Translations under genes and position numbers: made by a program
Shown: positions 1-64,000 of the stretch, one piece after another
Layout of the letters: the number at the start of each line of letters is the position of its first letter
How positions within the stretch are numbered: the stretch's first letter is position 1
Notes under the pieces: generated by a model
Databases searched by the model: none
The model's input: only the letters and a program-made list of their open reading frames with translations
Told to the model about the DNA's origin: nothing
DNA from: a virus
Direction: 5' to 3' (one strand)
Length of the DNA stretch: 64,000 nt
IMG/VR virus record: IMGVR_UViG_3300037515_000591
Span: 1 to 64,000 of that record

Positions 1-61
1 CGTGCTGTCACGAAAAAGCCTGGTCAGCCAGGTTCCCCGCATGGGGAAGCTGAGGTCAGCG

Positions 62-89
62 CATCACTTCGCCGTCTGGCGAAGTGATG
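62..89 (-). terminator. stem-loop downstream of lysis cassette
   Basis: perfect 12-bp inverted repeat CATCACTTCGCC/GGCGAAGTGATG, 4-nt loop, 9 nt beyond stop of ORF 98-376; no U-tract. Confidence 0.55.
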
Positions 90-97
90 TCCCGCCG

Positions 98-376
98 TCA
101 CGACGAGTCGTCGCCCGCGGACAGGTGCTCCTCGAAGCGTTGCTTCAACTCGCACAGTTCCCGCACCGTCTCGTCCACCTTCACAGCCGTCTCGTCCACC
201 TTGCGTTCCGTCCGCGTCACCGTGTCCTTCATCGAATGGCCGCCGTTCGGCGCCAACTCCTGCACCGCATCCACAATCTTCACGATCCGTCGGTTGGACC
301 GCCACAACGCGCGGACCAGGGCGCCGAGGGCCAGCAGAGAACCGGCCCCAATTCCGAGCCATTCGAGCAGGTGCAT
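98..376 (-). CDS. lysis-cassette membrane protein (N-terminal TM helix, C-terminal coiled coil), function unknown
   Basis: 92 aa; hydrophobic WLGIGAGSLLALGALVRALW; last gene after endolysin and holin-like ORF. Confidence 0.5.
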   Translation of the reverse strand: MHLLEWLGIGAGSLLALGALVRALWRSNRRIVKIVDAVQELAPNGGHSMKDTVTRTERKVDETAVKVDETVRELCELKQRFEEHLSAGDDSS

Positions 377-385
377 GAGGGACGC

Positions 386-574
386 TCACAGGCCTCTGTC
401 GTCGGCTGGCCGGTTCGGCACCGCCCACGTCAGACCCAGGCCCCCGACGAGCGCCCCGACGATGAGCCACACCTCGCCGCTCGTAATGACATCGTCGGCC
501 GCCGCGGTGGACAGGGCCCCGCTCGCGGCGACGGCTCCGGCGACGAGCGCCTTCCAGTACTTCGAGATCTTCAC
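386..574 (-). CDS. putative holin (small two-TM protein)
   Basis: 62 aa, two hydrophobic segments, charged C-terminus, 4 nt downstream of endolysin. Confidence 0.5.
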   Translation of the reverse strand: MKISKYWKALVAGAVAASGALSTAAADDVITSGEVWLIVGALVGGLGLTWAVPNRPADDRGL

Positions 575-577
575 GGT

Positions 578-1543
578 TCAGCCTTCCTGTACGTCGAGGC
601 GGACGGTGACGGATTCGATGGCCGCTGTAAGCTCCGCGACGATCGCGGCCGGGTCGAGGTCGCCGAGCCCAGCGGCGAGGGTGGCGACCGTCCTCACGAG
701 CTGGTCGATCGTCGCCGCCTGCGTCTCGACGCTGACCTTCATCGACCGGACCACGTTGTTGGTGTCCGTCTCGATCGAAGCGAGCTGCCACGTCGGGTTG
801 GTGTCCCGCGTCGTACTCGTCAGCGGGGCGGGCATCTTGTCGTTCTTGACGACGCCCTTGTACAGCGCGTCCTGGCCCGCCCTCGACTTCAGTACGTCGA
901 GTACGGCCCTCTCAACCTGCTCGGGGGTCACATCGTCCTCCTGGGGGTGGTTACCGTCGAGGCGGGCGGCGATCCGGCCGCGCATCGTCTGCATGGAGAA
1001 ACCGCGCGGATCGACCTTCCCCGGCTGCCACTCCAGATGCCCGATCACCGAGCCAGCGCCCCAGCCGTGATGCCGGCAGATCGCCGCCGACACCTTCTCG
1101 ATGGCGTCGAGCTGAGCTGCGGGCCACGGATCCTCGCCGTCGCCGAGGTTCTCGCACTCGAAGCCGTAGAAGCGGGCGTTGCCGTCCGTGCTTGCCTCAT
1201 TGTCCGCGGGCAGTGCACGCTCGGCGATGACCGCGGCCAGGACGTCGGGGTCACCGGATCCGGCGTGGTTGGTGCGGCCGTAGCCGACCAGATGGACGCG
1301 GCCGTCCTTGGTGATGACGCCGTGACACAAAGGGCCGGGGAGCTTCACGTATCCGTCACGGCAGATCTGCACGGTGCGAGCCGAGCCGGAGGTGACGGTG
1401 TGGTGGATCATCACGCCGTTGACCGGACCCCACGCGCCTACGTGGTTGCGGTTGTGGTGCTCCCAGTCGCCGACCTCAACGACCGTGAGGCCCTCGTCGC
1501 GGAAGAGCTTGGCGAACGCGTGCGCGCTCGGGGGTGCAGCCAT
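578..1543 (-). CDS. endolysin, N-acetylmuramoyl-L-alanine amidase (amidase_2/PGRP type) with non-catalytic C-terminal domain
   Basis: GVMIHHTV, NHAGSGD, FYGFECEN, GHLEW motifs of zinc amidase_2 fold; end of late operon. Confidence 0.85.
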   Translation of the reverse strand: MAAPPSAHAFAKLFRDEGLTVVEVGDWEHHNRNHVGAWGPVNGVMIHHTVTSGSARTVQICRDGYVKLPGPLCHGVITKDGRVHLVGYGRTNHAGSGDPDVLAAVIAERALPADNEASTDGNARFYGFECENLGDGEDPWPAAQLDAIEKVSAAICRHHGWGAGSVIGHLEWQPGKVDPRGFSMQTMRGRIAARLDGNHPQEDDVTPEQVERAVLDVLKSRAGQDALYKGVVKNDKMPAPLTSTTRDTNPTWQLASIETDTNNVVRSMKVSVETQAATIDQLVRTVATLAAGLGDLDPAAIVAELTAAIESVTVRLDVQEG

Positions 1544-1558
1544 GGCCGAGCTCTCTCT

Positions 1559-1987
1559 CTAGTAGTCCCACGTCATGCCGACGAACTGCGCATGACCCAC
1601 ATGCGCGGCCTCGTGGTGGTCATGCCACACCTCCACCCCGACGGGCTGCCCGTGCCGGCCGTAGAACGGCCACATCACCGTGTCCCAGTCCTTGCCCGGC
1701 GAGTCCACCCGGTCCGCGGCCCCCGTGTCGTCACGCACGCCGTGCGGGTCGCGGATGAACCGGGACATGAACTGCCGCTGGCGGGTGTCCCCTGCCGGAA
1801 CGGCGACCGTCTCCCATCGGATGTTCCGCGACCACACGAAGTCCCCGTCGAACGGGGGCACGATCAGGGACAGGTTCCGGACCATGCTCAAGTCGTTGCG
1901 GATCGCCTTCTCGAACGTGAGCAGCGTCCACGTGTTCGGCTCGATGATCTGCGGGGTGTTGCGGTACAGCTTCGCTTGCGTCGCCAC
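1559..1987 (-). CDS. hypothetical tail-associated protein
   Basis: 142-aa track ORF with balanced composition between tail genes and endolysin. Confidence 0.5.
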   Translation of the reverse strand: MATQAKLYRNTPQIIEPNTWTLLTFEKAIRNDLSMVRNLSLIVPPFDGDFVWSRNIRWETVAVPAGDTRQRQFMSRFIRDPHGVRDDTGAADRVDSPGKDWDTVMWPFYGRHGQPVGVEVWHDHHEAAHVGHAQFVGMTWDY

Positions 1988-1997
1988 GCTGGTCTCC

Positions 1998-2495
1998 TCA
2001 GGCTGCCTGGTAGTGGCCGTGCAGCAGGAACCGGTCTCCGTCGGCCCAGGTGAGCGGAGTCACCGGGTCAATGAGACCGTTGTTGGTGTTGGCGGTGTCG
2101 TTGTAATTCCGGCCGGACGTTTCGAGAGAGAGATCGGTGGTGGCGACAACGCGGGCGCGAATCGGCCAGCGCTCTGCCGAATCGGCGCCGTCCTGGACCT
2201 CGCCATACCCTGCGATCAACTGGGTTTCCCCGGCCGTCACCGGCAGCGTGAACCTCCAGTTGGAGTCGTTGGCAGCAGTACCGAATGTCGTGGTGCTCCC
2301 GAATGTGATCTCCATCTCGAAGAACACGACGTCACCGGACTGCGCGTACTTGCAGTCCACGGTCGCATTCCCATAAGCAGGAGCCGTACCGTTGGTGGCC
2401 GTCCAGGTGGGCGTCCACGCCGCCCAGACGGGCAGCATCTCCCCAAGCCTGGTGGCGGTGATCCGGGCACCCGCCCGCCATGCCGTTACAGCCAC
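1998..2495 (-). CDS. hypothetical minor tail protein
   Basis: 165 aa, beta-rich Thr/Gly/Asn composition, follows tail-tip gene. Confidence 0.5.
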   Translation of the reverse strand: MAVTAWRAGARITATRLGEMLPVWAAWTPTWTATNGTAPAYGNATVDCKYAQSGDVVFFEMEITFGSTTTFGTAANDSNWRFTLPVTAGETQLIAGYGEVQDGADSAERWPIRARVVATTDLSLETSGRNYNDTANTNNGLIDPVTPLTWADGDRFLLHGHYQAA

Positions 2496-2504
2496 GACAA
2501 CCTC

Positions 2505-5500
2505 CTAGAGACCCACATAAGCGGGATAGGCGAGAACAACATCCGTGTCCGCACTGTGGGTTTTGACGACACCGTTCTGAGAGCGGGTCACCGTGTACGT
2601 CTGCGGGGTGGCCAGATCGAAATTGTCGAAGGACACGACCGGGTTCGTGTTCGTGTTCGCAGCATCAGCGAGCGACCAGCAGCCCAGACTCGCCGCACCA
2701 GTCAACGAGGAATCGGTGACCTCCGCCTGCCACGGCCCCGGCTCCAGCTCACTGGCCTCCCACACCTTCGCCTTCAACGCAGTGCCGAACCCCTGGAACC
2801 GCACCCGGACAAACGTCCCCGCGACATGCGTCAACCGCGTCGTAAACGACACGAGGTTCGTCTGCGCTGCGGCGACCCGCTTGAAGATGACCAGCGTCAC
2901 CGTTTGTGTGGTGGAGAACGCCAGCCTTGCCACATACAAGTTGTTGACATCCGTATAGCGGGCCATCGGCCCCGCATACAGCGCACCACCCGCAGCCAGA
3001 GCGTCGGTTGCGATATCCACGTAGATGTCGAAGTCGGCGGACGGCGCTGGCACGGATGACCGGTGTGCCGAGTTGACCGCCGTCAGAGTGTGGGTTCCCT
3101 CAGCGCCATCGACATCGAAGTTCCCCGCCGCAGTGCCGGTGTTCGTCCACGTCTGCCCGGAATCAGCCGTGCCCCAACTGTTCGTCTCGCTGCGGGTGAA
3201 CGAGTCATGAACCGCCGAGGCCGTGGCATGGGTGACCCGGGCCCCCCACACATGCCAGGTGTCCGCCGCGTCCGGTGTGTCACTGTGGAGCGCCAGCATC
3301 ACAGCCCTGGACGAGGTCGCCGGAGCCGTGAACGTCGCCTCCAGATACGTCCAGACACCAGCCGCGACCGCGAACCCCCCACCTGTTGAACTGGTCGATA
3401 TGTACGTCCCATCGGACTCATGCCAGTTCACGGCCGGTTGCAGCTCATCCCAACCGCCGGGACTGTACGCCCACAAAGACGCCGTGTAGGAAGCCCCGGG
3501 CTGGATGCTGCCGACCGCTGTCTGTGTGCAGCGGGCATCACCAGTGGCGGATGACCCGTTCGGGGTGATGAGCAGCGACGCGACAGCCCGTGGATGCGGA
3601 AGAACCTGCGCGGTGGAGCGTGCGATCGTCGTGTTGTTCCCGCTCCAGTCGGTGGTGTCCGTGTCGAAGAACGGATTCTCGTTCAGCAGGCCGCCCGGTG
3701 CGGTGACGGTCATGACTTCGCCGCCCACCCGCAGGTCGTACGGGGTATCGCCCACATCGTCGGTCCACGTCGGCCCCGACGTGGTGAGAACGTCGACGTC
3801 CGTCTCCGTCGTCGACAGTGCCTCCGCCAGCTCCGCCCCTTCCGTGTCGGCCCAGGAAAACTCCAGCTCCTGCTCCACCGTGTCGTCATCACCGGCCCAC
3901 GCCACATCGAACGGGCCGGCCGGGGTGCAGTTGTAGGTGATGGTCCACCGGTACTGGTCCATCACCTCGCTGTAGCCCTGCACGAGCAGGTCCAAAGTGT
4001 CCGGGGGCAGCCATACGGGCGGGTTGGTGATCTGGATGCGGGAGCCGACGTCGACGGCGGCCGCGGCCTCGATCGATGCGGGGGCTGCGGCCAGGTTCAC
4101 CGTCACCTGCGGGAAACGCGTCTCGTCCCAGGTCCCGACGTGCAGCCGCCACCCTGCATGGTTCAGCGGCTGCTCGTCATCGAGCAGGTTGAGGGTGTGT
4201 GCGGTGTCGTACAGGCCGATCCCGTCCGGCGGTGGCTGCGTGGACAAGGCGCCGGAGTCCAGCGTTACGCGGGCGATGGCTCCGTCTGTGCGCTGGACGG
4301 TGACATCGTTGGTGACGTTCTGATCGTCGTCGACCGGGTCGAGCGGGGTCACCAGCCCGTCGGCGCCGGTGTAGTCAAGGGTCAGCGCGGCCGGCTGGTT
4401 GTACAGGCTGGCCCGTGTGACGTAGCGGACCCCCAAGAGGTCACGCTGCTCGGCGAGGATCCCGCCGTCCACCTCGGCGGCGGTCTGCATCAGATCGGCG
4501 GCCGTGCCGCGGGCCTGCGGGCCTGCCTGTTCGTCTCCGGGGCCGGTGGAGTAGGAGTGGATTTCCTCCTCGTCCCCCAGCCGCGAAATGCGGGAGGCGG
4601 CTTCCTCGGCGTTCCAGCCCACAATCGGGGCCGCGGTGCCCGTGAAGCTCTGTGTGGAGTTGCCCATGGTCACCTGTCCGATGACCGTGTCATTCATGGC
4701 GCCGTCTTCACCGAAGCGGATCGCTGAAGCGATGCCCATCGTTGTTGAGCTGACAGTGCCGCTGAAGGTGAAGACAGTGGTCGAATCGTCGGGAACAGCC
4801 GTGGGAAGGGAATCGGCGACGTCTACGACAGTGACAAGGTAATCAACATCAGCGCCGTCCGTGACGAGCCGCAAAATGACTACTTTCTCCAGCCCGTTGA
4901 TGGAGTCCGAACCGAACCCTGAGGCATGGAGCTGCGTACCCTCGGCGTCAAAAGCACGCAAATCCAGGTTCCCGGACGTATTAACAAAGAGAGACCAGGT
5001 GCGAGCCGCCCCTGTCGTGGACAGGGAAACGAGCCGCTGCGTCGACACCACGCCCGCTGACGGGACCTTCGCGAAAAAGAACAAGTGGTTCGCCGGATTC
5101 GTGGCGTTCAAAGAGAACGACGGAATCGACACCTTCATCGACCCCGTACCCACCGTCGGCAGGGCGTCGGAACCGACCCAGTCCCCATACGCGGCAGGCG
5201 TCACCGTCCCCGTGATCACAAATGACGGATGCCCGTCGATCGCGGACCCCAGAACCGTGGCGTCCTCGCCGTCCTCCATCGGCCAGTACCCGGCGATGCG
5301 GGAGCTGCGCCCGGGATCAGTGAGCTCCCGGTACATCGGTGACTTCAGCGGAACCGCGCCCTGGCTCAGACGACGCAGAACGCCGGCGGCCTCCACCTCC
5401 GTCACAACATCGAGGCCGCCGGTTTCCCAGCGTGGAGTCCAGGAGGCGATCTCACCGAGAAAGCGGACCTTGCGATTGGTGATCTCCGCGTTCCCGGCCA

Positions 5501-6398
5501 CCGTCCAGGTGAGACCCGCAGCGTCATTGAAACTCGTCGCGCCGTCAGACTGCGCGGTGAAGTCGGGGTTGGCCACGGCGGTGCCATCAATGCCGGACAG
5601 GACTTGCACGGCGTGAACACGGCCGATGGCCTCGTCGAAACCGAAGTCGGGAATGCTCCCGATACGCAGATCGGCTGTGCCGCTGTGGATGGATGTGGTG
5701 CCCGATCCGGTGATCACGTCACCGAGCTGTATCCATGGGCCGTCGATGCTGTCGGCCGTGTAGAAAATGATGTCGTGTCCGGATGCGCCGTTGTCGACAT
5801 CGAGCGTGGCCCGTATGGCGAGGCGTCCACTCGATGTCAGGGGGAGATCGGTCGGCGTCGCGAACCTCAGCGCAGAGCCGTCCTCCGACCAGATCAGGTA
5901 GGGCCTGCTGAGCCGGATGTACAGGATCCATGAGACCTGCCCGGACGACCCCTTCCCGACGAGTTCCGTACGGTCGAAATCGACACCGCCCTCGGACGGG
6001 TAGTCGGGAAGAATCCAGTTGTTCAGCGTCGCGTCGAACCGGATGTCGATGTCACCAGTGATGTCCAGTGATGCATCGTCGGGAGTGGAGATGTAGTCGC
6101 CGGAATCCCCGGGGAGACTCAGTGCCACGCTCCCGGTGTTGACCGACACGCGGCAGGGTGTGTTGCGGCCTATCTGCCCGAAGTGCGTCCCTTCCGGGTT
6201 ACGGGGGGAGTAGGTGCCGTCCGTGTTGGACAGCACGAACGAGCAGCGGCCGGCGTCGACCCGCTGGCCCCAGTCGGAGCGGCCGCGGGTGATGCGGATC
6301 TGCTGCTCGCCACGGACGTCGGAGCTGACGTCCGTCCACGTCGAGCCGTCGAGGGAGAGGTCGACCTGGAGCGGGAGGATGGTCTCGGGGAACGCCAC
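2505..6398 (-). CDS. large tail-tip/receptor-binding protein (Dit-like N-terminus interrupted by LamG-like module, carbohydrate-binding-like C-terminal domains)
   Basis: 1297 aa directly after tape measure; N-terminal SLDGSTWTDVSSDV...RFLGEI pattern of siphovirus distal tail proteins; aa 91-306 LamG-like; NPFFDTDTTDWSGNN jelly-roll-like region. Confidence 0.8.
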   Translation of the reverse strand: MAFPETILPLQVDLSLDGSTWTDVSSDVRGEQQIRITRGRSDWGQRVDAGRCSFVLSNTDGTYSPRNPEGTHFGQIGRNTPCRVSVNTGSVALSLPGDSGDYISTPDDASLDITGDIDIRFDATLNNWILPDYPSEGGVDFDRTELVGKGSSGQVSWILYIRLSRPYLIWSEDGSALRFATPTDLPLTSSGRLAIRATLDVDNGASGHDIIFYTADSIDGPWIQLGDVITGSGTTSIHSGTADLRIGSIPDFGFDEAIGRVHAVQVLSGIDGTAVANPDFTAQSDGATSFNDAAGLTWTVAGNAEITNRKVRFLGEIASWTPRWETGGLDVVTEVEAAGVLRRLSQGAVPLKSPMYRELTDPGRSSRIAGYWPMEDGEDATVLGSAIDGHPSFVITGTVTPAAYGDWVGSDALPTVGTGSMKVSIPSFSLNATNPANHLFFFAKVPSAGVVSTQRLVSLSTTGAARTWSLFVNTSGNLDLRAFDAEGTQLHASGFGSDSINGLEKVVILRLVTDGADVDYLVTVVDVADSLPTAVPDDSTTVFTFSGTVSSTTMGIASAIRFGEDGAMNDTVIGQVTMGNSTQSFTGTAAPIVGWNAEEAASRISRLGDEEEIHSYSTGPGDEQAGPQARGTAADLMQTAAEVDGGILAEQRDLLGVRYVTRASLYNQPAALTLDYTGADGLVTPLDPVDDDQNVTNDVTVQRTDGAIARVTLDSGALSTQPPPDGIGLYDTAHTLNLLDDEQPLNHAGWRLHVGTWDETRFPQVTVNLAAAPASIEAAAAVDVGSRIQITNPPVWLPPDTLDLLVQGYSEVMDQYRWTITYNCTPAGPFDVAWAGDDDTVEQELEFSWADTEGAELAEALSTTETDVDVLTTSGPTWTDDVGDTPYDLRVGGEVMTVTAPGGLLNENPFFDTDTTDWSGNNTTIARSTAQVLPHPRAVASLLITPNGSSATGDARCTQTAVGSIQPGASYTASLWAYSPGGWDELQPAVNWHESDGTYISTSSTGGGFAVAAGVWTYLEATFTAPATSSRAVMLALHSDTPDAADTWHVWGARVTHATASAVHDSFTRSETNSWGTADSGQTWTNTGTAAGNFDVDGAEGTHTLTAVNSAHRSSVPAPSADFDIYVDIATDALAAGGALYAGPMARYTDVNNLYVARLAFSTTQTVTLVIFKRVAAAQTNLVSFTTRLTHVAGTFVRVRFQGFGTALKAKVWEASELEPGPWQAEVTDSSLTGAASLGCWSLADAANTNTNPVVSFDNFDLATPQTYTVTRSQNGVVKTHSADTDVVLAYPAYVGL

Positions 6399-6399
6399 G

Positions 6400-9300
6400 T
6401 CAGTTCCGTCCCATCGCCTGCTGTACGATGCCGCCGCGGTGGGCGATCTCTTCGCGCAGCGGGTCGAAGATCTGCCGGGCTACGATGCGCCCGTCCAGGG
6501 TGATCGTTTGGTGCACGACGATCGGCTGCCCCCCGCCGGCCGTGCCGCCTGGCCGCCCGCCGCCTGCTCCGTTGCGGGGCATGTTGAGCATCGACGCCCA
6601 CGCCGGCTGCACACTGCGGTTGCGTTGGATGCCTTGCGCGAAGCCTTCCGCGGTCTGCCCGCCGATCGTCTCCATCACCTGCGACGGAGACTTGATCTTC
6701 AATGCGTGCTTGATGCCCCGCTCCATCGCGAAAGCGATGCGCATCATGCCCTTCTCGATGATCTTCTGCCGTGAGGCCAGGCCCTTCACCAACCCCTCAG
6801 CCGCCTTGATGCCCGCCCCGTACATGGCGTCCGCAGCCACCGCCCCCGCGGTCTTCGCGTTCGCTTTGATCTGTTTCTGCAGGGTGTTGAGCTGCCGGAT
6901 TTCACCCTTGCCGCCGCCGAGGATCGCCGCCGCGGTTTCCATGCCGCCGCCGTCGATACCGGCTTCGGCGATCTGCTCGATCAGATCGCCGCGCAGTCCG
7001 CGGCCCTTCAACTGTTTGAGCATCCCGGAGAACTGGCCCGAGTTGGCTGCGCTGCCCTGCATCTGGGAGAGGATCGTGTTGATGGTGACGCGGGAGTCCT
7101 CGGCTCCGGCAGCGCGGGTGATGTTCGCGCCGCCGACGATGCCCGAAGCGACAGACGTCTTCAACTGCGAGGCTGCACCCTTCAGGTCGGACAGTTTGTC
7201 CCTGGCGCCGTCCAGGGCTTTGTTGACTTTGAGGAGTTTCTTTTCCTGCATGAGCAGGGCTTTGCCGGTGTTGTTGAGCCAGCGCAGCAGGCGTGATTCC
7301 TCGGCGCCGTGTGTCGTCTTCTTGATCACGCTGCGCCATTTGTTCAGTGCTTTGACGAGGTCCATGACGCTGTCGGGGTCGCCGATCTGGTTGCGGATCT
7401 CCGGGTTTTTGAACCCGGCCATGCGCCCGAAGTGGGAGACGGTCAGCTCACCGCGCGCAGCGCTGCGGGCCTCACGTTCCTTCTTCGTGACACCGCCCTT
7501 CGCGAACCCGGCCAGTTTCAGACGGCCCGAGTTCAACGCGTCGAGCAGCGGAACCCCGTACTTGCTGACGGCGCTGGCCTGCACGATGTACTCACGGTCC
7601 GACGCCCGGTACGCGCCGCCGTTCGGCGGCAGCATGAGAATCGAGTCCGAGGTGGGTGTGCCAGGGCCACGGATGAGGCCGCCGTCCGGGTAGGACTGCA
7701 CGTTGCCGCCGCCCGCATAGCCGGGTGCGAGACCGCCTGCTGCAAGGCCGGAGCGTGCGGTGCCCGCGCCGACGCCCGCGTAGTTGTACTGGCGGGTGTA
7801 GGTGGTCTTGACGTACGTGTTGGCGGTCTTGCCGTTGAGGCTGTCCAGGGCTTGCCGGACCGAGCCGATGGGTCCGAGGGCCTGGCCGTTCGCGGTGAAC
7901 ACCTGCGTCTTGCCATCGGGGAGTTGCTTCGTCTTCAGCCCCACGGCCTCCAGCGCCGCGATGGCTGCACCGTTCAACGTGTCGACCTTCACCGACTTGG
8001 CGCCCGGCGTCTTGTCGATCTCGGCCTGGACGTCCTTCAGCCCGGCGATGGCTTCCTCGCGCTCCAGCTTCACCAGCGTTTTGATATCGCCTGGCACCCC
8101 GAGCAGCTCGTTGACGTACTCGCGGGCCTTGGCCTTGTTCCCGTCGAAGGCATCCACCGCGAGGCGCATCATCGTCTCGCGAAGCTCGTCCGACTTCTTC
8201 GTCATCGACCCCAGCGACTCACCCGCCGCAAGCCCCGTCGCGATCAACTCGTCCTGAGACTTAGCCGCCGCCGACATCGCCTCACCGTTCCGGCGCCCCG
8301 CATCAGTGTCGAGGTCGAGGGTGGCGCCGTGCTCCTTGAAGCTCGCGGTCAGGTCGTCCAGCGACTGCTCGAACCCGATCTGCGCGTCGTACGCGGAGCG
8401 GTTCACGTCGTTCAACGCGAGGATGCTCGCGCGGAGTCCGTCCGCGGACTCCTTCTGCGCGCCGAGCTTCGCCGACGTATCCAACGCCGCCTGCCCGAAC
8501 ACGCTCATACTGTCCGCAGCGAGCTGCTGCTCCGCCTTCAACCCGGCAACCCGCGCCAGATACTCCGGGACCCGCTCCTCCACCTCCTTGAGCGAATGCC
8601 CCTGCTCCAAAGCGGCATCCTTCACCAGCCGGAAATCAGCCGCCGCCTGGCCCGCAAACCCAGAGTCGACCATCGACGCCAGCGACTGATCGAGCGCCCC
8701 GAACCGGTCGTCCAGCGACTTCAGCGAATCCTCGCCCTTGGTGAAGTCCTGCCACAGGCTGTTCGCCCCCCGCCGCAGGTCATCCAGCGGACCGATGCCG
8801 GAGTTCCCGAACGACTTGACGTACTCCTCCTGGTCCTGCGCCGACTGCCCGACCTTCCCGATGTCCTCGACCAGGCCGTCGAGGTCGCCGAACGCCTGCT
8901 TGAGTTCGCCCGTGAACTTGCCCGTCGACGCGAGGTTCTTCAGGCTCGTGGTCAGCCGGTCAACATCCGGCGGCGCACCCCGCGCCTGCTCGGCGAGCTT
9001 CGCAACCCCCAGCCCCACCGCCACGATCCCCGCAGCGATGAGACCGCCCTTCACCGACGTCGACAACGTTCCGATCGCAGCCCGCGCCCCGCGGACACCG
9101 CCACCCGCAGCAGCCGACGCAGCCGACAGCGCGAGCATCGCATCCCGCAACTTGCCCACCCCGGCGGCGGTCGCCGCCACCCCGGCGCCGGCCAGTGACA
9201 TGAGCTTCAGCCCTACCGCAGTCTGCATGGCGATCGTGACCAGCTCGGGCGGCAGAGCAGCGACCAGCTTCGCAACCGCATTCACCAGGGTGAGCATGCC

Positions 9301-10167
9301 CGGACCGGCGTCGGCGGCCGCCTCGGCGAGCGTCACCACGGCGTCCCCGGCGTTCGACAGGGTCTCGCGGACGGCGGGCCCGTTCTGTGCGGCGTAGTCC
9401 ATGAACGCTTTGACGGGGCCGTTGGCGTCACCGTCCGCGAGAGCCGTTGAGAAGCGGATGATGCCGGTGACCGCATCGCGCAGTGAGTCGTTCGCGAACG
9501 TCGACACCCGGTCTGCGAAACCGTCGAACCCCGGCGAAGCCACCGCACCGCCGGCCACCGACACCAGCCGGTCCAACTGCTCGGAAGCGCCGCGCGCCAT
9601 CGGCGTCAGCTTCGGCACCAGCTCGTTGAGGAGCGTGAACGACTTCTCCACCGGCGTCATCGTGAAGTCGGCTATGGAGTCCGACCAGTCCTGAAAGCCG
9701 TCCTTCAACGTCTGCATGCCGACCGCGGCCCGGGCCGTCGAGACGGGCATGCGGGACAGCGTCGTCGACAGCGTGTGCTGCGCCTCGGCCGCTTCCTTCG
9801 ACCCGCGCCCGGACTTGACGACCGCATCCGAGTACTTGGTCTGCGCCTCCGACGCCGCCGACAGAGACGACACCTGCCCGGCTATCGCCGCGCCGAACGC
9901 GGACAACGCCAACACAGCGCCGCCCGTCGCGCCGGCAGCCTTCCCCACAGCCACACCCAGCGCGGCAGTGACCGGAACTGCCGCCGCCGCCACCGGAATC
10001 AGCGACCCGACCGACTTGGACACCCGGTTCATCGCGGCGCTCATGATCGAGCTTTCGGACACGAACCGGCCGCGCATGTCCCGCAGGTGGCCGTTGACGT
10101 CACGGAACGCGCGGACGGCCTGGCCGTTGTTCGCACGGATAGTGATCGTTACGTCATCACCGGCCAC
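6400..10167 (-). CDS. tape measure protein
   Basis: 1255 aa, Ala/Gly-rich helical protein with hydrophobic segments, follows G/G-T chaperones. Confidence 0.9.
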   Translation of the reverse strand: MAGDDVTITIRANNGQAVRAFRDVNGHLRDMRGRFVSESSIMSAAMNRVSKSVGSLIPVAAAAVPVTAALGVAVGKAAGATGGAVLALSAFGAAIAGQVSSLSAASEAQTKYSDAVVKSGRGSKEAAEAQHTLSTTLSRMPVSTARAAVGMQTLKDGFQDWSDSIADFTMTPVEKSFTLLNELVPKLTPMARGASEQLDRLVSVAGGAVASPGFDGFADRVSTFANDSLRDAVTGIIRFSTALADGDANGPVKAFMDYAAQNGPAVRETLSNAGDAVVTLAEAAADAGPGMLTLVNAVAKLVAALPPELVTIAMQTAVGLKLMSLAGAGVAATAAGVGKLRDAMLALSAASAAAGGGVRGARAAIGTLSTSVKGGLIAAGIVAVGLGVAKLAEQARGAPPDVDRLTTSLKNLASTGKFTGELKQAFGDLDGLVEDIGKVGQSAQDQEEYVKSFGNSGIGPLDDLRRGANSLWQDFTKGEDSLKSLDDRFGALDQSLASMVDSGFAGQAAADFRLVKDAALEQGHSLKEVEERVPEYLARVAGLKAEQQLAADSMSVFGQAALDTSAKLGAQKESADGLRASILALNDVNRSAYDAQIGFEQSLDDLTASFKEHGATLDLDTDAGRRNGEAMSAAAKSQDELIATGLAAGESLGSMTKKSDELRETMMRLAVDAFDGNKAKAREYVNELLGVPGDIKTLVKLEREEAIAGLKDVQAEIDKTPGAKSVKVDTLNGAAIAALEAVGLKTKQLPDGKTQVFTANGQALGPIGSVRQALDSLNGKTANTYVKTTYTRQYNYAGVGAGTARSGLAAGGLAPGYAGGGNVQSYPDGGLIRGPGTPTSDSILMLPPNGGAYRASDREYIVQASAVSKYGVPLLDALNSGRLKLAGFAKGGVTKKEREARSAARGELTVSHFGRMAGFKNPEIRNQIGDPDSVMDLVKALNKWRSVIKKTTHGAEESRLLRWLNNTGKALLMQEKKLLKVNKALDGARDKLSDLKGAASQLKTSVASGIVGGANITRAAGAEDSRVTINTILSQMQGSAANSGQFSGMLKQLKGRGLRGDLIEQIAEAGIDGGGMETAAAILGGGKGEIRQLNTLQKQIKANAKTAGAVAADAMYGAGIKAAEGLVKGLASRQKIIEKGMMRIAFAMERGIKHALKIKSPSQVMETIGGQTAEGFAQGIQRNRSVQPAWASMLNMPRNGAGGGRPGGTAGGGQPIVVHQTITLDGRIVARQIFDPLREEIAHRGGIVQQAMGRN

Positions 10168-10720
10168 GTTTCACCTCCATCCGGGTCGGGGTCGGGTTCG
10201 TCGGGTGCGCCGAGGTTTTCGATGGCGAGGAGGCGCAGGAAGCGGGTGTCTTCCTGCATGAGCGTCGTGTAGGTGTAGCCGGGGAACTGACGGAGCAGGC
10301 CGAGGACCCATCGGGCGTGGGCTAGTTGGCCTGGCTCTCCGACAAGGGAGCCATCGGAATTGCGGGCGCCGGGGAGGGTTCGCCAGAGGTGGAGCTGTCG
10401 GGCAAAGGGTCGCTCTTGTGGACCCCCGTGAGGGCTTCGACGTAGGCGTTGTTGAGGCGCAGGATGAGGCGGTGGGGGCGTTCGCGGGATGCGCTGACGG
10501 GGATGGGCTGGCCGTCGGCGTCTTCGAGGTTCCAGGAGATGAGCGCCTTGTGGAACCGTTCCATGGTCTTGCCGGTGTCGTCGCCGTCGCCGCCGTCCCA
10601 GCCCATGGAGGACATGAATTCGCCGATGCTCATGCCTTGCAGGGTGGCTTCGAGGCCGTGGAGTTCGTCGTCCTCGGCGAAGCGGAGGGTGATGGTGTTG
10701 GGCTGCTCGCGGTATCCCAC
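10149..10720 (-). CDS. tail assembly chaperone, -1 frameshift (G-T) product
   Basis: the ORF ending at 10149 is in the -1 frame relative to G (codon phases 2 vs 1 mod 3); T part reads ...WVLGLLRQFPGYTYTTLMQEDTRFLRLLAIENLG; overlaps TMP start. Confidence 0.7.
10322..10720 (-). CDS. tail assembly chaperone (G)
   Basis: 132 aa acidic protein immediately upstream of tape measure; canonical synteny. Confidence 0.8.
   Translation of the reverse strand: MGYREQPNTITLRFAEDDELHGLEATLQGMSIGEFMSSMGWDGGDGDDTGKTMERFHKALISWNLEDADGQPIPVSASRERPHRLILRLNNAYVEALTGVHKSDPLPDSSTSGEPSPAPAIPMAPLSESQAN
10403..10409 (-). other. candidate -1 programmed frameshift slippery heptamer C_CCT_TTG
   Basis: minus-strand gaC CCT TTG is in the zero frame of G (D-P-L); shifting -1 gives PFARQLHLWR..., continuous with the T-frame ORF. 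Confidence 0.6.
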
Positions 10721-10753
10721 GGCCGCACCTCCAATCCTTATTGAAAACCGTTT

Positions 10754-11161
10754 TCAAGCCCAAGTCGGCGTTGCGCCATCCGAAAGCTGGAACGGGACAC
10801 TCCACGTGAACTCGCCGGACTGCGCCCTGGTCATCGCGTAGTCCGTGAGGATCACCGTGTTCGCCAGCGTCTGGCTTGAGATGACGATCGTCATCTCCCG
10901 CTCCACCGATGTGGAGGAGACGGTGCGGAACACCGAGTGCGCCTTGTTCGATTCGTCGTCGAAGCCGCCCGCCATGGTTCCGGAGAAGTCGGCGAGGAGC
11001 AGGTTGCGGGCCATCGCGGACTGTGAGATCGCGGTGATGTCCCACACGCCGCGCGGCATCGTCCAGTCCAGGTTGAATGTGCTGGATCGGATGTCTCGCG
11101 CCGTTGTGTCTGAATCGTCCACTTCGAGCGTCGTCCACCCGAGGCCGTTTTCAATAGCCAT
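10754..11161 (-). CDS. tail tube (major tail) protein candidate, 135 aa
   Basis: gene immediately upstream of G/G-T chaperones; N-terminus MAIENGLG resembles that of ORF 11643-13031. Confidence 0.55.
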   Translation of the reverse strand: MAIENGLGWTTLEVDDSDTTARDIRSSTFNLDWTMPRGVWDITAISQSAMARNLLLADFSGTMAGGFDDESNKAHSVFRTVSSTSVEREMTIVISSQTLANTVILTDYAMTRAQSGEFTWSVPFQLSDGATPTWA

Positions 11162-11197
11162 GTCCGCTTACCTCCCTATTTGTGACGCCGGTGGGCG

Positions 11198-11632
11198 TCA
11201 GCCCTTGTCCCGCTCATCGAGGAGCTGCCCCATGTGCTGCTGCACGTGCTCCACCCAGTCCGACGCCCGCTTATGCACCCGCAGCGGACCGACCTTCGCC
11301 CGGTAGTCCCCACCCCGCACCAGATACCGCTCCGGCATCGACTGGTGATCCTCGAAACAGCGCTGCCCCGACTCGAACCGGAACACCGTCAACCCGACCG
11401 CGGTGCGCTGCTCCCGGAAAGTGCGGCGCGAGCCGCGAATGAACGCCGCCTGCCCTTTCCCCAGCGGAGTGGACTCGTCGATGACCGACTCCCAGCCGCC
11501 GCGCCACCGCGGGCAGCCCACCCGCTCACACACCGACTTCACCCGCTTGTCCGGACGCGACTGCACACTCCACGTCCGGTACGACTCCACCGGCATCCGC
11601 GGATCACTCGGCCGAAACGGCTCACCCATCAC
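11198..11632 (-). CDS. hypothetical basic Cys-containing protein embedded among tail genes
   Basis: 144 aa, Arg/Lys-rich, CERVGCPRW motif; no structural-protein character. Confidence 0.5.
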   Translation of the reverse strand: MMGEPFRPSDPRMPVESYRTWSVQSRPDKRVKSVCERVGCPRWRGGWESVIDESTPLGKGQAAFIRGSRRTFREQRTAVGLTVFRFESGQRCFEDHQSMPERYLVRGGDYRAKVGPLRVHKRASDWVEHVQQHMGQLLDERDKG

Positions 11633-11642
11633 CCATCACCCC

Positions 11643-13031
11643 CTAGAACGTTGTCGCCGTGATGTTGACGTTCACAGCCACCGCGAACACCAGGCTTGTG
11701 AATCCAGCCGAGGTTGTCGTCACCGCCCGCACATACCGGCGGATCTCCGTCCCCGCCGCCACCGCAATCCGCTCCACCGTCGGAGCCGACCCGATCGCCG
11801 TGAACCCGCCACCCGTGATGTCCGCGAACGCGTCCTCACCACCGTTGTCGTGGGAGTGCTGGAGTTTCACCGTGGCGTCGGTGCCCGCGAAGCTGAACGC
11901 CTGCAAGTAGGCCTGCGCCCCGTGCACGGTGTGGGAGGAGATGAACGCGTCGCCCTGCACCGTCCACGTCAATGGCGTCGCATCCGACACATCGTCATCC
12001 GCGACAGAAGCGACCGGCGCAGCCACCGACGACCCAGCAATCCCGGACAGCACCTCACCCTGGAAGAACTTGCCCGCCAGCCGGTTCACGGTGCCCGCCG
12101 TCTGCGCACCGACCTCCAGCACCGCCGTCGAGGCGAAGATCGACGTGGTGGACCCGTTGCTCTGCGTCGCCCCCAACTGCGTCCACGTCACCCCGTCCTC
12201 CGACGTGTAGAACACGACGTCCGCATCCGACGACCCGTTGTCGACGTCGATCGTCGCCCGCACCCAGTGCGTCGTCCCATCCGTGAACCCGGTCGCAGCC
12301 GACGATGTTTCCGTCAGCTCGACCGTCCCGTCCTCCGACCACCGGAAAATCAGATTGCCGCCCGTCGTCACCGCCAGCGCATACGACCGCTGGTTGCTGG
12401 TCGCCGTATACTTCGCGATCAGCGTCGACTCCGCCGCCGGCGTCCAGTCATCCATCGCGACCCGCACCCGCAGGTCCAGGTCTCCCGTGATGTCCAGGCT
12501 GGCCGCGTCGGGGGTGGAGGCGTAGTCGCCGGACGTCCCGGACAGGAAAAGGAAGTCCTCCCCGTCGTAGCCGAACACGGCGGCGGTGCCGTTGGTGGCG
12601 CCGGTGTCGGTGCGCTGCTGTGCGGTGAGGAGGTCGCCCCATTCCAGGCCGAAGGCGTTGCCCTGCGCGTTGACGGCGATCGTGAGGGAGCCGTCCTGTG
12701 GCCGGGTGAAGTCGTAGTTGATCTGCTTGGCGACCAGGCAGGCCGCTGGGTCACCGATCGCGCTGCCGGTTGCCCACATCAGGTGCCGGTCCGCGGTGGG
12801 CAGTGCGCCGAGCTGGTCGTGGGCGCGGTCCGTGGCGTCGTTGAAGAATGCGCCCCAGGAGATCCGGCCGTCCCGCAGCAGGCCGATCCGCTTGTACGCG
12901 GACAGGTCGATGGTCGTGATGTCCTGGGTGCCCACCAGGCCGCCGCCGATGTCATCAGCGGAACCGGTGTCACCGGACAGGTCGTAGCCGCCGTAGTAGA
13001 AGGCCTGCCCGAGCCCGTTACTGATCGTCAT
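11643..13031 (-). CDS. major tail protein candidate carrying an internal LamG-like insertion
   Basis: 462 aa; aa 158-365 homologous to the LamG-like module of the tail-tip protein; flanks total about 255 aa. Confidence 0.6.
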   Translation of the reverse strand: MTISNGLGQAFYYGGYDLSGDTGSADDIGGGLVGTQDITTIDLSAYKRIGLLRDGRISWGAFFNDATDRAHDQLGALPTADRHLMWATGSAIGDPAACLVAKQINYDFTRPQDGSLTIAVNAQGNAFGLEWGDLLTAQQRTDTGATNGTAAVFGYDGEDFLFLSGTSGDYASTPDAASLDITGDLDLRVRVAMDDWTPAAESTLIAKYTATSNQRSYALAVTTGGNLIFRWSEDGTVELTETSSAATGFTDGTTHWVRATIDVDNGSSDADVVFYTSEDGVTWTQLGATQSNGSTTSIFASTAVLEVGAQTAGTVNRLAGKFFQGEVLSGIAGSSVAAPVASVADDDVSDATPLTWTVQGDAFISSHTVHGAQAYLQAFSFAGTDATVKLQHSHDNGGEDAFADITGGGFTAIGSAPTVERIAVAAGTEIRRYVRAVTTTSAGFTSLVFAVAVNVNITATTF

Positions 13032-13490
13032 TCACGCCACCTGTCCCCACGCGTTGGAGAAGACTGTCGGAATCGTGAGGGTCGCGATCCGGTAGGTCGT
13101 GGACCCGATGTCGAGATAGCCGAGGCGGGCGCGCATGCGGTCTCCGAATTCGCCGAGCAAATCGATGTTGCGGACGCTGCCGCCGAGCGTGAAATCGCCC
13201 GTGTACGTGCTCATCAAGTCGGTGACCGCGTTCGTCAACTGGACGTCGACCCCGTCCATCGGCTCGGTATCTGCGGGCAGGTAGATGCGGCCGTTGAAGA
13301 TGACGCGGACGCTCGTCGACGCGAGCCCGGACGCGGCCGGTAGCGGGTCGATGTCGCCGCCCCATACCGCATAGGTGAGTCCGCTGCCGGGTGAGGACAG
13401 CGGCTCGTGCTTGAGGACCTGCCCGAAAATACCGAGGGCCTGCCCGTGGGAGGTGAGCACGTCGCGGGGGGTGGCTATGTCGAGGGCCAT
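13032..13490 (-). CDS. tail terminator/head-tail joining candidate
   Basis: 152 aa, position between neck genes and major tail candidate. Confidence 0.45.
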
Positions 13491-14017
13491 GGGCGTCTCC
13501 TCACCGTTCCGGGGGCGAACTGTCCTGTCTCTGGGTCACGCCATGGCCCGGCCACGGGCTCTCGCTTGTTGTTCGCCTGCGTGGGCAGGTCAGCCCAGCG
13601 GCAGTTGTCGGGCGAGTACGGGCCGTCGTTGTTGATGCGGTCCAGCGTGAGACCGCTTGGCTGCTCGCCCATGTCGGCGAGGAAGTTCCGGAAGTCCCGC
13701 CACTGCTCGCACACCGCGATACCTCGGCCGCCGTAGAGGTCCCAGTCCGCGTTGTTGGAGTTGGTGCAGCGCTGGATCATGGCAGCCCACACGTAGTAGG
13801 TGGGCGTCCCTCCTCTGCCCTCGGGGCGGCGCCGCGCGTGGCCGTGCTTCGTGCGCTCACGTGCCATGCGCTCCTTGGCCTCGTCGGACATCACCCGCGG
13901 GGCCGACCGCATCGCTGCTGAGCGGTTTCGCTCAGCAACGTCGGGCCTCTTCTTGCCCTTCTTCGCCTCCGAGATCTTGCGGCGGCGCTCCAACTCCTTT
14001 GCGCTCACGGGCTTCAC
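13475..14017 (-). CDS. HNH endonuclease
   Basis: [11 protein letters not shown]...[11 protein letters not shown]...[28 protein letters not shown] motif; start set to GTG 14017 in GTGA overlap with upstream stop. Confidence 0.8.
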
Positions 14018-14409
14018 ATCCTCGCCGTGTAGCGGGACAGGAGGCGTCGAGCTATGCCCGGAGCCCTCTGCTGAATCAGCGCCCGCGCTCGGCTGAATGC
14101 CCTGTACCCGCGGAAGCGCGTCACCGGATAGTTCCTGCTCGAATTCCCTTCCAACCATGGGCCATACACTATGCCGTGGTCGGTGACCTCGTAGCCGCCG
14201 CGCGAGGAGCGCTCCACCCCGACGCGGGTTTCGTAGTAGGGGGTGCGGACCTTGATGGACCGGCCGAGGTGCTGCAGGACGAGGTTCTCCGCCTCGGTCG
14301 CCACCCGGTAGTCGATCTGGTCGGTGTAGTCGCGGAGCGCGCGCTGGGCACGCCCGTCGAACATCGGGCCACGGGAGTTGGCGTTCACACGGATGTCGAA
14401 ACCAGGCAT
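14014..14409 (-). CDS. HK97 gp10-like tail-completion/neck protein
   Basis: 131 aa; YGPWLEG and TRFRGY motifs typical of the gp10 family; synteny. Confidence 0.7.
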
Positions 14410-14411
14410 GT

Positions 14412-15467
14412 CTACACGCTCCTCGTTCGCGCCTTGCGGCCGTGGGAGACGTACACGCGGTCCCGCAAGTCCTTCAGCCCACGCCCGGACACCTCACGCT
14501 CGCCCTCACCGGAGCCGGCGGTCCGCGCATACCCGGACCGGCCCTGCAACAGGTCGACGAGCGCTTCGGCCACACAGAGTTGGCGGACGGGGCCGGGCGG
14601 GTCCCATCGCTGGACGGTCGTGGAGGTGGTGTGGGTGGCCGCGGTGGTGCCGAGCGCGCCGCGGGTGACGGCCAGGGTGCGGGGGGCGTAGATGTCCGCG
14701 CTGCTCGTGTGTGCGGCGAGGGTGGTGCCGTCCCAGGCGCGGGTGACGGTGAGGGTGTTGCCGCTGATTTCGTCGATGCGCATCTTCTCGGAGTCGATGA
14801 GGATGACTTCGTCGACGGCGTAGCCGGTGCCGTCCGTCACCGACACGGCGACGTCGTTGTTGGCGGCGGTGAGGTTGCCGCCGAGGTTCTGCCCGGTGTC
14901 GAGCTGGGATCGGCCAGTGACGATGACCCGCTCGGAGTCGATGCGCAGCAGGGAGCCGATACCGACCGCGGCCGAGGTGGCGGCGTCGACGTCGACGCCG
15001 GTCTCGCTGTCGTCGAGAGCCTCATCCGTAGAGCCGAGGGTGGTTTCGTCGTTGCGGTAGCCGAACAGGCCGGTGACGCTGATGTCGCGTTGGTGGGTGT
15101 CGCCGCCGCCGAATGCCGCGTTGGAGTCGAGGTCGATTTCGATGCGGTTGTACGGGGGCCCGTACTGGTTGGGCTCGAGGAAGTAGTCCGCCGCGACGAT
15201 GGTTGTGCCGCCGGATGTGAGGGTGGTGACGGAGATGACCTCGTTCGCATCCAGCCACAGCCGCCATGAGCGGGCGTACTGCATGTTGGGCCAGTCGAAG
15301 TGGCGGGTGTCCTGCTCGGGGTAGAACGTGCGGTGGCATAGGCCGTGGATGGTTTCGGTTGCGTCGGCGAGGGCGCGGTCGATGCGTGTGTTGGAGCGTG
15401 CGGTTTCCTTCACGTCGAGCTCGGCTTTGATCTCTTCGCGGGTGGCGTAGTACGGCGTGGTGGTCAT
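14412..15467 (-). CDS. head-tail adaptor (gp6-like N-terminus) with long C-terminal extension
   Basis: N-terminal [13 protein letters not shown]...[12 protein letters not shown] pattern of head-tail connectors; 351 aa. Confidence 0.55.
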
Positions 15468-15510
15468 CTCTTGTCACCTCCTCTCACGGTGTCGTCTCGG
15501 GCCGGGTGTG

Positions 15511-16038
15511 CTACTCGGCGGTGTCAGCAGCCGACGTAGCTTCCGTCTGGTCTCCAGCCGTCAAAGGGGCAGAAGAGCTGCCCGTCCGGGCCTGTGTCGA
15601 GCGGCTCGCCGTCGTTCGGGCAGGCTTGCGGCGGGGCGGCTTGCTCGGCTCGGAGGTCGTCGGCTGCACTCCGGTAGATGCTGATGAGCTGCTCCCAGGC
15701 GATGACGACTCGCCTCCCTCCACTACCGGTACGGGCGGGCCCGCCAGGTCGTCCGTGACGTCGAGCGGCTCGGCGTCCTCAGGCTCGGGCGCCGGGGCGT
15801 CGACGGCCACACGCGCCTCACTGTGGTCCGCTGCCGCCGCGGGCGCGGGATCGGTCGCGGCGGCAGCGGCGTCTGTCGTGGGCAGCGTCGCGTCGGACGC
15901 CCCACCGTGGCGAGTGATCTTCGCCATGGGATCTCCATCCTCGTGGAATTCCGTGTTGTGGCAGCGAGGGCACCGGAACAGGCCCACCGCGTACTTCGTC
16001 CCGCACCCGCCCCCACCAGCACAAACCCATAGCGCCAT
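15511..16038 (-). CDS. zinc-ribbon protein with long disordered Ala/Pro/Ser tail
   Basis: start set to ATG 16038 (TGATG overlap); CAGGGGCGTKY...CPRCHNTEF; upstream part of the track ORF is Arg/Gly junk. Confidence 0.5.
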   Translation of the reverse strand: MALWVCAGGGGCGTKYAVGLFRCPRCHNTEFHEDGDPMAKITRHGGASDATLPTTDAAAAATDPAPAAAADHSEARVAVDAPAPEPEDAEPLDVTDDLAGPPVPVVEGGESSSPGSSSSASTGVQPTTSEPSKPPRRKPARTTASRSTQARTGSSSAPLTAGDQTEATSAADTAE

Positions 16039-16700
16039 CACGAAGGCTCCACGATCATCCAGGCCACCACCGACGTGTCCGTGCCATCGGCAGACGTGAT
16101 CGTGAAGTCTTGGGCCGCGTTTCGCGCCGTCACCCCGACCGCCTGCGGCGCCGACACCGTCCCCAGCGACTGCACCGTCAACTGAATCCGACTGGACGCC
16201 GTGACCTCCGTCGTGCTCACGGTCGCCGCACCAGACGACAGCGTCGCCACACCCGAGCGGGCGTTGTCGCCCTCCTTCAAGTTCAGACCGCCGCCAGCGA
16301 CATCGCAGTGCAGATCGCCCTCGGTCACGAACGTGTTCACCGTGTGCAGGCGGCTGCTGCCGTCGCGGGCGAGGTTGACGTCCACCGCACCCGAACCGGG
16401 GCCCCACTCCAGTTGCCCGTTCGCGTTGACGACGAACTGGGCGACGGCGTCCCCCGTCACCCGGGAGGTGAGGACGTCCGTACCCGAGGTGGCACCCTCC
16501 AGCGTCCACGCCCCAATCAGGCGCACCACGCCCGCCGAATCCCGGGACAGCACCGCATCAGGCACACCGCCGGCACCGTCAGTGAAAGCGATGCTGCCGT
16601 CATGGATGAGGAGGTACTTGCCTCGCAGCAGTGGTTCTTGCTGCTGGTTTTGTTCGGTGTCGCCGACGGTGCCGCCGCGGGCGCGGGTCGTTCTGGGCAT
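16038..16700 (-). CDS. hypothetical virion protein (beta-rich)
   Basis: start set to ATG 16700 (TGATG overlap); 220 aa Thr/Ser/Gly/Val-rich. Confidence 0.5.
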   Translation of the reverse strand: MPRTTRARGGTVGDTEQNQQQEPLLRGKYLLIHDGSIAFTDGAGGVPDAVLSRDSAGVVRLIGAWTLEGATSGTDVLTSRVTGDAVAQFVVNANGQLEWGPGSGAVDVNLARDGSSRLHTVNTFVTEGDLHCDVAGGGLNLKEGDNARSGVATLSSGAATVSTTEVTASSRIQLTVQSLGTVSAPQAVGVTARNAAQDFTITSADGTDTSVVAWMIVEPS

Positions 16701-17482
16701 CAGGCCACTCCCATCATGGGTGCGGTGTAGCCGTACAGGGTGGTGACCTCGGCGGCCGACAGTGCCTTGCCGGTGATGAAGGGGAGCGCGATGCGGCCGT
16801 GGAACTCGGCCACTGGTGTGGCGGTGACGCCGGAGCAGCCGATAGTGAGTGGGGCGGCGGTGTTCTCCATCGCGACGTAGGAGCCGTCCTCGGTGGTGGT
16901 GCCGTCGTTCGCGAGGGCGCCGTCGACGTACAGGTTGACCACCGGGGCGGTCTCGGTTCCGTCGTACGTAGCGATGACGTGGACCCACTGGCCAATGGTG
17001 AGGGCGCTGTCCGAGACGGCGATCTCCGTAGCGGACGCGGATGCGTCATGCAGTTCCAGAGACAGCAGGCCGGAGCCATCGATGAAGAACCGCCACTCCT
17101 CCAGGTTTCCCGCGGAGTCGTACTTCCCCATGATTACGTTGGTGGCGATGGCGTTCGGGCGGATCCATGCCCCCACCGAGAACGGGGTGTCCACCGTGCC
17201 GTTACCGAAGGAGTAATTCGTCGAGTCGACCCCGGCCAGGTGCTGATTCCCGACCGGGTTGAAGTGGTACGAGTGCAGCCCGGACGGCAGCGCGATGGGC
17301 GCGAACTCGCTCTGCAAGGTCCGGGCGGCCGCCTCGTCCGACGACGTCAGATCACCGACGCTGATACCGGAGATCAGCGAGCCTTCCGCCTCCCAGAATG
17401 GCCACAGGCTGGGCGTCGTGGTACCGAGGGTCGTCATGATGTCGTTCAGACGGCCCTCAGTCCCACGCCGGTACACAGTCAT
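16700..17482 (-). CDS. LamG (laminin_G_3-like) domain protein, possible capsid/neck decoration
   Basis: FSVGAWIRP...WRFFIDGSG...WVHVIATYDG...LYVDG...FHGRIALPFITGKALSAAEVTTLY; start ATG 17482 (TGATG overlap). Confidence 0.65.
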   Translation of the reverse strand: MTVYRRGTEGRLNDIMTTLGTTTPSLWPFWEAEGSLISGISVGDLTSSDEAAARTLQSEFAPIALPSGLHSYHFNPVGNQHLAGVDSTNYSFGNGTVDTPFSVGAWIRPNAIATNVIMGKYDSAGNLEEWRFFIDGSGLLSLELHDASASATEIAVSDSALTIGQWVHVIATYDGTETAPVVNLYVDGALANDGTTTEDGSYVAMENTAAPLTIGCSGVTATPVAEFHGRIALPFITGKALSAAEVTTLYGYTAPMMGVA

Positions 17483-17961
17483 CAGGCAGCCGCCACCAGC
17501 GTTGCACCCGGCGTCAGCGGCACATACGTCGCGTACCACTCCACGACACCGTCAACACTCGAAGCGCCAGCGACCTCGATCTCCCCAGTACTCACAACGA
17601 GCGGGCCAAGCGGAGCGCCGTTGACCGCGAAGTTCGTCTGGTTGTTCGCCGTGTCGTTGGTCTCGATCGCGATACCGATGACGTCACCGGCCAAGGTGTT
17701 GGTGGTGCCCAGGTCGGTGGCAGTGACAATGGTCGTCGTGTCACCCGTGGTGGGATCCACCGCGAGAGCGATCGTGCCGCCGTCCTCCGCGACGACCGTG
17801 GTCACCAGACCCCACAGCGCGGTGATGTACACCTCGCCACCGGCCACCGTGAACACCTGGTAAGTGGCGTCACCACCTGTCGTGAAGTCACTGGTCTTGC
17901 CCTGGACGTAGCGGCCCAGGAGCAGGCTCCGCAGCTCATGACCCTGAATGATCGTGCTCAT
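17482..17961 (-). CDS. hypothetical head-proximal structural protein
   Basis: 159-aa track ORF, beta-rich composition, coupled to neighbours. Confidence 0.5.
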   Translation of the reverse strand: MSTIIQGHELRSLLLGRYVQGKTSDFTTGGDATYQVFTVAGGEVYITALWGLVTTVVAEDGGTIALAVDPTTGDTTTIVTATDLGTTNTLAGDVIGIAIETNDTANNQTNFAVNGAPLGPLVVSTGEIEVAGASSVDGVVEWYATYVPLTPGATLVAAA

Positions 17962-17963
17962 GT

Positions 17964-18383
17964 TCAGGCCCCCAGGATCGCGAGGTTCGCGGGAGTCCGC
18001 TGCACCGTCAGGTCATGGAACACCGCAGTCACCAGACCAGCCGACGAGGCCGTCACCTTGATGTAGTCCTTCGTGTCCGGAAGCATGCTCCCGGACACGA
18101 AGAACACCACCGTGCCCGACGAGATGGTCACCGCGTTCGACGCCGACTGAGTGGCCGCGACCCAGGCGGCGGTGCCGTCGGTGGCCGTGTTGGTGAACTT
18201 GCGGGTGATGATGTTGCCGGGCGTCGCGAACGATCCGGCGAACGCATCGGAGACGGTGATGGTGAACGTGTCGTTGCCGGTGCAGATGTACGTCACACCG
18301 GACGCATCCTTCAGCGACAGCGACACCGCGTCCGCGATGGGGACGGCGTTGAAGACTCGTCCGAGGCCTTCCATTCCTGCCAT
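17964..18383 (-). CDS. hypothetical head-proximal protein (decoration candidate)
   Basis: 139 aa, first gene after the capsid gene. Confidence 0.5.
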   Translation of the reverse strand: MAGMEGLGRVFNAVPIADAVSLSLKDASGVTYICTGNDTFTITVSDAFAGSFATPGNIITRKFTNTATDGTAAWVAATQSASNAVTISSGTVVFFVSGSMLPDTKDYIKVTASSAGLVTAVFHDLTVQRTPANLAILGA

Positions 18384-18426
18384 GGTGTTGCCCTCCTTGA
18401 GGGGGTTGAGTGCCTCTGCGGATTGG

Positions 18427-18458
18427 GCCCGAGCGGGGGTGTTACTGCCCGCCCGGGC
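18427..18458 (-). terminator. intra-operon hairpin after capsid gene
   Basis: 11-bp stem GCCCGAGCGGG/CCCGCCCGGGC (1 mismatch), 10-nt loop, 8 nt beyond capsid stop. Confidence 0.4.
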
Positions 18459-18465
18459 TGGCGGG

Positions 18466-19965
18466 TCAGGCTCGGGCGGCCAACTGCACGAACGGCGAAA
18501 GCGGGTCGCTGTTGTTCTGTGGCGTGCACGGGGACTGGAGCCACGGCTGACCGTCGACGCGCTGGATGATGCGGTAGGCGGTCTGGTCGTTCTGGAACTT
18601 GAAGTGCGGCGACGACATCGCCGACATGACCTGCCGGTCGCCGATCAGGTAGAACCCGAAGTCCACAAACGAGATGTCGCCCTTGTCGCCGAGGACACCC
18701 GGTGCCTTCTCGGTGACGACGACGGGGCGGCCGAGGATCGTCATCGGCGGGCCCTGAACGCCGTTGTTCAGCCAGATCGCCGAGCCGCCCGTACCGACGG
18801 ACAGACTCATGGTGGCGAGCTCCGGGAACACGTCCGGGCTCACGACCCACACCGCGCGGTCCAGGCTGCCGGGGAGCATGCGGGCGTACATCTTCACCAG
18901 GTTTTCCCACACCACGGTGTCGGCTGCCTGCCCGGACTCCTTGGCGACCTCGACGATCGCCGTGTTGCCCGCCTCCAGCGCGCCCTGGGGTTCGCCGACA
19001 CCACTGCCCTTGAGGAACGCGATGTCCTCGTAGAAGTTGAGGGCCTCGGGGAAGATCTGGTCGAGGAACGCCTGGAACGAGATGGCGGAGTCGGAGATCA
19101 GTTCGTTGGGGACCTCGGTGTACGCGGTGAGCTTCTTCGCGTCGAGGACGATCCGGGAGAACGCGGCCTGCGACGCGGTGAGCGCTGCGCCCTCTTCGGT
19201 CCAGTAGCCGACGACTCCGCCGTACACCGAGCTGACGTTGCTGGTGGAATCAACTGCCGGGAACGGCACCCGGAGCGTCTCCATCGGGATGACGCGGGCC
19301 CGCTGCCGGACGACGGACTGCTCCAGCGCCACCGCGAGGAGTTCGCTACGGAGGACCTCGGGGATGAGGAACCCGCCCTCCGATGGCACCGTGCTGGAGA
19401 ACGCGTTGCGGACGCGGGTCAGCTTCGCCTGCATGTCCGCAGTCCGGTTCGCGTTGTGCCAGATCGTCTGGAAGTACTCCGCCGAGTTCTTGAACTCGCG
19501 GTCCAGGACCGCACCCATCGCCCGCGGGTTGTGAATGTGGTTCCGCGCACTGCCCGTCTGCACGACGGCCTTCGGGGTCAGGTCGATGCGGTCCACACCG
19601 TCGGGCTGGTTGTCGCGCAGCCAGTTCGCGAGGATCTGCTCCGTCTGCTCCTTGACCTGCGTCGCAATGCTGAGGTCGCGGGCGTGGGTGTTGCGGGCGT
19701 AGTTGGTGATGAACTCGCCGAAGGCTTCCGGCTGCGCGAAGACGCGCTGCATCTTCGCCGAGTCGGTCAGCATCTCCTCCAGCGCGGCCTGGTTGGTGGG
19801 GATGGTGAGACGGTCGGGGTCCACCCCTCCGGCCGGGGCCGGCGGTTCGGCGATCCGGTTGTACGCCTTGCCGATCTGGCGCGGGTCGAACCCGGCGCGG
19901 AGGATCATGCGGTGGCGCATGCCGGACACGGTGTCGGCGCGCCCCCGGGCGATTGTGGTGTTCAC
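18466..19965 (-). CDS. major capsid protein, HK97 fold with N-terminal delta domain
   Basis: 499 aa; GGFLIPEV, PFPAVD, YWTEEGA, KKLTAYTEVPNELI, SPHFKFQNDQTAYR motifs; GTG 19965 in GTGA overlap after GGGAGG. Confidence 0.9.
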   Translation of the reverse strand: MNTTIARGRADTVSGMRHRMILRAGFDPRQIGKAYNRIAEPPAPAGGVDPDRLTIPTNQAALEEMLTDSAKMQRVFAQPEAFGEFITNYARNTHARDLSIATQVKEQTEQILANWLRDNQPDGVDRIDLTPKAVVQTGSARNHIHNPRAMGAVLDREFKNSAEYFQTIWHNANRTADMQAKLTRVRNAFSSTVPSEGGFLIPEVLRSELLAVALEQSVVRQRARVIPMETLRVPFPAVDSTSNVSSVYGGVVGYWTEEGAALTASQAAFSRIVLDAKKLTAYTEVPNELISDSAISFQAFLDQIFPEALNFYEDIAFLKGSGVGEPQGALEAGNTAIVEVAKESGQAADTVVWENLVKMYARMLPGSLDRAVWVVSPDVFPELATMSLSVGTGGSAIWLNNGVQGPPMTILGRPVVVTEKAPGVLGDKGDISFVDFGFYLIGDRQVMSAMSSPHFKFQNDQTAYRIIQRVDGQPWLQSPCTPQNNSDPLSPFVQLAARA

Positions 19966-21698
19966 AGTTCTGCCTCCCAAAGGGCACGTCGTACTGCTGA
20001 TTGGTCGATCGTTTGGACCGGCTCGGGCGCGGCCGGCTGGGGCGCGGCGGGCTGGGGTGGGGCGGGTGCGTCGTTGGCGACACCGGTCATGACGGCGCGC
20101 AGGTAGTCGGCGACGACTTGCCCGGCGGGCGGCGGCGGTTCGGGCACGACGGCCGCAGCCGGGGTGGGCACGGCCGGGGTGGGGCGTGCGGTCTGCGGGG
20201 CGGCCGGAGCATCGTTGGCGACCCCGGCGAACAGGGACCGGAAGTAGCCGACCGCCACCGTCTGCGGATCCGCCTCAGGCACGACGTCTACAGGCGGCGG
20301 CACATACGGGACCGGGTCCTGCCGCGGGGCGGGTACGGCCGGTGCGTCACCCGCCACACCCGCCATGAGAGAGCGGAAGTAGCCGGCGGCCACGGTCTGC
20401 TCGTCGGGTTCGGGCACGACGTCCGTGGGCGGCGGCACGTACGGGGCGGCCTGGCGTACGGGCGTGGGCGCGGCGGGTGCATCACCTGCGACACCGGCCA
20501 TCAGCGACCGCAGGTGCTCGGGCTGGTAGCCGGGCATCGGGTCGAGCGCGGCGGTTGCGGCGGCACGGAACACGGACGGGTCGAACGCGGCTGCCGTGGG
20601 CGCGTCGCGGGCGCGGTCCTCGCTGCTGTCGCCGTCCGCAAGGTGGGCGCGCAGGTGAGCTTCCACCGCGGCGCGCTGCGCCTCGGGTACGTCGGACTGG
20701 GGGAGGCGTGCGAGCCCGTTGCGGCAGGCGGCCAAGTTGGCGGCGCCCGGGCTACCGTCGCCGTCGACCTCGTGGTGGGGGAACTTGCACGCGCTCTTGG
20801 GGAGTTCGCCGCTCTCGACCTGTTCGGGGTCGTACCAGCCGTACGCCTTCTTCGCGGTGGCGACGGTCATGGGGGCGGGGAGGCGGCGCTCATTCGGGCC
20901 CGCATCCCATGGGGAGTCGACGGTCGCGGTGTGGTGCGTCGGCGACGCAGTGTCGAGCGGTGGTGCGGGAGCGGTCTCGCGGCTGGTGTGCGCGTAGTTG
21001 TACACCGACAGGTCCCACGCGGCGGCGACCGCCCGGTCGTCGGGCATCTCTTCCATCTGCCGCTCAGGCTTCGCAACCTCGTCCGCGAGCCCGGCCTCAA
21101 CCGCCTCATCGGCGAAGAACCAGGTTTCGGCAGCCATGAGGCGGAGCCACTGCTTGACCGTGCCGCCTGCACGCTCGGCGTACACCCCGGCCAGGTTTTC
21201 GCTCTGCCGGTCGAGAAATTCGGCGTACTCGCGGAGTTCAGCCGCTTCGCCGCTGGCGACGCCCTGCGCCATGTGCAGCATCATCTGGCTGTGCGGGGCC
21301 ATGATGATCCGGTCTCCGGCCATGGCGATGACGGAGGCGATCGATGCGGCGAGGCTGTCGACCTGGACGATGACCTTGGCGCGGTGGGAGCGGAGTGCGT
21401 TATAGCAGGCCAGGCCGTCATAGACCTCTCCGCCAGGGCTGTTGACGTACAGCCTGATCTCCGGCGCATCGATGGCCTTGAGTTCCTCCACAAAGGAGGA
21501 GGCTGAAATTCCCCACGAGCCAATGTCGCCGTAGATGTACATCGAGGCGACGGGTGAGCCGCCTTCGTCGACGGTGTTGGTGATGCGGTACCAGCCCTCG
21601 ACGCCGTCGGGTCCGGGCAGTGCGGGGCGTGCGGCTCGGCTGCGTTCGGCAATCACTTCGGGGGCGGCGGTATTCCACGATCGCCGCGTGTGGCTCAT
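19962..21698 (-). CDS. ClpP-family (S14) prohead protease fused to scaffold-like repeat region
   Basis: YIYGDIGSWG...VNSPGGEVYDG...SLAASIASVIAMAGD...MMLHMAQG; start ATG 21698 after GGGGAGGG. Confidence 0.85.
   Translation of the reverse strand: MSHTRRSWNTAAPEVIAERSRAARPALPGPDGVEGWYRITNTVDEGGSPVASMYIYGDIGSWGISASSFVEELKAIDAPEIRLYVNSPGGEVYDGLACYNALRSHRAKVIVQVDSLAASIASVIAMAGDRIIMAPHSQMMLHMAQGVASGEAAELREYAEFLDRQSENLAGVYAERAGGTVKQWLRLMAAETWFFADEAVEAGLADEVAKPERQMEEMPDDRAVAAAWDLSVYNYAHTSRETAPAPPLDTASPTHHTATVDSPWDAGPNERRLPAPMTVATAKKAYGWYDPEQVESGELPKSACKFPHHEVDGDGSPGAANLAACRNGLARLPQSDVPEAQRAAVEAHLRAHLADGDSSEDRARDAPTAAAFDPSVFRAAATAALDPMPGYQPEHLRSLMAGVAGDAPAAPTPVRQAAPYVPPPTDVVPEPDEQTVAAGYFRSLMAGVAGDAPAVPAPRQDPVPYVPPPVDVVPEADPQTVAVGYFRSLFAGVANDAPAAPQTARPTPAVPTPAAAVVPEPPPPAGQVVADYLRAVMTGVANDAPAPPQPAAPQPAAPEPVQTIDQSAVRRALWEAEL
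19965..20516 (-). repeat. four tandem ~45-aa coding repeats at the C-terminus of the protease-scaffold
   Basis: units start HLRSLMAGVAGDAP / YFRSLMAGVAGDAP / YFRSLFAGVANDAP / YLRAVMTGVANDAP, each followed by a Pro-rich spacer. Confidence 0.8.
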
Positions 21699-21905
21699 TG
21701 GGTTTCGCCCTCCCCGGTGCGGGTTTTCGCATTGTCCAGGCAGGGTCATTGTGCACTATGCGTTGCGGCTTGTATGGCCTCTGACCTGCGATAACGCGGC
21801 TTTACCGTTTCCATATCGCGGGTGTCGCATTTCTTTAACAGTGGGTTTTCTTAATTCCCGTCAGCCGCGTGCATGTTTACGTGTATTCGCGTACCATTCC
21901 GGTGC

Positions 21906-22178
21906 ATGAAGGTAAACACTTCGCAGGGTGATGATGCTGCGCGGGTGGATGAGCTGGCCGCTCGTGTGCGTGCCGGGCAGCTTCCGCCGCCGGAGGAGCG
22001 GGCTCGGATACGGCAGTCGGCTCATGTGACGTTGGAGCACTTCGCACGGGTGCTGCGGGTCAGCGTGATGACGGTCAGCCGGTGGGAGCGCGGGGAGACG
22101 GAACCGGGGCTGGATCAGCGGGCGGCGTACGCGCGACTGCTGCGGGAAGTCGCCGCCGCCACGGAGGGGGAGGCCTGA
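21906..22178 (+). CDS. XRE-family HTH transcriptional regulator
   Basis: IRQSAHVTLEHFARVLRVSVMTVSRWERGETEP; start ATG 21906 or 21873 uncertain; heads the plus-strand island. Confidence 0.75.
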   Translation: MKVNTSQGDDAARVDELAARVRAGQLPPPEERARIRQSAHVTLEHFARVLRVSVMTVSRWERGETEPGLDQRAAYARLLREVAAATEGEA

Positions 22179-22180
22179 CT

Positions 22181-22588
22181 GTGGAGCCAAAATTCGTGAT
22201 GAAGCGAGCCTGCTTCTCGACAGAGCGCAGGGCTTTGGACAGCGGAAGGACCGTCCGAGACCGAAGTCTGGGAATGATCGCGATCTACACACCGGTCCGC
22301 GTCAAGCCCCGTTACTGGACCAGCGCAACACTCTCGGGCTCAGTCATCCACATCGCCACCGGTCGCGGCATCCTCACTCAAGGCACCGTGGCCACCCGAG
22401 GAATGATCACGGTGGAGCCCTACTGCAACGGGCATCTCGAATGGCCCCGCTCGCTCTCGTCTCCAGCGGACTTCCCCGAGAGACGCCTGTGCGGAATGTG
22501 CCTTGAGCGGGCGCACAACACTGCGCCTGGCAGCCTCACTCGGCCCGTTTCGCCACGGACGATCACCGTGCACGTCGTGACGACCTGA
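22181..22588 (+). CDS. hypothetical protein, lower-GC
   Basis: GTG 3 nt after XRE stop (alt ATG 22199); sampled 60-nt blocks 60-65% GC; no motif recognised. Confidence 0.5.
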   Translation: MEPKFVMKRACFSTERRALDSGRTVRDRSLGMIAIYTPVRVKPRYWTSATLSGSVIHIATGRGILTQGTVATRGMITVEPYCNGHLEWPRSLSSPADFPERRLCGMCLERAHNTAPGSLTRPVSPRTITVHVVTT

Positions 22589-22602
22589 CTGGAGCCCGCC
22601 CC

Positions 22603-22806
22603 GTGAGTGCCCCGTTGAACCTGACCGCCGAGCAACTCCGCACGATCGCCGCAGCCCTCGACGAACTCACCGAAATCACGAAGCTGCGCGAGGTGTCGTT
22701 CACGCCTTCCGGCTTCCTCGAAATCGGACTTGCCGACAACACGCTGAGCGTGACGCGGGACAGCGAGACCGGCGCGTACGTCATCGACGACCGCAACGGC
22801 GACTAA
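22603..22806 (+). CDS. hypothetical small acidic protein
   Basis: 67-aa track ORF. Confidence 0.45.
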   Translation: MSAPLNLTAEQLRTIAAALDELTEITKLREVSFTPSGFLEIGLADNTLSVTRDSETGAYVIDDRNGD

Positions 22807-22816
22807 GGAGAAACCC

Positions 22817-23122
22817 GTGAGCACCTGTCCCGCCGAACCCCCCGGCCCCCACGACTTCACCGTCGAAGCCTGCCCCCACTGCGACACCTTCCAGTGGCCC
22901 AGCCGCACAGACCAGCATGTCGCTACCGTCCACGCCGACCTGCCGCCCTGCACAGCCCGCCTCGACAACGAGTACGGCTCGTACACGTGCATCCTCCGCG
23001 CCGGGCACCGGATAGGACACGGCCAGTACGGCGACTACCACGTCAGCGTCATCGGGCCGAACGGGCGCACCGTGTGGAACGACACCGCCGACGGCGCCAC
23101 CCCGCACAAGGAGCAGTCGTGA
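22817..23122 (+). CDS. hypothetical Cys/His-rich protein
   Basis: 101 aa; CPHC...C...C..H..H pattern. Confidence 0.5.
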   Translation: MSTCPAEPPGPHDFTVEACPHCDTFQWPSRTDQHVATVHADLPPCTARLDNEYGSYTCILRAGHRIGHGQYGDYHVSVIGPNGRTVWNDTADGATPHKEQS

Positions 23123-23523
23123 GCAGCAACTACAGCGTCCTCTGCCTCTCCCACGACCCCGCCATCATCGTCCACGACCCCGGCTTCAACCGGCCCGAGC
23201 AGGCCGAAGCCGCCATCGCTGACGGCGTCACCGGGCACGAGAACTGCGACCTGATGATCGGCCGCTACTCGTACCCGCTCGTCGAACTCGGCTGCCCGCC
23301 CGCCCGTGATGGCCTCGGCCCTTCCTTCAGGAGGTGCTACCACGGAGAAACCGTGTGGGTGTGCAGGGAATGGCTATGGATCCTGGCCGCGGCCTACCAA
23401 TCGTCTGATCCGGACGTACGGGCGACTACGCAAGCAAACCGCAGCCCGCGGTGTCTGCCGTGGGAGCGGCTACGGCGGTTGCGGAACGAACTCGACTTCA
23501 CGATCAAGGAGGCCGCCCCGTGA
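23119..23523 (+). CDS. hypothetical protein
   Basis: GTG in GTGA overlap; LCLSHDP and TGHENC motifs (TGHENC recurs in ORF 25987-26307). Confidence 0.5.
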   Translation: MSSNYSVLCLSHDPAIIVHDPGFNRPEQAEAAIADGVTGHENCDLMIGRYSYPLVELGCPPARDGLGPSFRRCYHGETVWVCREWLWILAAAYQSSDPDVRATTQANRSPRCLPWERLRRLRNELDFTIKEAAP

Positions 23524-23915
23524 GCGCCGTCCACATCGTTGTCGTCGTCGTCGCGGTGGCTGTCATCGGCCTCTGTACGTGGGCTGCTCCCCGCCGCTAC
23601 CACCTCCAGCGGTCGAAGTCCCAGGACCATGCGCCCCGAGTGCTCACTATCCCTGAGCCGATCACGGAGGCCGAGTACGAGGCGATCAAGACGCGCTGGC
23701 TGGCCCTGTACGGCAGCAACACGAACGCGCACCTCGTGACGCCGCTCTGCACGGAGCACGACGTCAACGAGTGGGCGTGCGTCACCAACCCGCGCACCGG
23801 GCGTATGGAGCACTTCAAGCGGCCGTGGCCCGGTTGCCGAATCGACTTCACAGGAAGCTCGCGCAACGGCCTGGTGGACCCACTGCCTCACACCACCCCC
23901 GAGGAGACCCCGTGA
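23520..23915 (+). CDS. hypothetical N-terminally membrane-anchored protein
   Basis: GTGA overlap start; VHIVVVVVAVAVIGLC TM helix. Confidence 0.5.
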   Translation: MSAVHIVVVVVAVAVIGLCTWAAPRRYHLQRSKSQDHAPRVLTIPEPITEAEYEAIKTRWLALYGSNTNAHLVTPLCTEHDVNEWACVTNPRTGRMEHFKRPWPGCRIDFTGSSRNGLVDPLPHTTPEETP

Positions 23916-24157
23916 ACGTCTTCGAGACCGTCTACGTCATCGGCGCCGCGATCTCCGCAGTCATCCTCGCCATCGACATCACCATCGACGAGGCCGACTG
24001 GAGCAGGCGCATGGTCTCGTTCCCGGATCCTGGCGAGCCGCTTCGGATTGAAACCGAACACGTCGTCAGCGGCATCCTGATGGGGCTTGTGACTGCGTTC
24101 GTCTGGCCGGTTGGGGTTCCGGCGTACTTCCTCGCGTTCAGGACCCGGCGTGGGTGA
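23912..24157 (+). CDS. hypothetical two-TM membrane protein
   Basis: GTGA overlap start; VYVIGAAISAVILAI and ILMGLVTAFVWPVGVPAYFLAF. Confidence 0.5.
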   Translation: MNVFETVYVIGAAISAVILAIDITIDEADWSRRMVSFPDPGEPLRIETEHVVSGILMGLVTAFVWPVGVPAYFLAFRTRRG

Positions 24158-24341
24158 CCGTCTGCGTCCGGTGCGCCTGTTCGGCCGCGACTACTACTGG
24201 CACGCCGGGCCCGGCCATCCGCTGCAACTGCTGCCCGCCGTCCCGTGGCCCGAGCTGCCCAAGGTGCAGCCCGAGGATCTGTACTCGGAGTTGGTCCGCC
24301 TGTACGCCCGCCCACTCCCACAACCCGAGGAGATCCCTTGA
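24150..24341 (+). CDS. hypothetical small protein
   Basis: GTG 24150, 8-nt overlap with upstream gene; competing frame is Cys/Pro junk. Confidence 0.4.
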   Translation: MGDRLRPVRLFGRDYYWHAGPGHPLQLLPAVPWPELPKVQPEDLYSELVRLYARPLPQPEEIP

Positions 24342-24811
24342 CGGCTGACAGCCCGCGACGCGTGATCACGCTGAACTGTTTGACCTGCGGCGAGACCGGC
24401 ATCACCGTATGGGCCGCACACGCCAGCGCCTGCCCCGGCCCGTCCCACGGCGGCGGGCCAGCCGAGACCATCGAAGGCGTCCGTCACCTCGAAGCCCGCC
24501 TATGGGAGAACAACGACGCTCGGGAGATGCCCGTCTCCGCCGTGTGCCACTCGATCGCTAACGATCTGCGGGACGTCCTCGCAGACGACGATCACCGGCC
24601 TACCGCCCCCGACCTGACCACCGGCACCCGAGGTGAGTACAACGAGTGGGTCATCGAGACGAAGCTCGGGCGCAGGCTCGCTGTGTGTGTCGACCGCAGC
24701 CCGTATCGGGAGGACGCACGCCGGCGGTTGGAGGAGCTACGGGCCGAGCATCCGGGGATGGTGTTCCGAGTGGTCCGGGAGACGAGTACGCGTACTGAGG
24801 AGGATTGGTGA
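24338..24811 (+). CDS. hypothetical protein
   Basis: TTG in TTGA overlap (start uncertain); CLTCG...C motif. Confidence 0.45.
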   Translation: MTADSPRRVITLNCLTCGETGITVWAAHASACPGPSHGGGPAETIEGVRHLEARLWENNDAREMPVSAVCHSIANDLRDVLADDDHRPTAPDLTTGTRGEYNEWVIETKLGRRLAVCVDRSPYREDARRRLEELRAEHPGMVFRVVRETSTRTEEDW

Positions 24812-25425
24812 TGCCTGACCTGCATGGCTGGCTGAGTCAACAGATCGACGCGGTGGAAGCCGTAGCGCGGGCCGCAGCCTCCGACGGAACGCCCGACTGG
24901 TACACCAAGAACCATTTCGCTGTAGCCGACGGGGACGGCGATGCGGTCGCGTACAACGAGGGAAACCCCACCCCGGACCAGGCCCGACACATTGCCCTGC
25001 ACGACCCTGCGGGCGTGCTGCGCCGTTGTGCCGCTGACCGGAAGATTCTCGCCGAGCACCGGCCCCACGGCGGCAAGTGGGAGCCGTACGCCTGCGAGGG
25101 GTGCGGCATGGACGGCGGGGACTGCGCCGACTGGATGGTTGAGCACGTCAACGACTGCCCGACGCTGCTCGCGCTCGCGGAGGGGTACGGGCTCACCGGC
25201 GAGCAGCGCGCCGTACTGGACCGGCCCGAGCCTGAGCGGCCTGCACCGTCCGGGCCCAGCCTTCTCCCTGACGGGCTCGCCGAGGCCATGTTCGGCAACC
25301 TGTACGCCTTCGCACTCGGTGTACGGGAGGTTGAGCGGAGCCCGGAGGTGAAGGCGATGGAGATCCTGAACCCGGAGTTGAAGAAGATCCCCGGCTACCT
25401 GCCCACCACCGAGGAGCAGCAGTGA
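24811..25425 (+). CDS. DUF6221-like protein
   Basis: ATG 8 nt after GAGGAGG; HDPAGVLRRCAADRKILAEH motif recalled from the actinobacterial DUF6221 family (not searched). Confidence 0.55.
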   Translation: MPDLHGWLSQQIDAVEAVARAAASDGTPDWYTKNHFAVADGDGDAVAYNEGNPTPDQARHIALHDPAGVLRRCAADRKILAEHRPHGGKWEPYACEGCGMDGGDCADWMVEHVNDCPTLLALAEGYGLTGEQRAVLDRPEPERPAPSGPSLLPDGLAEAMFGNLYAFALGVREVERSPEVKAMEILNPELKKIPGYLPTTEEQQ

Positions 25426-25739
25426 GGCGCCTGATCAGCAACAAGACTCTGTGGCCTCTGCACGTCGCTCAGGGCCGCGCCGAGGAGATCTCCGCGTGGG
25501 TGGCTGCGAACGGCATCGAACCCGACGACGTGTCCACCAACCATGATCTGATCGTTGAGGACGTGGCAGGCGTTCTGTCGATCCGGTGCACGGTGTACCT
25601 GCGGACGCTGGACGGCTCCAAGTACGTGGATGGCGCGTTGGATGACGCGGCGGTGGCGGAACGGCGTGTGCCGCTGCTGGTGCTGCCGCCGGATTCCTGG
25701 CCGACGTGGGCGCTCGCCGACGAAAGGCCACAGCCGTGA
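25422..25739 (+). CDS. hypothetical protein
   Basis: 105-aa track ORF, GTGA-type coupling. Confidence 0.45.
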   Translation: MRRLISNKTLWPLHVAQGRAEEISAWVAANGIEPDDVSTNHDLIVEDVAGVLSIRCTVYLRTLDGSKYVDGALDDAAVAERRVPLLVLPPDSWPTWALADERPQP

Positions 25740-25990
25740 GGCCACTGCAATGCGTGATCGGCCGCCACGCATGGACCGGCTGGCGTAAGCACGAGAAGGG
25801 ATGCGGCGACCACGGCTGCGACCGCTACCTACGCCGCTGTACTCGGTGCCCGAGGTGGCAGCGCAAGTTCCCAGGAGGGCGACCGCGCGAGTTCGAGTGC
25901 CGCTGCCTCGCCTTCGCCTGCTGCTCGGACGAATGCCGCCAAGGCCGATGCCCATCCATCCCAGCCGAGCTCAGAGAGGACACCCGATGA
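25736..25990 (+). CDS. hypothetical Cys-rich protein
   Basis: GTG 25736 in GTGA overlap; 12 Cys in 84 aa. Confidence 0.45.
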   Translation: MRPLQCVIGRHAWTGWRKHEKGCGDHGCDRYLRRCTRCPRWQRKFPGGRPREFECRCLAFACCSDECRQGRCPSIPAELREDTR

Positions 25991-26307
25991 GCCAACCACT
26001 CGACGAACAGCAGATGCGAGATGCCTGGGACACGGCTGTACAGGACTGCCTGACCGGGCACGAGAACTGCTCGTACGGCGGCATGACCCCACAGACCGGC
26101 TACTGGCTCCAAGCCGAGGGCTGCCAACTCAACCACGGTGAGAGGTGCGTGTGGTGCGGCGGCGAGGCGGAGACGGGGTTCTCCAACTGGGCCGACGACG
26201 GGTTTTCGATCTACCGGGTTCCTGCGTGTGAGGGGTGCGCGCAGCAGTGGGTGCGGTTCGATGTTCGGTGGGTGCGGAGCATCGCGGACGAGGAGCCCAC
26301 CCCGTGA
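25987..26307 (+). CDS. hypothetical Cys-rich protein
   Basis: ATG 25987 in ATGA overlap; TGHENC, CVWCGG, CEGC motifs. Confidence 0.45.
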   Translation: MSQPLDEQQMRDAWDTAVQDCLTGHENCSYGGMTPQTGYWLQAEGCQLNHGERCVWCGGEAETGFSNWADDGFSIYRVPACEGCAQQWVRFDVRWVRSIADEEPTP

Positions 26308-26738
26308 GCAACTACGCGTACGCCAGCGTCCCAGGCAACGACTCTGCGATCGTCGGCCCCGAAACCGTCAACGGCACCGGACAGGTCTACCTCCACGCCG
26401 ACGACCTCTGCTTCCTCAGCAACGAGGAAGCCCGCGAACTCGGGCGCGCGCTGATCGAGGCCGCCGACTACGCGAAGGCCGTGCAGAACGAGAAGGAGAA
26501 CTGGCCGGGCGGCGGACCGCCCAAGTCTGTACTCGACGTCGCGTGGACCGATCCGCAGTGGCGTTCCGCTGGCCCGGACGGCGACCCCGACACCGCGTGC
26601 AGCGCCTCTCACCGCCCAGACCCCCGCAGCACCAGCCCCCGGAGCGTTGCCCGTTGCACGCGGGGCTGCGGCCACTGCGGGGCGCACGCCGGGGCCGACT
26701 TCGACGGAAGGTCGTACCAGTGGGAGGACACGCGATGA
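26304..26738 (+). CDS. hypothetical protein
   Basis: GTG 26304 in GTGA overlap; 144 aa. Confidence 0.45.
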   Translation: MSNYAYASVPGNDSAIVGPETVNGTGQVYLHADDLCFLSNEEARELGRALIEAADYAKAVQNEKENWPGGGPPKSVLDVAWTDPQWRSAGPDGDPDTACSASHRPDPRSTSPRSVARCTRGCGHCGAHAGADFDGRSYQWEDTR

Positions 26739-26854
26739 CCGTCACGCTGCGACTCGTCGTCGAGACGTGCTGCGCCTGCCCCAACCAGTGGGACGCCTGG
26801 ACCGTCGACGGCCAATACCTTGCATGTCAACTATGTTCGCGAATAATGTTGTGA
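26735..26854 (+). pseudogene. 5' fragment of a small CxxC gene, truncated at an AT-rich junction
   Basis: MTVTLRLVVETCCACPNQWDAWTVDGQYL, then an abrupt drop in GC at about 26820 and a stop after 10 more codons. Confidence 0.5.
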
Positions 26855-26866
26855 CACAATGGAACT

Positions 26867-27064
26867 GTGACCGACTACAGCCAGCGACTCAAGAGGGCCC
26901 GCGCCGCCTATGACAGAGCGCGCTCCGCCTTGTTTGCAGAGATCAAGGAAGCGCTCGAAGCCGAAGACGGACCAACCGTCTCCCAGATCGCACGCGACGC
27001 CGATTTCACCCGCGAGTACATCGCCAAGATTCGCGATGGCCAGGGACCGAAGGAGACGCGATGA
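26867..27064 (+). CDS. small HTH DNA-binding protein associated with HNH cassette
   Basis: 65 aa; coiled-coil N-terminus then TVSQIARDADFTREYIAKIRDG; paralog-like to ORFs 53123 and 34817. Confidence 0.55.
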   Translation: MTDYSQRLKRARAAYDRARSALFAEIKEALEAEDGPTVSQIARDADFTREYIAKIRDGQGPKETR

Positions 27065-27624
27065 GCGGACGTGTCTGCGCAGTAGACGCATGCGAAAGGC
27101 CGCGCCATCGCCGCGACTGGTGCGTTATGCACCACAGCCGCTGGAAGCGGACGGGGAACCCGCTTGGCGCGCGAACCAGCCCCGACGTGCGGTTCTGGGC
27201 GAAGGTCGACAAGCGCGGTCCGATGTCGGAGCACCGCCCGGACCTCGGTGCATGCTGGGTGTGGACTGGCGGCAAGGATCGCCTCGGGTATGGGCACTTT
27301 TGGCTGGACCGCAGCCACGTGCTCGCCCATCGGTTCGCATACGAACTGCTGGTGGGCCCAATCGCGGGGAGTCTAGAGATGGACCACTTGTGCCGGGTTA
27401 GGCACTGCGTTAACCCGCACCACCTCGAACAGGTAACTCACCGGGTGAACACTCTGCGCGGCACGTGCCCTTCAGCGCAGGCGGCACGGGTGACCCACTG
27501 CCCACAAGGGCACGCGTACAACGAGGAGAACACCCGCATCTATCAGGGGCGACGGTACTGCCGTGAGTGCAGCCGTGAAGCGAGCCGCCGCTACAAGGCC
27601 TCTAAGCGGGCGGAGCGGGAGTGA
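27061..27624 (+). CDS. HNH endonuclease
   Basis: CWVWTGGKDRLGYGHFW...AHRFAYELLVG...EMDHLCRVRHCVNPHHLEQVTHRVN plus CPQGH...CRECS zinc ribbon. Confidence 0.85.
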   Translation: MSGRVCAVDACERPRHRRDWCVMHHSRWKRTGNPLGARTSPDVRFWAKVDKRGPMSEHRPDLGACWVWTGGKDRLGYGHFWLDRSHVLAHRFAYELLVGPIAGSLEMDHLCRVRHCVNPHHLEQVTHRVNTLRGTCPSAQAARVTHCPQGHAYNEENTRIYQGRRYCRECSREASRRYKASKRAERE

Positions 27625-27689
27625 TCACGCTGACGGAGTTCCTACGCCGGACGGGCCTGCGACTCGCACCAGACGCGGTGGTGAGCTGA
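27621..27689 (+). pseudogene. possible 3' remnant of the split gene (22 codons)
   Basis: GTG in GTGA overlap with HNH stop; VITLTEFLRRTGLRLAPDAVVS; its TGA overlaps the next ATG (TGATG). Confidence 0.35.
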
Positions 27690-28027
27690 TGAGTACCGAG
27701 TGGATGACGCCCGAGCAGATCCGGCAACACCGCGCCGCCGAGATCATGGAAGGCCCGCTCGGCCAAGCCATCTACGACGTCATCATCTGGACACGGAAGC
27801 AATGGCCACCCATGCGGTCCGATGACGAACTGTGGCTCAACCCCACCGACCACGGCGCCACCGTGCTGATCGGCGGCCGGGTGCTCGGCTACGAAGTGTG
27901 CGCCTCCGAACAGGTGCCGCCCGGCAAGGCGCTGATCTACTGCAAGGCCCTCAGCGCGTACGTGGGCGACGGGCAGATGCCGGACGGCCGGTACATGCTG
28001 GTGCGACTCCCGGAGATCACGCTGTGA
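27689..28027 (+). CDS. hypothetical protein
   Basis: ATG 27689; 112 aa. Confidence 0.5.
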   Translation: MSTEWMTPEQIRQHRAAEIMEGPLGQAIYDVIIWTRKQWPPMRSDDELWLNPTDHGATVLIGGRVLGYEVCASEQVPPGKALIYCKALSAYVGDGQMPDGRYMLVRLPEITL

Positions 28028-28326
28028 GCGACCGCATTCCACTCGACCCCGACCAGGCCATCGCCTTCGACAAGGCGACAGAGAACCGCCGCGAATACAT
28101 CCGAGCGGAAAGACTCGACCAGCTGGCCGACGGTGGCGAGTCCGTGCACTACCCGGGCTGCCCTGAATGCGGCGTGCCGGCGAAACACGTCGTGTGGTCC
28201 ACGTACGACCAGGGTCCGGGCGGTGTGCTGGAGATCGATTTGGGTACGTGCGGGCATCGGTTCACCGTGAGCCCGGTACCAGCACGCTTCGACCCAGACG
28301 GCTTCTGGTGGCACTCGGAAGACTGA
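28024..28326 (+). CDS. hypothetical zinc-ribbon-like protein
   Basis: GTG in GTGA overlap; CPECG...CGH; last gene of the island, ends 9 nt from the portal stop. Confidence 0.5.
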   Translation: MSDRIPLDPDQAIAFDKATENRREYIRAERLDQLADGGESVHYPGCPECGVPAKHVVWSTYDQGPGGVLEIDLGTCGHRFTVSPVPARFDPDGFWWHSED

Positions 28327-28335
28327 CGACCGCGC

Positions 28336-30390
28336 TCACTCCCAGCGGGCCACGAACGTGCCCCTGCACCGCACGCCGCCCTCGCACCGCAGATAGCCGC
28401 CCGCACCATACGCAGCCCGCACCGCGTCCAAGTCGTCGAACTCCGTGCCGTCGATCTCAGAGCACGGGTCACACACCCGGCTGTCGTTCTTCTCGCTCGC
28501 GAAATACCGGGCAGTCGGCGCAGCGGCCAACGTCGCCACCCGGCCCGCGTTCTGCGCCCGATGCAACGCACCCCCAAGCTGGTCACGCCGGAACCAATTC
28601 TTCAACCCCTTCAGGAACCGGGTGACCTTGCCCGCCACACCCTCACCGTCCGCACCCGGCGTCAGCAGACGCAACGCCTCACGCCCCGCAGACCCGGCAA
28701 GATCAGCAGCCAGCAGAGCAGCCGTCGCCGCGGCGATCTCCACCAACTCCGACCCGAACGCGTTCGTCAACGACCGGCTCAAACGCGGCGGCTTCACCTT
28801 CACACCCTGCTCGGCAGCCTCCGCCACCATCTGCGCGGCAGCAGCCTTCGCCATGTCGGCGAGCGCACCCCGCAGCACCTTCGCCGCCACATCCGAGTCC
28901 ACACTCAGATCAGCGAGCGCCTCAGTATCACCCGCATCCACCGCGGTCTCGATCTGCGCGGCGAGCGCCTCAACCTGCGCCTCCGCGACCGGCTCCCACG
29001 CCTCCAACAGCCCAGCCAGCGCCTCCTCGAACTGGACCCGCACCCGCTCCAACGCATCGTCATCAGCCTGCGCACGCACCCGACCGTGCTCCAACACCCG
29101 GTTGTACGACGGCTGCCCGGCAGGCAACGCGAACGGCACATGGTGATGCAAGTCCAGACGGGCCGCCGGCGCGGGCACAACCGGAGCCTGCTGAGGCGCC
29201 CGAGCAGGGGCCGGCGCCCGGTACCCCAGATCCGGCAAGCCCAAATACTCCGACGCCAACCGAGGATCCGCGCCCCCATCCACCAGCGTCTTCCACGCCA
29301 CCGTCTTCGACTCCGCCTCCTTCACCTCCAACTCCCGGTCCGTCGGAGTCGGATCCACAAAGTCGAACTCCAGGGCACGCGCCGCATCCTTGCCGTACAG
29401 CGGTAGCAACTGGTGGTTCAGCGCGCCGCGGATCGCCCGCAGATCCGGGACGACCAGCCAGCGGGAGAACATGACATCGGCGGCTTCCATGTTGGCGCGG
29501 TTCGCGTCATCAACTGTGCCGAGCATCGGCTTGGGGAAGCCGAGCCCTTCGCGGATGACCTCGCGGGACGCCGCGTTCGACTCGACGAACTGCATGTCGC
29601 GCTGCGTGTACTTGCGGTCCTTCCACACCCCGTGCTCCAGGAACGCGACACGGTGGGCGTTGGCAACACCCTTGTGCTGCTCGTCCCAGCGGGCCTGCAA
29701 CTGGTCCCACTCGGGGTCGGAGAGGACGGAGGGGAGTTCGATGATCCCGCCCGGCTCCGCGCTGTTCATGAAGAAGTTCCGCTGCCATTCGGCCGCGAAC
29801 TTGTTCGAGTCGATCTCGGCGAGCAGCGGCTGAATCGGCGAGATCCCCCGGTACGGATCCCTCGGGTGCGGCGTACGAATGAAGATCACGTCTTCCAGAC
29901 GCAACGCCACCTCCTCACCCCCCGGCCCCGTGTACATGTACCCCGACAGGAACTTCGTGGGATGCGGCACCGGCTGGATACGGTCCGGGCGCACATTCCA
30001 CATCTCCAGCGGCATCGTCGACCGGGCGCTATTCCGGGCGATCACCCACCACGTCTCCCCCGTCAAACCCTTGTGCTGCTGCCCCGCTTCCACGAAAATC
30101 TCGCGGGTGAAGAACGGGTTCGGCTTATTCCACAGGTCGAGCGCGGGATGAACCGCAACTTCCTGCCGGTCCTCCTTCAGCCCAGACTTGGCCTTGCGGT
30201 ACAGATGCCACTCCACCCCGGCCACAGCCTTCGACCAGCGGCTGACGATCGCATGGACGGTGCCCACCGTCTCCATCGCCCGCATCTGCGCCTCAGCACC
30301 GCTGGGTGCCCGCCACGGAATCGACAGCCCGCCACGGGCCGACACGTACGGCACCGGCGTCTTATTCCTCAGGGCACGTAGAGACCTCAC
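28336..30390 (-). CDS. portal protein (HK97 family) fused to MuF-like minor capsid domain
   Basis: HPALDLWNKPNPFF, GETWWV, FIRTPHPRDPYRGISP, FFMNSAEPGG portal motifs; C-terminal FASEKNDSRVCDPCSEIDGTEF MuF-like; GTG 30390 in GTGA overlap after GGAGAAGGGG. Confidence 0.85.
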   Translation of the reverse strand: MRSLRALRNKTPVPYVSARGGLSIPWRAPSGAEAQMRAMETVGTVHAIVSRWSKAVAGVEWHLYRKAKSGLKEDRQEVAVHPALDLWNKPNPFFTREIFVEAGQQHKGLTGETWWVIARNSARSTMPLEMWNVRPDRIQPVPHPTKFLSGYMYTGPGGEEVALRLEDVIFIRTPHPRDPYRGISPIQPLLAEIDSNKFAAEWQRNFFMNSAEPGGIIELPSVLSDPEWDQLQARWDEQHKGVANAHRVAFLEHGVWKDRKYTQRDMQFVESNAASREVIREGLGFPKPMLGTVDDANRANMEAADVMFSRWLVVPDLRAIRGALNHQLLPLYGKDAARALEFDFVDPTPTDRELEVKEAESKTVAWKTLVDGGADPRLASEYLGLPDLGYRAPAPARAPQQAPVVPAPAARLDLHHHVPFALPAGQPSYNRVLEHGRVRAQADDDALERVRVQFEEALAGLLEAWEPVAEAQVEALAAQIETAVDAGDTEALADLSVDSDVAAKVLRGALADMAKAAAAQMVAEAAEQGVKVKPPRLSRSLTNAFGSELVEIAAATAALLAADLAGSAGREALRLLTPGADGEGVAGKVTRFLKGLKNWFRRDQLGGALHRAQNAGRVATLAAAPTARYFASEKNDSRVCDPCSEIDGTEFDDLDAVRAAYGAGGYLRCEGGVRCRGTFVARWE

Positions 30391-30611
30391 CGGACTGTCC
30401 CCTTCTCCTGGTCGGACAGGACGCCCATCAACAGCAGCGCCACCGACGCCCCTGCAAGACCGGCACCGACACCCCAAGTAACCCACGCGGACGCGGTACC
30501 GCACGCAAACCCGGCGGTGGTGAACAGGCCGGCACGAGCCTCGGACGCTACAGTCGCGGCCTTGGTGAAGCGGGCGCGGGCCGCAGCGAGTATGGCGGCT
30601 GTCTGTTTCAC
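30387..30611 (-). CDS. small membrane protein coupled to portal
   Basis: GTG 30611 six nt after GGGAGG; 74 aa with two hydrophobic segments. Confidence 0.45.
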   Translation of the reverse strand: MKQTAAILAAARARFTKAATVASEARAGLFTTAGFACGTASAWVTWGVGAGLAGASVALLLMGVLSDQEKGTVR

Positions 30612-30762
30612 GCCGGCCTCCCAAATCGGTTCGACTACCTGGCATTGTCCACGCACCCGCGCTACCGGGGCTAGCGGCGGGCGATCACAGCCAACGCACC
30701 TAGGCGTAGCGCACGACATAGAAAGCCAGCAATAGAGTGTCAGCAGTTGATGGAATCGCCTG

Positions 30763-31398
30763 GTGAATCCACCAGTTCAGGTTGTGTACAAGGGCGTTAC
30801 GTACAAGCGGAATCCCAACAGCGATGACTGGCCCAAGCGCGTGTATTACCAGGCGCCTCGCGGCAGCGGACGCGGATACCTGCACCGCGACGTCTTCACC
30901 GACGCCAATGGTCCGATCCCGGACGGCATGCACGTCCATCACCGAGACCACGACCCGTTCAACAACGACCCGTCGAATCTGACGCTCCTCACCCCGAAGC
31001 AGCACCGCCAAGAGCACAGCAAGAAGTTCGACGAAGCACGCATGAAGATCTTCAGGGAGACCACTCTCGCAGCTGCGGCGAAATGGCATGGAAGCGAAGA
31101 AGGCCGCGCTTGGCATCGGGAGCACGGCCGCAAGACCTGGGAGGGGCGCGAGACGAGCACCTTCACATGCCCTGAGTGTGGGGAGGAACACCAGGGGCAC
31201 TTCCTGGCGCGCACCGGCCCTGAACGGTACTGCTCAGGGCGTTGCAGGCAGCGAGCGGAATGGCGAACGAAGAAGTACTGGGAAGATGCCACCTGCCCCA
31301 TGTGCTCGGCAGCGTTCAAGCGACAGCGGGGACGTAGTGAGACTTGCTCGCGCAGTTGCGGGGCAAAGCTCAATTGGCAGCGGCGTGCGTCCTCATAG
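30763..31398 (+). CDS. HNH endonuclease, antisense to late operon
   Basis: GMHVHHRDHDPFNNDPSNLTLLTPKQHRQEH; C-terminal CPECG/CSGRC/CPMC/CSRSC zinc fingers; sampled GC about 57%. Confidence 0.8.
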   Translation: MNPPVQVVYKGVTYKRNPNSDDWPKRVYYQAPRGSGRGYLHRDVFTDANGPIPDGMHVHHRDHDPFNNDPSNLTLLTPKQHRQEHSKKFDEARMKIFRETTLAAAAKWHGSEEGRAWHREHGRKTWEGRETSTFTCPECGEEHQGHFLARTGPERYCSGRCRQRAEWRTKKYWEDATCPMCSAAFKRQRGRSETCSRSCGAKLNWQRRASS

Positions 31399-32838
31399 CC
31401 AACGGACCCTGGTCCGGGGACCGACAAAATAGGCCAAAAGCAACGCATCTGCGTTATCCGGGCTTCGGCCGATTCGCTTCTTCGTCTCATCCTTCGGCTC
31501 CACCACCGTCCGCCCCGCGCTGTCCGTCGTGTACTTCGGCGCCGTCAACTGCGACACCAACCGCTCCCGATCCTTCTCCTCCAGCCCCGACATGTCCCAC
31601 GCCAGATCCTCCGACAACTGCCGGCCCACCTCCCACCACAACTGCGACCGCAGATTCTTGAACCGGCCCGGATTCGACGACGCCTCCGACACGTTCACCC
31701 CCACCACCTGTGCCCGGTGCAAGCTCTGCGACTGCTTCTCCCGCAGTGAGCCGACCACGCCCCACCCGATCCCGATCGCATCCACCTTCACGATCGCGGC
31801 CTGCGACTGGTTGATCGCCTCCACGATCCGGGCCACAGACCTCACCGGATCCCGCTCACGGAACCGCCACTCCCGGCCCACCACCACACCACGCCGCTCA
31901 CGAATCACCGTCTCGTCACCGCCAGCACCCATATCGATCCCGAGCTCCACCGGCGTGAGCTGACCTGGCGGCCACGGGATATCGCGCGGCCGGCAGCAGG
32001 CACGGACTTTCGACAGGCGCACCACCCCGTCCTCCGCGTCCGACGGGAAATCCCCGAGGACCTTGCTGATGTAGGTGGGCGACTCCTCCCCGTACTCCAG
32101 CCGCATCTCCTCGACGTAAGCGTGGGAGACGAGCATCTCCCGCAGCTCGTCCGGGACTTCCTCGCCCGTGAAGTTGGGGGTGTCGAACGCCGAGATCTTG
32201 ATGGTGTTCCAGCGTCCACTCCCGCAGACGCGAGCGAACTCAGTCCCCGGGTCGTCCGGATTGCCGACAGCGAGAATGCGGCAGTGCTCGCCCGTGGCGA
32301 TCGCGCGCGCAGCGGTCCAGAACTGCTTGTTCACGCCGCACGCTTCATCCAAGATCACAAGCACGTACTTCGCGTGGATGCCCTGGAAGGCATGCGGGTT
32401 GTAGTCGGACGGTTTGCGGCCGAAAGCGATCAGCCGCTTCCCCAGCTTCCAGTCCGTCTCATTGATCCGCCCCAGAAACGGACGGCCCCGCGCCTCGGCC
32501 TTCGTGAACGCCCCGTTGATCTCAGACCACAGGATCGCCTTCACCTGATCCCCGGTCGGCGCAGTCGTCACCACCCGCGCCTCACCCGGCGGATGAATGT
32601 CCAGCCACCACGCCACCAACTGCGCAGCCAAGAAGCTCTTGCCGACACCGTGGCAGGACTGCACGGCCGTCTGCCGGTGGTCGCGCACCGACTCCGCAAT
32701 CTGGATCTGCTTCGACCACAGATGCGTGCCCAGCTTCTCCCGCGCCCACAAGCCCGGGTCGTCGACGTACTGCTCCGCGACAGCAGCCTCATCCGCCTGA
32801 TCCTCCAGGCGACCTGCGGCAAGCGTGATCGCGTCCAC
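31393..32838 (-). CDS. terminase large subunit
   Basis: HGVGKSFLAA Walker A-like, VLVILDEACGV Walker B; nuclease half with IDMGAGGDETV; 481 aa. Confidence 0.9.
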   Translation of the reverse strand: MDAITLAAGRLEDQADEAAVAEQYVDDPGLWAREKLGTHLWSKQIQIAESVRDHRQTAVQSCHGVGKSFLAAQLVAWWLDIHPPGEARVVTTAPTGDQVKAILWSEINGAFTKAEARGRPFLGRINETDWKLGKRLIAFGRKPSDYNPHAFQGIHAKYVLVILDEACGVNKQFWTAARAIATGEHCRILAVGNPDDPGTEFARVCGSGRWNTIKISAFDTPNFTGEEVPDELREMLVSHAYVEEMRLEYGEESPTYISKVLGDFPSDAEDGVVRLSKVRACCRPRDIPWPPGQLTPVELGIDMGAGGDETVIRERRGVVVGREWRFRERDPVRSVARIVEAINQSQAAIVKVDAIGIGWGVVGSLREKQSQSLHRAQVVGVNVSEASSNPGRFKNLRSQLWWEVGRQLSEDLAWDMSGLEEKDRERLVSQLTAPKYTTDSAGRTVVEPKDETKKRIGRSPDNADALLLAYFVGPRTRVRWL

Positions 32839-32847
32839 CCCAGGGCC

Positions 32848-33420
32848 CTACACAGTCCTGAGATGACGGGCAGCGGCCTGCTTGGCCTTCGCCGCGTCCT
32901 GCCCCGTCACGCCGACCGCGGCGAGAGCCGCGTCGATCGCGTCGATCACCGCGTCCGCCTGGCGCTCCGTCACCCGGGCCAGCCGCTCCTCGATATTCAA
33001 ACGGGCAATCGCAGAGAGCACCGCCACCGCCCGGTCCATCGCCCGCTCATACAAGGCGACCTCGGCGCGAAGCTGCTCCGCCCCAGTCGCGCCTTCGTAG
33101 CGGACTTCCTCCAGCCCGTTGACGAGCGTCGCCGTCGCCTCCTGCCAGGCGAGGATCTGCCCGGCCAGCTTCAGCAGGGCAGCAAGCGGGTCATCGACCG
33201 CAGGGACGCCGAGTTCGGCGAGTACCGCGCGGGCTTCTGCCTCGGCGCGCCGGCGGACCGCTCCGGTTGTCTGGGTGCTGGTGCTACCGCCGTGCAGCCG
33301 GCAGGCGCCGTATCCAGGGTGGTCGGTTCCCCATCCGGCTGTCTTGCGGCACGTTCCCTCTGCCTGGCGGAGTCGGGCGCCACAGAGGTCATGGAGGCTG
33401 TTGTCTGACGCGAAGGTCAT
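32848..33420 (-). CDS. terminase small subunit candidate
   Basis: ATG 33420 after AAGGAGG; 190 aa helical protein directly upstream of TerL; called by position only. Confidence 0.55.
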   Translation of the reverse strand: MTFASDNSLHDLCGARLRQAEGTCRKTAGWGTDHPGYGACRLHGGSTSTQTTGAVRRRAEAEARAVLAELGVPAVDDPLAALLKLAGQILAWQEATATLVNGLEEVRYEGATGAEQLRAEVALYERAMDRAVAVLSAIARLNIEERLARVTERQADAVIDAIDAALAAVGVTGQDAAKAKQAAARHLRTV

Positions 33421-33504
33421 GGAGCCTCCTTTGTGTGCGGTTACTGTCTGTCGTGGTTTGATGGTAACGAGGGTGTGCAACTGGTGGATGGTGGTGCACG
33501 CGAT

Positions 33505-33543
33505 GAAGGCCCGCTTCCCGATGGGCGTCGGGGGCGGGCCTTC
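33505..33543 (-). terminator. hairpin separating upstream genes from the late operon
   Basis: 10-bp stem GAAGGCCCGC/GCGGGCCTTC with inner CCCGA/TCGGG pairing, 22 nt beyond stop of ORF 33565. Confidence 0.55.
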
Positions 33544-33564
33544 GGCGTGCGTGGGGTCCGGCGG

Positions 33565-34047
33565 TCAGCTCTCCCAGCCTTGGGCGACGTCCAGGGCGCG
33601 GCGCAGCGCGGACGCGAACGGCAGGCGCTGCGCCTCCGGCAGGGTGATCGACGCCGCCGTGATGCCGCTGTGCCCGTCGTCCTCCAACACGGTCACGGAA
33701 AACCCGTCCTGCATCGGGTTGAGAGCCAGCCCGTACAGGTCACCCAGCCACGTGCCGATACGGCCCTTCTCGGTGCCGTCCGGCCAGTGCGCCGCGTGCT
33801 CCCAGTGTCCGGTGACCGGCACGTTGAGCGCGGTGATGAGCGCGGGCAGGTCGGTGGTGGTGATCGCGGCCTCGGCGGCGTGGGTCTTGTCGCGGGTGAC
33901 CCGCAGGTACACCTCGGCGCTACCGGGCTCGGCGTGGGGGAGGCCGGCGGGGATGACGGTGAGGGTCGTCCCGTCGACGCTGGTGTAGTCCCAGGGTTGG
34001 GGGGTGAGTTCGGCGATGGTCTGGTTGAGGGCGGTGTGGAAGTCCAT
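33565..34047 (-). CDS. hypothetical protein
   Basis: 160-aa track ORF, balanced composition. Confidence 0.55.
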   Translation of the reverse strand: MDFHTALNQTIAELTPQPWDYTSVDGTTLTVIPAGLPHAEPGSAEVYLRVTRDKTHAAEAAITTTDLPALITALNVPVTGHWEHAAHWPDGTEKGRIGTWLGDLYGLALNPMQDGFSVTVLEDDGHSGITAASITLPEAQRLPFASALRRALDVAQGWES

Positions 34048-34092
34048 GAGGGTCTCCTTCGGGGGCAGGCGGGGGTGCGGGGGCGGGGCGGG

Positions 34093-34332
34093 TCAGTCGT
34101 CGATGGGCCGGAGTGCGCTGCACTGGCGTCGGCGGGGCACGATCCGGGAGCCGTGCCCGTCGAGGTCTGCGGCGACCGCGCCGTTGCCGTAGACGGCGGT
34201 GACGTACCCGCACACGGTGTCGTACGGCCAGGCGCCGGTGTAGGCCTGGATCCACCAGCCGGGTTGGATGTCGGCGAAGGTGGCGGGTTGGCCGTTGGGC
34301 ATGAGGTGGGTGTAGGTGCGGGTGTCGGTCAT
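34093..34332 (-). CDS. hypothetical small protein
   Basis: 79-aa track ORF. Confidence 0.5.
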   Translation of the reverse strand: MTDTRTYTHLMPNGQPATFADIQPGWWIQAYTGAWPYDTVCGYVTAVYGNGAVAADLDGHGSRIVPRRRQCSALRPIDD

Positions 34333-34341
34333 GGCGGCCTC

Positions 34342-34704
34342 CTAGGCGGCGAGGCTGAGGATGTGGGCGGCGATGCGGTGGTAGCAGACGTGCTTGCCCT
34401 TCAGGCCGGCGGCGCAGGTGCAGCCCTGGGGGGCGGTCTTGTAGGTGTCGGTGCCGTTGGAGGCGATGACCTGGAAGACGTGACGGCCGCGGAGGGGGAT
34501 GAGGGCGCCCTGCTCGATGAGTTCTTCGGCCTTGGCGACGAGGTGGGCCTTGTACTGGGAGACGACCTGCGCCTTGCGGGCCTTGCGGATCATGACGCGG
34601 CACTTGGGGCCGTAGCCGTCGGCGGTGGGGACGCGGAGGGCGCGGCGGCAGCGGAGGCAGTGACCGATGATCGGCTTCTGGGTGGTGGTGGCTGCGGCGT
34701 TCAC
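34342..34704 (-). CDS. zinc-finger protein (DUF6011-like CxxC...GYGPKC plus SWIM-type CxC...CxH)
   Basis: CLRCRRALRVPTADGYGPKC and CTCAAGLKGKHVCYHRIAA; GTG 34704 after GAGGGGG. Confidence 0.6.
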   Translation of the reverse strand: MNAAATTTQKPIIGHCLRCRRALRVPTADGYGPKCRVMIRKARKAQVVSQYKAHLVAKAEELIEQGALIPLRGRHVFQVIASNGTDTYKTAPQGCTCAAGLKGKHVCYHRIAAHILSLAA

Positions 34705-34740
34705 GGTGGTCCCCCTCGGTGCGGTGTTCCTTCTGACTCC

Positions 34741-34769
34741 ATAATGGCCAACCCTGTTGGCATTGTCAA
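34741..34769 (-). promoter_or_regulatory. sigma-70/HrdB-like promoter candidate
   Basis: minus-strand TTGACA (34769-34764), 17-nt spacer, CATTAT (34746-34741); about 37 nt upstream of GTG 34704. Confidence 0.5.
34748..34760. promoter_or_regulatory. inverted repeat CCAAC-CCT-GTTGG inside the promoter spacer
   Basis: perfect 5-bp arms; GTTGGCAWTG also occurs twice (34756-34765, 34774-34783). Confidence 0.4.
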
Positions 34770-34816
34770 TACGGTTGGCAATGGCATACGCGTAGGCCAT
34801 GTGCAACCATGACCGC

Positions 34817-35371
34817 ATGGACACTGCCAACCTCGAACACACAGCACGCCGCTACCGAGATGCCGAAGCCGCCCTAGACGCAGCCCGCACCAATCTCCAG
34901 ACCGAAGTGATCGCCTTCCTCCAGCAGCACGCCAGCGAACGCGGCGCACAGACCACAGCCGCCACCATCACCGGATGGAGCCGCGAGCACCTGCGAGGAC
35001 TACGGAAGAAAGCCGAGGAAGAGGCCGAACGCGCCCGCCGCGAGGCTGTGGTGGAGGCGCTGCGCCGGAAGGTCGAGGAGCTCAGCGCCACGGGCGAGCC
35101 GCAGCCTGCTGCCGTCGCGCCTCGCGTGCAGGTCTCGGCGGTAGTGCCGTCAGAGCCGCTGCCCGAGCTGTTGCCGAGGGAGTTCCGCAAGGTGGTCGCG
35201 CGGGCTATGAGCCGTGCGAAGCCCGACCAGCGTGAACGGCTGAACCTGACCGCGAAGACTGCGGAGCAGTTGGGCCGCGACAAGAACGACGCGGTTCTGA
35301 AGGTGGCGTTCGAGTTGGGGCTGCTGAAGCACGACGAGGTGTACGGCACGAACGAGGAGCCGACCGCATGA
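34817..35371 (+). CDS. HTH-containing protein heading plus-strand island 2
   Basis: ATG 34817; coiled-coil N-terminus then TAATITGWSREHLRGLRKK. Confidence 0.5.
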   Translation: MDTANLEHTARRYRDAEAALDAARTNLQTEVIAFLQQHASERGAQTTAATITGWSREHLRGLRKKAEEEAERARREAVVEALRRKVEELSATGEPQPAAVAPRVQVSAVVPSEPLPELLPREFRKVVARAMSRAKPDQRERLNLTAKTAEQLGRDKNDAVLKVAFELGLLKHDEVYGTNEEPTA

Positions 35372-35691
35372 GCGAGGCAGTCACCTGGGTCGCCCAGCAG
35401 CTCACTGCGGCAGGATTCACCCCACTGCCGAGCCTTCACCCGTCCGAGTACTTCTCCGTGACGGGCTTCGCTGTCGAGGATGCCAGCGACCCGGACGCTG
35501 CCCGCGTGACGGTCACTGCACGGTTCACTGGCCAGGATCAGTACAAGCAGTGGGGTGAGGCGCGGCGGCTGGCCGGCAGGTTGATGGATGTGCTTCAGCC
35601 GCTGGGCGTCGGGTTCGAGGAGATCAAGGGCCGTGAGCCGAACTGCGCTTTCGACGCCTACCCGCCCGACAGCGAGGATGCGACCGCATGA
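35368..35691 (+). CDS. hypothetical protein
   Basis: 107 aa, ATGA overlap. Confidence 0.5.
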   Translation: MSEAVTWVAQQLTAAGFTPLPSLHPSEYFSVTGFAVEDASDPDAARVTVTARFTGQDQYKQWGEARRLAGRLMDVLQPLGVGFEEIKGREPNCAFDAYPPDSEDATA

Positions 35692-36119
35692 GCGCCCTAC
35701 GCCCCGCCACGCTCGACGAATACCTGACCTGGCTACGCGCCTGGCTCACACCCGATCGGCCACCCACGCACGCCTACAACTACCCGTGGGCGCGATGGAC
35801 GTGGCTCACCGCCACCCGCGACTTCACCCTCGGCGGCGAGTGCGGAGCAAACGCCGTGCACATCATCGTGCCTGACGGAATCGACTACGCGCGCGGCGAC
35901 ATCGGGCACAACGAGCTGTACTTCATGAACGGCCCCGTGCAGTGCGGCGGCCTAGTGCCGGTGTTCTCCGACCCGGCGTTCCAGTCGCTTCCTGGTGTGC
36001 CGGAGTTCATCGCGGCTGAGCGGCTGAAGGAGACTGCGTGGATGCGGGAGCAGGATGAGGCCGAAGAGCAGCGGCTACGGATGGCGGCAGACAGCGACGT
36101 GCCCCGGCGCGCCTGGTGA
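35688..36119 (+). CDS. hypothetical protein
   Basis: 143 aa, Trp-rich N-terminus, ATGA overlap. Confidence 0.5.
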   Translation: MSALRPATLDEYLTWLRAWLTPDRPPTHAYNYPWARWTWLTATRDFTLGGECGANAVHIIVPDGIDYARGDIGHNELYFMNGPVQCGGLVPVFSDPAFQSLPGVPEFIAAERLKETAWMREQDEAEEQRLRMAADSDVPRRAW

Positions 36120-36138
36120 GCAGCGAGGAGACGAGCAC

Positions 36139-36372
36139 GTGAGCAACGAACCCCGCAGGCCGTCTCCACCGGTGGCCGAGGAGATCCCCAATGTTCTGCC
36201 CGACGTCTCGTTGACCGTGGTCAACACCGAGTTCGGGCAGATCGCCGTGTCCGATCATCTGGTGCGGATCTGGAACCGGTACGGGTGGCCGGAGGACTCG
36301 GTACTCAAGCAGATGGCCGACGTGCAACCGCCGGACGGGTGGCCGGTGAGCGGCGAGGAGACCACCCCATGA
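36139..36372 (+). CDS. hypothetical protein
   Basis: GTG 36139 after GAGGAG. Confidence 0.45.
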   Translation: MSNEPRRPSPPVAEEIPNVLPDVSLTVVNTEFGQIAVSDHLVRIWNRYGWPEDSVLKQMADVQPPDGWPVSGEETTP

Positions 36373-36638
36373 GCAACGGCACCGGCTTCGACCGCGACCC
36401 CGAGGCCCTGGCATGGGCACGCAGCAAGGTCGACGTGTTCCTGACCCGCCTCGTCAGCTTCGAGGACCAAGCCGCCGCCGAAGACGACCTGACTACCGTG
36501 CACGCTTGTCGAGTGTCGCGCCGGATCGCTGAGCTGCACTTCCTTGGCGATGGTGACCGCCAGGTCGGGGCTTTCGACGAGCGTCTTCCTGGACTGGCCG
36601 ACGGAGGCCCAACCCCTGGCGAGGAGACCACCACATGA
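36369..36638 (+). CDS. hypothetical protein
   Basis: ATG 36369 in ATGA overlap. Confidence 0.45.
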   Translation: MSNGTGFDRDPEALAWARSKVDVFLTRLVSFEDQAAAEDDLTTVHACRVSRRIAELHFLGDGDRQVGAFDERLPGLADGGPTPGEETTT

Positions 36639-37033
36639 GCGACCGCGAGAACATCCTCTGCCACCTCATGGTCATCTTCTACGACAACACCCAAGGACTC
36701 GGCCTCTGCGGCTGCGGCAACCCCGAAGCCGCCTACGACCTCGTACGCGACCTCCTCAGCCTCGCCCCGTTCTACGAAGACTCCCACTGGAAGACCGCCG
36801 AAGCCCTGACCGGGAACATCCCCGGCGCCCATCACATCGTCCTCGGCGCCATGGACCGAGCCGGGCTGATCGAGCACGGATCGAGCCAGAACGGGGCGTG
36901 GCTCACGGACAAGGGCGAGTGGTGTCTCGCTGCGATGCGGACGGCGGAATTCGACGACCTCGATCAGCAGGGCTATCCGCACGATGGTGATGCGTGCACG
37001 GACGCCTGCTGGCGCCTACCCGTCGACGTGTAG
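36635..37033 (+). CDS. hypothetical Cys-containing protein
   Basis: 132 aa; LCGCGNPE motif; ATGA overlap. Confidence 0.5.
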   Translation: MSDRENILCHLMVIFYDNTQGLGLCGCGNPEAAYDLVRDLLSLAPFYEDSHWKTAEALTGNIPGAHHIVLGAMDRAGLIEHGSSQNGAWLTDKGEWCLAAMRTAEFDDLDQQGYPHDGDACTDACWRLPVDV

Positions 37034-37048
37034 CCCGCCGCATGACGA

Positions 37049-37081
37049 AGGCCTCGCCGTCGGGGGGACGCGGCGAGGCCT
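37049..37081. terminator. bidirectional terminator between convergent units
   Basis: perfect 11-bp stem AGGCCTCGCCG/CGGCGAGGCCT, 11-nt loop, between stops at 37033 (+) and 37133 (-). Confidence 0.65.
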
Positions 37082-37132
37082 CCAGGGGGTGCCGGGCGCT
37101 ACCTGGCGCGCAGCCTTCAGTGTGGCAGGCGG

Positions 37133-37273
37133 TCAGCCTTTCGGCTTGCCGGGGACGGGCTTCTTGGCCTTCGGGTAGTAGCCGCCTCGCGACGCCTGGT
37201 ACTCGGTCGGCTGCTTCTCGTAGTCCGGGATCCGGTTGGGGTCGCGGGTCGGCCAGTTCTTGGGCAGCGCCAT
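37133..37273 (-). CDS. small basic peptide (46 aa)
   Basis: ATG 37273 after AGGAG; MALPKNWPTRDPNRIPDYEKQPTEYQ...KKPVPGKPKG. Confidence 0.4.
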   Translation of the reverse strand: MALPKNWPTRDPNRIPDYEKQPTEYQASRGGYYPKAKKPVPGKPKG

Positions 37274-37359
37274 GATGGGGCTCCTGTCTCGCGTGTCGGG
37301 ATGGGACCGGGGCGGCCGGTTAGCTGGCAGGCAGGCGGCCGCCCCGGGGTCTTGTGGGC

Positions 37360-37608
37360 TCAGCGGCCCCAGCAGTTCGCCAGCAGCAGCGCCAGGAAAA
37401 ACAGCAGCGCCCAGAACGAACCCGACGGCAGACACCCGTCGCCGCGGGCTTCCGCATGCACGTGACGGACCTCGTCGCCACCGGCCGGCGCGAGCCCTCC
37501 GTGCGCGTCCCGGCGATGGGCGGCGCCTTCGTCCATGGCGTCCGCTTCGCGGGCGCGGCGCTCCGGGGAGACCGCGTCACAGGCCCGACAGAAGTACTCG
37601 TACGGCAT
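37360..37608 (-). CDS. small C-terminally membrane-anchored protein
   Basis: 82 aa; CRAC motif, C-terminal FWALLFFLALLLANCW. Confidence 0.45.
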   Translation of the reverse strand: MPYEYFCRACDAVSPERRAREADAMDEGAAHRRDAHGGLAPAGGDEVRHVHAEARGDGCLPSGSFWALLFFLALLLANCWGR

Positions 37609-37638
37609 CAGGGTCTCCGGGGGGCAGTAGGCGCGCGT

Positions 37639-38709
37639 CTACGATGACTTGACTAGACGGCCGTTGATCACGTCGTACCTGTGCACCCCTGGGCCGTTCC
37701 CCTTCGGGGTGCGTACGCCGGGCCGTACGTTGATGTCGGCCTTGTCGAGAAGGTCTCGCACGGCCTTGGTGTCCCCGAGACCGAAGCGTTCACGAACCGT
37801 AGTGAGCAGTACTCCCCTGTCGTCGCCTACTAGCCGGGCAACGGCCGCTCTCACCTGGTCCGAGCTTGCGGTAGCAGCATCGAACGAATCGTCTCCCGTA
37901 TCGGCGAAGACCTTGCGAGAGTGCCCAGGCCCAGGGCACGGGCTGATGAAGCCGCGTTGTTCCAAGGCGTCCAGCAGCTTCGCGGCCCTGGAAAAGCCGA
38001 TCTTTAGACGTTGCTGGAGCATGGTCGCCGAGGCGATGCCGGTAGAGGTGACCAACTCTGCTGCCTGCGCCAAGAGGTCGTCTGTCTGCCTCTTGCGCAG
38101 ATCGAAAGCCTCGGCCTCGCTCGGGTTGTGACTTGCTACGAATTGCTTGATGTCTCGCGTGTACTTGAACCACTCGCTCCGTCGGACTCGCGCGTCCTTG
38201 AAGCGGTCGTGCAGCGCGGCTTCGAGTTCCCTGCCACCAGCCAGGGTCAGCGCGACGTTCTCCTTCGGCTGGGCCAGAGACGACAGGCGTCCGCCCAAGT
38301 TCGTCGAATAGCCGATCTTGACCCGGTCTCCGTTCGCGATGAAGTAGACGACCGGCTCGTGAGGTCCGCTGAATACGGGCTGAACGGCTTTACCGAAGAC
38401 TGGCTGCTGGACTGTCCCTGATGCGGCAGCCGCCAGCATCTCCGGGACGATGGAGATGGCCACCTGCATCCGGTGCCGCTGGCACAGCGCTACGGGAACG
38501 GTGGACGTCACGATGTCGGTGCACGGCTGCCCGCTGTCGGCCGCAAGGCAGCGCGCGCTAAGGTCGGTCATGTCGATCTCCTTTGCAGATCGGCCATGCC
38601 CCGGGACCGTTGGCGCGGTCGCCGGGGTCAGTCTTTGGTTGTGTCTCAAGTATCCCATGTGCACCACCTGTTGAGAGCCATCCGGCATGCCTAGAAGCGC
38701 GTAGATCAT
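37639..38709 (-). CDS. T5orf172 (GIY-YIG-related) domain - FtsK gamma domain fusion protein
   Basis: VVYFIANGDRVKIGYSTNLGGRLSSL...EAALHDRF...SEWF; ASATMLQQRLKIGFSRAAKLLDALEQRGFIS; ATG 38709 in ATGA overlap. Confidence 0.75.
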   Translation of the reverse strand: MIYALLGMPDGSQQVVHMGYLRHNQRLTPATAPTVPGHGRSAKEIDMTDLSARCLAADSGQPCTDIVTSTVPVALCQRHRMQVAISIVPEMLAAAASGTVQQPVFGKAVQPVFSGPHEPVVYFIANGDRVKIGYSTNLGGRLSSLAQPKENVALTLAGGRELEAALHDRFKDARVRRSEWFKYTRDIKQFVASHNPSEAEAFDLRKRQTDDLLAQAAELVTSTGIASATMLQQRLKIGFSRAAKLLDALEQRGFISPCPGPGHSRKVFADTGDDSFDAATASSDQVRAAVARLVGDDRGVLLTTVRERFGLGDTKAVRDLLDKADINVRPGVRTPKGNGPGVHRYDVINGRLVKSS

Positions 38710-39449
38710 GTGGTCTTCACCTCCTCTCCAACCCCGGAGAGCGGCGGAGAATCGGCGCTCTGACCTGCATCTCCACCGGAATCCACAGGCGACTCTCCAT
38801 CGGAGGGGAGGAGGGCCTCGACGTCGCCTCGGCGGACCCCTGAGCGGCCCGCGACTCGGCCCAGGCGGAGGCTGCGATGGACGGGCACATCGAAGGCCCG
38901 GAGTAGGGCCCTCAACTCGGCGTCCGTACGCCCCTCGTGCCCAGGCAGTTCGCGCATCGCCGGGTACAGCTCGCGGAGGTGGATTCCGGGCCGCTTGCCG
39001 ATGGTGTCGAGGAGCCATTGGGCGAGCGCGTGTCGGGGGTCTGCGGGGGCGTCCTCGGCGGCCTCCGGCTGGGTCTCGTCGGGGGTACGTGCGGTGCGCC
39101 GCTCGGTCCATGCGGTTGCCCGGTCGAGGTACTCCTTCGGGATGAACAGGAGCACCGCGGCCAGCCAGGCGAGGATGATGCCGGCCGCGGTCCAGCCGCC
39201 GTAGAAGCCGACCGCCCACACGGCGACGACGTGGACGCCCCACGCCCAGCCGGTGCCGAAGCGGGCGGCGATCCACGAGCTCGGCCCGCACACACCCAGG
39301 AGCAGCGCGCCGAGGCTGCCGGGCGGCTCGGCCGGCGCCTCATCGACGACGGGCTCGGTCTCTTCGTCCAGCTCATCGACCACCTCGTCGAGGTCCTCCT
39401 CGACGGGCGCCGGCTCGGGCTGGTGTTTCCGCAGGCTGAAGTACGTCAT
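38706..39449 (-). CDS. membrane protein with acidic N-terminus and cytoplasmic winged-helix-like C-terminus
   Basis: ATG 39449 in ATGA overlap; TM segments VHVVAVWAVGFYGGW and IILAWLAAVLLFI; tail GIHLRELY...LRALLRAFDVPV...GRSGVRRGDV. Confidence 0.55.
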   Translation of the reverse strand: MTYFSLRKHQPEPAPVEEDLDEVVDELDEETEPVVDEAPAEPPGSLGALLLGVCGPSSWIAARFGTGWAWGVHVVAVWAVGFYGGWTAAGIILAWLAAVLLFIPKEYLDRATAWTERRTARTPDETQPEAAEDAPADPRHALAQWLLDTIGKRPGIHLRELYPAMRELPGHEGRTDAELRALLRAFDVPVHRSLRLGRVAGRSGVRRGDVEALLPSDGESPVDSGGDAGQSADSPPLSGVGEEVKTT

Positions 39450-39850
39450 GCCAGGTTCGCCCCCAGGTCGGCGATCGCGTCGGAGATGTACGCCCACGTG
39501 CCGCCTGCACCTGCGGCGATGTACCAGAAGAAGATCCCCAGGACGCCGATCTGCTTCGTCGTCAGCCGCTTGAACAGAATGAAGATCGCCATGGACAGGG
39601 CGAGCGCGGGCATCGTCACGCCGGGGATCACATCGTTGACGGTCGCGATGAGGCTGCCCACGAAGTCCGGGACGAACTTGAAGAAGCCTCCGGCCGCCTT
39701 ATAGGCGGACCCGGCGAGCATCGACAGAATCAGGGTGGGCCACCAGCCGAGCGGCTTCAACCGGCCGCCGCCGGGGATCCCGACGAGCAAGAGCACGGTG
39801 AGGACGACGGCCAGGCCGACGGTGCCGAGGTTGCCGAACACGCTGTTCAC
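39446..39850 (-). CDS. four-TM membrane protein
   Basis: 134 aa, four long hydrophobic segments. Confidence 0.6.
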   Translation of the reverse strand: MNSVFGNLGTVGLAVVLTVLLLVGIPGGGRLKPLGWWPTLILSMLAGSAYKAAGGFFKFVPDFVGSLIATVNDVIPGVTMPALALSMAIFILFKRLTTKQIGVLGIFFWYIAAGAGGTWAYISDAIADLGANLA

Positions 39851-39859
39851 GACGGGTTC

Positions 39860-40570
39860 CTAAGGCTGGTAGCCGGTGCCGTACAGGGCGATACCGGCGA
39901 TGACGGATGAGACGGGGACGGCAGCAGCCCAGGCGACGGGCCACGCCCACGTGCGGGAGCGCCGGTACAGGGCGCAGGCGCAGAACCCGAGGCCGTACAG
40001 GGCGAATGCGGAGGGGCTGGCCCAGTGGCCGTCGGCGTACCAGGCGGCGGTGTCGGTGCCCCAGTCGACCCAGCCGAGCGGCCAGCCTGCTGCGGCGGCG
40101 GTGGCGTGGTAGATGAGCCAGCGGATGCGGTTGGGGATGCGGTCGTAGGCGTCGAGGAGGGATTGGCGGGGCGGGTGGGGCTGGTCGTCGCGGTATGTGG
40201 GGCGGGCGGTGCGGCGCTTGGGCGGCCGTGGGGCGGGGGCCCGGGTCGGGCCGGGGTCCGCGGGTTCTTCTACTGGCTCCGGTTCGTCCTCGGCGGGCTC
40301 CTCGTCGGCCTCGCCGGCGTCGTCGGCGGTGAGGTCGGTGGGCTTGCGGCTCCACCAGTTCGGGAGCCGTGGCGCAGCCCGGCGCGTGGGCGGCCTGGGC
40401 TGCTCGTCGCCGTACAGGTCGTCCCACCACGCGTCTTCCGCTGCGGGCCGGTATCCGTCCGACGGCGGGCCGGGCGGCATGGGTGGTGGCGTGGCGTCCG
40501 GGCCGTCGATGAGACGGCGGAGACTGCCGCGGATACGGAGCTCGTCAGCGCCGGGCTTCGTCTCGCCCAT
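39860..40570 (-). CDS. Pro-rich N-terminus / C-terminal multi-TM protein
   Basis: ATG 40570 (TGATG overlap); first 42 aa paralogous to ORF 40710-40958; C-terminal WLIYHATAAAAGW..., FALYGLGFCACALY, AAAVPVSSVIAGIALYG. Confidence 0.55.
   Translation of the reverse strand: MGETKPGADELRIRGSLRRLIDGPDATPPPMPPGPPSDGYRPAAEDAWWDDLYGDEQPRPPTRRAAPRLPNWWSRKPTDLTADDAGEADEEPAEDEPEPVEEPADPGPTRAPAPRPPKRRTARPTYRDDQPHPPRQSLLDAYDRIPNRIRWLIYHATAAAAGWPLGWVDWGTDTAAWYADGHWASPSAFALYGLGFCACALYRRSRTWAWPVAWAAAVPVSSVIAGIALYGTGYQP
40445..40570 (-). repeat. copy 1 of ~126-nt duplicated 5' coding segment
   Basis: about 75% nucleotide identity by eye to 40833-40958. Confidence 0.6.
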
Positions 40571-40710
40571 CACAGCCCCCACCACATCTGAACGGCGATC
40601 ACGACGGCCATGGCCAGGGAGACGCGGGAGAGGAAACGGGCGTCGGAGGCAGGCGCGCGCCATCCGGCGGCAGCGACGGCCAGGAACCCGCCGAGGAGGA
40701 GGTAGCCCAT
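40570..40710 (-). CDS. 46-aa membrane peptide (not in ORF track)
   Basis: own translation MGYLLLGGFLAVAAAGW...LAMAVVIAVQMWWGL; TGATG overlaps at both ends. Confidence 0.4.
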   Translation of the reverse strand: MGYLLLGGFLAVAAAGWRAPASDARFLSRVSLAMAVVIAVQMWWGL

Positions 40711-40958
40711 CACGCGCCCCTCAGGTAGCGGTTGACGGTCTCCGGCTTGGCGACTGATTCCGGGACGTGCGCGGGGGGCGGGGGTGTGGCGTTGCTGTCG
40801 AGGATGTCGTCGAGCCAGTCCCGCGGGCGCGCGGGCCGGTAGCCGTCAGGTGGCGGCCCAGGCGGCATGGGTGGGGGTTCGACTGTGGGGCCGTCGACGA
40901 GCTTGCGGAGACGGTCCTGGATACGGCGCTCGTCGGCGTCCGGCTTCGCCCCGCTCAT
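40710..40958 (-). CDS. small Pro-rich protein, paralog of the N-terminus of ORF 39860-40570
   Basis: KPDADERRIQDRLRKLVDGPTVEPPPMPPGPPPDGYRP vs KPGADELRIRGSLRRLIDGPDATPPPMPPGPPSDGYRP. Confidence 0.5.
   Translation of the reverse strand: MSGAKPDADERRIQDRLRKLVDGPTVEPPPMPPGPPPDGYRPARPRDWLDDILDSNATPPPPAHVPESVAKPETVNRYLRGA
40833..40958 (-). repeat. copy 2 of ~126-nt duplicated 5' coding segment
   Basis: see 40445-40570. Confidence 0.6.
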
Positions 40959-41974
40959 GACCGCACCTGCCGGGCTTCGCGCAGGTACCGCTTCGCGGTC
41001 GCGGGACTCACGTCCAGGAGCTCAGCGACCTGAGCTGAGGTGAGCCCCGAGTCCTGAGCCACGAGCTCAGCCACCCGCGCCACGCTCTGAGCCCGCTGGG
41101 CCGACTGTGCGGTGAGGTGTGCGGAGAACCCGAAGGCGTGGGCCTCGGGCTCGGCAGCCTGGGCCTGAGGCTCAGGTGCTGCGGCCTGCGACGACGTGAG
41201 AACGATGGGCGCGCCGGACGGGTGAGGCTCAACCATCTGAGCCTCGGGCTCAACCGCCTGAGCCTCGGGCTCGGTGGGCTCATCGCGCCGCGCCTCGGGC
41301 CCTGGCTGAGCTACCTCGATGGCCTGAGCCGCTACCTCATCGAACGCGCGAAGAGACTCGGCAGTTGAGCCGGCCGTCAGGGCGAGTGGCGTACGGCGCT
41401 GGATCTCGGCACGCTTCTCGATCCGCTCCAGGCTGATCTGGAAGTCGGCGTCATCGCGGGCAAGGACGGTGCGCGCTTCAGCCTTGATACGGGCGATCTC
41501 CGCGTCCGCGGCCCGGGTGAGCTGCTCCAGGCCGGCCTCGTGGAGCTGCGCGGTGTACGAGCTGCTGCGCATGACGTCGTGGATCTCGGCCTGCTGCTCC
41601 GGGGTGAGGGCGGCCGGGTCGCGCATCGCGGCGAGCGCGAACACCCACACGATCTTCCCGACGCCCACGACGAACGGCCCAGCGATCGCCTGCCCGCGGG
41701 ATGCTTCGGCTCCGTGGATGACGAGGAGGACGGCGACACCGACGGCGATGGCCCAGCCGGCCAGTGGGGCGGGCCATCGGCGGCCGCCGATGGTGACGCC
41801 CTGGTACTCGGCCCACAGGACGGTGACCCAGCCGATGTCTCCGGCGAGGGCGACGGACAGGCCGAACGGTCCGCTGTGCATGAGGTCGGTGATGGCGTAG
41901 GCGGACCAGATGAGGGAGAGGGCTGCGAGGGCGGCGGCGCCGTAGGTGATGGCGGGCCGACGGGTGGTCTTCAT
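40955..41974 (-). CDS. DUF2637-like four-TM protein with repeat linker and C-terminal HTH
   Basis: ATG 41974; N-terminal TM bundle; EPEAQAVEPEAQMVEP/PEPQAQAAEPEA repeats; C-terminal LTSAQVAELLDVSPATAKRYLREAR. Confidence 0.6.
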   Translation of the reverse strand: MKTTRRPAITYGAAALAALSLIWSAYAITDLMHSGPFGLSVALAGDIGWVTVLWAEYQGVTIGGRRWPAPLAGWAIAVGVAVLLVIHGAEASRGQAIAGPFVVGVGKIVWVFALAAMRDPAALTPEQQAEIHDVMRSSSYTAQLHEAGLEQLTRAADAEIARIKAEARTVLARDDADFQISLERIEKRAEIQRRTPLALTAGSTAESLRAFDEVAAQAIEVAQPGPEARRDEPTEPEAQAVEPEAQMVEPHPSGAPIVLTSSQAAAPEPQAQAAEPEAHAFGFSAHLTAQSAQRAQSVARVAELVAQDSGLTSAQVAELLDVSPATAKRYLREARQVRS

Positions 41975-42105
41975 CGGATCTTCCAGGCGTAGGCGGCGAT
42001 CACAGCGCTGACGAGGAACGGTGCGGGTTGGTCGGTGAGGAGGGCGACGGCGGCGCACACGGTGAAGCCGTAGCGCGCGAGGGGCGTTTGGAAGTGGCGG
42101 CGCAT
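41971..42105 (-). CDS. 44-aa membrane peptide (not in ORF track)
   Basis: ATG 42105 after GGAGG; MRRHFQTPLARYGFTVCAAVALL...VSAVIAAYAWKIR; ATGA overlap with next gene. Confidence 0.4.
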   Translation of the reverse strand: MRRHFQTPLARYGFTVCAAVALLTDQPAPFLVSAVIAAYAWKIR

Positions 42106-42125
42106 CGGGGCCTCCGGGGGTGGGG

Positions 42126-42161
42126 CCGCCGCCCCGCGGGGGGAATGTCGCGGGGCGGCGG
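42126..42161 (-). terminator. strong hairpin opening the membrane module
   Basis: perfect 13-bp stem CCGCCGCCCCGCG/CGCGGGGCGGCGG, 10-nt loop, 13 nt beyond stop at 42174. Confidence 0.55.
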
Positions 42162-42173
42162 CGGTCGGGTGGG

Positions 42174-42386
42174 TTAGCGGGCGCGGTACCAGCCGCCGTG
42201 TCGGTCGCGTTGCCTGTCGGTGTCTTCCCAGGCTTGGCCTTGGCGGGCGGCTCGGGTGGCGCCGTTGTTGCGGTGGCTGCGGCGGCGTTGGCGGGAGGCG
42301 GATGCGGTCGCGGACTCGCGGCCCGGGTATCGGGTTGCTGCGCGTTCGTGGTCGTTGCCGCCGCCGAGGAACTTGGGGAGCCTCAC
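42174..42386 (-). CDS. hypothetical basic protein (70 aa)
   Basis: GTG 42386 in GTGA overlap; Arg-rich, so coding status uncertain. Confidence 0.3.
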   Translation of the reverse strand: MRLPKFLGGGNDHERAATRYPGRESATASASRQRRRSHRNNGATRAARQGQAWEDTDRQRDRHGGWYRAR

Positions 42387-42493
42387 CGGCCGCCGCCTTG
42401 GGTGCCGGTGAGGCAGTGGGCGAGGTTTCGGCATGCCGCGCAGGTCCAGGCGGTGAGGCCGAACCATCCGCCGCAGGTGTCGCACTGGCTCAC
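42383..42493 (-). CDS. 36-aa zinc-ribbon mini-protein (not in track)
   Basis: own translation VSQCDTCGGWFGLTAWTCAACRNLAHCLTGTQGGGR; GTGA overlaps at both ends. Confidence 0.35.
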   Translation of the reverse strand: MSQCDTCGGWFGLTAWTCAACRNLAHCLTGTQGGGR

Positions 42494-42621
42494 AGCGACC
42501 CCCCAGGCGCGCGACGCGGGAGGCTGTCCTCGGGGTGGGGGCGGGGCGCGGGGACCGGGTGACGTTGCGGCATGTCGCCGCCGGGCCGCTGATGCTCGGG
42601 GGTTGGCTGCTGCTCGCTCAT
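42490..42621 (-). CDS. 43-aa Pro-rich peptide (not in track)
   Basis: ATG 42621 in ATGA overlap with upstream stop; weak composition. Confidence 0.25.
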   Translation of the reverse strand: MSEQQPTPEHQRPGGDMPQRHPVPAPRPHPEDSLPRRAPGGSL

Positions 42622-42893
42622 GCGTTCACCGCCCGCAGTTCGGCCGCGTACTGGCCTTGCGTCATCCCGTAAGTCGGGGGCGTGGAAGCGAGAAGGTACT
42701 GCCGCTCGCGGACGCTGCTCGTGTTCCGCTCGGCCTCGCCGATGAGGGTGTTCTCGGTCATCGGGGCGCCCGGGTTGGTGTCGAGCTGGTCGGCGATGCT
42801 GGCGGTTTGGGTATGCATGCGGGTGCGTTCGGTGTCGGTGACTTGCCCGGTCGCCGGGGTGGGCTGTTGCGGTTGCCGCTGGATACGATCCAC
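42618..42893 (-). CDS. hypothetical protein, first gene of leftward unit
   Basis: GTG 42893 ten nt after AGGAG; 91 aa. Confidence 0.45.
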   Translation of the reverse strand: MDRIQRQPQQPTPATGQVTDTERTRMHTQTASIADQLDTNPGAPMTENTLIGEAERNTSSVRERQYLLASTPPTYGMTQGQYAAELRAVNA

Positions 42894-42986
42894 GTGGTCA
42901 TCTCCTGTGTTGGCAGGTGGTGGCTGGCCCCGGCCGGGCTCTCACAACCGACCGGGGCCGTTCTGTTGGTGCTGTACGAACGTAGC

Positions 42987-43013
42987 GACTTATTGCGCTG
43001 AACGCAATAAGTC
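42987..43013. promoter_or_regulatory. operator-like palindrome
   Basis: perfect 11-bp arms GACTTATTGCG / CGCAATAAGTC, 5-nt spacer, 16 nt upstream of ATG 43029 and next to its GGGAGG. Confidence 0.6.
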
Positions 43014-43028
43014 TGGGAGGGTGGCCCC

Positions 43029-43586
43029 ATGCCCGAAGACACGCCACAGGGAGAGGAGCAGCGCGAGATGCTGTCCTTCACCGAGGCTGCCGAACGGCTC
43101 GTCAATGACGGCATCGCCCTGAACATGACCGCCGAAGGACTACGGCGACTCGCCCGTGACCGAAACTCCGGCTGGCCCATCGGCCCCAATGACTACCGGG
43201 TCGTCGGCAAGACGCGGATGCTCCCCTACGAACTGCTCGCGCCGTACATGCGGGAGCGCTATGGGAAGCGGCGAGGGCGTGGCCCGGACACCAAGAAGCG
43301 CAGCCCCAAGTCCCAGTCGCAAGGAGATCCCATGTCCACGACCGTTGATCCGCGTATCGCGATCCTGTCCGCCCTGAACGATCCGCCGTACAACGAGACG
43401 GCCGAGAAGCGGTGCGTGCCGTGGGATGAAGCGGCGCAGCTCCTCAACGCCTACCGGGCGGCCGTCATCCGTGAGGCCGCTGACGCTGTGGCGCAGTTGA
43501 TCGCCGATGGAGAGCACGACCCGGACTGTCTCGTCGACGAGCTGCGCCACCTGGCGCGCAAGACGCCCGAGGTGCGGGATGTCTGA
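43029..43586 (+). CDS. HTH DNA-binding protein (excisionase/MerR-like N-terminus) with possible nested in-frame product
   Basis: LSFTEAAERLVNDGIALNMTAEGLRRLARD; internal AAGGAGA-N5-ATG at 43332 in the same frame. Confidence 0.55.
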   Translation: MPEDTPQGEEQREMLSFTEAAERLVNDGIALNMTAEGLRRLARDRNSGWPIGPNDYRVVGKTRMLPYELLAPYMRERYGKRRGRGPDTKKRSPKSQSQGDPMSTTVDPRIAILSALNDPPYNETAEKRCVPWDEAAQLLNAYRAAVIREAADAVAQLIADGEHDPDCLVDELRHLARKTPEVRDV

Positions 43587-43755
43587 CCGGATGCGGATGC
43601 TGGAGGCCGGTCACGCGTGGATGCGCGGCGAGCTGGACAGCGAGACGTATTTCGCGATGGCGCGGCGTGAGGCGTGGCGTTCTGTGTGGCGGTCGCGGCG
43701 TCCGGCGCGGGCGGGCTGGTGGACGAGGTTGTGGCGTGCGACGACCGGGAAGTAG
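43579..43755 (+). CDS. hypothetical small protein
   Basis: ATG 43579, 8-nt overlap with upstream gene; 58 aa. Confidence 0.4.
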   Translation: MSDRMRMLEAGHAWMRGELDSETYFAMARREAWRSVWRSRRPARAGWWTRLWRATTGK

Positions 43756-43767
43756 CCGCGCGTGACG

Positions 43768-43794
43768 AAGCCCCGACCGATGTGGTCGGGGCTT
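43768..43794. terminator. terminator hairpin
   Basis: 11-bp stem AAGCCCCGACC/GGTCGGGGCTT, 5-nt loop, followed by TCGCTT; 13 nt after plus-strand stop. Confidence 0.6.
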
Positions 43795-43890
43795 TCGCTT
43801 GCCCGCGGTTGCTGTCCACCGGGCGTGTAGCAGCGCGGGGGCCCAGCCATGGAAGCCGCCCGCACCACGAAGCGTATCCGCCGGGTACGA

Positions 43891-43927
43891 CACCGGGCGC
43901 CCGCTCTGGGGGAGCGGGCGCCCGGTG
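43891..43927. terminator. 16-bp perfect hairpin
   Basis: CACCGGGCGCCCGCTC tgggg GAGCGGGCGCCCGGTG. Confidence 0.55.
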
Positions 43928-43985
43928 GTGGCGATCGCGTGTCTCGCACCATCGCCTCTGGGCACCCGAGATGAGGCGCGCCAGG

Positions 43986-44003
43986 GGGCGGCGCATGCCG
44001 CCC
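43986..44003 (-). terminator. short hairpin abutting stop of ORF 44008
   Basis: GGGCGGC gcat GCCGCCC. Confidence 0.35.
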
Positions 44004-44007
44004 GCGT

Positions 44008-44271
44008 TCAGGATGCCAGACCCGGGCGCTGCTCGTCGGCGATTGCGCGGGCGGCGGCGTGCAGTACGTCGGCCGGCAGGATGACGGCCTGCTCCCCGGG
44101 GCCGATGCCCGCGCCGTGCTGGGCGAGTTCGCGGGCCGAGATGTTCGGTACGCCGGGCACCTTGCCGATGATCAGGTAGTCGCCAGTGTCGAGGGCGAGG
44201 ACGGCCGGGCAACTGCTCTGTCCGGTGCAGCGCTCGGCGGGGCTGCTGCCGTAGCGGCGGACGATCTTCAC
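44008..44271 (-). CDS. hypothetical protein (87 aa)
   Basis: GTG 44271 in GTGA overlap; upstream part of the track ORF is Arg/Pro junk. Confidence 0.5.
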   Translation of the reverse strand: MKIVRRYGSSPAERCTGQSSCPAVLALDTGDYLIIGKVPGVPNISARELAQHGAGIGPGEQAVILPADVLHAAARAIADEQRPGLAS

Positions 44272-45173
44272 GACTGCTCCTTGGCCGGGTTGAGGATCGC
44301 GGTGTGGAGTTCGGCGAGCCGGATATCCCACCAGCGGGATACGGATGTGCCGATGGGTGGCGGTCCGGTTTTGACCCAGCGTTCGTACAGGTCGATGACG
44401 CGGGACACGTCGGCTTCGGCGCTGCGGTGGAGAGCGGCGAGGACTGCGGCGGTCTGCCGGTCCACGGTGGGCGCGGGCTGCTCGCGGAGTCCGGCCGGGG
44501 CGGGCGCTGGCGTGCCCGCGTCGCCGTACAGCAGCCAGTCCACCGACACATCTGCCGCTTCGGCGATGAGCACCATGTCGAGGCTGGTGGGGCGGTGGCC
44601 GAGATGGAGGATGCCGGGCAGTCGGCGGCTGATGTGTGGGGCGAGTTGGCGGCCTGGTGCGGGCAGTGTGAGGCTGCGGATGCGGGCGGTTCGCGCGGCC
44701 GTGGTGTCGGTCGCTTGGGTCGGGGCCGGGCCGGACGCGGGCTCGTCGAGGGCGCGGATGGTGTCGCAGGGCCAGGTGGTGTCGTAGCCGAGGCGCTGTC
44801 CGTGCGCGCAGTAGACGCAGGTGTCGCCGTGGCTGGCCTTCCGGTGCAGGGCGCAGACGCGGGCGACGGCGGCCTCGGCCTGCTCGGCGCGCTGCTCGGC
44901 CTCTTTGCGGAGCCGGTCGTGGTTCTTGCACGCGGTCATCGCCGTGTCTGCGGCTCGGGCTGCGAGCTGGCGTCCGTACTGCTCCCACTCGCGGGCATCG
45001 GTGAGGTCGGTGCGGAGGCGTTCGGCCTCGCGTCCGGCGGCCTCGGCGCGGGCGAGCTGGTCGTGCAGGTGGTCGAGGTCGTCGCTGGTCATCTCGTCCA
45101 GCTTCAGCCGGGCCGGCGGGTGTGGCTGGGCTTCGGCCGCGCGGCGGTCGAGCGCTGCGGGTTCTTGGTTCAT
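44268..45173 (-). CDS. coiled-coil / Cys-His / HTH-like protein
   Basis: ATG 45173 in ATGA overlap; HGDTCVYCAH; SLDMVLIAEAADVSVDWLLYG HTH-like. Confidence 0.55.
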   Translation of the reverse strand: MNQEPAALDRRAAEAQPHPPARLKLDEMTSDDLDHLHDQLARAEAAGREAERLRTDLTDAREWEQYGRQLAARAADTAMTACKNHDRLRKEAEQRAEQAEAAVARVCALHRKASHGDTCVYCAHGQRLGYDTTWPCDTIRALDEPASGPAPTQATDTTAARTARIRSLTLPAPGRQLAPHISRRLPGILHLGHRPTSLDMVLIAEAADVSVDWLLYGDAGTPAPAPAGLREQPAPTVDRQTAAVLAALHRSAEADVSRVIDLYERWVKTGPPPIGTSVSRWWDIRLAELHTAILNPAKEQS

Positions 45174-45343
45174 GGGGTGCTGCTCCTGGGGTCGTCGAAG
45201 CCGGGTTCGTCCCAGGCGACGGCTCCGCACTCGCGGCCGTTGATGATGAGTGGCGCGGCGTGCGGGCCCTGGTGGCCGGCGGGCTGGGTGCAGGTGGATT
45301 CGGGGTAGTCGTAGTGCGGGAGGCCGCACAGACGGGCGGTCAT
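45170..45343 (-). CDS. hypothetical 57-aa protein
   Basis: ATG 45343 in ATGA overlap. Confidence 0.4.
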   Translation of the reverse strand: MTARLCGLPHYDYPESTCTQPAGHQGPHAAPLIINGRECGAVAWDEPGFDDPRSSTP

Positions 45344-45453
45344 GCGGTCTCCCGGGGGATGCCGGTGTACGGGCAGAGGGTGTCGATGCTCTGGTGGCGG
45401 GCTCCGCAGTGACAGCGCCAGGGCCGCCACCGTGGGGGGAGGAGGCGTGTCAC
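45340..45453 (-). CDS. 37-aa Cys-containing peptide (not in track)
   Basis: own translation VTRLLPPRWRPWRCHCGARHQSIDTLCPYTGIPRETA; GTGA and ATGA overlaps. Confidence 0.3.
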   Translation of the reverse strand: MTRLLPPRWRPWRCHCGARHQSIDTLCPYTGIPRETA

Positions 45454-45779
45454 GGCTGGCCTCCGCCGTTGATGGCGCGGGCCACGGCGAGGGCGTGGCG
45501 GGCGTCCTCGGGCATGGCGGCGTCGTCCCGGAAGTCGATGCCGGTCCAGGACTCCAGCCAGGCGGCAACGGCCTTGCCGACACCGGGGTGCATGGCTGCG
45601 ATGTAGCGCAGATCGCCGGGTGCGTCCCCGTAGGCGACCTCCCAGCCGGTTGCGGTGCGCACCGAATCGTTAGGCAGGCCCTTCGCGTACCGCCACGGCT
45701 GGTTGTTGGCGGGCGCGCCCATCGCGAGGGTTCGGATCTTCTCGGCTGCGGCCTTGAGTTCGTCGGCGGGTGTGGTCAC
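45450..45779 (-). CDS. hypothetical protein
   Basis: 109-aa track ORF, balanced composition. Confidence 0.55.
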   Translation of the reverse strand: MTTPADELKAAAEKIRTLAMGAPANNQPWRYAKGLPNDSVRTATGWEVAYGDAPGDLRYIAAMHPGVGKAVAAWLESWTGIDFRDDAAMPEDARHALAVARAINGGGQP

Positions 45780-45934
45780 AGGTAGCTCCCGGCGGGTTGG
45801 ATGTCGGTGAGGGTGAAGAACTGTGCGGCGGTGATGTGTTGGCCGCGGAGGTCTGGCGGGAGGAGGGGCGTGTCTTCGTCGTCGTCCCAGTCGGGTTCGC
45901 AGTCGGCCCAGTCGAGGGCGAACAGGTCGCTCAC
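45776..45934 (-). CDS. 52-aa acidic peptide (not in track)
   Basis: own translation VSDLFALDWADCEPDWDDDEDTPLLPPDLRGQHITAAQFFTLTDIQPAGSYL; GTGA overlaps at both ends. Confidence 0.4.
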   Translation of the reverse strand: MSDLFALDWADCEPDWDDDEDTPLLPPDLRGQHITAAQFFTLTDIQPAGSYL

Positions 45935-46083
45935 GGCTGCTCGTCGCCGTCCGCGTCGTTGTGGCAGATGCAGGGGCAGTCGGTTTCGCCGGTCTCGCAG
46001 CAGTCGATGACGCGGCCGGAGACGGAGTGGATGGCGTTGCGGCGCCCTTGCTCGGCGTCGGGGTTCTGCTTCGGCACGGTCAT
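45931..46083 (-). CDS. 50-aa Cys-rich peptide
   Basis: ATG 46083 in ATGA overlap; CCETGETDCPCICH. Confidence 0.4.
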   Translation of the reverse strand: MTVPKQNPDAEQGRRNAIHSVSGRVIDCCETGETDCPCICHNDADGDEQP

Positions 46084-46205
46084 CGTGTGCTCCGGGTGCG
46101 TGCGGTGTGGTAGAGGGTGCGGGCTGCCCAGCGGAGGGCGAGCAGGATGGCGGAGATGAACGGGGCGCAGACGATGCCGACGCCTAGCGCGTAGCCGGGG
46201 TTCAC
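46080..46205 (-). CDS. 41-aa membrane peptide
   Basis: GTG 46205 in GTGA overlap; YALGVGIVCAPFISAILLAL. Confidence 0.35.
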   Translation of the reverse strand: MNPGYALGVGIVCAPFISAILLALRWAARTLYHTARTRSTR

Positions 46206-46468
46206 GCGGCCTCCTCGAAGTCCGGAGGCTCTGAGGGCTCCTGTGGGGCCTGTGAGCCTCTGGCGCGGGTACGGGCAAGGATCCGGGCCCGGAGCCACCC
46301 TCGGGCCCACAGAGGGCGCCTGAGCCGCTTCCTGACGGCACGCCACGCCCACGCGACGGCAGCCGCTGCGCCGAGGAGCAGCAGCGTGCCCACGACCGCG
46401 AAGACGGCAATCCAGGCGAGGAGCGCCCACAGCATGCGGTCGATCGCCTCGTACAGGTCGACGATCAC
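46202..46468 (-). CDS. 88-aa membrane protein
   Basis: GTG 46468 in GTGA overlap; LWALLAWIAVFAVVGTLLLLGAAAAVAWAW. Confidence 0.45.
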   Translation of the reverse strand: MIVDLYEAIDRMLWALLAWIAVFAVVGTLLLLGAAAAVAWAWRAVRKRLRRPLWARGWLRARILARTRARGSQAPQEPSEPPDFEEAA

Positions 46469-46686
46469 GGCGACCGCCTGCTCGGGTCCGTCTCGACGGC
46501 GAACGTGGTCGTGACTCGCACGAGCCGGTACCGGCACTTCGGGCTGGCGCCCCGGCGCTCGGCCATGAACTCGGCCGCGCGGCTGAGCGGGAACAGGTTG
46601 CTGGTGTGGTCGCTCCAGGCGCCGCCGGGCTTGTACTGGATCTGGAGCATCCACGACGTCTGAGGCGGGCGTTCGTGTCGCGCCAT
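46465..46686 (-). CDS. hypothetical protein
   Basis: 73-aa track ORF. Confidence 0.5.
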   Translation of the reverse strand: MARHERPPQTSWMLQIQYKPGGAWSDHTSNLFPLSRAAEFMAERRGASPKCRYRLVRVTTTFAVETDPSRRSP

Positions 46687-46688
46687 GG

Positions 46689-47462
46689 TCAGGCCTCCCC
46701 GTCGGGCTGCGCCACAACAGCGGGCGCGGCTTCGGCAAGTGCTGCACCCAGGGCGTCACGGAGCTGGCCAGCGGCCTGGACCTGGAGAATCAACTGCCCG
46801 GCAGGAGCGAACTCGGCGAGGTTGACGGCCTTGTTGATCCACACGGCTACCCGTCCGTCGTGGTGGACGGCACCGGCGGACTCGTCCCAGAACAGCAGCG
46901 GCGGCTCGGTCTCGGGCTGTGGCGTCTCGTCGGCCATGCGGTCGAAGGTGTCGGCGAAGGCTCCGCGCCTCACCGCTACGGCAGCTTCACGGAATGCCTC
47001 GGCGCGGACGGCGGCCTGGTCGATGCTCGCGGGCAGCACGGACAGGACCGCGTCGGCGATCTCGTAACTACGGGCCCTCGCAATGACCTTCGGCAGCGTG
47101 TCGAGCAGGATCGGCACCGCCACATCGGCGATGTGGTCGCGGAGGTCGGCCCGGTCTGTGGCAGGCGCAGGCCCGGCAGACACGACGGCAGGCTCGTAGG
47201 TCTCCGCGAGCACGTCCTCAGCGACCGGATAAAACTCGCCCTTCACACCACACACGACGTGCTGCCCGGTGTACACGCCGACCCACGTGGAGTGCAGGAC
47301 GTCGAAGACCTGCGCGGTGATCTCCGGGTCCTCGGCGCGGTCCTCCGGCGGGACGGCCTCGAAGCGGTGGTTGGTGAAGGCGATCAGCTCGGCTTCGTTG
47401 CTGCCAGTCCACTGGACGGTGTCGACCTCGATGGGGCGTTTGCGGTAGCGGGTGATGGTCAC
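46689..47462 (-). CDS. hypothetical protein
   Basis: 257 aa; N-terminal YRKRPIEVDTVQWTG small-barrel-like motif common in phage proteins. Confidence 0.55.
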   Translation of the reverse strand: MTITRYRKRPIEVDTVQWTGSNEAELIAFTNHRFEAVPPEDRAEDPEITAQVFDVLHSTWVGVYTGQHVVCGVKGEFYPVAEDVLAETYEPAVVSAGPAPATDRADLRDHIADVAVPILLDTLPKVIARARSYEIADAVLSVLPASIDQAAVRAEAFREAAVAVRRGAFADTFDRMADETPQPETEPPLLFWDESAGAVHHDGRVAVWINKAVNLAEFAPAGQLILQVQAAGQLRDALGAALAEAAPAVVAQPDGEA

Positions 47463-47501
47463 GGTGTGGCTCCTCCGGTGTGGGTGTGCGGGGGCGGACG
47501 A

Positions 47502-47855
47502 TCAGACGGCGGCGGGCGGGTTGCGGCGGTAGACGTCGAGTGCGGTGCGCCCGTTGACGATCAGGTGCGGGGCGGCCTGCTTGGCGAGCTGCTGCGCGGT
47601 GTCGAGGTCGAAGCGATGCGCGGCCAGCCACTCCTCCTCCCGCTCGGAGGGGATCGACTCGTAGGACCACTCACCCGCAGCGTTGAGGCACTGGCGGTGA
47701 CGGACCACAGCCCACCGGTCGTGGCCTCGGAACTCGACGTCGATCGTGAACGCGGAGCGGTTGATGTCGTCGGCGGGGAAGATCGACACCTCGAAGCGGG
47801 TCGCCTCGACGAACGGGACGGGCGGCTGGTCGTGGGTTTGGGGTGTGGTGGGCAC
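47502..47855 (-). CDS. hypothetical protein
   Basis: GTG 47855 after GAGGAG; upstream part of the track ORF is Arg/Pro junk. Confidence 0.5.
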   Translation of the reverse strand: MPTTPQTHDQPPVPFVEATRFEVSIFPADDINRSAFTIDVEFRGHDRWAVVRHRQCLNAAGEWSYESIPSEREEEWLAAHRFDLDTAQQLAKQAAPHLIVNGRTALDVYRRNPPAAV

Positions 47856-47893
47856 GGTGTGGCTCCTCGCGCGAGGTAGTGATCGACTGCGGG

Positions 47894-48085
47894 TCAGGCG
47901 GCTTCGGGCTGGTCGACGAGGTGGAGGTGCGGTCGGCGGTCGCGGTGGTAGGTCCAGTCGTCGAGGGCTTCGAGGAGGGCGGCGACGTGGGCGGCTTGCT
48001 GTTCGGGCGTCCATGTGGGGCGACGGTCTGGGGGTGGGGGGCGGGTGGGGATGGCTTCGGCGAGGAGCCGCTCGTACGCGTTCAC
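47894..48085 (-). CDS. hypothetical 63-aa protein
   Basis: GTG 48085 in GTGA overlap. Confidence 0.4.
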   Translation of the reverse strand: MNAYERLLAEAIPTRPPPPDRRPTWTPEQQAAHVAALLEALDDWTYHRDRRPHLHLVDQPEAA

Positions 48086-48465
48086 GGGGTGGCCCGGTCT
48101 GCGGCGGTCTTCATGATCTGGATGCCGTCGGGGTGGGCGTGGACTGTGGACGTGACGGCGTCGTGCCAGGAGCGGGCGCTGGCGAGGGTGTGCTTCAGGT
48201 CGGCGATCTCGCGGCGGGCCGTGGCGAGTTGCTCCGCGATGGTCTGGCAGGAGCAGACGTCGATGTCCGGGTTCACGACGCGGGAGAGGCAGCCGGGGAT
48301 GAGGAAGCGTCCGCCGTGGCCGTCGTCGTACCAGTGGCACGGCTGCGGGCCGGAGTGCTCCGACTCGGGCGGCAGGCCCTGCTCGGCGCGGAGCCGGTCG
48401 GCCTTCTCCTGGAGCGTCTCGGTGTCGTAGGCGTGGTCGTGGGCGTTGCCCTTACGAGGGCTCAT
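48082..48465 (-). CDS. hypothetical protein
   Basis: 127-aa track ORF; Cys/His residues, C-terminal coiled coil. Confidence 0.55.
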   Translation of the reverse strand: MSPRKGNAHDHAYDTETLQEKADRLRAEQGLPPESEHSGPQPCHWYDDGHGGRFLIPGCLSRVVNPDIDVCSCQTIAEQLATARREIADLKHTLASARSWHDAVTSTVHAHPDGIQIMKTAADRATP

Positions 48466-48619
48466 CGGGTGCCTCCTCGGCTTGCCGGGCGGTGTGTGCG
48501 GTTTTGCGTGCGTCGTGGCTGGCGATGGCGAGTTTCCGGCCGCGGGGGCTGGTGCAACGCTGGCCGGGCGGGGCCTGGCACCAGGGGCAGCGGACCGACC
48601 ACTCCGGAAGCTGGGTCAC
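48452..48619 (-). CDS. 55-aa zinc-finger protein
   Basis: GTG 48619 in GTGA overlap; CPWCQAPPGQRCTSPRG...SHDAR. Confidence 0.45.
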   Translation of the reverse strand: MTQLPEWSVRCPWCQAPPGQRCTSPRGRKLAIASHDARKTAHTARQAEEAPDEPS

Positions 48620-49389
48620 GACGCCTCGGTCTTCCGGAGGCCGTCTTGGAACTCGTCCAGTTGGGCGCGCTCCTGAGGCGTCAGCCGGGCGAGACGGTCC
48701 CGGGCGGCAGCGCGGAGCCGTTCCTCTTCGGCGGCGGCCTGTTCGGCGGTCTGCTCCGGTGCGCCCTGTGCGGCCCTGAGGCGGGCGCTGTGCGGCTTCG
48801 GGCGGGGTTTCCCCAGCGGCTGCTTCGCGGAGCCGCCTGGCGTCTTGCATGGGCGTCCTATGGCGGCGTGGCAGGCGGGGCACTCGATGCCGAGCGGCCC
48901 GGTGCGGCGGACGGTGTCGACGAGCTCCGTCTTCACCGCGCCCTCGTCGGAGTCCGGGACCGTCCGGATGTCTTCCCAGCCGCGGGCCTCCAGCCCGTCT
49001 GTGAGCTGTTTCGACGGACCGCCGGTGAGAGCCAGCCGGCTGGAGGGTGGTGCGATGCGGCCGGAGGCGATGGCCTGGGTCTGGCCGCGGAGTCGGGCGA
49101 GGTACTCCTGCCATGTCTCGTCGCCGACGGGCTCGTACTGGAAGTTCACCAGCCGCGCCGAACGCAGCTTCGTACGGAGGGTGCGGATGTGGTGCGGGAG
49201 GATCCACAGCCGCTCTCCCGGGTTTTGCGGCGGGGTCGTGTAGTACACGGCGACCGCGGCCTTCGCATCAGAGTCGAGCGGCACGTCGTGGAGGGCGGAG
49301 GCCCAGGCAACCGCGGCGGCGACGGAGGGCTGCCGGTTGTCGAAGGAGGTGCAGTGGCCGAGGAGTTCGGCGGCTTCGTCGGGGTTCAT
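48616..49389 (-). CDS. hypothetical replication-module protein with zinc-finger motif
   Basis: ATG 49389 in ATGA overlap; CPACHAAIGRPCKTPGG...HSAR, same motif as the downstream 55-aa ORF. Confidence 0.55.
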   Translation of the reverse strand: MNPDEAAELLGHCTSFDNRQPSVAAAVAWASALHDVPLDSDAKAAVAVYYTTPPQNPGERLWILPHHIRTLRTKLRSARLVNFQYEPVGDETWQEYLARLRGQTQAIASGRIAPPSSRLALTGGPSKQLTDGLEARGWEDIRTVPDSDEGAVKTELVDTVRRTGPLGIECPACHAAIGRPCKTPGGSAKQPLGKPRPKPHSARLRAAQGAPEQTAEQAAAEEERLRAAARDRLARLTPQERAQLDEFQDGLRKTEAS

Positions 49390-50243
49390 GCGGAGTCTCC
49401 TTGCTCGCGGAGTTGGGCGGCGATGGCGGCCCAGCCGGCGACCTTGGCGTCGGTGCCGGTGAGGGTGGTTTGGCCCCCGCCGGAGAGCGGGACGAGGAAG
49501 GCGCCTTGGGTGGGCCGGGTGGCCCGGTCGGCGGCTTTTTTGGCGTCGTCGCGGATCCACTTCTGCCAGGCGTCGGGCCAGCTTTTGCGGCGGGTGCCGG
49601 TGGATCGGTAGTGGCTGACGAACTGGGCGGTGGAGTGCTCGATGTCGAGACCGGGGTATGTGGCTGCGACCCAGCGACGCATCGAGTCGGTTAGCTGGAA
49701 GCCGTCGATCTCGATCGGAGTGGGCGCGGGAGGGCCGTCAGGCCGGGCGGTCGGAGCCGTCGGCCGAGGCTGGTTCGAAGAGGCCTCAGCCCCCTCTTTC
49801 TGCGTTCCTTCTGGTGTATCTGCGTTAACTGCGTTATGGGGTGCGGATTCTGCACCCCTACCGGTACGGATTCCGTACCCCCCCGGTACGGAATCTGTAC
49901 CCCTGGGGGTGCCGTTTCTGGACCGGTACGGATTCCGTACCGGTACAGAATCCGTACCCCCCTTACGGGTGTGGCCCTTGGCGCCGGGGAGGCGGTAGCG
50001 GGTCTCTCCGTGCGGTCCCTTCTGGCCGAGCACGATCTCCAGTTCGCCGGATTCGAGGAGGGCGTCGACCGCCTTGATCACGGCTGTCCGTGACGCCTGT
50101 GAACGACGGATCAGGAAGGTGGTCCCGGCGTACGCCGAGACGTCCGGCCCGCTCGCCTTGTCGGCGATGGCGAGCAGCACGAGTCGCGCCGTGTTCTTGG
50201 AAGCGGAGTGCTCCCATACCCAGTCCTGTGCGTCGAGGCTCAA
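49386..50243 (-). CDS. replication initiator/organizer-like protein (N-terminal winged HTH)
   Basis: ARLVLLAIADKA...TFLIRRSQASRTAVIKAVDALLESGELEI; C-terminal FVSHYRSTGTRRKSWPDAWQKWI; TTG start after AGAAGGA; iterons in the linker-coding region. Confidence 0.6.
   Translation of the reverse strand: MSLDAQDWVWEHSASKNTARLVLLAIADKASGPDVSAYAGTTFLIRRSQASRTAVIKAVDALLESGELEIVLGQKGPHGETRYRLPGAKGHTRKGGTDSVPVRNPYRSRNGTPRGTDSVPGGYGIRTGRGAESAPHNAVNADTPEGTQKEGAEASSNQPRPTAPTARPDGPPAPTPIEIDGFQLTDSMRRWVAATYPGLDIEHSTAQFVSHYRSTGTRRKSWPDAWQKWIRDDAKKAADRATRPTQGAFLVPLSGGGQTTLTGTDAKVAGWAAIAAQLREQGDSA
49841..49959. repeat. six 17-bp palindromic iteron-like repeats (putative ori)
   Basis: GGTRCRGAWTCYGYACC-type copies at 49841, 49864, 49886, 49909 (degenerate), 49926, 49943; two are perfect GGTACGGATTCCGTACC; flanked by 3x CTGCGTT at 49801-49836. 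Confidence 0.65.
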
Positions 50244-50282
50244 CGGTCCTTCTCTCGGTCGTGCCGTTCGGAGGTACGAGGC

Positions 50283-50306
50283 GGGGGCGCCGCGGTGGGC
50301 GCCCCC
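50283..50306 (-). terminator. hairpin between the 261-aa gene and the replication gene
   Basis: perfect 9-bp stem GGGGGCGCC/GGCGCCCCC, 6-nt loop, 10 nt beyond stop at 50316. Confidence 0.5.
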
Positions 50307-50315
50307 GATCCGTGG

Positions 50316-51101
50316 TTACGCGGCTTCCATGTCGAAGAGGGCTGGTTCCTCGCGAAGCCCGTTCAGGACGGAGATCACCAGCCATGCGGTCCGCGCGTTG
50401 GCCTGGTTGCCGACGAGGAGAGACGAGCCGGGGCCAAGATGTAGGGCGCCCATCACGTACTTCTTGCGCTCGGTCTCCGACATCGCGGTGAGGTTGCTGT
50501 GCTTGCGCATCAGCTCGAACACGCCCCACTCCCGCAGTGAGAGGTTGTGCGGGCCTGCTTCGTCGTGGAAGCGCAGGTACGGGACGTACGGGAACCGCTT
50601 GGCGCCCTTGGGGTCCGGGCGGCCGTCGTCGAACAGCGTGAGCTGCGGGGAGTCCGGTGACTCGGGGTTGTACTTGAAGCTCAGCTCGACCTGCTCGGGG
50701 TGGAGTACGGCGAGGCTCGTCTTGTCCTTGCCGTATCCGGCGATGCGCTTGTTGGCTTCGGTGATGGAGGGCAGCACGCACCGCTTCAGCAGTTGGGCGC
50801 GCTGGGCTGCGGGCACGGTGCCGGTGACGTGGAAAGCCCGGTTGATGTCGTCGTGGTGGTCGCGGCGGAGGTCGTCTCCGGCGATGCGGTAGGACTCAGC
50901 TCGGGAGTCGCTGGAGTTGCGGTCCAGGGTGATGGTGCTGATGGACCAGCGGGGTGGGGCCTGGTAGCGGGAGAGCGGGTAGATGCGGATGAGTTGGCGG
51001 AGGGTGGCGGAGTAGCCGGCGGAGCAGACGAATACGCGGCCGTCGCGGCTGGGTTCGGGGACGGTTTTGCCGAGCATCACGAAGTCGTCGATGGTGATCA
51101 C
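50316..51101 (-). CDS. hypothetical globular protein (261 aa), family not recognised
   Basis: VMLGKTVPEPSRDGRVFVCSAGYS...LIRIYPL N-terminus; balanced composition; lower GC. Confidence 0.6.
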   Translation of the reverse strand: MITIDDFVMLGKTVPEPSRDGRVFVCSAGYSATLRQLIRIYPLSRYQAPPRWSISTITLDRNSSDSRAESYRIAGDDLRRDHHDDINRAFHVTGTVPAAQRAQLLKRCVLPSITEANKRIAGYGKDKTSLAVLHPEQVELSFKYNPESPDSPQLTLFDDGRPDPKGAKRFPYVPYLRFHDEAGPHNLSLREWGVFELMRKHSNLTAMSETERKKYVMGALHLGPGSSLLVGNQANARTAWLVISVLNGLREEPALFDMEAA

Positions 51102-51583
51102 TCCGCGGCCTCCTCGTGCGCCAGCTTCTGCAAATCCCTGATCTGCTGGAGGACACCGGCAGCTCGGTCGTTGCTGCTGATGAAGTCAGCGATGGCAACC
51201 TCGGTGCCTTCGTGGTCGAGCCAGGAATGCTCTAGCAGGGCGCCAACGAACCTGCGGTAGTGCTCGATGACCAAGTGGCCATCTGACTTGCAGCGCTCGA
51301 ATTGCGGCCTCATGTGCTGCTCGCAGCCGTCTGCCAGCGGGAGCCCATAGCCGACCAGAAGTGCATCAACCTCGCTGTGTTCAAGATCGGGCAAGAAGTG
51401 GCTGAGGATCTGGTGGGCGTATGCCGCCGAGTCGTTCTCTTCCGTCGGCGTGAGTCCCCAACCGCCTTCCCATTCAGGGAAGAACATCGGGATCCAGCTC
51501 GAATCGATCGTCTGCGGATCGCGGCCCTCTTTGGCGCACCGGATCAGTTCGGCAGCCAGTTCTTCTCGGGTGTAGTCGCTCAC
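51098..51583 (-). CDS. hypothetical protein, paralog B
   Basis: GTG 51583 in GTGA overlap; N-terminus VSDYTREELAAELIRCAKEGRDPQTIDSSW aligns with paralog A. Confidence 0.55.
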   Translation of the reverse strand: MSDYTREELAAELIRCAKEGRDPQTIDSSWIPMFFPEWEGGWGLTPTEENDSAAYAHQILSHFLPDLEHSEVDALLVGYGLPLADGCEQHMRPQFERCKSDGHLVIEHYRRFVGALLEHSWLDHEGTEVAIADFISSNDRAAGVLQQIRDLQKLAHEEAAE

Positions 51584-51972
51584 AGTTCGTCTGCTCCATC
51601 TTGAGGGTTCGGGCAACGGCACGTTCCGTCACTGTTGAACTCGTCGCCGAATGAGCTGGCGATGCGCGTCAAGTCCTCTTCGGAGATTCCTCCGTCACGC
51701 AGCCACTGGATCTCTTCCGTGGCCGTCATGCACGGGTGCTCCCAGTACGCGGTCCAGACCGTCTTGAGCTCTTCCGGAGTCAGGGGAAGCATTTCGAGGA
51801 ACCCCACGCCATAGGCACGCACGGCGTTCTCGTCTCCGTGGGGAAGATGGCCTGCTTCGTTCATGTGGAAGTACTGGCGCAGCCAGGAGGTCTTGATGGC
51901 GAATGGATCGCTTCCTTCGTTCAACGCCTGCTTGATGGCGTCGGCGAGCTCTGCAGGAGACATGTCGGTCAC
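51580..51972 (-). CDS. hypothetical protein, paralog A
   Basis: GTG 51972 in GTGA overlap (alt ATG 51963); VTDMSPAELADAIKQALNEGSDPFAIKTSW; ends GADEL like the upstream gene. Confidence 0.55.
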   Translation of the reverse strand: MTDMSPAELADAIKQALNEGSDPFAIKTSWLRQYFHMNEAGHLPHGDENAVRAYGVGFLEMLPLTPEELKTVWTAYWEHPCMTATEEIQWLRDGGISEEDLTRIASSFGDEFNSDGTCRCPNPQDGADEL

Positions 51973-52991
51973 AGCTCGTCCGCTCCGTTCTTGAGGATGT
52001 CGCCGTGGCAGGGCTCGGGGGCGCACCAGCAGCCGAGGGCTTTGCCCTTGAGCTCGTGGAGCTGGTCGAGGAGTGACGGCTTGTACGGCAGGTAGTGCTG
52101 CTCGTAGTTGCTGATGACGGCGTCGCGGTCGCCGTCGGCAGGCAGTTCGAAGGGGTTGCCCCAGGGGCCGCGGCGGTCGATGCGGACGTACAGTCCGGCG
52201 GCGTCGGCCCATTCGATGAGGTTGTTGTGCGGGCCGCGCAGGGTGACGACGATGGTTTCGCCGGAGCGGAGTTGCTTGAGGAGGTCGCGTTCGTCGTCGG
52301 TCCAGGAGGCGAAGATGCGCTCTTGCCGGATCTCTTCGAGGATCGGCTCTACGTCGATCGACTCAGGCATTCCGTCTGCCGCTTCGCGGAGGACTCCCTC
52401 ATCGAGGTGTTCAGCGATGTCACCGTTAACATCACTGAACGCTGAACCCGTACTGACGCCGAGAAAGTCGGCGATCTGTCGCGTGGACCATCCGGCTCGG
52501 GACAGCAGTAGTGCCCTTACCTTCCGTACCTCTCGCCGGTGTTCGACGATGTCGCCGACCCACTTGCTCACCGTCTGCCGCGTGACCCCGGAGTACTTGG
52601 CGATCGTCTTCAGGTCGTAGTCCGGGTTCGACTCGGCGATCTCCCGCGCGATCGTCTTCAGTTCGTCGCCCTTGATGCGGTCGCCGTGCTTCGCGGACAG
52701 GCTCGCGGCGAACAGCTTCGCGGGGACGCCTTCCGGGACCTCCTGCCATACGACGCGGATCTCGTCCCGGAGTGCCTGCTTGTGGGCCTGCCACCGGTGC
52801 ATGCCGTCGAGGAGCCGGTTCGTTTCGGGCTCCAGGACGATCGGCGGGAACTCGTCTCCGGCGTTGAGGGCTTCGGCGTAGCGGTTGACGGTGGCCTGGG
52901 ACCACTCGACGCGGGGGTAGATGGTGGGGTCGTACACGACTTCGGAGACGTTGATGTCGGCCACGTGCTCTCTTCTCTCGGGTTGGTTCAT
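51969..52991 (-). CDS. ParB-like nuclease domain (DGMHR) - HTH - DUF4326-like fusion protein
   Basis: IVLEPETNRLLDGMHRWQA; TRQTVSKWV and STRQIADFLGVS HTHs; GPWGNPFE...LGCWCAPEPCHGDIL; ATG 52991. Confidence 0.7.
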   Translation of the reverse strand: MNQPERREHVADINVSEVVYDPTIYPRVEWSQATVNRYAEALNAGDEFPPIVLEPETNRLLDGMHRWQAHKQALRDEIRVVWQEVPEGVPAKLFAASLSAKHGDRIKGDELKTIAREIAESNPDYDLKTIAKYSGVTRQTVSKWVGDIVEHRREVRKVRALLLSRAGWSTRQIADFLGVSTGSAFSDVNGDIAEHLDEGVLREAADGMPESIDVEPILEEIRQERIFASWTDDERDLLKQLRSGETIVVTLRGPHNNLIEWADAAGLYVRIDRRGPWGNPFELPADGDRDAVISNYEQHYLPYKPSLLDQLHELKGKALGCWCAPEPCHGDILKNGADEL

Positions 52992-53042
52992 GGCATGGCT
53001 GAATTGCCAGGTCAGGGAGGCCCTCTGCCGTGCACCCATGAT

Positions 53043-53058
53043 GCCACATCCATGTGGC
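53043..53058. promoter_or_regulatory. operator-like palindrome 1
   Basis: GCCACAT-CC-ATGTGGC in the divergent intergenic region. Confidence 0.5.
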
Positions 53059-53096
53059 CACTGTGGTGTGGCTTTCGAAGTTCCGCTTCCGTGTGG

Positions 53097-53110
53097 CCAC
53101 ATCGATGTGG
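53097..53110. promoter_or_regulatory. operator-like palindrome 2
   Basis: CCACAT-CG-ATGTGG, 54 bp from palindrome 1; both share TGTGGCCAC. Confidence 0.5.
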
Positions 53111-53122
53111 GAACATGCCGAC

Positions 53123-53347
53123 ATGCCCGCCACCGAAGAGACCCTCGACCGCCTGCGGAAGGCAGTCCGCGCCAAGACGGCCGCCGAGACCCGCGCCGAG
53201 AACGCCCGCGCCGCGCTCGCCATCGCCATGGCCGACGCCATAGAGGAGGGCATGCGGCAGAGCGACGTCGTGGCGATGACGGGCTACACGCGCGAGCACG
53301 TTCGCCGTCTCGTGCGTGAGGTCGAAGAGCAACGCTCCAAGTCCTGA
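53123..53347 (+). CDS. small HTH regulator
   Basis: ATG 53123; coiled-coil N-terminus then QSDVVAMTGYTREHVRRLVRE. Confidence 0.6.
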   Translation: MPATEETLDRLRKAVRAKTAAETRAENARAALAIAMADAIEEGMRQSDVVAMTGYTREHVRRLVREVEEQRSKS

Positions 53348-53368
53348 CACCGCTCCTCCTCTCCGTGG

Positions 53369-53393
53369 GCCCCGCACCGTGCTGGTGCGGGGC
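53369..53393. terminator. bidirectional terminator
   Basis: perfect 10-bp stem GCCCCGCACC/GGTGCGGGGC, 5-nt loop, then TTCG; between convergent stops. Confidence 0.6.
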
Positions 53394-53407
53394 TTCGTGC
53401 TGCGTGG

Positions 53408-53596
53408 TCAGCGGAGTTCGCGGATGCGTCCCGCCGTGACGCCGTACTCCAAAGCCAGCCCGGTTGCCTTCTCACCTGCGGCGAGGCGCTGTGTGATGTC
53501 GGACCGCTGCTGTGGCGTGAGCTTGGGTGTGGAGTGCTTTGGTGGCTTGGAGTTGCGGTGGCTGTTGCTCCAGCGGCGTTGGAGGTCGGTGGCCAT
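53408..53596 (-). CDS. small HTH protein
   Basis: 62 aa; LTPQQRSDITQRLAAGEKATGLALEYGVTAGRIRELR. Confidence 0.55.
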   Translation of the reverse strand: MATDLQRRWSNSHRNSKPPKHSTPKLTPQQRSDITQRLAAGEKATGLALEYGVTAGRIRELR

Positions 53597-53796
53597 CAGC
53601 GGGTTGTCTTCCGTCGGCCGCCGCCGGGTGCCCGCAGTGTCACGCCGGCTTCGAGGAGCAGTGCGCGGGTTCCGCCGTATGAGCGGCCGAGTTGGTCGGC
53701 GACGGATCGGATGGTGGCGCCTTGCGCGTACAACTCCGCGGCATGCTGGCGGACTCGTACGCGTTCGGCGCCTTTGGTGTAGGGGCGTTTCTCCAT
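53596..53796 (-). CDS. small HTH protein
   Basis: ATG 53796; AAELYAQGATIRSVADQLGRSYGGTRALLLEAGV. Confidence 0.55.
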   Translation of the reverse strand: MEKRPYTKGAERVRVRQHAAELYAQGATIRSVADQLGRSYGGTRALLLEAGVTLRAPGGGRRKTTR

Positions 53797-53829
53797 CGGG
53801 TGGTGCCTTTCTTCGTGGTGGCTGGGGGT

Positions 53830-53869
53830 CCCGGGCCTCGCGCCGGGGGGAGGGGTCGCGAGGCCCGGG
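53830..53869 (-). terminator. hairpin A of tandem pair
   Basis: perfect 13-bp stem CCCGGGCCTCGCG/CGCGAGGCCCGGG. Confidence 0.5.
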
Positions 53870-53871
53870 AG

Positions 53872-53905
53872 GGCGGTCGGCGCGTGGGGGTGCGGGCCGA
53901 CCGCC
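53872..53905 (-). terminator. hairpin B of tandem pair
   Basis: perfect 10-bp stem GGCGGTCGGC/GCCGACCGCC, 13 nt beyond stop at 53918. Confidence 0.5.
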
Positions 53906-53917
53906 GGTTCGGGTGGC

Positions 53918-54427
53918 TCAGTCGTGCTCGTAGAACTCGATCTCGATGCCGGTGCGGCGGACGGTGATGTTGGCGTGGTCGCCGAACGCATCGAGGAGGA
54001 CGTGCTCGAAGTGGCCGCCCTCGATGGCCTTCTCCAGTGCCTTGCACCGGTCGTAGCGGGCGCGGTCCGGGCCTTCGTAGGTCTCGCTGACGACCGTCCG
54101 GCACTTCGTAGCCGGGTCGACGTCGCCCCACTTCGTGGTGACCTTGCCGAGGCTGGGGTGGCCCCACATCTCCAGCTCGTCCTCGTCGGCGTCCTCGTCG
54201 GTCGTGGTCCGCACCCAAGTGCCGCAAGCACTGAAGGTGCAGGGTTCGCCGTCGTTGAAGTACGGGGTGTACTGCCGCCACCCGAACTCGACGATCGTCG
54301 GGTCGTCGAGGACCGCCTGAAGGATCGGCTGAAGCTCCTCGATCGGCTTCTGCGCTACACGGTCGGAGCCGCGGGTGATGTCGCCGTTGACAGGGATACC
54401 GAGGAAGTTGGTGGTCTGGTCGGTCAC
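53918..54427 (-). CDS. hypothetical protein
   Basis: GTG 54427 in GTGA overlap; YTPYFNDGEPCTF motif. Confidence 0.55.
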   Translation of the reverse strand: MTDQTTNFLGIPVNGDITRGSDRVAQKPIEELQPILQAVLDDPTIVEFGWRQYTPYFNDGEPCTFSACGTWVRTTTDEDADEDELEMWGHPSLGKVTTKWGDVDPATKCRTVVSETYEGPDRARYDRCKALEKAIEGGHFEHVLLDAFGDHANITVRRTGIEIEFYEHD

Positions 54428-54810
54428 TTCGTGTCTCCAGAGGGCTGGTTGAGGAGCAGGTGAGAGAGGGGCACGGTCTTGCGCTGGCTGCCGGACATCC
54501 ACGGGCGGATGGGCATGCCGTCGATGTAGTCCGCGGGGCTGGGCAGCCAGCCGAGGTCTTCGAGGACGTGCTGCTCGGCGATGAGCCGGACCGGGACCCG
54601 GACGGTGTTGCGGGTCTTGTGGACGTCGAGAGTGACTCCGAAGATCCGCTCGGCGAGGAACACGCCTTCGGTGTGGTGGTAGAGGGAGCGGTGGCGGACG
54701 TCGCCGATCAGGCGCTTCGAGCTGTCGAGGAACTGGTGGATCGGCAGGTACAGCTCCGGCTCACCGCCCCACTTGCGAGCGGAGGACTGGGCATGGTTGA
54801 AGGAGTTCAT
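54424..54810 (-). CDS. hypothetical His-rich protein
   Basis: 128 aa; IHQFLDSSK...RHRSLYHHTEG pattern seen in many phage proteins (family name not recalled with confidence). Confidence 0.55.
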   Translation of the reverse strand: MNSFNHAQSSARKWGGEPELYLPIHQFLDSSKRLIGDVRHRSLYHHTEGVFLAERIFGVTLDVHKTRNTVRVPVRLIAEQHVLEDLGWLPSPADYIDGMPIRPWMSGSQRKTVPLSHLLLNQPSGDTK

Positions 54811-55172
54811 GCGGCACCCGACCCGGCGTGTTCGGGGCAGTAGTCGTCGCCGTCGTCGGTGTGCTCCCAGCCCCCGTGCTCGACGAGGTGGGTGCGGGCC
54901 ACGGCGAGCCGTTCCCTGCTGCTCATCTCGCTGCTGACCATGTAGTCGCCGGTGTTCGTGGCGCCGCAGCGGTCGCAGTAGACGGTGATCTTCGACGGGT
55001 AGCGGGGGTCGTCCATGTCGCGGACGATCGCGTTGACCATGTCGGGTGTGAGGGGCTGGGGCGTGGGGTCGGGCTGGCAGGGGACGAGGTTGGAGTGGGC
55101 GTCCTTACCGCAGCCGCAGCGGTAGCCGGTGGGGCCGTAAGCGAGCGGGTCGGGGGTTGAGGTGTCGGGCAT
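54807..55172 (-). CDS. hypothetical Cys-containing protein
   Basis: 121 aa; CGCG, CDRCG, CPEH motifs. Confidence 0.5.
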   Translation of the reverse strand: MPDTSTPDPLAYGPTGYRCGCGKDAHSNLVPCQPDPTPQPLTPDMVNAIVRDMDDPRYPSKITVYCDRCGATNTGDYMVSSEMSSRERLAVARTHLVEHGGWEHTDDGDDYCPEHAGSGAA

Positions 55173-55186
55173 CGTGATCTCCTTGA

Positions 55187-55237
55187 GGTGGTGCCCCGGC
55201 CGAATTCGCGTCGGCCGGGGCGCTTTTGTGCGGGCGG
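55187..55237. repeat. conserved hairpin element E1
   Basis: GGTG-GTGCCCCGGCCGA attcgcg TCGGCCGGGGC GCTTTTGTGCGGGCGG; stem 55193-55203/55211-55221. Confidence 0.6.
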
Positions 55238-55238
55238 A

Positions 55239-56069
55239 CTACTTGGGCATGGGCATCGAGCTGTTCGGCGGGTGCACCAGCCGGTCCAGCGACCGCCCGT
55301 CACGCACCGCGTTCCAGGTCCGCACCAGGTAGCCCATATGCCGGGACTCCGGCAGCCGCATGCTGTCCAGACGCTCCGACGTCACCCGCGCCCGCAGCGC
55401 CAGAACCGGATGTCCGAGCGGAAGCTCCGCGCCGTCGGCGATGCGCTGGAAGAACCACGTCGCCTCGTCGAGAGCGAGCGCCGAGAACAGGAAGTGCGCG
55501 GAACCGAGGACCGACTGCGGGATGTGAGGGAACGCGTTACGGGTACGCACGGCAATCTCTGCGGAGCGGCGCAGCTCGGGGCGCTCGGCGAGGAGCTGGG
55601 CGCACTCGCGGTTGGTGGCCGCGTAGTTGCCGGTGAACCGGTAATCGCCGCCGTTCCAGGCCCAGACACGGCGCAGGATCGCGGCGAGGGTGTGGGCGTT
55701 GGCTTCGCCGCGCAGGCCCATGACGTCGCCGGTGGTGCGCTTGCGGCCGGTGTCCATGGTTTCTTGGGCGGCCGGGTCGAGGCCGATGACGACGAGCATC
55801 TGCACGGTGGTGTCGGCGTCGATGACGGCGCGGAGGCGGTGCTGGCCGTCGAGGACGGTGCCGTCGGTGGCGAATTTGATGGATTCGCCGTTGAGGGTCC
55901 AGTGGCCTGCGGTCATGTCGCGGGCGTAGTCGGCGACGGCTCGGTCGCGGAGTTTGCGGTTGTGGGTGTTGGTGCGGAGCCATTCGCGGGCGAGGTCGGG
56001 GGTGACGTCGATGACGACGGCGGTGGGGCCGTCGGTGTCGATGAGGGTGGGTAGGGTTTGAGCGTTCAT
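55239..56069 (-). CDS. ParB-like nuclease domain protein of DGQHR (DndB-like) type
   Basis: NRKLRDRAVADYARDM...WTLNGESIKFATDGTVLDGQHRLRAV; ATG 56069. Confidence 0.7.
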   Translation of the reverse strand: MNAQTLPTLIDTDGPTAVVIDVTPDLAREWLRTNTHNRKLRDRAVADYARDMTAGHWTLNGESIKFATDGTVLDGQHRLRAVIDADTTVQMLVVIGLDPAAQETMDTGRKRTTGDVMGLRGEANAHTLAAILRRVWAWNGGDYRFTGNYAATNRECAQLLAERPELRRSAEIAVRTRNAFPHIPQSVLGSAHFLFSALALDEATWFFQRIADGAELPLGHPVLALRARVTSERLDSMRLPESRHMGYLVRTWNAVRDGRSLDRLVHPPNSSMPMPK

Positions 56070-56086
56070 GGGTTGTTGCCTTTCGG

Positions 56087-56136
56087 GGTGGGTGCCCCGC
56101 CGGTTTCCGCCCGGCGGGGCGCTTTTGTGTGGGCGG
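56087..56136. repeat. conserved hairpin element E2
   Basis: GGTGGGTGCCCCGCCGG tttccgc CCGGCGGGGC GCTTTTGTGTGGGCGG; stem 56094-56103/56111-56120. Confidence 0.6.
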
Positions 56137-56355
56137 TCAGGCGAGGTGTTCGTTCTCGTACGCCTCCGCGGCTTCCGCAGCCCGGACCGCGAGGGCGTCT
56201 TCTGCGCACGACTTATGCGCTGGAGACCGCTTCGAGTCGCGGAGGTTCGTCGGCCGCTGGCAGTACCGGCACGGCTTCTCGGTCCACGACCAATGCGAGG
56301 CGTCACGCCAGTCGAGGAGCGGCGGCGGGTCCCGGCCCGCGGGCTCCCCGCTCAC
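56137..56355 (-). CDS. hypothetical 72-aa protein
   Basis: GTG 56355 in GTGA overlap; WTEKPCRYCQRP...HKSCAE. Confidence 0.45.
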   Translation of the reverse strand: MSGEPAGRDPPPLLDWRDASHWSWTEKPCRYCQRPTNLRDSKRSPAHKSCAEDALAVRAAEAAEAYENEHLA

Positions 56356-57038
56356 GCCAGGGCCTTGGTCGAACCGGTGCGGCGCAGCCGGTTGTCCGCG
56401 TCCGCGTTCGCCTGACGGCACGGAGGACACGGCGTCTGGCCAAGCTTGAGATGCCGCTGATAGCCGGGCCGGGTCCCGCACCGGGCGCGTCCCTCGCTGT
56501 CGATGAGGTGCGCGGGGAGGTGGCATTCCTGGCTGCGGCAGTCGGCTGTCACGGGGCCGTTCGGGGTGTGGCCGCGGTCGAGGGTGAAGCACAACTGCCG
56601 GGGTGTGTACGTCTTCCCGCGGAAGCTGACCTTCCTCGGGCCGGTCCAGGCGAGGTGCCCGCCGTACAGGCGCACGGTGTTGTCGTCGAAGATTGACTGC
56701 ATGGTGCGGGGCTTGACGGGCCGGCGGGTCTGCCCGGCTTTGACCTCGTCGGGGGTGAGGTTGCGGCGTGCAGCCTGGCGGAGCAGACCGCGGCGCTCCG
56801 CCTCCGACATGCCGCCCCACACACCGAACGCCTGCCGTGTCGCCAAAGCCCAGGCCCCGCACGCTTGAAGGACCGGACAGCCGGAGCAGATGACTTTGGC
56901 GTGGCGCGTCTGGGCGTTGGCAGCGGGTGTGGCGCCGACAGGGAAGAACAGCTCTGCGTCCTCGTCGCGACATGCCGCGGCGTCTCGCCAGTCGGTGGCG
57001 CGTTGGGTGTCGGGGGCGGCGCCGGTGTAGTTGTTCAC
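56352..57038 (-). CDS. WhiB-like Fe-S regulator fused to HNH-like/zinc-ribbon C-terminal region
   Basis: CRDEDAELFFP...AKVICSGCPVLQACGAWAL...GVWGGMSEAERR; C-terminal HLAWTGPRK...CRSQECHLPAHL and CGTRPGYQRH...CPPCR; GTG 57038 in GTGA overlap. Confidence 0.75.
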   Translation of the reverse strand: MNNYTGAAPDTQRATDWRDAAACRDEDAELFFPVGATPAANAQTRHAKVICSGCPVLQACGAWALATRQAFGVWGGMSEAERRGLLRQAARRNLTPDEVKAGQTRRPVKPRTMQSIFDDNTVRLYGGHLAWTGPRKVSFRGKTYTPRQLCFTLDRGHTPNGPVTADCRSQECHLPAHLIDSEGRARCGTRPGYQRHLKLGQTPCPPCRQANADADNRLRRTGSTKALA

Positions 57039-57316
57039 GCTTCGCCCTCCTGCTCGCGGTGTTCGTGGATGGCGTCGCGGAGCCGGTCGCACCCGGCGGC
57101 GTCGGCCGGGGGAGGCCCGAGTTCTTCGAACAGGGGGGCCAGGCGGGCGAAGTGGGCGTCGAGGTGCGCGTCGAGGTCTTCGAGGAGGAGCAGCCCGTCG
57201 GGGCCGACGTCGTGCTCCTCGTCGTCGCCCGCCCAGGCGGAGAGGATCTGCCACGCCCAAGCGAGCGCGGTGAAGACGGCGATCGTGGTGATGGTGAGGG
57301 CCTGACTGGTACTCAC
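57035..57316 (-). CDS. small membrane-anchored acidic protein
   Basis: GTG 57316 in GTGA overlap; ALTITTIAVFTALAWAWQILSAW. Confidence 0.45.
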   Translation of the reverse strand: MSTSQALTITTIAVFTALAWAWQILSAWAGDDEEHDVGPDGLLLLEDLDAHLDAHFARLAPLFEELGPPPADAAGCDRLRDAIHEHREQEGEA

Positions 57317-57852
57317 CGCGCCACCGCCAGCGGCCACACGCGGATCACGCAGCCCGGCCCGTCCAGCACATCCGGCGCGTCGGTCCCGGCGTAGTACTTG
57401 CCGAGCCGCACATACTCCACAACCCGCTGATCGTCATGCCAGACCACGCCGGTGAGGGCGTCTTCCGTACACCTGAGAATTTTGGACAAGTCGGGGAAGA
57501 CCGACGGACGTGCGGGCGCCCCGTCCCGCAGCAGGTGCGCGTTGCGGCCCGTGCGGTAATGCCCCTTGGGCCGGGCGAAGGTGAACGTCATGGACGCGGC
57601 GAGGGGGCCGTCGAGGATCTTCCAGCCGGGCACGGCGGCGGTGGCGGCGAGGGCGGCGTACTTGACGTCCTGCCGCCACGGTTTGACCTTCTTGCTGGAT
57701 TCGATCATGACGCCGTTGCCGACATGGCGTTTTGACCCCTGAGGTGCCGGGAGGCCGTGGACGGTGACGGTGATGGCGGATGAACCGGGCCGTGGCCCGG
57801 CCGCCGTGGTGGCGACCGGAACCCGCGGGGTGAACAGGGTCGGGGTGGTCAT
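57313..57852 (-). CDS. rusA: RusA-type Holliday junction resolvase
   Basis: GLPAPQGSKR, VKPWRQDV, DLSKILRCTEDALTGVVWHDDQRVVE; ATG 57852 in ATGA overlap. Confidence 0.8.
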   Translation of the reverse strand: MTTPTLFTPRVPVATTAAGPRPGSSAITVTVHGLPAPQGSKRHVGNGVMIESSKKVKPWRQDVKYAALAATAAVPGWKILDGPLAASMTFTFARPKGHYRTGRNAHLLRDGAPARPSVFPDLSKILRCTEDALTGVVWHDDQRVVEYVRLGKYYAGTDAPDVLDGPGCVIRVWPLAVAR

Positions 57853-58658
57853 GTCATGCACCACCCGGAGTCACAGGCACCATCGGCTTCGTCGAACATC
57901 GGCAGCAGGTCGACGCCGTCCGGGATGGCCTGCCGCAACGGCTTGTTGAACCGGGTCAGGTAGACGTGGTCCTTGCCCCGCTCGTCGCGGCGCTCGTTGA
58001 GGAGTTCTTCGAGCTGGCACGACTTCTCGAACAGCTCCGGCTCGTCGCGCCGCTGGTCGTGCCACGTCTCCGGGCGGTGGAACGGGCAGAAGAAACATGA
58101 GCTCTTGGGCGGCACCGGCAGGCCTGCCTCGCGGATGATGCGCGCGCAGTCGGTGCGCCTCAGGCCGAGGTCGAGCAGCGGGTAGGTGATGACCTCGTGC
58201 GGCTCGGTGCGCCGGTTGTTTGCCCGGTGGATCTCGTCGACGCTGATGCCGATGCCGATCACGGCCGGGGCCGTGGCAGTTGCGCCGCGCCGCTTCAGTT
58301 CCTTCCCGATCACCTTGATCTTGAAGTCGGCGGTGCACGACCGCTGGCCGGGCGCCCCGTTGGACATGCGGACCGGGATCGGCAGCGAGCGGGAGCCGGG
58401 CCGGGTGAGTCGGCCTATGAGGGTCTCGACGCTGCCGTCGCGCTTCACCCGGTCCAGGACGGCGAGCTCTATGCCGTGCTCGGCAGCGAACGGCCGGGCG
58501 TACTCCTCGACGTACCGGAGAGTGCTGGGGTTCTCGGAGTCGTCGCCCACGTTGGCCATGAGGAACAGGCGGAAGTCGATGCGCTCCTGTGCGGCGAGGA
58601 CGAGGAGGGCGGTGGATTGGACGCCACCGCCGTAGCTGATGGATCTCAGGACGGTCAT
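57849..58658 (-). CDS. PAPS reductase/DndC-like PP-loop ATP pyrophosphatase family protein
   Basis: N-terminal SYGGGVQSTALLVLAA PP-loop; C-terminal SSCFFCPFH and CDSGWC cysteines; 269 aa. Confidence 0.75.
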   Translation of the reverse strand: MTVLRSISYGGGVQSTALLVLAAQERIDFRLFLMANVGDDSENPSTLRYVEEYARPFAAEHGIELAVLDRVKRDGSVETLIGRLTRPGSRSLPIPVRMSNGAPGQRSCTADFKIKVIGKELKRRGATATAPAVIGIGISVDEIHRANNRRTEPHEVITYPLLDLGLRRTDCARIIREAGLPVPPKSSCFFCPFHRPETWHDQRRDEPELFEKSCQLEELLNERRDERGKDHVYLTRFNKPLRQAIPDGVDLLPMFDEADGACDSGWCMT

Positions 58659-58963
58659 GAGTCCCCCAGGGTGGTGGTGCCGCAGTCCCAGCAGCGCCGG
58701 GACGTGTCGCGGTTGACGGCGTGGGCGGTGGCCCGCTCGCAGCGCGGGCAGTCGGCGTCCTCGTGAGTGGCGATCTCATCCGCGTCGAGGAGCTGGCTCA
58801 GCTCCGTCTCGTTGAGGACCACGTGCGGGATCGGCACCGTCTGCTCGACGAGCGGTACGTCGGGCAGCAGCACGGGACGCCGCGGCCGGTGTCGGCCGGT
58901 GGGGGCGACGATCTGCCGCAGGACACGGGCGGGGCGCCGCAGGACACGCAGAGGACTGTTCAC
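58655..58963 (-). CDS. hypothetical protein with CxxC...CxxC zinc ribbon
   Basis: 102 aa; DCPRCERA...CWDCG. Confidence 0.5.
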   Translation of the reverse strand: MNSPLRVLRRPARVLRQIVAPTGRHRPRRPVLLPDVPLVEQTVPIPHVVLNETELSQLLDADEIATHEDADCPRCERATAHAVNRDTSRRCWDCGTTTLGDS

Positions 58964-59316
58964 GGTGTCGGCTCCTTCACGATCGGCTTGTCCTGCCGGT
59001 GACGGCCCGCTTCAACAGCCGGGTCGTTGAGGCCGCACGCGTCGTCGAGCTGCTGCTCCAGGTGCTCGATACGCCGCTCCAGGGCGGCCATGTGGGCGGC
59101 GTCGGTGCTGTCTTCGAGGCGGCGGGCCAGTTCCGTGTTGCGGCCTTCGAGGCGCAGGTTCGCGGCGTGGAGGACGGCGTTCCGGGCGGCGAGGACGCGC
59201 CGTTCGCCTTCTGCGTCGTCGTGGCGTGCCTCGGTGTCCAGAACCCGTTGGCGCAGCTTGGTGACCTCGGCGAGTGCAGCGTTCAGGTGGCGGCGGGTAA
59301 CGAATGGCCAGTTCAC
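58960..59316 (-). CDS. hypothetical coiled-coil protein
   Basis: 118-aa track ORF. Confidence 0.5.
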   Translation of the reverse strand: MNWPFVTRRHLNAALAEVTKLRQRVLDTEARHDDAEGERRVLAARNAVLHAANLRLEGRNTELARRLEDSTDAAHMAALERRIEHLEQQLDDACGLNDPAVEAGRHRQDKPIVKEPTP

Positions 59317-59615
59317 AGGTCGGCTCCTTCCAGGCGGTCAAGCTCCAGGCGGATGTCGACGCGGGCCGCCGTCAGCTGCTCGGCGAGCGCTGCAGCGAAT
59401 GCGCGGACGTCCTGCACTGCCGTGTCGGGGTGGCCGGCTGCGGTGATGACGGAGGCGATGACGTCCTTCGCGCGGGACAGCTTCCCGGCCACCAGCTCCA
59501 GGGCGTAGGCGCACACGCGGGCGTCGTACTCGGCGGCTTCGAGGTGGGCTTCGGCGGACTCGGCGCGTGCGTTGGCGGCGTTGGCGCGGTCGATGATCTG
59601 GCGGCGAGACGTCAC
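59313..59615 (-). CDS. hypothetical helical protein
   Basis: GTG 59615 in GTGA overlap with exonuclease stop. Confidence 0.45.
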   Translation of the reverse strand: MTSRRQIIDRANAANARAESAEAHLEAAEYDARVCAYALELVAGKLSRAKDVIASVITAAGHPDTAVQDVRAFAAALAEQLTAARVDIRLELDRLEGADL

Positions 59616-60364
59616 GCTGCACCCCCGACCGGACGCAGCGGCCACGAACCATCCACGACCTCGTCCGGCTTCCCGGACCGCCGGAGGAACCCCTGATAGT
59701 TCGCGGCCCACCGCTCGTGCATGGTCACCTGCCAGCCGTGCAGCACCCGGGCCGGAACCTGAAGTTGCTCATGCCGCTCGGCGATCGCCAGGGCCACATC
59801 GAGCGAGGCCTTCGCGTCCGCGTCCGCCTGGTGCGCGCCGGTCAACGTGACGCCGTAGTGCGCAGCGAGGGATTCCAGGTTCCGGCGGCCCTTGCGGTAC
59901 TTGTCCGCAGCCCGGTCCAAGACAAGTGGATCGATGACTGGGCCGATCGGGTGGCCGATGCGCTCCGCCACCGTCGGCACGCCGTGCCGCACGCACTCCG
60001 CGTCCAGCAGCGGCAGGTCGAAGGGTGCGTTCATTACCACCAGCGCCGCGCCGACTGGATCGCCGAGCGCCGTGGCGAGGGTGGCCGCGATGTCCTCCAC
60101 GACCTCCTTCGCCGGGCGCCCGTGCGCACGGGCGTGCTCGGTGGTCACCTTGTGCACGGCGGTCGCGGCCTCGGGGATGTCGACGCCGTCCGCGTCGGAC
60201 AGCCATGTGATGCAGCGCCCGGACGGAGTGATGAGGGCGGCGGTGACGATGCGGTCGGTGGCGGTGTTCAGGCCATTGGTCTCGCAGTCGTAGCTCGCGA
60301 GTGGGCCGCGGTGCCAGGGGACTTCGACGTGCCCGGTGAGGTCGGGCTGCACGGCGGCAGTCAC
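59612..60364 (-). CDS. DnaQ-like DEDDh 3'-5' exonuclease
   Basis: YDCETNGL (Exo I), MNAPFDLPLL (Exo II), HQADADAKA (Exo III). Confidence 0.85.
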   Translation of the reverse strand: MTAAVQPDLTGHVEVPWHRGPLASYDCETNGLNTATDRIVTAALITPSGRCITWLSDADGVDIPEAATAVHKVTTEHARAHGRPAKEVVEDIAATLATALGDPVGAALVVMNAPFDLPLLDAECVRHGVPTVAERIGHPIGPVIDPLVLDRAADKYRKGRRNLESLAAHYGVTLTGAHQADADAKASLDVALAIAERHEQLQVPARVLHGWQVTMHERWAANYQGFLRRSGKPDEVVDGSWPLRPVGGAA

Positions 60365-60891
60365 TCGGCACCGCCAGCGGTGAGCTGGGGCAGCGCCACG
60401 GTGGCGAGACGGCCTTCACGCCAGGCGGTCATGACCTGGTCCCGGCCGTCCTTCTTGAAGCGGACAGCGTGCGTACGCGCGCGGGCCGGGGCGATTTCCA
60501 CCCCGGGTACCTCATGGATGACGCCGTTCTCCGGGTCGGGCCACTCCGTGCCGCCGGCCGCCGTCAGCTCGGCGAGGATCTTCTTCTCGAAGGCGGGCTG
60601 CACCGAGGTGACGAACTCGCGTTTGATCTCGCTGTCGTAGTTCTCCAGCACCCACGCCTTGAACTTCTCCGGGTCGGTGACCTTCGCTGCGCCCTCGCCA
60701 GCGGAGAGGCTGACGGTGGCGATGTCCGGCCCGTCAGGCAGGGTGACGGCCACTTGGCGGGTACCGGTCTCCTCCGCGGCAGTGTCGAGGAGCGACTGAG
60801 TTTCGGCGCGGGCCTCCTTGTACGCGTCGTTGACGACGTCGAGGAGGGTCTTCAGGTACGCCTCGCGGGCGGCGGCCTCTTTCAGGCTCAT
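60361..60891 (-). CDS. hypothetical protein of recombination module
   Basis: 176-aa track ORF between RecT and exonuclease. Confidence 0.55.
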   Translation of the reverse strand: MSLKEAAAREAYLKTLLDVVNDAYKEARAETQSLLDTAAEETGTRQVAVTLPDGPDIATVSLSAGEGAAKVTDPEKFKAWVLENYDSEIKREFVTSVQPAFEKKILAELTAAGGTEWPDPENGVIHEVPGVEIAPARARTHAVRFKKDGRDQVMTAWREGRLATVALPQLTAGGAE

Positions 60892-60914
60892 GTGCTGTGG
60901 TCTCCTTGCTGGGC

Positions 60915-60947
60915 GGGGCCGCCCCCGTTTCGGGCGGGGACGGCCCC
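60915..60947 (-). terminator. hairpin after recT
   Basis: 11-bp stem GGGGCCGCCCC/GGGG(A)CGGCCCC with one bulge, 15 nt beyond RecT stop. Confidence 0.35.
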
Positions 60948-60961
60948 GTGCTGGTCGTGGA

Positions 60962-62083
60962 TCAGGCGGCTGAGCCGGTCAAGATGGCGGTCATCTCGCG
61001 CATCTGCTGGGCGCCGGCCTGGGCGATGGGCAGGCCGTAGGAGCGCTCGAACTCGGCGTCCAGTTCGGTGAGTCCGGCCTTCGCGGCGGCGGCGCGGAGT
61101 TCCTGCTCGGCGGCCGCAGCGGCGTCCTCCGTGGTGATGGCGCCCTCGGCTGCGGCCGCGTCGGACATGGAGTACGGCGCCGGTCCGCCGGTCTCGACGA
61201 CCTCGCCCTCCACCACCTCGGCGTCGTCGCCCTGCGCCTGCTCGGCGGCGGCCTTCTGCTTGCCGACGTCGGCGATCTGCGCGAGGTACTCCGGGCGCGC
61301 GGCCTCGCCCTTGGCGTCCTGCCAGATCTGCCGCACCGTGGCCGCGTCCGGGGCGGCGTGCGCCTCGTGCAGGTAGTCCCGCCCTGCGGGAGTCAGCGAC
61401 TCCGGCGGCACATCCGCCGTGCCCGCCCGGACGGTCTCCGCGGGAGTCGCCCACTGGTCGGTCTGGCCCTGCTCGACACGGCGCAACTGCTGCACCTGCG
61501 CCTCGACCGGCTCACCGTCCTGATTGACGATGGCGCCCAGCTCTTCAGGCGTGTAGTGCAGGCCGAACAGCACGTCCTCACACGCGTCCCGCGCCACCTC
61601 AGTGATCGCACGCGCCTTCAACATCGCGGCCGGGTACTTCTCCCACGCGGTGGGCTTCCCATTGCGGTCACGCGCCCACGGCTTGCCGCTCTTCACCTGG
61701 CACAGTCCGGCCTGCTCAGCGCGCTCCAGCGTCCACGTGCACTCGTACGTGAAGTCCGGGTCGTCAGCGCGGACGATCTGCGCGGTGGCCGTCGTCATCC
61801 CGTCACTGCGAACGCGGAGCTTGTGGCCGGCCTGCCGCACGAGGCCACCGATCAGCCCGGACGATGCGGACGGTTTCCCCTCGATGACGTGGATGCCGGT
61901 GATGGCGGCGATCGGGGTGATGCCCAAGGTCCTGCCGTACTCGACGGCGTAGAGGACGTTGGCGGGCTTCCCGACGAACTGACGCGGCAGGAGGTCGGCG
62001 TCGGCGAGGAGTTGGGCGAAGCGGACGGCCCCGTCGAGGGTGGCCGGTGCTGAGCCCTGGTGCTTGACGATCTCGGTGGTCAC
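60962..62083 (-). CDS. recT: RecT-family single-strand annealing recombinase with long acidic C-terminal tail
   Basis: LLPRQFVGKPANVLYAVEYGRTLGITPIAAITGIHVIEGKPSASSGLIGGL; GTG 62083 in GTGA overlap; upstream part of the track ORF is junk. Confidence 0.85.
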   Translation of the reverse strand: MTTEIVKHQGSAPATLDGAVRFAQLLADADLLPRQFVGKPANVLYAVEYGRTLGITPIAAITGIHVIEGKPSASSGLIGGLVRQAGHKLRVRSDGMTTATAQIVRADDPDFTYECTWTLERAEQAGLCQVKSGKPWARDRNGKPTAWEKYPAAMLKARAITEVARDACEDVLFGLHYTPEELGAIVNQDGEPVEAQVQQLRRVEQGQTDQWATPAETVRAGTADVPPESLTPAGRDYLHEAHAAPDAATVRQIWQDAKGEAARPEYLAQIADVGKQKAAAEQAQGDDAEVVEGEVVETGGPAPYSMSDAAAAEGAITTEDAAAAAEQELRAAAAKAGLTELDAEFERSYGLPIAQAGAQQMREMTAILTGSAA

Positions 62084-62574
62084 GTGCGGTCCTTCCGGGT
62101 GGTGTGGGAGGCGCGGGTGTAGAACCTCACGCCGGCGGTGTCGTGTTGGGTGATGGCGCCGGAGTCGCGGAGGGTCGCGAGGTCGTGGCGTGCCGCACGG
62201 ACGTCGAGCCCGGTCAGGCCGTTGCGCTGGTACCAGGCGACGACGTCGCCGGACTTCCACCGGCCGCCGAGGTCCATTTCGTGGAGGAGTCGGGCGCGGC
62301 GGTTGGTGTCGGTGGGAGTGGCCGTCGGCGCCTGGGCGCTGGCCTCCTCCCCAGCCGTGGCACGCAGTCCGTCGGCGAGCTTCCGGCCGATGCAGGTGTC
62401 GCAGCCGCCGCAGTCGCAGGTGTCGTCGTTGCCGACGAACGCCGCGGCCTCGTGCAGGACCTCGGCGCGGTGGGCGTCGACGAGCTGCTCGGCGTGAGCC
62501 ACGTCGTGGAGGGTGGCGATTCCACCCAGGCTGTCTTCGGAGAGCGCGGCGATGATCTGACGACGGACGCTCAT
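62080..62574 (-). CDS. hypothetical protein (Cys cluster, C-terminal wHTH-like)
   Basis: ATG 62574 in ATGA overlap; CDCGGCDTC. Confidence 0.5.
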   Translation of the reverse strand: MSVRRQIIAALSEDSLGGIATLHDVAHAEQLVDAHRAEVLHEAAAFVGNDDTCDCGGCDTCIGRKLADGLRATAGEEASAQAPTATPTDTNRRARLLHEMDLGGRWKSGDVVAWYQRNGLTGLDVRAARHDLATLRDSGAITQHDTAGVRFYTRASHTTRKDRT

Positions 62575-63056
62575 GCCGTCCGCCGATCGGTCTGCTCCGG
62601 CAGCGGGTTCGCGGCGAGGTGCTTGCGGGTGGCCCGCATCGACGGATGCTTGATCTCCGACGCACACCGCGCACGCTCCGCATGCACCAGCGCATCCGTG
62701 GCCTTCTTCACCGCGGCCTCCTGCTCCTGCGCCGCCTCCGCCAACGGATGACCCAGCCGAGCCATCCGCCCAGCCACACGCATCGCCTGTGGCCCGCTCA
62801 GCGAGACCCGCGTCGACATGCGCTCCACCAGCAGCTCCGTCAGCCGCTCGAACCCGAGACGCTCCGGGGCATGCCCGTCGTGACTGGTCGGCTCCTGGTC
62901 GGCGACCTCACAGAAGTCGTCGTAAAACTCGCTGCTCAGCAGGTCGAGGAGTTCGGCGACATTCGCATGAACCAGCGGGGTGACGTCAGCGGTCACCATC
63001 AGCGGCGTCGCATCCACGTACATGGGGCCGCGCACGGGCCCATTGGTCTCGGTCAT
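62571..63056 (-). CDS. hypothetical protein
   Basis: 161-aa track ORF. Confidence 0.5.
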   Translation of the reverse strand: MTETNGPVRGPMYVDATPLMVTADVTPLVHANVAELLDLLSSEFYDDFCEVADQEPTSHDGHAPERLGFERLTELLVERMSTRVSLSGPQAMRVAGRMARLGHPLAEAAQEQEAAVKKATDALVHAERARCASEIKHPSMRATRKHLAANPLPEQTDRRTA

Positions 63057-63394
63057 CGAAGGGTTCCCTTCGGGGAGGTGGTGAGGAGGATGAGGAGGGC
63101 GGCGGCGTCACGGCACGCTTCGCGGGCGGTGAACAGCGCGTGCCAGACCCAGGCGGCGACCGGGGCCAGGTAGTGGCGGGCGGAGGCGTACGCGCGGTTC
63201 AGGTTGTTGCCCGCGCACACAGCGCCCTCATGCACGGCCCTGGCCGTACGGCGCACCAGCGGGCGCGGGTCGAGGTCGCAGTCCAGCAGCGGCTCGAACA
63301 GCAGCAGCCACAGCAGCCAGCCAGTGGCGGTGAGGCCGGTACCGAGCGACAAGAACGCCGCCCACTCGGTGAGGTCGTGGGTCTGACCCGTCAT
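63053..63394 (-). CDS. hypothetical membrane protein
   Basis: ATG 63394 in ATGA overlap; WAAFLSLGTGLTATGWLLWLLLF. Confidence 0.5.
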   Translation of the reverse strand: MTGQTHDLTEWAAFLSLGTGLTATGWLLWLLLFEPLLDCDLDPRPLVRRTARAVHEGAVCAGNNLNRAYASARHYLAPVAAWVWHALFTAREACRDAAALLILLTTSPKGTLR

Positions 63395-64000
63395 TCGTCG
63401 GCCTCCGCGTCGTACTCGGAGGCGACCGTCAGCGGCGTCACCACGTAGCCGGTGCCGCGGATCAGCCCGCCGGTTTCGGCCGGGGTGATGTGCAGCTCGT
63501 ACTCGGCCTGGTCGCCGATGTCGTCGGCGGACCAGCTCAAGTGCCGGATTGACCCTGCGGGCTCCTCCTGCCGGACCTTGGCCTCGCAGTGCTCCTGAGC
63601 GGCCTCGCGGGTGGTGTACAGGCCCATGACGATCGAGTCGTGCGACGCCCGGAACACCTGACGCGGCGCGGCCTCCAGCTCGGTGACCCGAGCGATCAGC
63701 CACTCCACCGCCGGAGTCAACGTCTCACCCAACGGGAACGGAACCTTGCGGTCCTCACCCGTCGGGGACAGCGACCCCCGCATGTTCAACGCGTCGTTCT
63801 GCAACGCAACCAGCCGCACCCGACGCCGCTCACGCTGAGCCTCCAGCTCGGCGACCCGAGCCCGCAACCCACGAACCTCCGCCAGCAGCGCAGCAAGGTG
63901 ACCGCTCACGACCACCGCCGACTTCTCCGGCATCATCGCCAGCAGGTCCAGCGTGCCAATCTCCCGCTCACGCTCCGACGTCAGCCCCAACGGCTCCGGC
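63391..64000 (-). CDS. hypothetical coiled-coil protein, 5' end probably outside window
   Basis: frame stays open to the window edge; the track start is only a TTG. Confidence 0.5.
   Translation of the reverse strand, partial: PEPLGLTSEREREIGTLDLLAMMPEKSAVVVSGHLAALLAEVRGLRARVAELEAQRERRRVRLVALQNDALNMRGSLSPTGEDRKVPFPLGETLTPAVEWLIARVTELEAAPRQVFRASHDSIVMGLYTTREAAQEHCEAKVRQEEPAGSIRHLSWSADDIGDQAEYELHITPAETGGLIRGTGYVVTPLTVASEYDAEADE

Follow-up and report, generated by a model that had tools for sequence, protein, structure and literature searches.

The plasmid protein SpdB2 is oligomeric, and in that of pSVH1 the C-terminal domain is the part contacting TraB. SpdB2 is reported to be a pore former that binds dsDNA and peptidoglycan and on which intramycelial spreading depends; plasmid spreading in pSVH1 also requires TraB (PMC4447253). 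SpdB2 homologues have already been noted in actinophages, where they were suggested to help in spreading phage DNA (Thoma et al., 2015; PMC4447253). An SpdB-family gene stands near the head of a block of ten minus-strand genes (37133-42105) in the window, the 64-kb stretch of viral DNA analysed here. The window has the portal (4.8e-55), large terminase and tape measure genes of a siphophage, placing the block inside a phage, as a preliminary description had stated, and this phage is a Streptomyces phage. All ten ORFs, with the sizes given in that description, are also found by gene calling based on GC3, and the two strong hairpins that it placed at the borders are real. The features are as follows.

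43029-43586, plus strand: g67, 185 aa, divergently transcribed (gene call)
42894-43028, no strand assigned: divergent promoter-operator region, predicted from sequence
42618-42893, minus strand: g66, 91 aa, first ORF of the probable operon (gene call)
42490-42621, minus strand: g65, 43 aa, weakly supported, low-score gene call
42174-42386, minus strand: g64, conserved small basic protein of about 70 aa, directly upstream of the cassette
42125-42162, minus strand: upstream hairpin, 14-bp perfect GC stem, loop ACAUUCCCCC on the coding strand, dG -35.8
41971-42105, minus strand: p1, hydrophobic peptide of 44 aa (gene call)
40955-41974, minus strand: p2, SpdB-family head protein of 339 aa (gene call and hhalign)
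40710-40958, minus strand: p3, soluble Pro-rich protein of 82 aa, duplicating the p5 N-terminus
40570-40713, minus strand: p4, hydrophobic peptide of 47 aa, or 46 aa from the second Met
39860-40570, minus strand: p5, 236 aa (gene call)
39446-39850, minus strand: p6, polytopic membrane protein of 134 aa
38706-39449, minus strand: p7, 247 aa, membrane segment and winged-helix tail
37639-38709, minus strand: p8, soluble protein of 356 aa with T5orf172, FtsK gamma and tail winged helix
37360-37608, minus strand: p9, tail-anchored protein of 82 aa
37133-37273, minus strand: p10, basic peptide of 46 aa
37049-37081, no strand assigned: downstream hairpin, 11-bp perfect stem, C-rich loop on the coding strand, dG -30.5

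Six of the nine gene junctions in the block overlap by 1-4 nt, the remaining gaps being 9, 30 and 86 nt. The idea of a hairpin-bounded module holds for the hairpins themselves, but the upstream one is probably not the start of the unit; g64 and two further ORFs lie between it and the promoter-operator region. This region contains an 11-bp perfect palindrome, GACTTATTGCG-N5-CGCAATAAGTC, at 42987-43013 and a GC-rich leader stem-loop at about 42928-42960. The same layout is found at the related loci L002 and L004, where the palindrome is a different one and the leader hairpin is nearly the same; the leader hairpin also occurs in L011, a palindrome in L034 and a shorter palindrome in L013. The divergent g67 matches no Pfam family at E<=0.01. 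In L004, a protein of about 90 aa, its homologue at 35% identity, is encoded in the equivalent divergent position, and a 92-aa ORF in this position in L034 has a similar start, as judged by eye. From its position only, g67 possibly regulates the operon. The start of g66 resembles that of the relatives' first gene, and no Pfam family matches g66. Homologues of g64, characterized by the motifs GRESA, GQAWED-DR and WYR, occupy the same position at 56-65% identity in L008, L009, L010, L011, L013 and L024, with a 51% match in L044, and they agree with its GTG start at 42386.

Perfect stems of 12-13 bp with a similar loop lie upstream of an SpdB-type gene at seven other loci, at most about 260 nt away in L008, L011, L025, L030 and pSAM1, and 512 nt (L046) and 813 nt (L023) away in the others. 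Stem positions vary on both sides among these loci (C-G, G-C, A-T, T-A), and the upstream hairpin of the window has no U tract. It represents a conserved element before SpdB-type genes that would serve as a terminator/attenuator or as a site for protein binding. The downstream hairpin separates the convergent genes p10 and g53 and is likely a bidirectional terminator. Only 16 perfect hairpins with arms of at least 10 bp are present in the whole window.

The four hydrophobic segments, EPEAQ-type repeats and C-terminal HTH described earlier for p2 are confirmed: a four-TM SpdB_N domain is followed by a long helix, an EPEAQ-repeat linker and an HTH, to which HTH families match at 1e-4. Membership in DUF2637, also proposed earlier, is not supported, since a search of 30 p2-family members with this Pfam model gives no match at E<=1; the fitting family is SpdB_N (PF27080), which is on record for p2 and its homologues. 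Residues 37-146 of p2 align with the SpdB family of pIJ101 (hhalign probability 95.8%, E 7.5e-9), and pIJ101 SpdB itself can be aligned with the p2-family HMM in colinear order. As judged by these alignments, p2 is a true SpdB homologue. The homologues of p2 and of p7 each number in hundreds.

The T5orf172 and FtsK-gamma domains attributed to p8 are recognized by Pfam (FtsK_gamma 8.4e-18, MUG113 1.1e-9, T5orf172 1.6e-6). In the AlphaFold2 model, an unmodelled N-terminus (1-109) precedes a T5orf172/GIY-YIG-like domain (117-195), FtsK gamma (205-258) and the tail winged helix (283-349). Foldseek matches the gamma domain to that of Pseudomonas aeruginosa FtsK (2ve8/2ve9) with probability 1.0 and 36-40% identity, the XerD-gamma complex 5dcf being among the matches, and the T5orf172/GIY-YIG-like domain to a GIY-YIG protein of phage MooMoo (3.4e-5). 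PHROGs includes several phage families with stand-alone gamma domains, most of them without known function. The protein p7, whose family has 192 members, none of them named, has an acidic N-terminal part, then a helical segment in the membrane, and carries a winged-helix tail domain towards its C-terminal end (residues 138-211). This tail is modelled by AlphaFold2 in an H-S-H-H-S-S fold (pLDDT about 96), and its Foldseek matches are weak and mostly winged-helix DNA binders. The tail motif was earlier said to be common to p7 and p8, and the two are indeed homologous (hhalign 93%, E 2.6e-7) and both modelled as winged helices (pLDDT 94-96); Kromp gp85 and VWB gp26 share it. The same winged helix is thus present once in a membrane-anchored protein (p7) and once on an FtsK-gamma protein (p8).

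Among the smaller proteins, p1 has homologues in Kromp (gp80, 67%), L013 (74%) and L014 (55%). The Pro-rich N-termini of p3 and p5, correctly noted as common to both, are 56% identical over 61 aa, and the underlying 137-nt DNA repeat is 76% identical. The N-terminal half of p5 is Pro-rich, acidic and cytoplasmic, and its C-terminal part is Trp-rich and hydrophobic; p5 shares its family with the 178-216-aa gene placed after the SpdB-type gene in L008, L009, L010, L013 and L038 (hhalign 100%), with a p5-like stretch at the equivalent position in L011 (tblastn). The protein p6 matches phrog_38677 (8e-33), is 62-69% identical in L010, L011, L013 and L038, and is related to the 169-aa family of L008/L009 (hhalign 93.6%). 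For p9 (phrog_32136), tail anchoring is confirmed by a TM segment at 59-77, with a CxxC in the N-terminal part, and it is 62-72% identical at the cassette end in L010, L011 and L013. The basic nature of p10 is confirmed as well (pI 9.9); peptides like it, 46-56% identical, follow the short cassette type in L002, L016 and L027.

Cassettes of this kind occur in many Streptomyces prophages between early and packaging genes, and the block is one of their variants. Behind a constant head gene, three fillings are seen: the window type, p5-p6-p7-p9; a shorter type, present also in phage VWB behind a DUF2637 head; and a TraA-TraB type in prophage L034, both flanks of which are collinear with the window. 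L010, L011 and L013 keep the order head gene, p5, p6, p7, p9, and so do L008 and L009 by profile comparison. In L034, the SpdB-type gene is followed by plasmid_TraA (6.5e-30) and plasmid_TraB (2e-214, Walker A GMTGAGKS), and L030 and L046 are similar to this arrangement. The motor-less types are commoner, and in many species they keep their gene order at protein identities of 30-70%. Most variants do without p8, while the membrane core stays constant. The cassettes of L002 and L004 have the orientation of the packaging genes behind them.

The preliminary description likened the block to a plasmid spread locus lacking a P-loop motor. No TraB homologue and no Walker-A ATPase is present in the 64-kb window, about 7 kb of the source contig lying outside it. 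The likeness to spd/tra loci stands for p2, through its SpdB homology, the neighbourhood of its homologues in pCQ3 (directly upstream of annotated traA-traB) and pSAM1 (opposite a GntR-family regulator gene, with a gene annotated as T4SS downstream), and the TraA-TraB pair of L034. It does not extend to p1 and p3-p10, which have no similarity to proteins of the pIJ101 record or of the fetched pCQ3/pSAM1 transfer regions, p2 being the only one of the ten to match. There is no clt/TRS-like repeat cluster near the block. Probably, the block derives from machinery moving plasmid DNA through hyphae, and "motor-less spread locus" is right as ancestry.

As for function, the block may tentatively be regarded as the conjugative tra/spd cassette of Streptomyces in a phage-borne form, devoid of TraB and acting in DNA spread. 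We infer that p2 would assemble in the hyphal membrane with the small peptides and with p5, p6, p7 and p9, which are integral membrane proteins as well. On the cytoplasmic side, DNA would be bound by the HTH of p2, by the winged helix of p7 and by soluble p8, which would bring T5orf172, FtsK gamma and winged helix to the complex. The most likely role for such a complex would be to tether phage or prophage dsDNA to the membrane or a septal cross-wall and to assist its passage to neighbouring hyphal compartments independently of virions, in the manner of a spreading plasmid. Pumping would be left to a translocase from outside the cassette, candidates being a host FtsK-type pump and the TraB of a plasmid or integrative conjugative element (AICE) resident in the cell. 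This reading is based on the SpdB homology of p2, the p2 homologues near plasmid transfer genes, the TraA-TraB slot of L034, the conserved p5-p6-p7-p9 order, the SpdB_N-T5orf172 fusion proteins linking p2 and p8, the shared winged-helix tail and the properties of SpdB2. Against it count the missing translocase in the window, given the requirement for TraB in pSVH1, the restriction of plasmid similarity to p2, the lack of nearby clt/TRS-like repeats, the absence from p2 of the SpdB C-terminal domain (PF27079) and the lack of any detectable relation of the tail winged helix to TraB.

Alternatively, a membrane complex expressed from the prophage might stop or capture, at the membrane, phage DNA entering the cell or plasmid DNA delivered by TraB, and the T5orf172 (GIY-YIG-like) domain could serve as a nuclease. 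Superinfection exclusion or anti-conjugation of this kind is rather unlikely, although the unit is self-contained with its own predicted divergent promoter-operator and strong terminator, three fillings alternate in one slot as in defence or moron hot-spots, the L034 version ends in a membrane-anchored Mrr_cat restriction-endonuclease domain (8.7e-26), and the p8 domain finds a match in the GIY-YIG nuclease family. No confident PADLOC family match was obtained (best scores 0.0018-0.04, over short stretches), the head protein is homologous to a promoter of DNA passage rather than a blocker (PMC4447253), the relatives' slot holds a functional-looking TraA-TraB pair, and the L002/L004 orientation goes with the packaging genes. 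The cassette position between early and packaging genes would also suit an SpdB-like pore that acts with its partners like a holin late in lytic growth, permeabilizing envelope or cross-walls, the DNA-binding domains being regulatory; SpdB2 gives T7 lysozyme access to the wall in E. coli in a holin-like manner (PMC4447253). This is improbable: four DNA-binding domains are hard to square with a lysis accessory, and a separate lysis-like cluster exists at 98-1543, where a protein 66% identical to a phage ZL12 gene (with a noted peptidoglycan-binding domain) is followed by two small hydrophobic proteins.

That p8 acts on host FtsK/XerCD, its free gamma activating XerD or competing with FtsK for dimer resolution, integration or interference with chromosome segregation, with the membrane proteins not directly involved, is very improbable. 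The well-conserved gamma domain with its 5dcf match is in favour of it, as is the absence of an integrase among the about 30 window proteins, a part of the full set, that were scanned against Pfam; on the other hand, the membrane core is kept in the many variants without p8, and the fusion of T5orf172 to SpdB_N ties p8-type domains to the membrane complex. A decaying remnant of a TraB-bearing ancestor, with no present joint function, would explain the missing motor and the partial duplicate p3, yet it is quite unlikely, as all ten ORFs are intact with coding-type GC3 values, motor-less types are common with their order conserved among divergent proteins, and p2 and p7 have such numerous homologues.

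Compared with known systems, the four-TM domain and following helix of SpdB (pIJ101) and SpdB2 (pSVH1) are homologous to p2, they likewise head an operon of small membrane proteins, and a homologue adjoins TraA-TraB in relatives of the window cassette. SpdB/SpdB2 are plasmid-borne and combine PF27080 with PF27079, whereas the p2 gene is phage-borne, and an acidic EPEAQ-repeat linker and HTH replace PF27079. From the TraA-TraB cassettes of the large Streptomyces plasmids pCQ3 and pSAM1 the window differs in the lack of TraB, and pSAM1 has a terminase gene besides its p2 homologue. In the plasmid-phage pZL12, an FtsK/SpoIIIE-like gene adjoins phage structural genes, but it shares with the window only the peptidoglycan-binding protein and the tape measure, without a detectable p2 or tail homologue. 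The gamma domain of p8 is a true one, as in FtsK, where it is the DNA-motif reader of a dsDNA pump, a part played in TraB by the C-terminal winged helix; in p8 it is detached from any motor and joined to T5orf172 and a second winged helix. Prophage superinfection-exclusion proteins are also small membrane proteins in self-contained prophage units; no sequence relation to the cassette was found by the PADLOC search, and the window head protein is homologous to a DNA-transfer protein instead. Architecture and slot, upstream of the packaging genes, are shared with gp24-gp27 of VWB, of which gp24 is probably the VWB homologue of SpdB2 cited by Thoma et al. (2015). The VWB head has an N-terminal membrane domain, an EPE-repeat linker and an HTH-like end as in p2, although it is a DUF2637 protein (1.2e-35) unlike the SpdB_N of p2. 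Behind it come a four-TM protein, another protein that is anchored in the membrane and bears the tail winged helix (2.2e-13), and a small ORF region (gp27) with a weak p10 match. The middle gene of VWB is of the L004_169 family, neither p5 nor p6, and p8 and p9 are absent. Collectively, the module is a conserved phage cassette, a relative of which is present in the long-known phage VWB.

The second gene of the block (p2, the head gene among the ten minus-strand genes p1–p10 at 37133–42105) encodes a relative of the plasmid spread protein SpdB. The p2 family matches the pIJ101 SpdB family in hhalign (95.8%, E = 7.5e-9, 109 columns), and the match spans TM2–TM4 and the following helix. In precomputed Pfam annotation SpdB_N (PF27080) is found faintly on p2 and on many of its homologues. 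The preliminary description had likened the N-terminus to DUF2637 (PF10935), a name that has to be given up, as none of 30 family members (p2 and 29 relatives) matches the Pfam model at E ≤ 1; hhalign of the p2 family against gp24 of phage VWB, a DUF2637 protein, gave 1%. The rest of the layout given for p2 is present: four hydrophobic segments, a linker of EPEAQ repeats, and an HTH at the C-terminus. PF27080 and PF27079 occur together in all 120 pIJ101-type SpdB proteins among the matches listed, whereas PF27079, the C-terminal domain of that type, is absent from p2 and nearly all p2 homologues, p2 having its linker and HTH there. Hundreds of p2 homologues are present in Streptomyces genomes and metagenomes, but they make up a narrow family, with 90 of the 1.84 billion clusters at 50% identity. 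Some of these homologues are single proteins fusing SpdB_N to T5orf172, which ties the domains of the type found in p8 to the membrane head. Phage phiC31 is cited in the literature as a carrier of an SpdB2 homologue; none was detectable in it with p2-family or pIJ101-SpdB profiles. No link between Kromp gp82 and SpdB_N emerged (hhalign, 1%).

The block lies in DNA with a GC content of 67% and the coding pattern of a Streptomyces siphophage. Its surroundings include the following genes.

Phage genes of the window
28336–30285, portal (Pfam match, 4.8e-55)
31393–32838, large terminase
Further genes, HNH endonuclease and tape measure (1255 aa)
Early genes, WhiB, a weak RecT match, exonuclease, Phage_zn_bind_8 and DUF4326

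No close match of the window DNA to any deposited phage was found, and searching 50,697 phage records with the block DNA found no high-identity match and only two short ones at low identity (Kromp and OnionKnight). The tRNA and Rfam scans of the whole window returned no tRNA gene and no Rfam match, and Pfam gave no integrase among about 30 window proteins scanned, the window being all but about 7.4 kb of a 71.4-kb source contig. A close relationship to the plasmid-phage pZL12, the nearest tape-measure relative, was dropped, only two genes being common to both.

All ten ORFs were recovered by GC3-based gene calling at the sizes first described, and overlaps of 1–4 nt occur at six of the nine junctions. 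The N-termini common to p3 and p5 are 56% identical. Beneath them lies a 137-nt direct repeat (40443–40579 and 40831–40967, 76% identity), which is a partial gene duplication within the cassette. The tail motif that had been noticed in both p7 and p8 proves to mark a domain of about 75 aa that is homologous in the two proteins (hhalign 93%, E = 2.6e-7), and each copy is modelled by AlphaFold2 as a winged helix (pLDDT 94–96). In p8, the other two assignments also hold: FtsK_gamma (PF09397) scores 64.3 bits (8.4e-18) against a gathering cut-off of 30.6, with Foldseek placing the predicted fold on 2ve8/2ve9 (probability 1.0, target TM-score 0.65–0.76), and T5orf172 scores 29.0 bits against a cut-off of 20. 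MUG113 of the GIY-YIG clan also matches p8 (39.2 bits, gathering cut-off 22.3), and the predicted GIY-YIG-like domain resembles a GIY-YIG protein of phage MooMoo (3.4e-5). A Foldseek search of the PDB with p7 returned no significant match, and p2-family and p7-family profiles against PDB sequences gave nothing useful. By tblastn against phages, p2 and the p7 tail have no match and p6 has only a weak one, to TurkishDelight gp99.

The link to conjugative plasmids is one of gene context as well as of homology. In a plasmid collection p2 has matches in 12 large Streptomyces plasmids only. On pCQ3 the homologue lies directly upstream of the annotated traA-traB; on pSAM1, which also has a terminase gene, a GntR-family regulator gene is found opposite the homologue and a T4SS-annotated gene downstream of it. 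GntR-family genes are located near transfer genes in pCQ3, pSAM1 and pIJ101, whereas a divergent GntR-type repressor of the Kor/TraR kind was not found in the window: its divergent gene, g67, matches no Pfam family at E ≤ 0.01. Spd similarity, which had been suggested for the locus, is confined to p2: compared with the pIJ101 record and the fetched pCQ3 and pSAM1 regions, where SpdA, KilB, TraA and other Spd/Kil proteins were sought, p1 and p3–p10 match no ORF, and NCBIfam gives no TraA or Spd match among the block proteins. The absence of a motor was borne out, since there is no homologue of the pCQ3 TraB (FtsK-like conjugation motor) in the window by tblastn and no Walker A in any credible window ORF; in Pfam, none of the ten proteins matches FtsK_SpoIIIE. 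The tail winged helix was tried as a remnant of TraB and found no match in the TraB-type proteins of pCQ3 and four relative loci (L030, L034, L042, L046), nor does it match ORFs of pIJ101, pSAM1 or pZL12. Clusters of clt/TRS-like or KOPS-like motifs were sought near the block and not found: copies of GACCCGGA are dispersed, and non-coding 8-mers do not cluster there, but the TRS motif compared may not be that of this family.

In chromosomes and IMG/VR contigs, the p2 gene is found within prophages, where it follows the WhiB/Zn-finger early genes and precedes HNH, terminase and portal; three alternative fillings come after it. Type A, that of the window, has p5-like, p6-like and p7-like genes and p9; it was recognized by direct similarity in L010, L011, L013 and, as a partial copy, L038, and by profile comparison in L008, L009 and L024. 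Type B, the most frequent, has a 169-aa four-TM protein, then a membrane-anchored protein with a winged helix that shares 54–59% identity with the p8 tail; a p10-like peptide is often present too. Type C has TraA and TraB after the SpdB-type gene. In the S. cupreus PSKA01 prophage (L034) the flanks are collinear with the window (upstream g84, g83, g80, g79 and g70; downstream g47), and the downstream portal is 61% identical to that of the window. TraB is present at the equivalent slot in the three loci listed here and absent from it in the window.

Relative loci with transfer-type genes after the SpdB-type gene
L034, 9965–14531, SpdB-type gene, plasmid_TraA (6.5e-30), plasmid_TraB (2e-214, GMTGAGKS), small TM protein, TM-Mrr_cat protein
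L030, 5911–9477, SpdB-type gene and a TraA-TraB pair like that of L034
L046, 10001–12783, SpdB-type gene and an FtsK_SpoIIIE protein (1.5e-12) before terminase and portal

In these chromosomal Streptomyces prophages the genes listed lie between the early and the packaging genes, and the prophages are candidates for conjugative transfer besides infection.

The block had been described as a module bounded by hairpins. Both hairpins are real (42125–42162, 14-bp stem, -35.8 kcal/mol; 37049–37081, 11-bp stem, -30.5 kcal/mol), and perfect hairpins with arms of at least 10 bp number only 16 in the whole window. The upstream hairpin is, however, probably not the boundary. A basic 70-aa protein gene, g64 (42174–42386), precedes the cassette here and in six relatives (56–65% identity), and upstream of it is a divergent promoter region (42894–43028) with an 11-bp perfect palindrome, GACTTATTGCG-N5-CGCAATAAGTC (42987–43013), followed by a GC-rich leader stem-loop, GGCCCCGGTCGG...CCGACCGGGGCC. 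Because g64 and this region precede the cassette, the transcription unit probably begins near 42.9 kb and ends at the 37.05-kb terminator. L002 and L004 are arranged likewise; their palindromes differ, and their leader hairpin is nearly identical. The divergent control region is also seen in L011 and L034, the palindrome being phage-specific and the leader stem-loop near-identical in several relatives.

Seven other loci, among them pSAM1 and two TraB-type loci, carry hairpins of the 42125–42162 type upstream of their SpdB-type gene, within about 260 nt of that gene in five of the seven and at 512 nt (L046) and 813 nt (L023) in the others. Each copy has a perfect stem of 12–13 bp, with several stem positions changed on both sides, and the loop (T)ACAYCCCCC(AG); base pairs were tallied manually, starting at the ends of each stem, as the MAFFT alignment was out of structural register. 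This hairpin may be a U-less terminator/attenuator or a protein-binding site. The strongest hairpin of the window is located elsewhere, at 43891–43927 (perfect 16-bp inverted repeat, 5-nt loop), and its loop is C-rich on the coding strand, like those of both cassette-flanking hairpins.

Two other regions of the window deserve mention. Between the portal gene and two large minus-strand genes (18466–21656) are 17 plus-strand ORFs (22026–28326), and in the relative L031 homologues of those two genes directly follow the portal; the region looks like a 6.3-kb opposite-strand insertion within the structural operon. In the 630-bp gap at 49683–50315, a 17-bp palindrome, GGTACGGAWTCYGTACC, is repeated five times at about 22-bp spacing (49840–49958). 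It has six matches in the window, five of them in this array, against 0.19 expected by chance, and the array may serve as an origin of replication or as a set of operators.

As to function, Thoma et al. (mBio 2015, PMC4447253) described plasmid SpdB2 as a pore-forming oligomer with four TM segments that binds both dsDNA and peptidoglycan; intramycelial spreading needs it as well as TraB. The pore, the peptidoglycan and dsDNA binding and the spreading requirement are known for SpdB2 of pSVH1 only (PMC4447253). The block proteins would form a membrane complex that holds dsDNA via several DNA-binding heads; it would derive from a conjugative spread apparatus, any motor being supplied in trans. 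By homology and context, a membrane complex with dsDNA binding and a spread function is the best reading, one that we infer. The main rival is a role in exclusion or defence, which would suit a self-contained unit in a variable slot (the position between early and packaging genes) with nuclease-like domains, although known defence families give no match beyond marginal, partial PADLOC ones (0.0018–0.04). For the spread reading, what the term "motor-less spread locus" says of ancestry is supported by the p2-SpdB homology, the plasmid and TraA-TraB context and the lack of a motor in the window. The observation in the preliminary description therefore stands, with its family name changed to SpdB_N and its upstream boundary moved.

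To our knowledge, how a phage infection passes through the compartmented mycelium is largely unknown. The cassette is a candidate that can be tested, either for virion-independent spreading of phage DNA or as an exclusion system of a new kind. A bolder proposal, which we regard as rather unlikely, is that temperate phages that infect mycelial Streptomyces possess a movement apparatus derived from conjugation, its core consisting of an SpdB-type pore, partner membrane proteins and winged-helix DNA readers tethered to the membrane, for virion-free passage of the genome between hyphal compartments, like the movement proteins of plant viruses, and that the TraA-TraB sister prophages could both conjugate and infect. 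The spread idea has already been voiced as a remark in the literature; a conserved multi-gene cassette, its three variants, the common tail winged helix and TraA-TraB inside chromosomal prophages were not found in the literature searched. The conserved SpdB-headed cassette and TraA-TraB in sister prophages point to direct exchange between conjugation systems and phages in Streptomyces, and TraB-bearing chromosomal prophages are flagged as candidate elements that move by conjugation and infection. Several unannotated families (p5, p6, the p7 tail winged helix, p9 and g64) are now given a context.

Conjugative plasmids cross the compartmented mycelium with TraB and Spd proteins. Among phages, Kromp has a p1-like gp80 and a p7-like gp85 flanking three membrane proteins. 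The classical temperate phage VWB has a type-B cassette with a different head (gp24–gp27, 16326–19846 of L048). Its gp25 and gp26 have annotated starts that give long, mutually overlapping Arg-rich N-terminal extensions, and the conserved parts start well inside the annotated ORFs; the annotation seems to place both starts too far upstream. In its C-terminal part gp25 is a member of the 169-aa four-TM family (2e-30); the tail winged helix is present in gp26 (2.2e-13), and the gp27 region has a weak p10 match. The head, gp24, is a DUF2637 protein (1.2e-35) in which EPEVE repeats form the linker and the end is HTH-like; it is equivalent to p2 in position and architecture. Because gp24 heads this type-B cassette, DUF2637 and SpdB_N occupy equivalent positions.

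Follow-up and report, generated by a model that had tools for sequence, protein, structure and literature searches.

What is the function of a phage protein in which a nuclease-like domain is joined to an FtsK gamma domain that has no motor? The question is raised by an open reading frame on the minus strand, ending at position 37639, of the 64,000-nucleotide stretch of viral DNA analyzed here (the window). In a preliminary description, the protein was proposed to be guided by DNA motifs and tethered to a membrane partner; this was partly confirmed as an observation, and partly supported as an interpretation. We conclude that ORF 37639..38571 is a real gene of a Streptomyces-type phage, and that it is probably a free-standing T5orf172-family homing-endonuclease-like gene, moving between related Streptomyces temperate phages, rather than part of a fixed apparatus tethered to the membrane. 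Homing was not raised in the preliminary description, and appears to explain more of the data. The features of the locus are collected in Table 1.

Table 1. Features of the locus, in order of position in the window
Feature	Position	Strand	Remarks	Basis
Downstream flanking gene	37360..37608	-	82 aa; N-terminal CxxC, TM at the C-terminus; 65-73% identical in L021-L025	
Putative nuclease CDS	37639..38571	-	310 aa + stop; Zn-cluster, T5orf172, FtsK gamma, winged-helix tail	Pfam, start-codon comparison, AF2
High-identity block, leader + ORF	37643..38726	-	Common to other carriers; 3' edge is the stop codon	
C-terminal winged-helix tail	37663..37884	-	aa 230-303; ca. 70 aa, "partner-type" subtype	jackhmmer domain census
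FtsK gamma winged helix	37906..38088	-	aa 162-222	Pfam, PDB sequence match, Foldseek
T5orf172/MUG113 nuclease-like domain (GIY-YIG superfamily)	38116..38376	-	aa 66-152	Pfam
Cys-X8-Cys-X12-Cys-X2-His module, then long helix	38422..38571	-	aa 1-50	
Conserved 5' leader	38569..38705	-	Earlier misread as 46 codons	DNA alignments, RNAalifold
Leader hairpin 2	38569-38598	-	Pairs SD region and start codon	
SD AAGGAG	38578-38583	-		Leader alignment
Leader hairpin 1	38599-38627	-		RNAalifold, single-sequence fold
Partner gene, membrane protein	38706..39449	-	Upstream of nuclease; homologous tail domain in C-terminal part, about 38817-39029	
Upstream membrane-protein cassette	39446..41974	-	Synteny in L001-L006, L011, L021-L025	PHROG/Pfam

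The gene is shorter than initially described. An AAGGAG sequence is located 6 nt 5' of an ATG at 38571, relatives contain in-frame stops just 5' of this start, and most of them have an MTD or MSD N-terminus; the start at 38709 given earlier is therefore wrong. The AF2 model of the 310-aa protein has a pLDDT of 85.8. No hydrophobic segment was revealed in the protein by hydropathy analysis, and it is predicted to be a soluble chain of modules. A word-index protein search returned nine matches only, and the family was seen by exhaustive HMMER search.

The four-part architecture (Cys/His cluster, T5orf172, gamma and C-terminal tail) that had been read from the sequence was borne out by Pfam, alignments and the AF2 model. 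In the N-terminal module, residues C8, C17, C30 and H33 (310-aa numbering) are nearly invariant in the family (alignment A2), the pLDDT of residues 11-40 is 92-95 (AF2), and this CCCH module is joined to T5orf172 in at least 81 protein clusters. The second module was recognized by both Pfam profiles of the GIY-YIG clan (MUG113, PF13455, E = 1.1e-9, 39.2 bits versus a cut-off of 22.3; T5orf172, PF10544, E = 1.6e-6, 29 bits versus a cut-off of 20), and its top structural matches in BFVD are phage T5orf172/GIY-YIG nucleases. Residues Y76, K85-I86-G87, R95, E117, H121, R128 and E133-W-F are invariant in alignment A2; Y76, R95 and E133 are at least 90% conserved in alignments A1 and A5 and, by analogy with the Gp88 alignment (PMC8263062), would be the core Tyr, Arg and metal-binding Glu of GIY-YIG. 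The conserved residues and comparative patterns suggest that the protein is a nuclease.

The third module matches FtsK_gamma (PF09397) over profile positions 2-61 of 63 (E = 8.4e-18, 64.3 bits versus a cut-off of 30.6), and its whole length can be aligned with FtsK gamma of P. aeruginosa (2J5O, 2VE8/9; E = 4e-7). Foldseek superimposed the AF2 model on P. aeruginosa FtsK gamma with a TM of 0.80-0.89 and an rmsd of 1.4-2.3 Å; for 2VE8, 2VE9, 2J5O and 2J5P together, the TM was 0.72-0.89 and the rmsd 1.4-3.3 Å (probability 1.00). With both Pfam matches above cut-off and the Foldseek superposition, the T5orf172 and gamma calls of the preliminary description hold. The absence of a motor was also correctly noted: no ATPase domain was detected in the protein by Pfam, and neither a second gamma domain nor a strict Walker A motif was found in six-frame ORFs of the window. 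The fourth module, with an H-S-H-H-S-S topology in the AF2 model, has no Pfam family and no sequence relative in the PDB; a DUF3631-like identity was not borne out. T5orf172 and gamma are present together in at least eight protein clusters, and the domain orders are znf-t5-gam-tail, znf-t5-tail-gam, tail-znf-t5-gam, znf-t5-gam, and t5-gam. It is reasonable to predict that the extra domains act as sequence-guided DNA readers.

The tail links the gene to its upstream neighbor. As had been proposed, the partner is hydrophobic enough for a membrane protein (hydropathy segments at 74-109). Recurrence of the nuclease tail at the partner's C-terminus had also been proposed. A profile made from the tails of T5orf172 relatives only matched the partner C-terminus with E = 3.3e-9, the sole other significant match among 861 six-frame ORFs, and the two tails are homologous by this measure, though the pairwise support on which the proposal had been staked was not obtained (BLASTP, E = 6.2, 22% identity, not significant). 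The nuclease tail clusters with partner-gene tails of other phages (L002/3/4/6/11; 49-65% identity), while the window's own partner has a tail of a different subtype. A physical tether would explain such a pattern no better than would the capture of a domain by recombination. Wherever enough upstream DNA is available in a family locus, the nuclease gene is preceded by a gene coding for a TM and tail protein, and in P0094 a DUF2637-like membrane domain is fused to T5orf172.

Between the two genes lies the conserved leader. RNAalifold revealed 19 pairs, seven with compensatory changes, and the same two hairpins were obtained by folding the single sequence. The leader matched no Rfam family, and contained neither a sigma-70-like promoter nor a canonical terminator. 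The GC content of the ORF is 62.9-63.5%, versus 68.1% for the window, and GC3 of the nuclease gene (0.77 versus 0.869±0.034) is the lowest of the 80 window genes; family GC is below that of the flanks in 12 of 14 loci. The GC deficit noticed earlier is thus modest but real, although the tape measure gene used as a reference has a GC content of 67.4%, not ca. 70%.

The distribution of the gene among related contigs speaks for its mobility. The site is occupied by the nuclease gene in the window, L001 and L048. In four contigs (L021, L022, L024 and L025) the site is empty and the partner gene is followed directly by the 82-aa gene; no T5orf172 was found within ±8 kb of the site, and the flanks are kept (identity is 77-82% for the multi-TM protein and 65-73% for the 82-aa gene). 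In L023, a different ORF, with a GIY...YIG motif, is present at the same site. Nucleotide identity between the window and L048 is 83-100% in the high-identity block, 47-85% upstream, and 63-72% downstream. In the case of L001, identity is 97-100% from about 39020 to 37643 and 78-88% afterwards; this block reaches ca. 300 bp into the partner gene, resembling a co-conversion tract. The partner gene beside the insertion (41-43% identity) is far more diverged than genes on either side of it. Presence or absence at a fixed site and an identity discontinuity at the gene borders, which mark free-standing homing endonucleases, are therefore both observed and, as judged from these comparisons, the nuclease gene with its own structured leader is an insertion at one fixed intergenic site. 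The earlier suggestion of recent acquisition is supported by the presence of the gene in some relatives and its absence in others, by the high-identity block, and by the low GC3. Since the contigs with the empty site are only ca. 80% related, loss rather than gain may also have occurred.

The whole window is phage DNA, with genes for capsid, portal, terminase, endolysin and RecT; the RecT-like protein is accompanied by an exonuclease. The upstream cassette codes for a 134-aa multi-TM protein, a Pro-rich TM protein, an 82-aa protein, and a DUF2637/SpdB_N-like protein with a C-terminal HTH (40955-41974), which is 68% identical to an L002 protein weakly flagged as SpdB_N. A lysis cassette was ruled out, the endolysin gene being distant (578-1543, at the far end of the late operon). 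A conjugative element (AICE) beside a prophage was ruled out as well, the window being phage throughout and having no FtsK/TraB motor, and a Streptomyces Spd/TraB plasmid-spread apparatus was, with no such motor in the window, not recognized. A megablast search with the 30-46 kb region revealed no match in isolated phage genomes; tblastn against these genomes revealed partial single-domain matches only, and no match to the upstream cassette proteins. PHROG and NCBIfam assigned no function to the small neighboring genes. In PADLOC, the nuclease had one weak T5orf172-type match (candidate PDC-S57, E = 1.4e-3, 16 bits), while the five neighboring proteins scanned had none. In Streptomyces plasmids of 85-100 kb that contain terminase genes, Zn-T5orf172 genes adjoin SpdB_N-like genes.

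We favor homing because of the presence or absence of the gene at one site, the sharp identity block, and the low GC3, and also because of the conserved catalytic-type residues, the domain shuffling, the hairpin that pairs with the SD, and the RecT/exonuclease pair. The three DNA-binding modules would jointly pick a long, asymmetric target site, which the T5orf172 domain would cut; an allele that lacks the nuclease gene is the likely target, at a site within the partner gene or close to it. The cut genome would then be repaired by the phage RecT/exonuclease, and would thereby receive a copy of the nuclease gene together with part of its flanks. Expression may be kept at a low level, or delayed, by the leader hairpins, of which one pairs the RBS and the start codon. 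Both gamma and the winged-helix tail of the neighbor's type may have been captured by recombination as targeting modules, and module shuffling would be the family's way of changing specificity.

The gamma domain had been expected to read the polar 8-mers recognized by FtsK (KOPS) or TraB. Counts of the KOPS consensus of E. coli and of the TRS 8-mer of pSVH1 TraB (GGGNAGGG and GACCCGGA) revealed no enrichment in the window; the expectation was thus not confirmed in these 64 kb of almost one coding direction. No 8-mer clusters were found near the nuclease gene. The domain has the same fold as the FtsK/SpoIIIE/TraB gammas (2VE8/2VE9; E. coli 2J5P) and aligns with them over its full length with 34-38% identity but, unlike them, is not joined to an alpha/beta motor and therefore cannot orient a translocase. 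The wing loop is one residue longer than in FtsK gammas (GPCxGxGxSR), as in other T5orf172-linked gammas. Residues N1296, R1300 and E1303 are presumably the KOPS-reading positions of E. coli FtsK; in the recognition helix here (FSRAAKLLD), they are replaced with S, K and D. A gamma without a motor, in the role of DNA-recognition module predicted here, is also found in Bacillus phages Sam46 and Sam112, with a Terminase_2 domain as its partner instead of a nuclease domain; for gamma genes that stand alone in phages, the same source gives the role as unknown (PMC8190038).

The closest parallels come from T5orf172 genes of other phages. [quoted passage not shown] They share with the gene described here the combination of T5orf172 with Zn and other DNA-binding modules as "beads on a string", domain shuffling, an intergenic position near packaging genes, and variable presence among related phages. 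The Zn module here appears to be set apart by its Cys/His spacing (CX8CX12CX2H, versus the CapR/DUF723/DUF4397 type, CxxC...CxC), the added modules are FtsK gamma and an unnamed actinophage winged helix, and the carrier is a high-GC temperate actinophage. FtsK or gamma are not mentioned in PMC10448857, and none of the papers in the collection searched contains both FtsK_gamma and GIY-YIG. A second parallel is Odn (ICP1 Gp88; Barth et al. 2021, PMC8263062), a T5orf172 nuclease that likewise gained the DNA-binding domain of another element's DNA-handling protein, and in which the captured domain dictates what is cut. In Odn, this is an N-terminal RepA_N-like domain from the PLE satellite, which directs the C-terminal nuclease to the PLE origin; here, gamma and a neighbor-type winged helix are found instead, and DNA-binding modules flank the nuclease domain. 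Finally, T-even free-standing endonucleases are intergenic, cut a neighboring gene, co-convert its flanks, and have hairpins that sequester the RBS (PMC2988022). Intergenic insertion, a site that in relatives is either empty or taken by another endonuclease gene, flanks whose identity resembles co-conversion, and a hairpin over the RBS are all matched here at the level of sequence, in a different branch of the GIY-YIG superfamily than seg (mob being HNH), with other DNA-binding domains, and in a temperate actinophage.

Several observations do not fit homing easily. The conserved partner-nuclease pair, the domain shared by the two proteins, and the P0094 fusion point to cooperation rather than to a gene that is wholly selfish, and stronger purifying selection could account for part of the excess of ORF identity over that of the flanks. 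A Lys is present in place of the second Tyr of GIY-YIG, and activity of T5orf172 has been demonstrated in distant members only; both points are to be set against homing.

The same pairing and fusion, as well as the homology of the tails, the subtype exchange between them and the plasmid genes next to SpdB_N-like genes, would be expected if the gene were a domesticated weapon, an exclusion nuclease that cuts incoming or competing DNA at the membrane together with its membrane partner, through tail-tail contact or a common DNA site. Its targets would be superinfecting phages, phage-plasmids, or conjugative elements moved as dsDNA, and the gamma and tail specificity would be borrowed from the target's own DNA-handling proteins, for which Odn, with RepA_N, is a precedent (PMC8263062). 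We consider exclusion unlikely, since the partner cassette occurs without the nuclease in four related contigs, the PADLOC match is not convincing, and site presence/absence and the sharp identity block are more simply explained by homing; the lack of KOPS and pSVH1 TraB 8-mer enrichment in the window also counts against it, though the target would be elsewhere. A more specific scheme, in which the nuclease and the TM and tail protein form a two-part membrane-anchored, sequence-guided nuclease, is more doubtful still. Paired tails would dock the T5orf172-gamma protein on the membrane protein of the Spd-like cassette, gamma would read polar 8-mers on dsDNA as it enters or crosses the membrane or septum of Streptomyces, and rival mobile DNA (TraB-moved conjugative plasmids and AICEs, or superinfecting phage DNA) would in this way be kept out by the prophage; the tail-subtype exchange would in that case be a sign that docking or target specificity co-evolves.

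A role in packaging, as an accessory nuclease aiding terminase with gamma and tail reading the packaging site, appears very unlikely. Family members lie upstream of terminase genes in the window, L002, L019, L020 and L026, in the latter case as a T5orf172-gamma gene immediately before a likely small terminase gene and the large terminase gene; gamma is fused to the small terminase in Sam46/Sam112 (PMC8190038), and the HK97 HNH nuclease, encoded upstream of terminase, cuts cos together with it (PMC10448857). However, closely related contigs do without the gene, which is therefore not required by that packaging module, and in the window 4.8 kb, ca. 10 genes and an opposite-strand block separate it from the large terminase gene. 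We give least credence to a non-catalytic DNA-binding protein, which would either regulate transcription or, through gamma, modulate host XerCD/FtsK. In its favor, the T5orf172 fold was originally proposed for Bro-N/T5orf172 proteins to be for DNA binding only, three modules are of DNA-binding type, FtsK gamma contacts not only DNA but also XerD (5DCF, the structure of a XerD-gamma fusion), and a 99% relative is annotated by JGI as "MarR family regulator", but the GIY-YIG-type Tyr, Arg and Glu are invariant across the family, mobility signatures are unexpected for a regulator, and the gamma loop TSTGIA, which differs from that of E. coli FtsK, appears to give no hint of XerD binding.

With homing as the preferred reading, FtsK gamma, which is best known for steering a chromosome pump, would be added to the targeting modules that mobile phage nucleases can capture, and at least some "orphan" phage gamma domains would have a concrete candidate role. 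An unnamed winged-helix domain of ca. 70 aa is defined, common to membrane proteins and nucleases of actinophages and exchanged between them. The picture of T5orf172 homing, developed in vibriophages, would come to include phage-plasmids and temperate phages of Streptomyces. Should the partner act with the nuclease at the membrane, the two would represent a novel type of exclusion system; should the nuclease be active, long asymmetric sites could be recognized naturally by its three-module reader, in a way useful for engineering.

The nuclease was described in preliminary terms as a protein of four parts, namely an N-terminal Cys/His cluster (the Zn module), a T5orf172 domain, an FtsK gamma domain and a C-terminal tail, and this architecture was borne out, since Pfam, sequence-to-structure and model comparisons agreed. 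MUG113 and T5orf172 were matched at E=1.1e-9 and 1.6e-6, both above the Pfam cut-offs, and FtsK_gamma at E=8.4e-18 (64.3 bits versus a cut-off of 30.6). In sequence comparison, the gamma segment matched the P. aeruginosa and E. coli gamma structures. An AlphaFold2 model of the nuclease, built with 36 relatives as input (mean pLDDT 85.8), was superimposed on 2VE8, 2VE9 and 2J5O with TM scores of 0.8-0.89 and rmsd of 1.4-2.3 Å, and the viral models closest to it were phage T5orf172/MUG113/GIY-YIG nucleases. Catalytic-type residues (Y76, K85-I-G, R95, E117, H121, R128 and E133-W-F) were invariant in the family alignment. We conclude that the gene is a member of the T5orf172/MUG113 group with a bona fide gamma domain. 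Since it has no motor, the protein is not an FtsK/TraB translocase, and comparison with PADLOC models of known defence systems revealed no known system.

The start of the ORF, previously placed at 38709, was wrong. Most relatives begin with MTD or MSD, aligned at M47 of the longer ORF, several have in-frame stop codons immediately upstream of this position, and the ATG at 38571 is preceded, 6 nt away, by AAGGAG. The gene therefore occupies 37639-38571 on the minus strand and encodes 310 aa, and what was read as 46 "codons" ahead of it is conserved non-coding leader sequence. Conservation of ca. 60 nt ahead of the start extends even to loci with proteins of only 36-48% identity. The leader folds into two hairpins, with compensatory changes in 7 of 19 pairs: the first is GC-rich and has arms GACCG/CGGTC versus GGGTG/CACCC or GAGCG/CGCTC between loci, while in the second both the Shine-Dalgarno region and the start codon are base-paired. 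An Rfam search with the leader gave no match. The low GC content reported earlier for the gene held (63% versus 68.1% for the window); its GC3, 0.77, was the lowest found (0.869±0.034 for 80 window genes), and family genes were lower in GC than their flanks in 12 of 14 loci.

The window is a segment of a tailed-phage genome, transcribed nearly entirely from right to left, that also encodes an RNase_T-type exonuclease and WhiB. The nuclease gene comes last after a series of membrane-protein genes (39446-41974), with early genes on one side and packaging genes on the other. The late region, otherwise on the minus strand, is broken by two blocks of small plus-strand genes; one of them puts ca. 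6 kb between the portal and the protease/capsid genes, an unusual arrangement for HK97-type head modules, and a search for functions of the genes in both blocks found none. A 0.9-kb intergenic gap, with gene 48616-49389 on one side and gene 50316-51101 on the other, contains a cluster of ACCGGTACGGA / TCCGTACC copies, both direct and inverted, that resemble iterons or operators and may mark an origin or a site of repressor binding. Four copies of GCCTCGGGCTC within gene 40955-41974 probably correspond to a repeated EPEAQ peptide stretch within the linker before its C-terminal HTH. The E. coli-type KOPS consensus, GGGNAGGG, is under-represented in the whole window (6 copies versus 15.2±3.5 in shuffles).

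Features of the window that are referred to in the text
Feature	Position	Strand	Remark
Endolysin	578-1543		
1255-aa gene	6400-10167		tape measure gene of the preliminary description; no Pfam match
ClpP-type protease and HK97-type capsid	18466-21749		
Small plus-strand gene block	22603-28027	+	
Portal	28336-30390		
Terminase large subunit	31393-32838		
Small plus-strand gene block	34799-37033	+	
GC-rich hairpin	37308-37350		after the 82-aa gene
82-aa gene	37360-37608	-	MPYEYxCxxC N-terminus, C-terminal TM segment
Tail domain of nuclease	37663-37884		
Conserved 5' leader of nuclease gene	38569-38705	-	
Leader hairpin 1	38599-38627		
Partner gene	38706-39449	-	
Tail domain of partner	38817-39029		
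GCCTCGGGCTC, four copies	41142-41300		
ACCGGTACGGA / TCCGTACC cluster	49860-49951		
RecT-like protein	60962-62083		

For comparison of the insertion site, the neighbouring 134-aa membrane protein, not the nuclease, was used as query, and five viral contigs with copies 77-82% identical were recovered. In L021, L022, L024 and L025, the partner gene is followed directly by a homologue of the 82-aa gene (65-73% identical), and no T5orf172 domain was found within ±8 kb. In L023, a different, 278-aa ORF (9169-10005) lies between the two genes; its start, GSIYTL...IRYVGKT, is a GIY-YIG motif (Pfam GIY-YIG 19.9 bits, just below the 22.6 cut-off), and its C-terminal half is hydrophobic. Because a different ORF with this motif is present there, the site is suggested to be an endonuclease hot spot. 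Two other carriers of the gene were compared with the window at the nucleotide level. Identity to L048 was 47-85% in the partner gene, 83-100% in a block at 38726-37647, and 63-72% past the stop codon. For L001, identity was 80-93% over the 5' portion of the partner gene and 78-88% past the stop codon; the block, at 97-100%, here begins ca. 300 bp inside the partner gene. With 41-43%, the partner gene, which adjoins the insertion, has diverged far more than the genes on both sides. The 82-aa gene is conserved in all related loci; its N-terminus recalls FmdB-type zinc ribbons, and the hairpin that follows it (CCCCGGGGCGGCCG...CGGCCGCCCCGG) could terminate the transcription unit.

An exhaustive HMMER search returned 7062 proteins at E≤1e-3, and the best 150 cluster representatives, together with the window protein and earlier word-index protein matches, were classified with four home-made profiles. 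Within this set, 81 sequences were Zn-T5orf172 and 11 Zn-T5orf172-tail, several had the tail in N-terminal or internal position, and at least eight clusters combined T5orf172 with gamma in any order: Zn-T5-gamma-tail (the window protein, P0001, P0002), Zn-T5-gamma (P0010), T5-gamma (P0012, P0022, P0098, viral contig L026), Zn-T5-tail-gamma (P0013) and tail-Zn-T5-gamma (P0014). Pfam confirmed three of these above threshold. The fusion is rare yet recurrent, with its parts shuffled. The window gamma is closest to gammas of other T5orf172 proteins (52-55%), which have a longer wing loop in common and a variable recognition helix.

Genome and viral scans placed the family almost exclusively in Streptomyces (pro)phages. 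Wherever upstream DNA was available, the gene before Zn-T5orf172-tail and T5orf172-gamma genes encoded a membrane protein with a terminal tail, and further upstream the same multi-TM and DUF2637/SpdB_N-like proteins were found; terminase genes lie downstream, in L026 directly adjoining. Zn-T5orf172 genes, annotated as GIY-YIG nuclease family protein, were also seen on 85-102 kb Streptomyces plasmids (matches H31-H50; among the loci, L019 is CP075614.1 and L020 is NZ_CP109332.1), which are likely phage-plasmids, since they carry terminase and head genes. On CP075614.1 and S. zaomyceticus plasmids the gene adjoins a DUF2637/SpdB_N-like gene. In L011 (10462-11264), the Zn module is in a different frame from the T5orf172 and tail part; this apparently frameshifted gene is possibly a decaying copy or a sequencing error. 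In a single 522-aa protein, P0094, a T5orf172 domain is fused to a multi-TM N-terminus of DUF2637/SpdB_N-like type and to a C-terminal HTH; the protein could be a Rosetta-stone link of the membrane cassette to the nuclease, or it could stem from faulty assembly or gene calling.

The tail said to be shared with the partner was recovered at the profile level but not pairwise: a profile made only from tails of T5orf172 relatives matched the partner at E=3.3e-9, and nothing else in the window at E=0.05 or better, while BLASTP of the nuclease tail against the partner C-terminus was not significant (E=6.2, 22% identity). The partner tail does match nuclease tails of other loci in BLASTP. In the AlphaFold2 model the nuclease tail has winged-helix topology; no family or sequence relative was found in Pfam and PDB. 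When 51 tail domains were clustered, the window nuclease tail grouped tightly with that of P0001 (an 87% relative), with partner tails of L002, L003, L004, L006 and L011, and with P0063, a stand-alone 87-aa protein. It is 49-65% identical to these partner tails and P0063, and other nuclease tails are at most 40% identical to it. The tail of the window's own partner is of a different subtype, nearest to the L030 partner tail (45%) and the L006 nuclease tail (41%). Tail subtypes look swapped between the two adjacent genes in the window and in loci L002-L011. On the simplest reading of these sequences, a Zn-T5orf172-gamma gene like that of P0010 would have gained its tail by recombination with a partner-type gene, whose 3' end it took over. 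A parallel is Odn of ICP1, a T5orf172 nuclease with a captured DNA-binding domain: a RepA_N-like domain was taken from the PLE satellite, whose replication origin is now cut by Odn (PMC8263062).

Free-standing homing endonuclease genes of T-even phages are intergenic, and whether a site is filled varies from genome to genome, as does the endonuclease gene it contains; flanks are co-converted, the target lies in the neighbouring gene, and hairpins sequester the RBS (PMC2988022). The window gene matches four of these five defining features, through its insertion polymorphism, the different ORF at the site in L023, the block of high identity and the hairpin of its structured leader; a target in or near the partner gene is predicted. 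Phage T5orf172 genes were described similarly by Barth et al., who noted that their DNA-binding modules can be exchanged and that terminase is often nearby (PMC10448857). In the homing mechanism that we propose, a long asymmetric site would be bound by the Zn module, gamma and tail together and cut by the T5orf172 domain, the phage RecT/exonuclease system would repair the break from the gene-carrying copy, and the leader would limit expression.

We regard as rather unlikely a cooperative, membrane-anchored exclusion nuclease formed with the partner: the conserved gene pair, the domain common to both proteins and the single fusion protein P0094 agree with it, but the partner is found without the nuclease, and contact between the two is hypothetical. 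An accessory nuclease of terminase, a role at which the gene's location hints, as does the fusion of gamma to a small terminase in Sam46 (PMC8190038), is considerably less probable, as the gene is dispensable in close relatives. A purely DNA-binding or XerD-modulating role is unlikely because the catalytic-type residues are invariant.

Modular homing-endonuclease-like genes of the T5orf172 type, to which the window gene probably belongs, are already known. In the literature searched, no combination of FtsK_gamma with GIY-YIG was found, co-mention of T5orf172 and FtsK was, in the example checked, in unrelated passages, and PMC10448857 has no mention of FtsK or gamma. Relative to this literature, what is new is gamma as a predicted nuclease-targeting module, an unnamed tail domain exchanged between nuclease and membrane-protein genes, and the Streptomyces prophage setting.

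Follow-up and report, generated by a model that had tools for sequence, protein, structure and literature searches.

The stretch of DNA analysed here (the window, 64,000 nucleotides) covers the initial 64 kb of one virus record of 71,402 bp (71.4 kb) with 68% G+C, which IMG/VR places in the class with direct terminal repeats. Most genes of the window are carried by the minus strand, and close homologues of the phage's genes were found in Streptomyces genomes and in soil metagenomes. The sole recombinase found was the product of a large serine integrase gene at genome positions 66177-67718, and since such an integrase is encoded, the phage is temperate. The region studied is part of a minus-strand early operon. 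In the order of transcription, this operon comprises a PAPS-reductase/SspD-like gene (57849-58658), RusA (57313-57864), a WhiB-like gene (56352-57038; Pfam PF02467, E-value 3.3e-23), a small gene for a protein of about 72 aa (56137-56355), a short element which we call E2 (56087-56136), a gene with a DGQHR motif (55239-56069, referred to below as the ParB-like gene), a second copy of the element, E1 (55186-55237), a gene for a Cys-rich protein of 121 aa (54807-55172), a DUF6915 gene (54424-54810) and further small genes. The DUF6915 gene and a 194-aa gene (53918-54502, also on the minus strand) make up the rest of a variable cargo slot (53934-54810). A 278-aa ORF was considered as the gene ending at E2, but was rejected as a spurious extension: the GC3 frame, which switches near 56400 between the readings of the ~72-aa gene and the WhiB-like gene, and the WhiB Pfam match, which lies in the GC3 frame, both indicate the ~72-aa ORF. 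Homologues of the latter occur in L001-L003 and L082 (related sequences are denoted here by L numbers). On the plus strand, we found a gene for a 74-aa protein (53124-53347) with its own imperfect hairpin (53369-53393); a Pfam search with this protein gave no match.

The ParB-like gene belongs to phrog_5931 (function unknown) and encodes a protein of 276 aa, in which the DGQHR motif (residues 74-78) is invariant across 21 homologues; at an E-value of 1e-20 or below 190 homologues were found, mostly in Streptomyces. Searches with the protein against Pfam and NCBIfam (in both even at an E-value of 5) and against PADLOC gave no match, and a profile search of the PDB returned nothing meaningful. 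The AlphaFold2 model was confident (pLDDT 84.5), and its best PDB matches in Foldseek were weak, namely Noc (7ng0; E-value 0.07, probability 0.87) and sulfiredoxin (1xw3; E-value 0.32). These matches agree with a ParB/Srx-like fold of the N-terminal part, which the protein may thus have, but they fall short of establishing it. The gene is preceded by a leader of its own with a weak RBS (56070-56086, CCCGAAAGGCAACAACCC). In L005, L071, L084-L089 and L091 the homologues have this leader (CCCGAAAGGC...) as well, independently of the hairpin that precedes it, and the homology between the window and L005 begins here.

A preliminary description of this DNA had placed two near-identical structured elements on either side of the ParB-like gene, without a third copy, and had read the differences between their inner stems as covariation. 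Both elements are indeed located there. On the gene strand, E2 consists of the stop codon, CCGCCCA, CACAAAAGC, a hairpin at 56094-56120 (a perfect stem of 10 bp with the 7-nt loop GCGGAAA) and ACCCACC, while E1 consists of the stop codon followed by T, CCGCCCG, CACAAAAGC, a hairpin at 55193-55221 (a perfect stem of 11 bp with the 7-nt loop CGCGAAT) and ACCACC. Behind E1, the conserved RBS part of the element (AAGGAGATCAC, 55173-55185) leads into the 121-aa gene. The two copies share the flank beside the stop codon, the six outer stem pairs and the ACC after the stem (on the gene strand the 5ʹ flank with the stem base, and a 9-nt 3ʹ stem base, are identical), and their inner stems differ by paired changes, two pairs being flipped between C-G and G-C, so the covariation described earlier was confirmed. 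The overall identity of E1 and E2 was only about 80-83%, and 'near-identical' was therefore an overstatement. As to copy number, the right flank of 21 nt common to both elements (GGGGCGC, TTTTGTG, C or T, GGGCGG) has two matches in the window, and the complete genome of 71,402 bp contains no further one. A covariance model built from nine E copies likewise gave only two strong matches in this genome (66.1 bits for E2 and 60.4 bits for E1), the next match at a different site scoring 11.5 bits. The calculated folding energies of E1 and E2 ranged from -28 to -38 kcal/mol (z = -2.0 to -3.0), and the elements were stable on both strands. A search of Rfam with positions 53000-58000 found no family at E, and just two matches at chance level (E-value about 0.5), both elsewhere.

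The two hairpins could in principle be unrelated generic GC-rich terminators whose likeness is coincidental or convergent. Host chromosomes, too, contain GC-rich hairpins flanked by ACAAAAGC...ACC, and partial matches to the hairpin occur in unrelated phages. However, the unpaired flanks of E1 and E2 agree at 15 of 16 nt, two or more matches of the 21-nt right flank were obtained in none of 100 shuffled sequences, and a coherent family of E elements with a common RBS part exists across phages. We regard this explanation as effectively refuted.

To describe that family, relatives were sought by means of the neighbouring genes and of a pattern made from the conserved parts of E. Copies were found in IMG/VR contigs, in a prophage of Streptomyces aureus NRRL B-1941 and in soil metagenome contigs. 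Metagenome copies included, the family comprises 15 or more distinct sequences, which come from uncultured phages and prophages of Streptomyces. Eight related records, searched over their whole length with the covariance model, each contained exactly one strong copy (62-73 bits). In the cultured phages of the phage collection nothing matched E beyond a bare, generic hairpin; for close cultured relatives of the phage, megablast of 4 kb returned nothing and blastn returned short coding matches only. Throughout the family, E fills the complete gap between the stop codon of one gene and the RBS and start of the next on the gene strand. The common layout on this strand is a stop codon (usually TGA), CCGCCC(R), (C)ACAA-n-A-n-C, the hairpin, ACC(C), a short C/A-rich run, AAGGAGA-n-CAC and a start codon, and a sequence of the AAGGAGA-n-CAC type follows E in nearly all relatives, before unrelated genes. 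The outer pairs GCCCCG/CGGGGC of the hairpin are invariant, and its loop ends in GAAW. The E2 hairpin is identical to the hairpins of L007, L010, L071 and the upstream copy in L088, and the stem type of E1 (GCCG/CGGC) is also that of L002, L003 and the downstream copy in L088.

Compensatory stem flips (two pairs, C-G/G-C) were present in three of the eight distinct sequences, and L066 provided a further paired variant of the stem. In the alignment, 98.8% of the stem cells were paired, in comparison to 30-57% when the partner column was slid. The covariation thus supports a structure maintained by selection, and as the independent events are few, it points to such a structure short of proving it. 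Judged from the sequences compared, E is an undescribed, structured linker that marks one cargo slot and is single-copy in the related records.

The position of E relative to the limits of homology was examined in a pairwise test in which 15 E contexts, taken with 800 nt of flanking sequence per side, were compared (105 pairs). Sixty-seven pairs shared E alone (plus at most 37 nt, mainly the RBS), and another 18 shared E and exactly one flank, which was the upstream one in seven and the downstream one in 11; here the homology broke off within about 0-25 nt of the edge of E. Both flanks were common in none of the 105 pairs, and 20 gave no alignment. Among the relatives of the window, L001, L002 and L003 match it up to the 3ʹ edge of E2 (56087-56090; identity of 95-99.7% for L001) and then diverge, with a single E. 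In L002, E leads straight into the DUF6915 gene, and in L001 and L003 it is followed by unrelated genes until the homology to the window resumes at 53934. L007, L009, L010 and L012 have upstream genes without relation to those of the window, yet their E is about 85-93% identical. At least four gene families lie upstream of E and at least seven downstream, the cargo behind E including the DGQHR protein, the 121-aa type, DUF6915, vWA/TerF-like and DUF6205-like proteins and unknowns; models of defence systems did not match any of the cargo genes behind E. A role of E as a general junction element, that is, an island of homology where neighbouring genes would get swapped, is well supported by these breakpoints.

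A single E directly before a homologue of the 121-aa gene was found in L082, L061 and L075, and L082 is devoid of the ParB-like gene. A short way upstream of E, L082 has a homologue of the ~72-aa gene, and one small membrane-protein ORF separates the two. Due to this intervening ORF we rejected L082 as a perfectly empty site, and it represents a nearly empty state instead. The presence/absence polymorphism considered in the preliminary description thus exists, both in L001-L003, where other genes follow the single E, and in L082. As for the suggestion that the two copies form the boundaries of a mobile single-gene cassette, the part that stood is recombination at a common linker, with breakpoints at E, while a dedicated single-gene cassette was unsupported.

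Further evidence on the relation of E to the ParB-like gene came from the homologues of the latter. L088 and L089, from two other samples, encode a DGQHR protein with 99% identity and have the same arrangement of E, ParB-like gene and E behind an unrelated upstream gene. The homology between the window and L088 starts at the first base of E2 (56136), with an identity of 96.4% through E1 and of 95.4% further downstream. In L071, E and then the ParB-like gene stand behind yet another upstream gene. In L085-L087, an E-type stem with a shortened 5ʹ flank lies upstream of the ParB-like gene and two unrelated strong hairpins lie downstream. An E-type hairpin upstream of the gene was thus seen in four lineages (the window, L071, L088/L089 and L085-L087), but the homologues in L005, L084 and L091-L094 are flanked by other hairpins, and no homologue was found anywhere in the eight E-bearing related records searched whole. 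E therefore neither requires the ParB-like gene nor is specific to it, and the link between the two that the preliminary description had implied is unsupported, as at least seven different cargo genes occur behind E.

With regard to these findings, we considered whether the unit of E, ParB-like gene and E could be a self-propagating cassette, in which the ParB/Srx-like protein would cut or nick E in phages that lack the gene, and repair would copy the gene in with the two copies of E as homology arms, as in intronless homing. ParB-fold domains include nucleases, the window and L088/L089 have the unit in common from the first base of E on while their upstream genes are unrelated, and the gene has an E-type hairpin before it in all four lineages mentioned above. 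On the other hand, most E copies precede other cargo, the eight E-bearing records are without the gene, and many of its homologues are associated with unrelated hairpins; nothing found for the protein points to nuclease activity (no Pfam or NCBIfam match), and its fold match is weak. Since the window and L088 are homologous downstream of E1 as well, one ordinary crossover explains the data, and we consider homing improbable. A broader version, in which E would be a universal landing pad and its two copies portable homology arms by which the ParB-like gene could, during co-infection, home into any E-bearing genome whatever genes adjoin E there, seems to us very improbable. E was also considered as the attP site and rejected, as some 10 kb separate it from the gene of the serine integrase and it is found inside proviruses.

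The invariance of the outer half-sites GCCCCG and CGGGGC and the perfect inverted repeat would also be consistent with a palindromic protein-binding site at the DNA level, be it an operator or a parS-like target of the ParB-like protein. The changes of the inner stem, however, keep the pairing, the spacing varies, and the sole mismatch is a G.U pair on one strand, so that a structure in RNA or in single-stranded nucleic acid fits better than a DNA site. The same eight records with E and without the gene also argue against this reading, which we judge unlikely; on account of them and of the homologues of the gene that have other hairpins, E as a parS-like site of the adjacent protein was discarded.

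Concerning the strand on which the hairpin may act, the preliminary description had read E on the plus strand as a canonical hairpin with a U-run, and this reading was borne out: the terminator scan lists both sites on the plus strand, where the stem reaches 13-14 bp when G.U pairs are counted and is followed by GCUUUUGUG. The antisense strand thus has a U/G-rich tail, whereas the gene strand continues with ACCCACC or ACCACC and has no U tail. The antisense strand also folds better in all 15 variants, by 1.2-9.2 kcal/mol and with 2-6 G.U pairs in comparison to 0-1 on the gene strand; the A.C mismatch atop the L001-type stem on the gene strand, for example, is a G.U pair on the antisense strand. 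As G/U-rich strands in general fold better than C/A-rich ones, this asymmetry is no more than suggestive. Relatives have a less marked U-tract on the antisense strand (GUUCUUGUG, GCUGUUGUC), and that of L085-L087 is poor. Purified mycobacterial RNA polymerase, and by this measure actinobacterial RNA polymerase, requires a U-tract, of which it accepts imperfect ones, and it did not terminate at hairpins without one (PMC3993855). No plus-strand gene ends at E1 or E2, and the flanking genes are all on the minus strand. The nearest plus-strand gene is the 74-aa gene, which ends 1.8 kb from E, points toward E and has the hairpin of its own; antisense transcripts that reach E1 and E2 could originate there. 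Small opposite-strand genes are also found 0.9-1.6 kb downstream of E in L003, L012, L085 and L087. Insulation from antisense transcription, one of the roles proposed in the preliminary description, is plausible, and as the probable role of E we favour a terminator that faces antisense transcription and would let sense transcription pass.

Nevertheless, the role of the hairpin is split between two strand-specific readings. On the second, E would act on the gene strand, as a tail-less intercistronic attenuator or as a hairpin for mRNA processing or stability that sets the levels of the flanking genes, the ParB-like gene included; cleavage could possibly take place in the A-rich CACAAAAGC, and the footprint of recombination would be the same as in our preferred explanation. 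It would account for the location of E, always exactly between the stop codon and the RBS on the gene strand. Other hairpins at gene ends of this genome are tail-less as well (50282-50307 and 43891-43927), and the polarity of E is also that of a chromosomal hairpin of Streptomyces which separates two co-directional genes. On the gene strand, an A-rich 5ʹ flank of the CACAC(R)AC.A.GC type recurs before the unrelated hairpins upstream of ParB homologues. Moreover, tail-less terminators have been reported as working in the early region of phiC31 (Ingham, Hunter and Smith 1995, NAR 23:370, as cited in PMC2602773), and E may accordingly have a function on the gene strand too. The requirement of the polymerase for a U-tract (PMC3993855) speaks against it, as does the weaker fold of the gene strand, in which A.C mismatches take the place of the antisense G.U pairs, and we regard this second reading as tentative and rather doubtful. 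Two further candidates for the hairpin were discarded: processing by RNase III, as the stem has just 10-11 bp, and a pseudoknot between loop and flank, as the complementarity is lost in L001-type variants according to the alignment.

Taken as a whole, the evidence leads us to prefer, with modest confidence, the explanation that E is a conserved linker of Streptomyces phages which combines an antisense-terminator hairpin with a crossover point for gene exchange, and that its second copy arrived in this genome with the ParB-like gene. The family, its copy numbers, the breakpoints at E and the covariation were observed directly, and the part concerning recombination is well supported; termination, its direction and the mechanism of the exchange are what we infer. 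The linker would halt antisense transcription coming into the early operon from the downstream opposite-strand gene. On the gene strand, RNA polymerase would mostly read through E, since there is no U tail there, and the hairpin would do no more than attenuate transcription or shield the ends of mRNAs. When phages or prophages co-infect, homologous recombination between them would cross over in E and swap the genes on either side; the crossovers are expected to fall in E because the linker is almost the sole sequence that these mosaic phages have in common at that position.

For the genome studied here, this explanation implies that the ParB-like gene, with its own leader, entered by a crossover in the linker and came to lie beside a second linker copy, which would have given the order E2, ParB-like gene, E1. 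A single crossover in E2 would be enough, joining a left arm like that of L001/L003 to a right arm like that of L088, which already carried the gene between two copies of E. As for the first duplication of E, an exchange between two phages with E at different junctions would suffice. The flank ACAAAAGC is present in both window copies and in no other E copy, and the orthologous copies in L088 read ACAAGAAC and AC-GAAC at that place. This suggests an exchange between E1 and E2 within the window genome; the shared flank could result from gene conversion or, alternatively, from parallel selection for a better U-run. As E1 and E2 are direct repeats, recombination between them is also predicted to offer a route by which the ParB-like gene could be lost again. 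In this explanation E would be the linker at the junction of a variable cargo slot across a whole lineage of temperate Streptomyces phages, caught in the present genome while duplicated around a newly acquired gene. It would further represent an undescribed conserved element of the RNA type, without an Rfam family and with a polarity that is canonical against the genes and tail-less along them, and so a clean substrate for studying how Streptomyces RNA polymerase treats such hairpins.

In comparison with known systems, E on the plus strand is similar to the intrinsic terminators of Actinobacteria in having a GC-rich stem directly followed by a U-rich tail, and it resembles a chromosomal hairpin of Streptomyces conserved in about 13 species; it differs from these terminators in being canonical only in the direction opposite to the genes around it, and in that no gene of the same strand ends there. 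With the tail-less terminators of phiC31, as they have been described, E has in common that it is an intergenic stem-loop, lacks a 3ʹ U tail and belongs to the early operon of a temperate phage of Streptomyces, a likeness drawn at the level of form; the unpaired flanks of E are conserved, and its 5ʹ flank is A-rich. The SAS/ESAS motifs of Cluster K mycobacteriophages consist of an asymmetric motif of 13 bp, present in 11-19 copies per genome at translation starts and of unknown function (PMC3203893). They too are conserved intergenic motifs found where unrelated genes begin to be translated, and just upstream of them lies an inverted repeat with a variable spacer; E, however, has a different sequence and occurs only once or twice per genome, and it was therefore rejected as a member of this group (PMC3203893). 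Integron attC sites resemble E as structured inverted repeats with conserved ends and a variable centre, placed between exchangeable single genes. E is far shorter and without extrahelical bases, ordinary homologous recombination suffices for it, and an integron-type cassette site was rejected in view of its one or two copies per genome and the lack of an integron integrase and of an array.

E behaves like the conserved boundary or linker sequences that have been proposed for mosaic junctions of temperate phages in the modular-exchange model for lambdoid phages (PMC3974807). Like them, E is short and conserved, lies at a gene boundary between unrelated flanks and coincides with breakpoints of homology, while it differs from them as a structured hairpin with covariation, single-copy per genome and tied to one cargo slot. 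In actinophages, mosaicism is usually ascribed to illegitimate recombination without linkers, and work on mycobacteriophages has generally found none (PMC3314691). Against this background, E, with its ~50-70 nt, may be seen as a concrete case of linker-guided module exchange.

Both window copies of the intergenic hairpin linker E carry the flank ACAAAAGC (E1, 55216-55230; E2, 56115-56129), which was absent from the other 13 of the 15 E variants compared. This distribution suggests either that E1 and E2 underwent gene conversion, or that both were selected in parallel for a longer U-run.

In the region adjoining E2 (56137-57260), the long 278-aa ORF is spurious, and the frame indicated by GC3 changes near 56400. 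Two real genes take its place in this interval: one is WhiB-like (56352-57038; Pfam PF02467, E = 3e-23), and the other (56137-56355), conserved and ~72 aa long, encodes a product with a CxxC...HKxC pattern. In two loci of relatives, a vWA/TerF-like gene (PF10138, E = 8e-59) was the cargo gene after E (L012:4390-5076 and L001:6903-7589), and its presence there shows that the slot 3ʹ of E holds accessory genes of widely differing kinds.

The ParB-like gene is bracketed by hairpins almost everywhere, although the hairpins differ. In another phage lineage, it was followed on its 3ʹ side by two tandem GC hairpins, unrelated and very stable (L084:4832-4950, L085:4832-4935 and L087:4832-4925); folding of ~125 nt gave -62 to -68 kcal/mol. 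The covariance model of E also gave a second, weaker match of 21.8 bits in two related records (G001:C1:62621-62677 and G009:C1:20990-21046); this site is a GC hairpin different from E, whose 5ʹ flank, AATGAAAAC, is likewise rich in A.

We also noticed other hairpins in this genome. A 28-nt hairpin with a 12 bp stem was identical near both ends of the record (62-89 and 71375-71402), which fits its terminal-repeat classification. Two strong hairpins (43768-43794, 11 bp stem, and 43891-43927, 16 bp stem), lying between a plus-strand gene (43029-43586) and a minus-strand gene (44268-45329), are probably convergent terminators.

A chromosomal hairpin was found to be kept in ~13 Streptomyces species (loci L013, L014, L019-L027, L031, L033 and L034; for example L014:5552-5640), between two co-directional genes, the product of one ending in ...VVVQSREG and that of the other starting with ...MDQAPG. 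Its polarity is that of E: on the gene strand the stem is preceded by an A-rich tract, and only the opposite strand offers a canonical U-tail.
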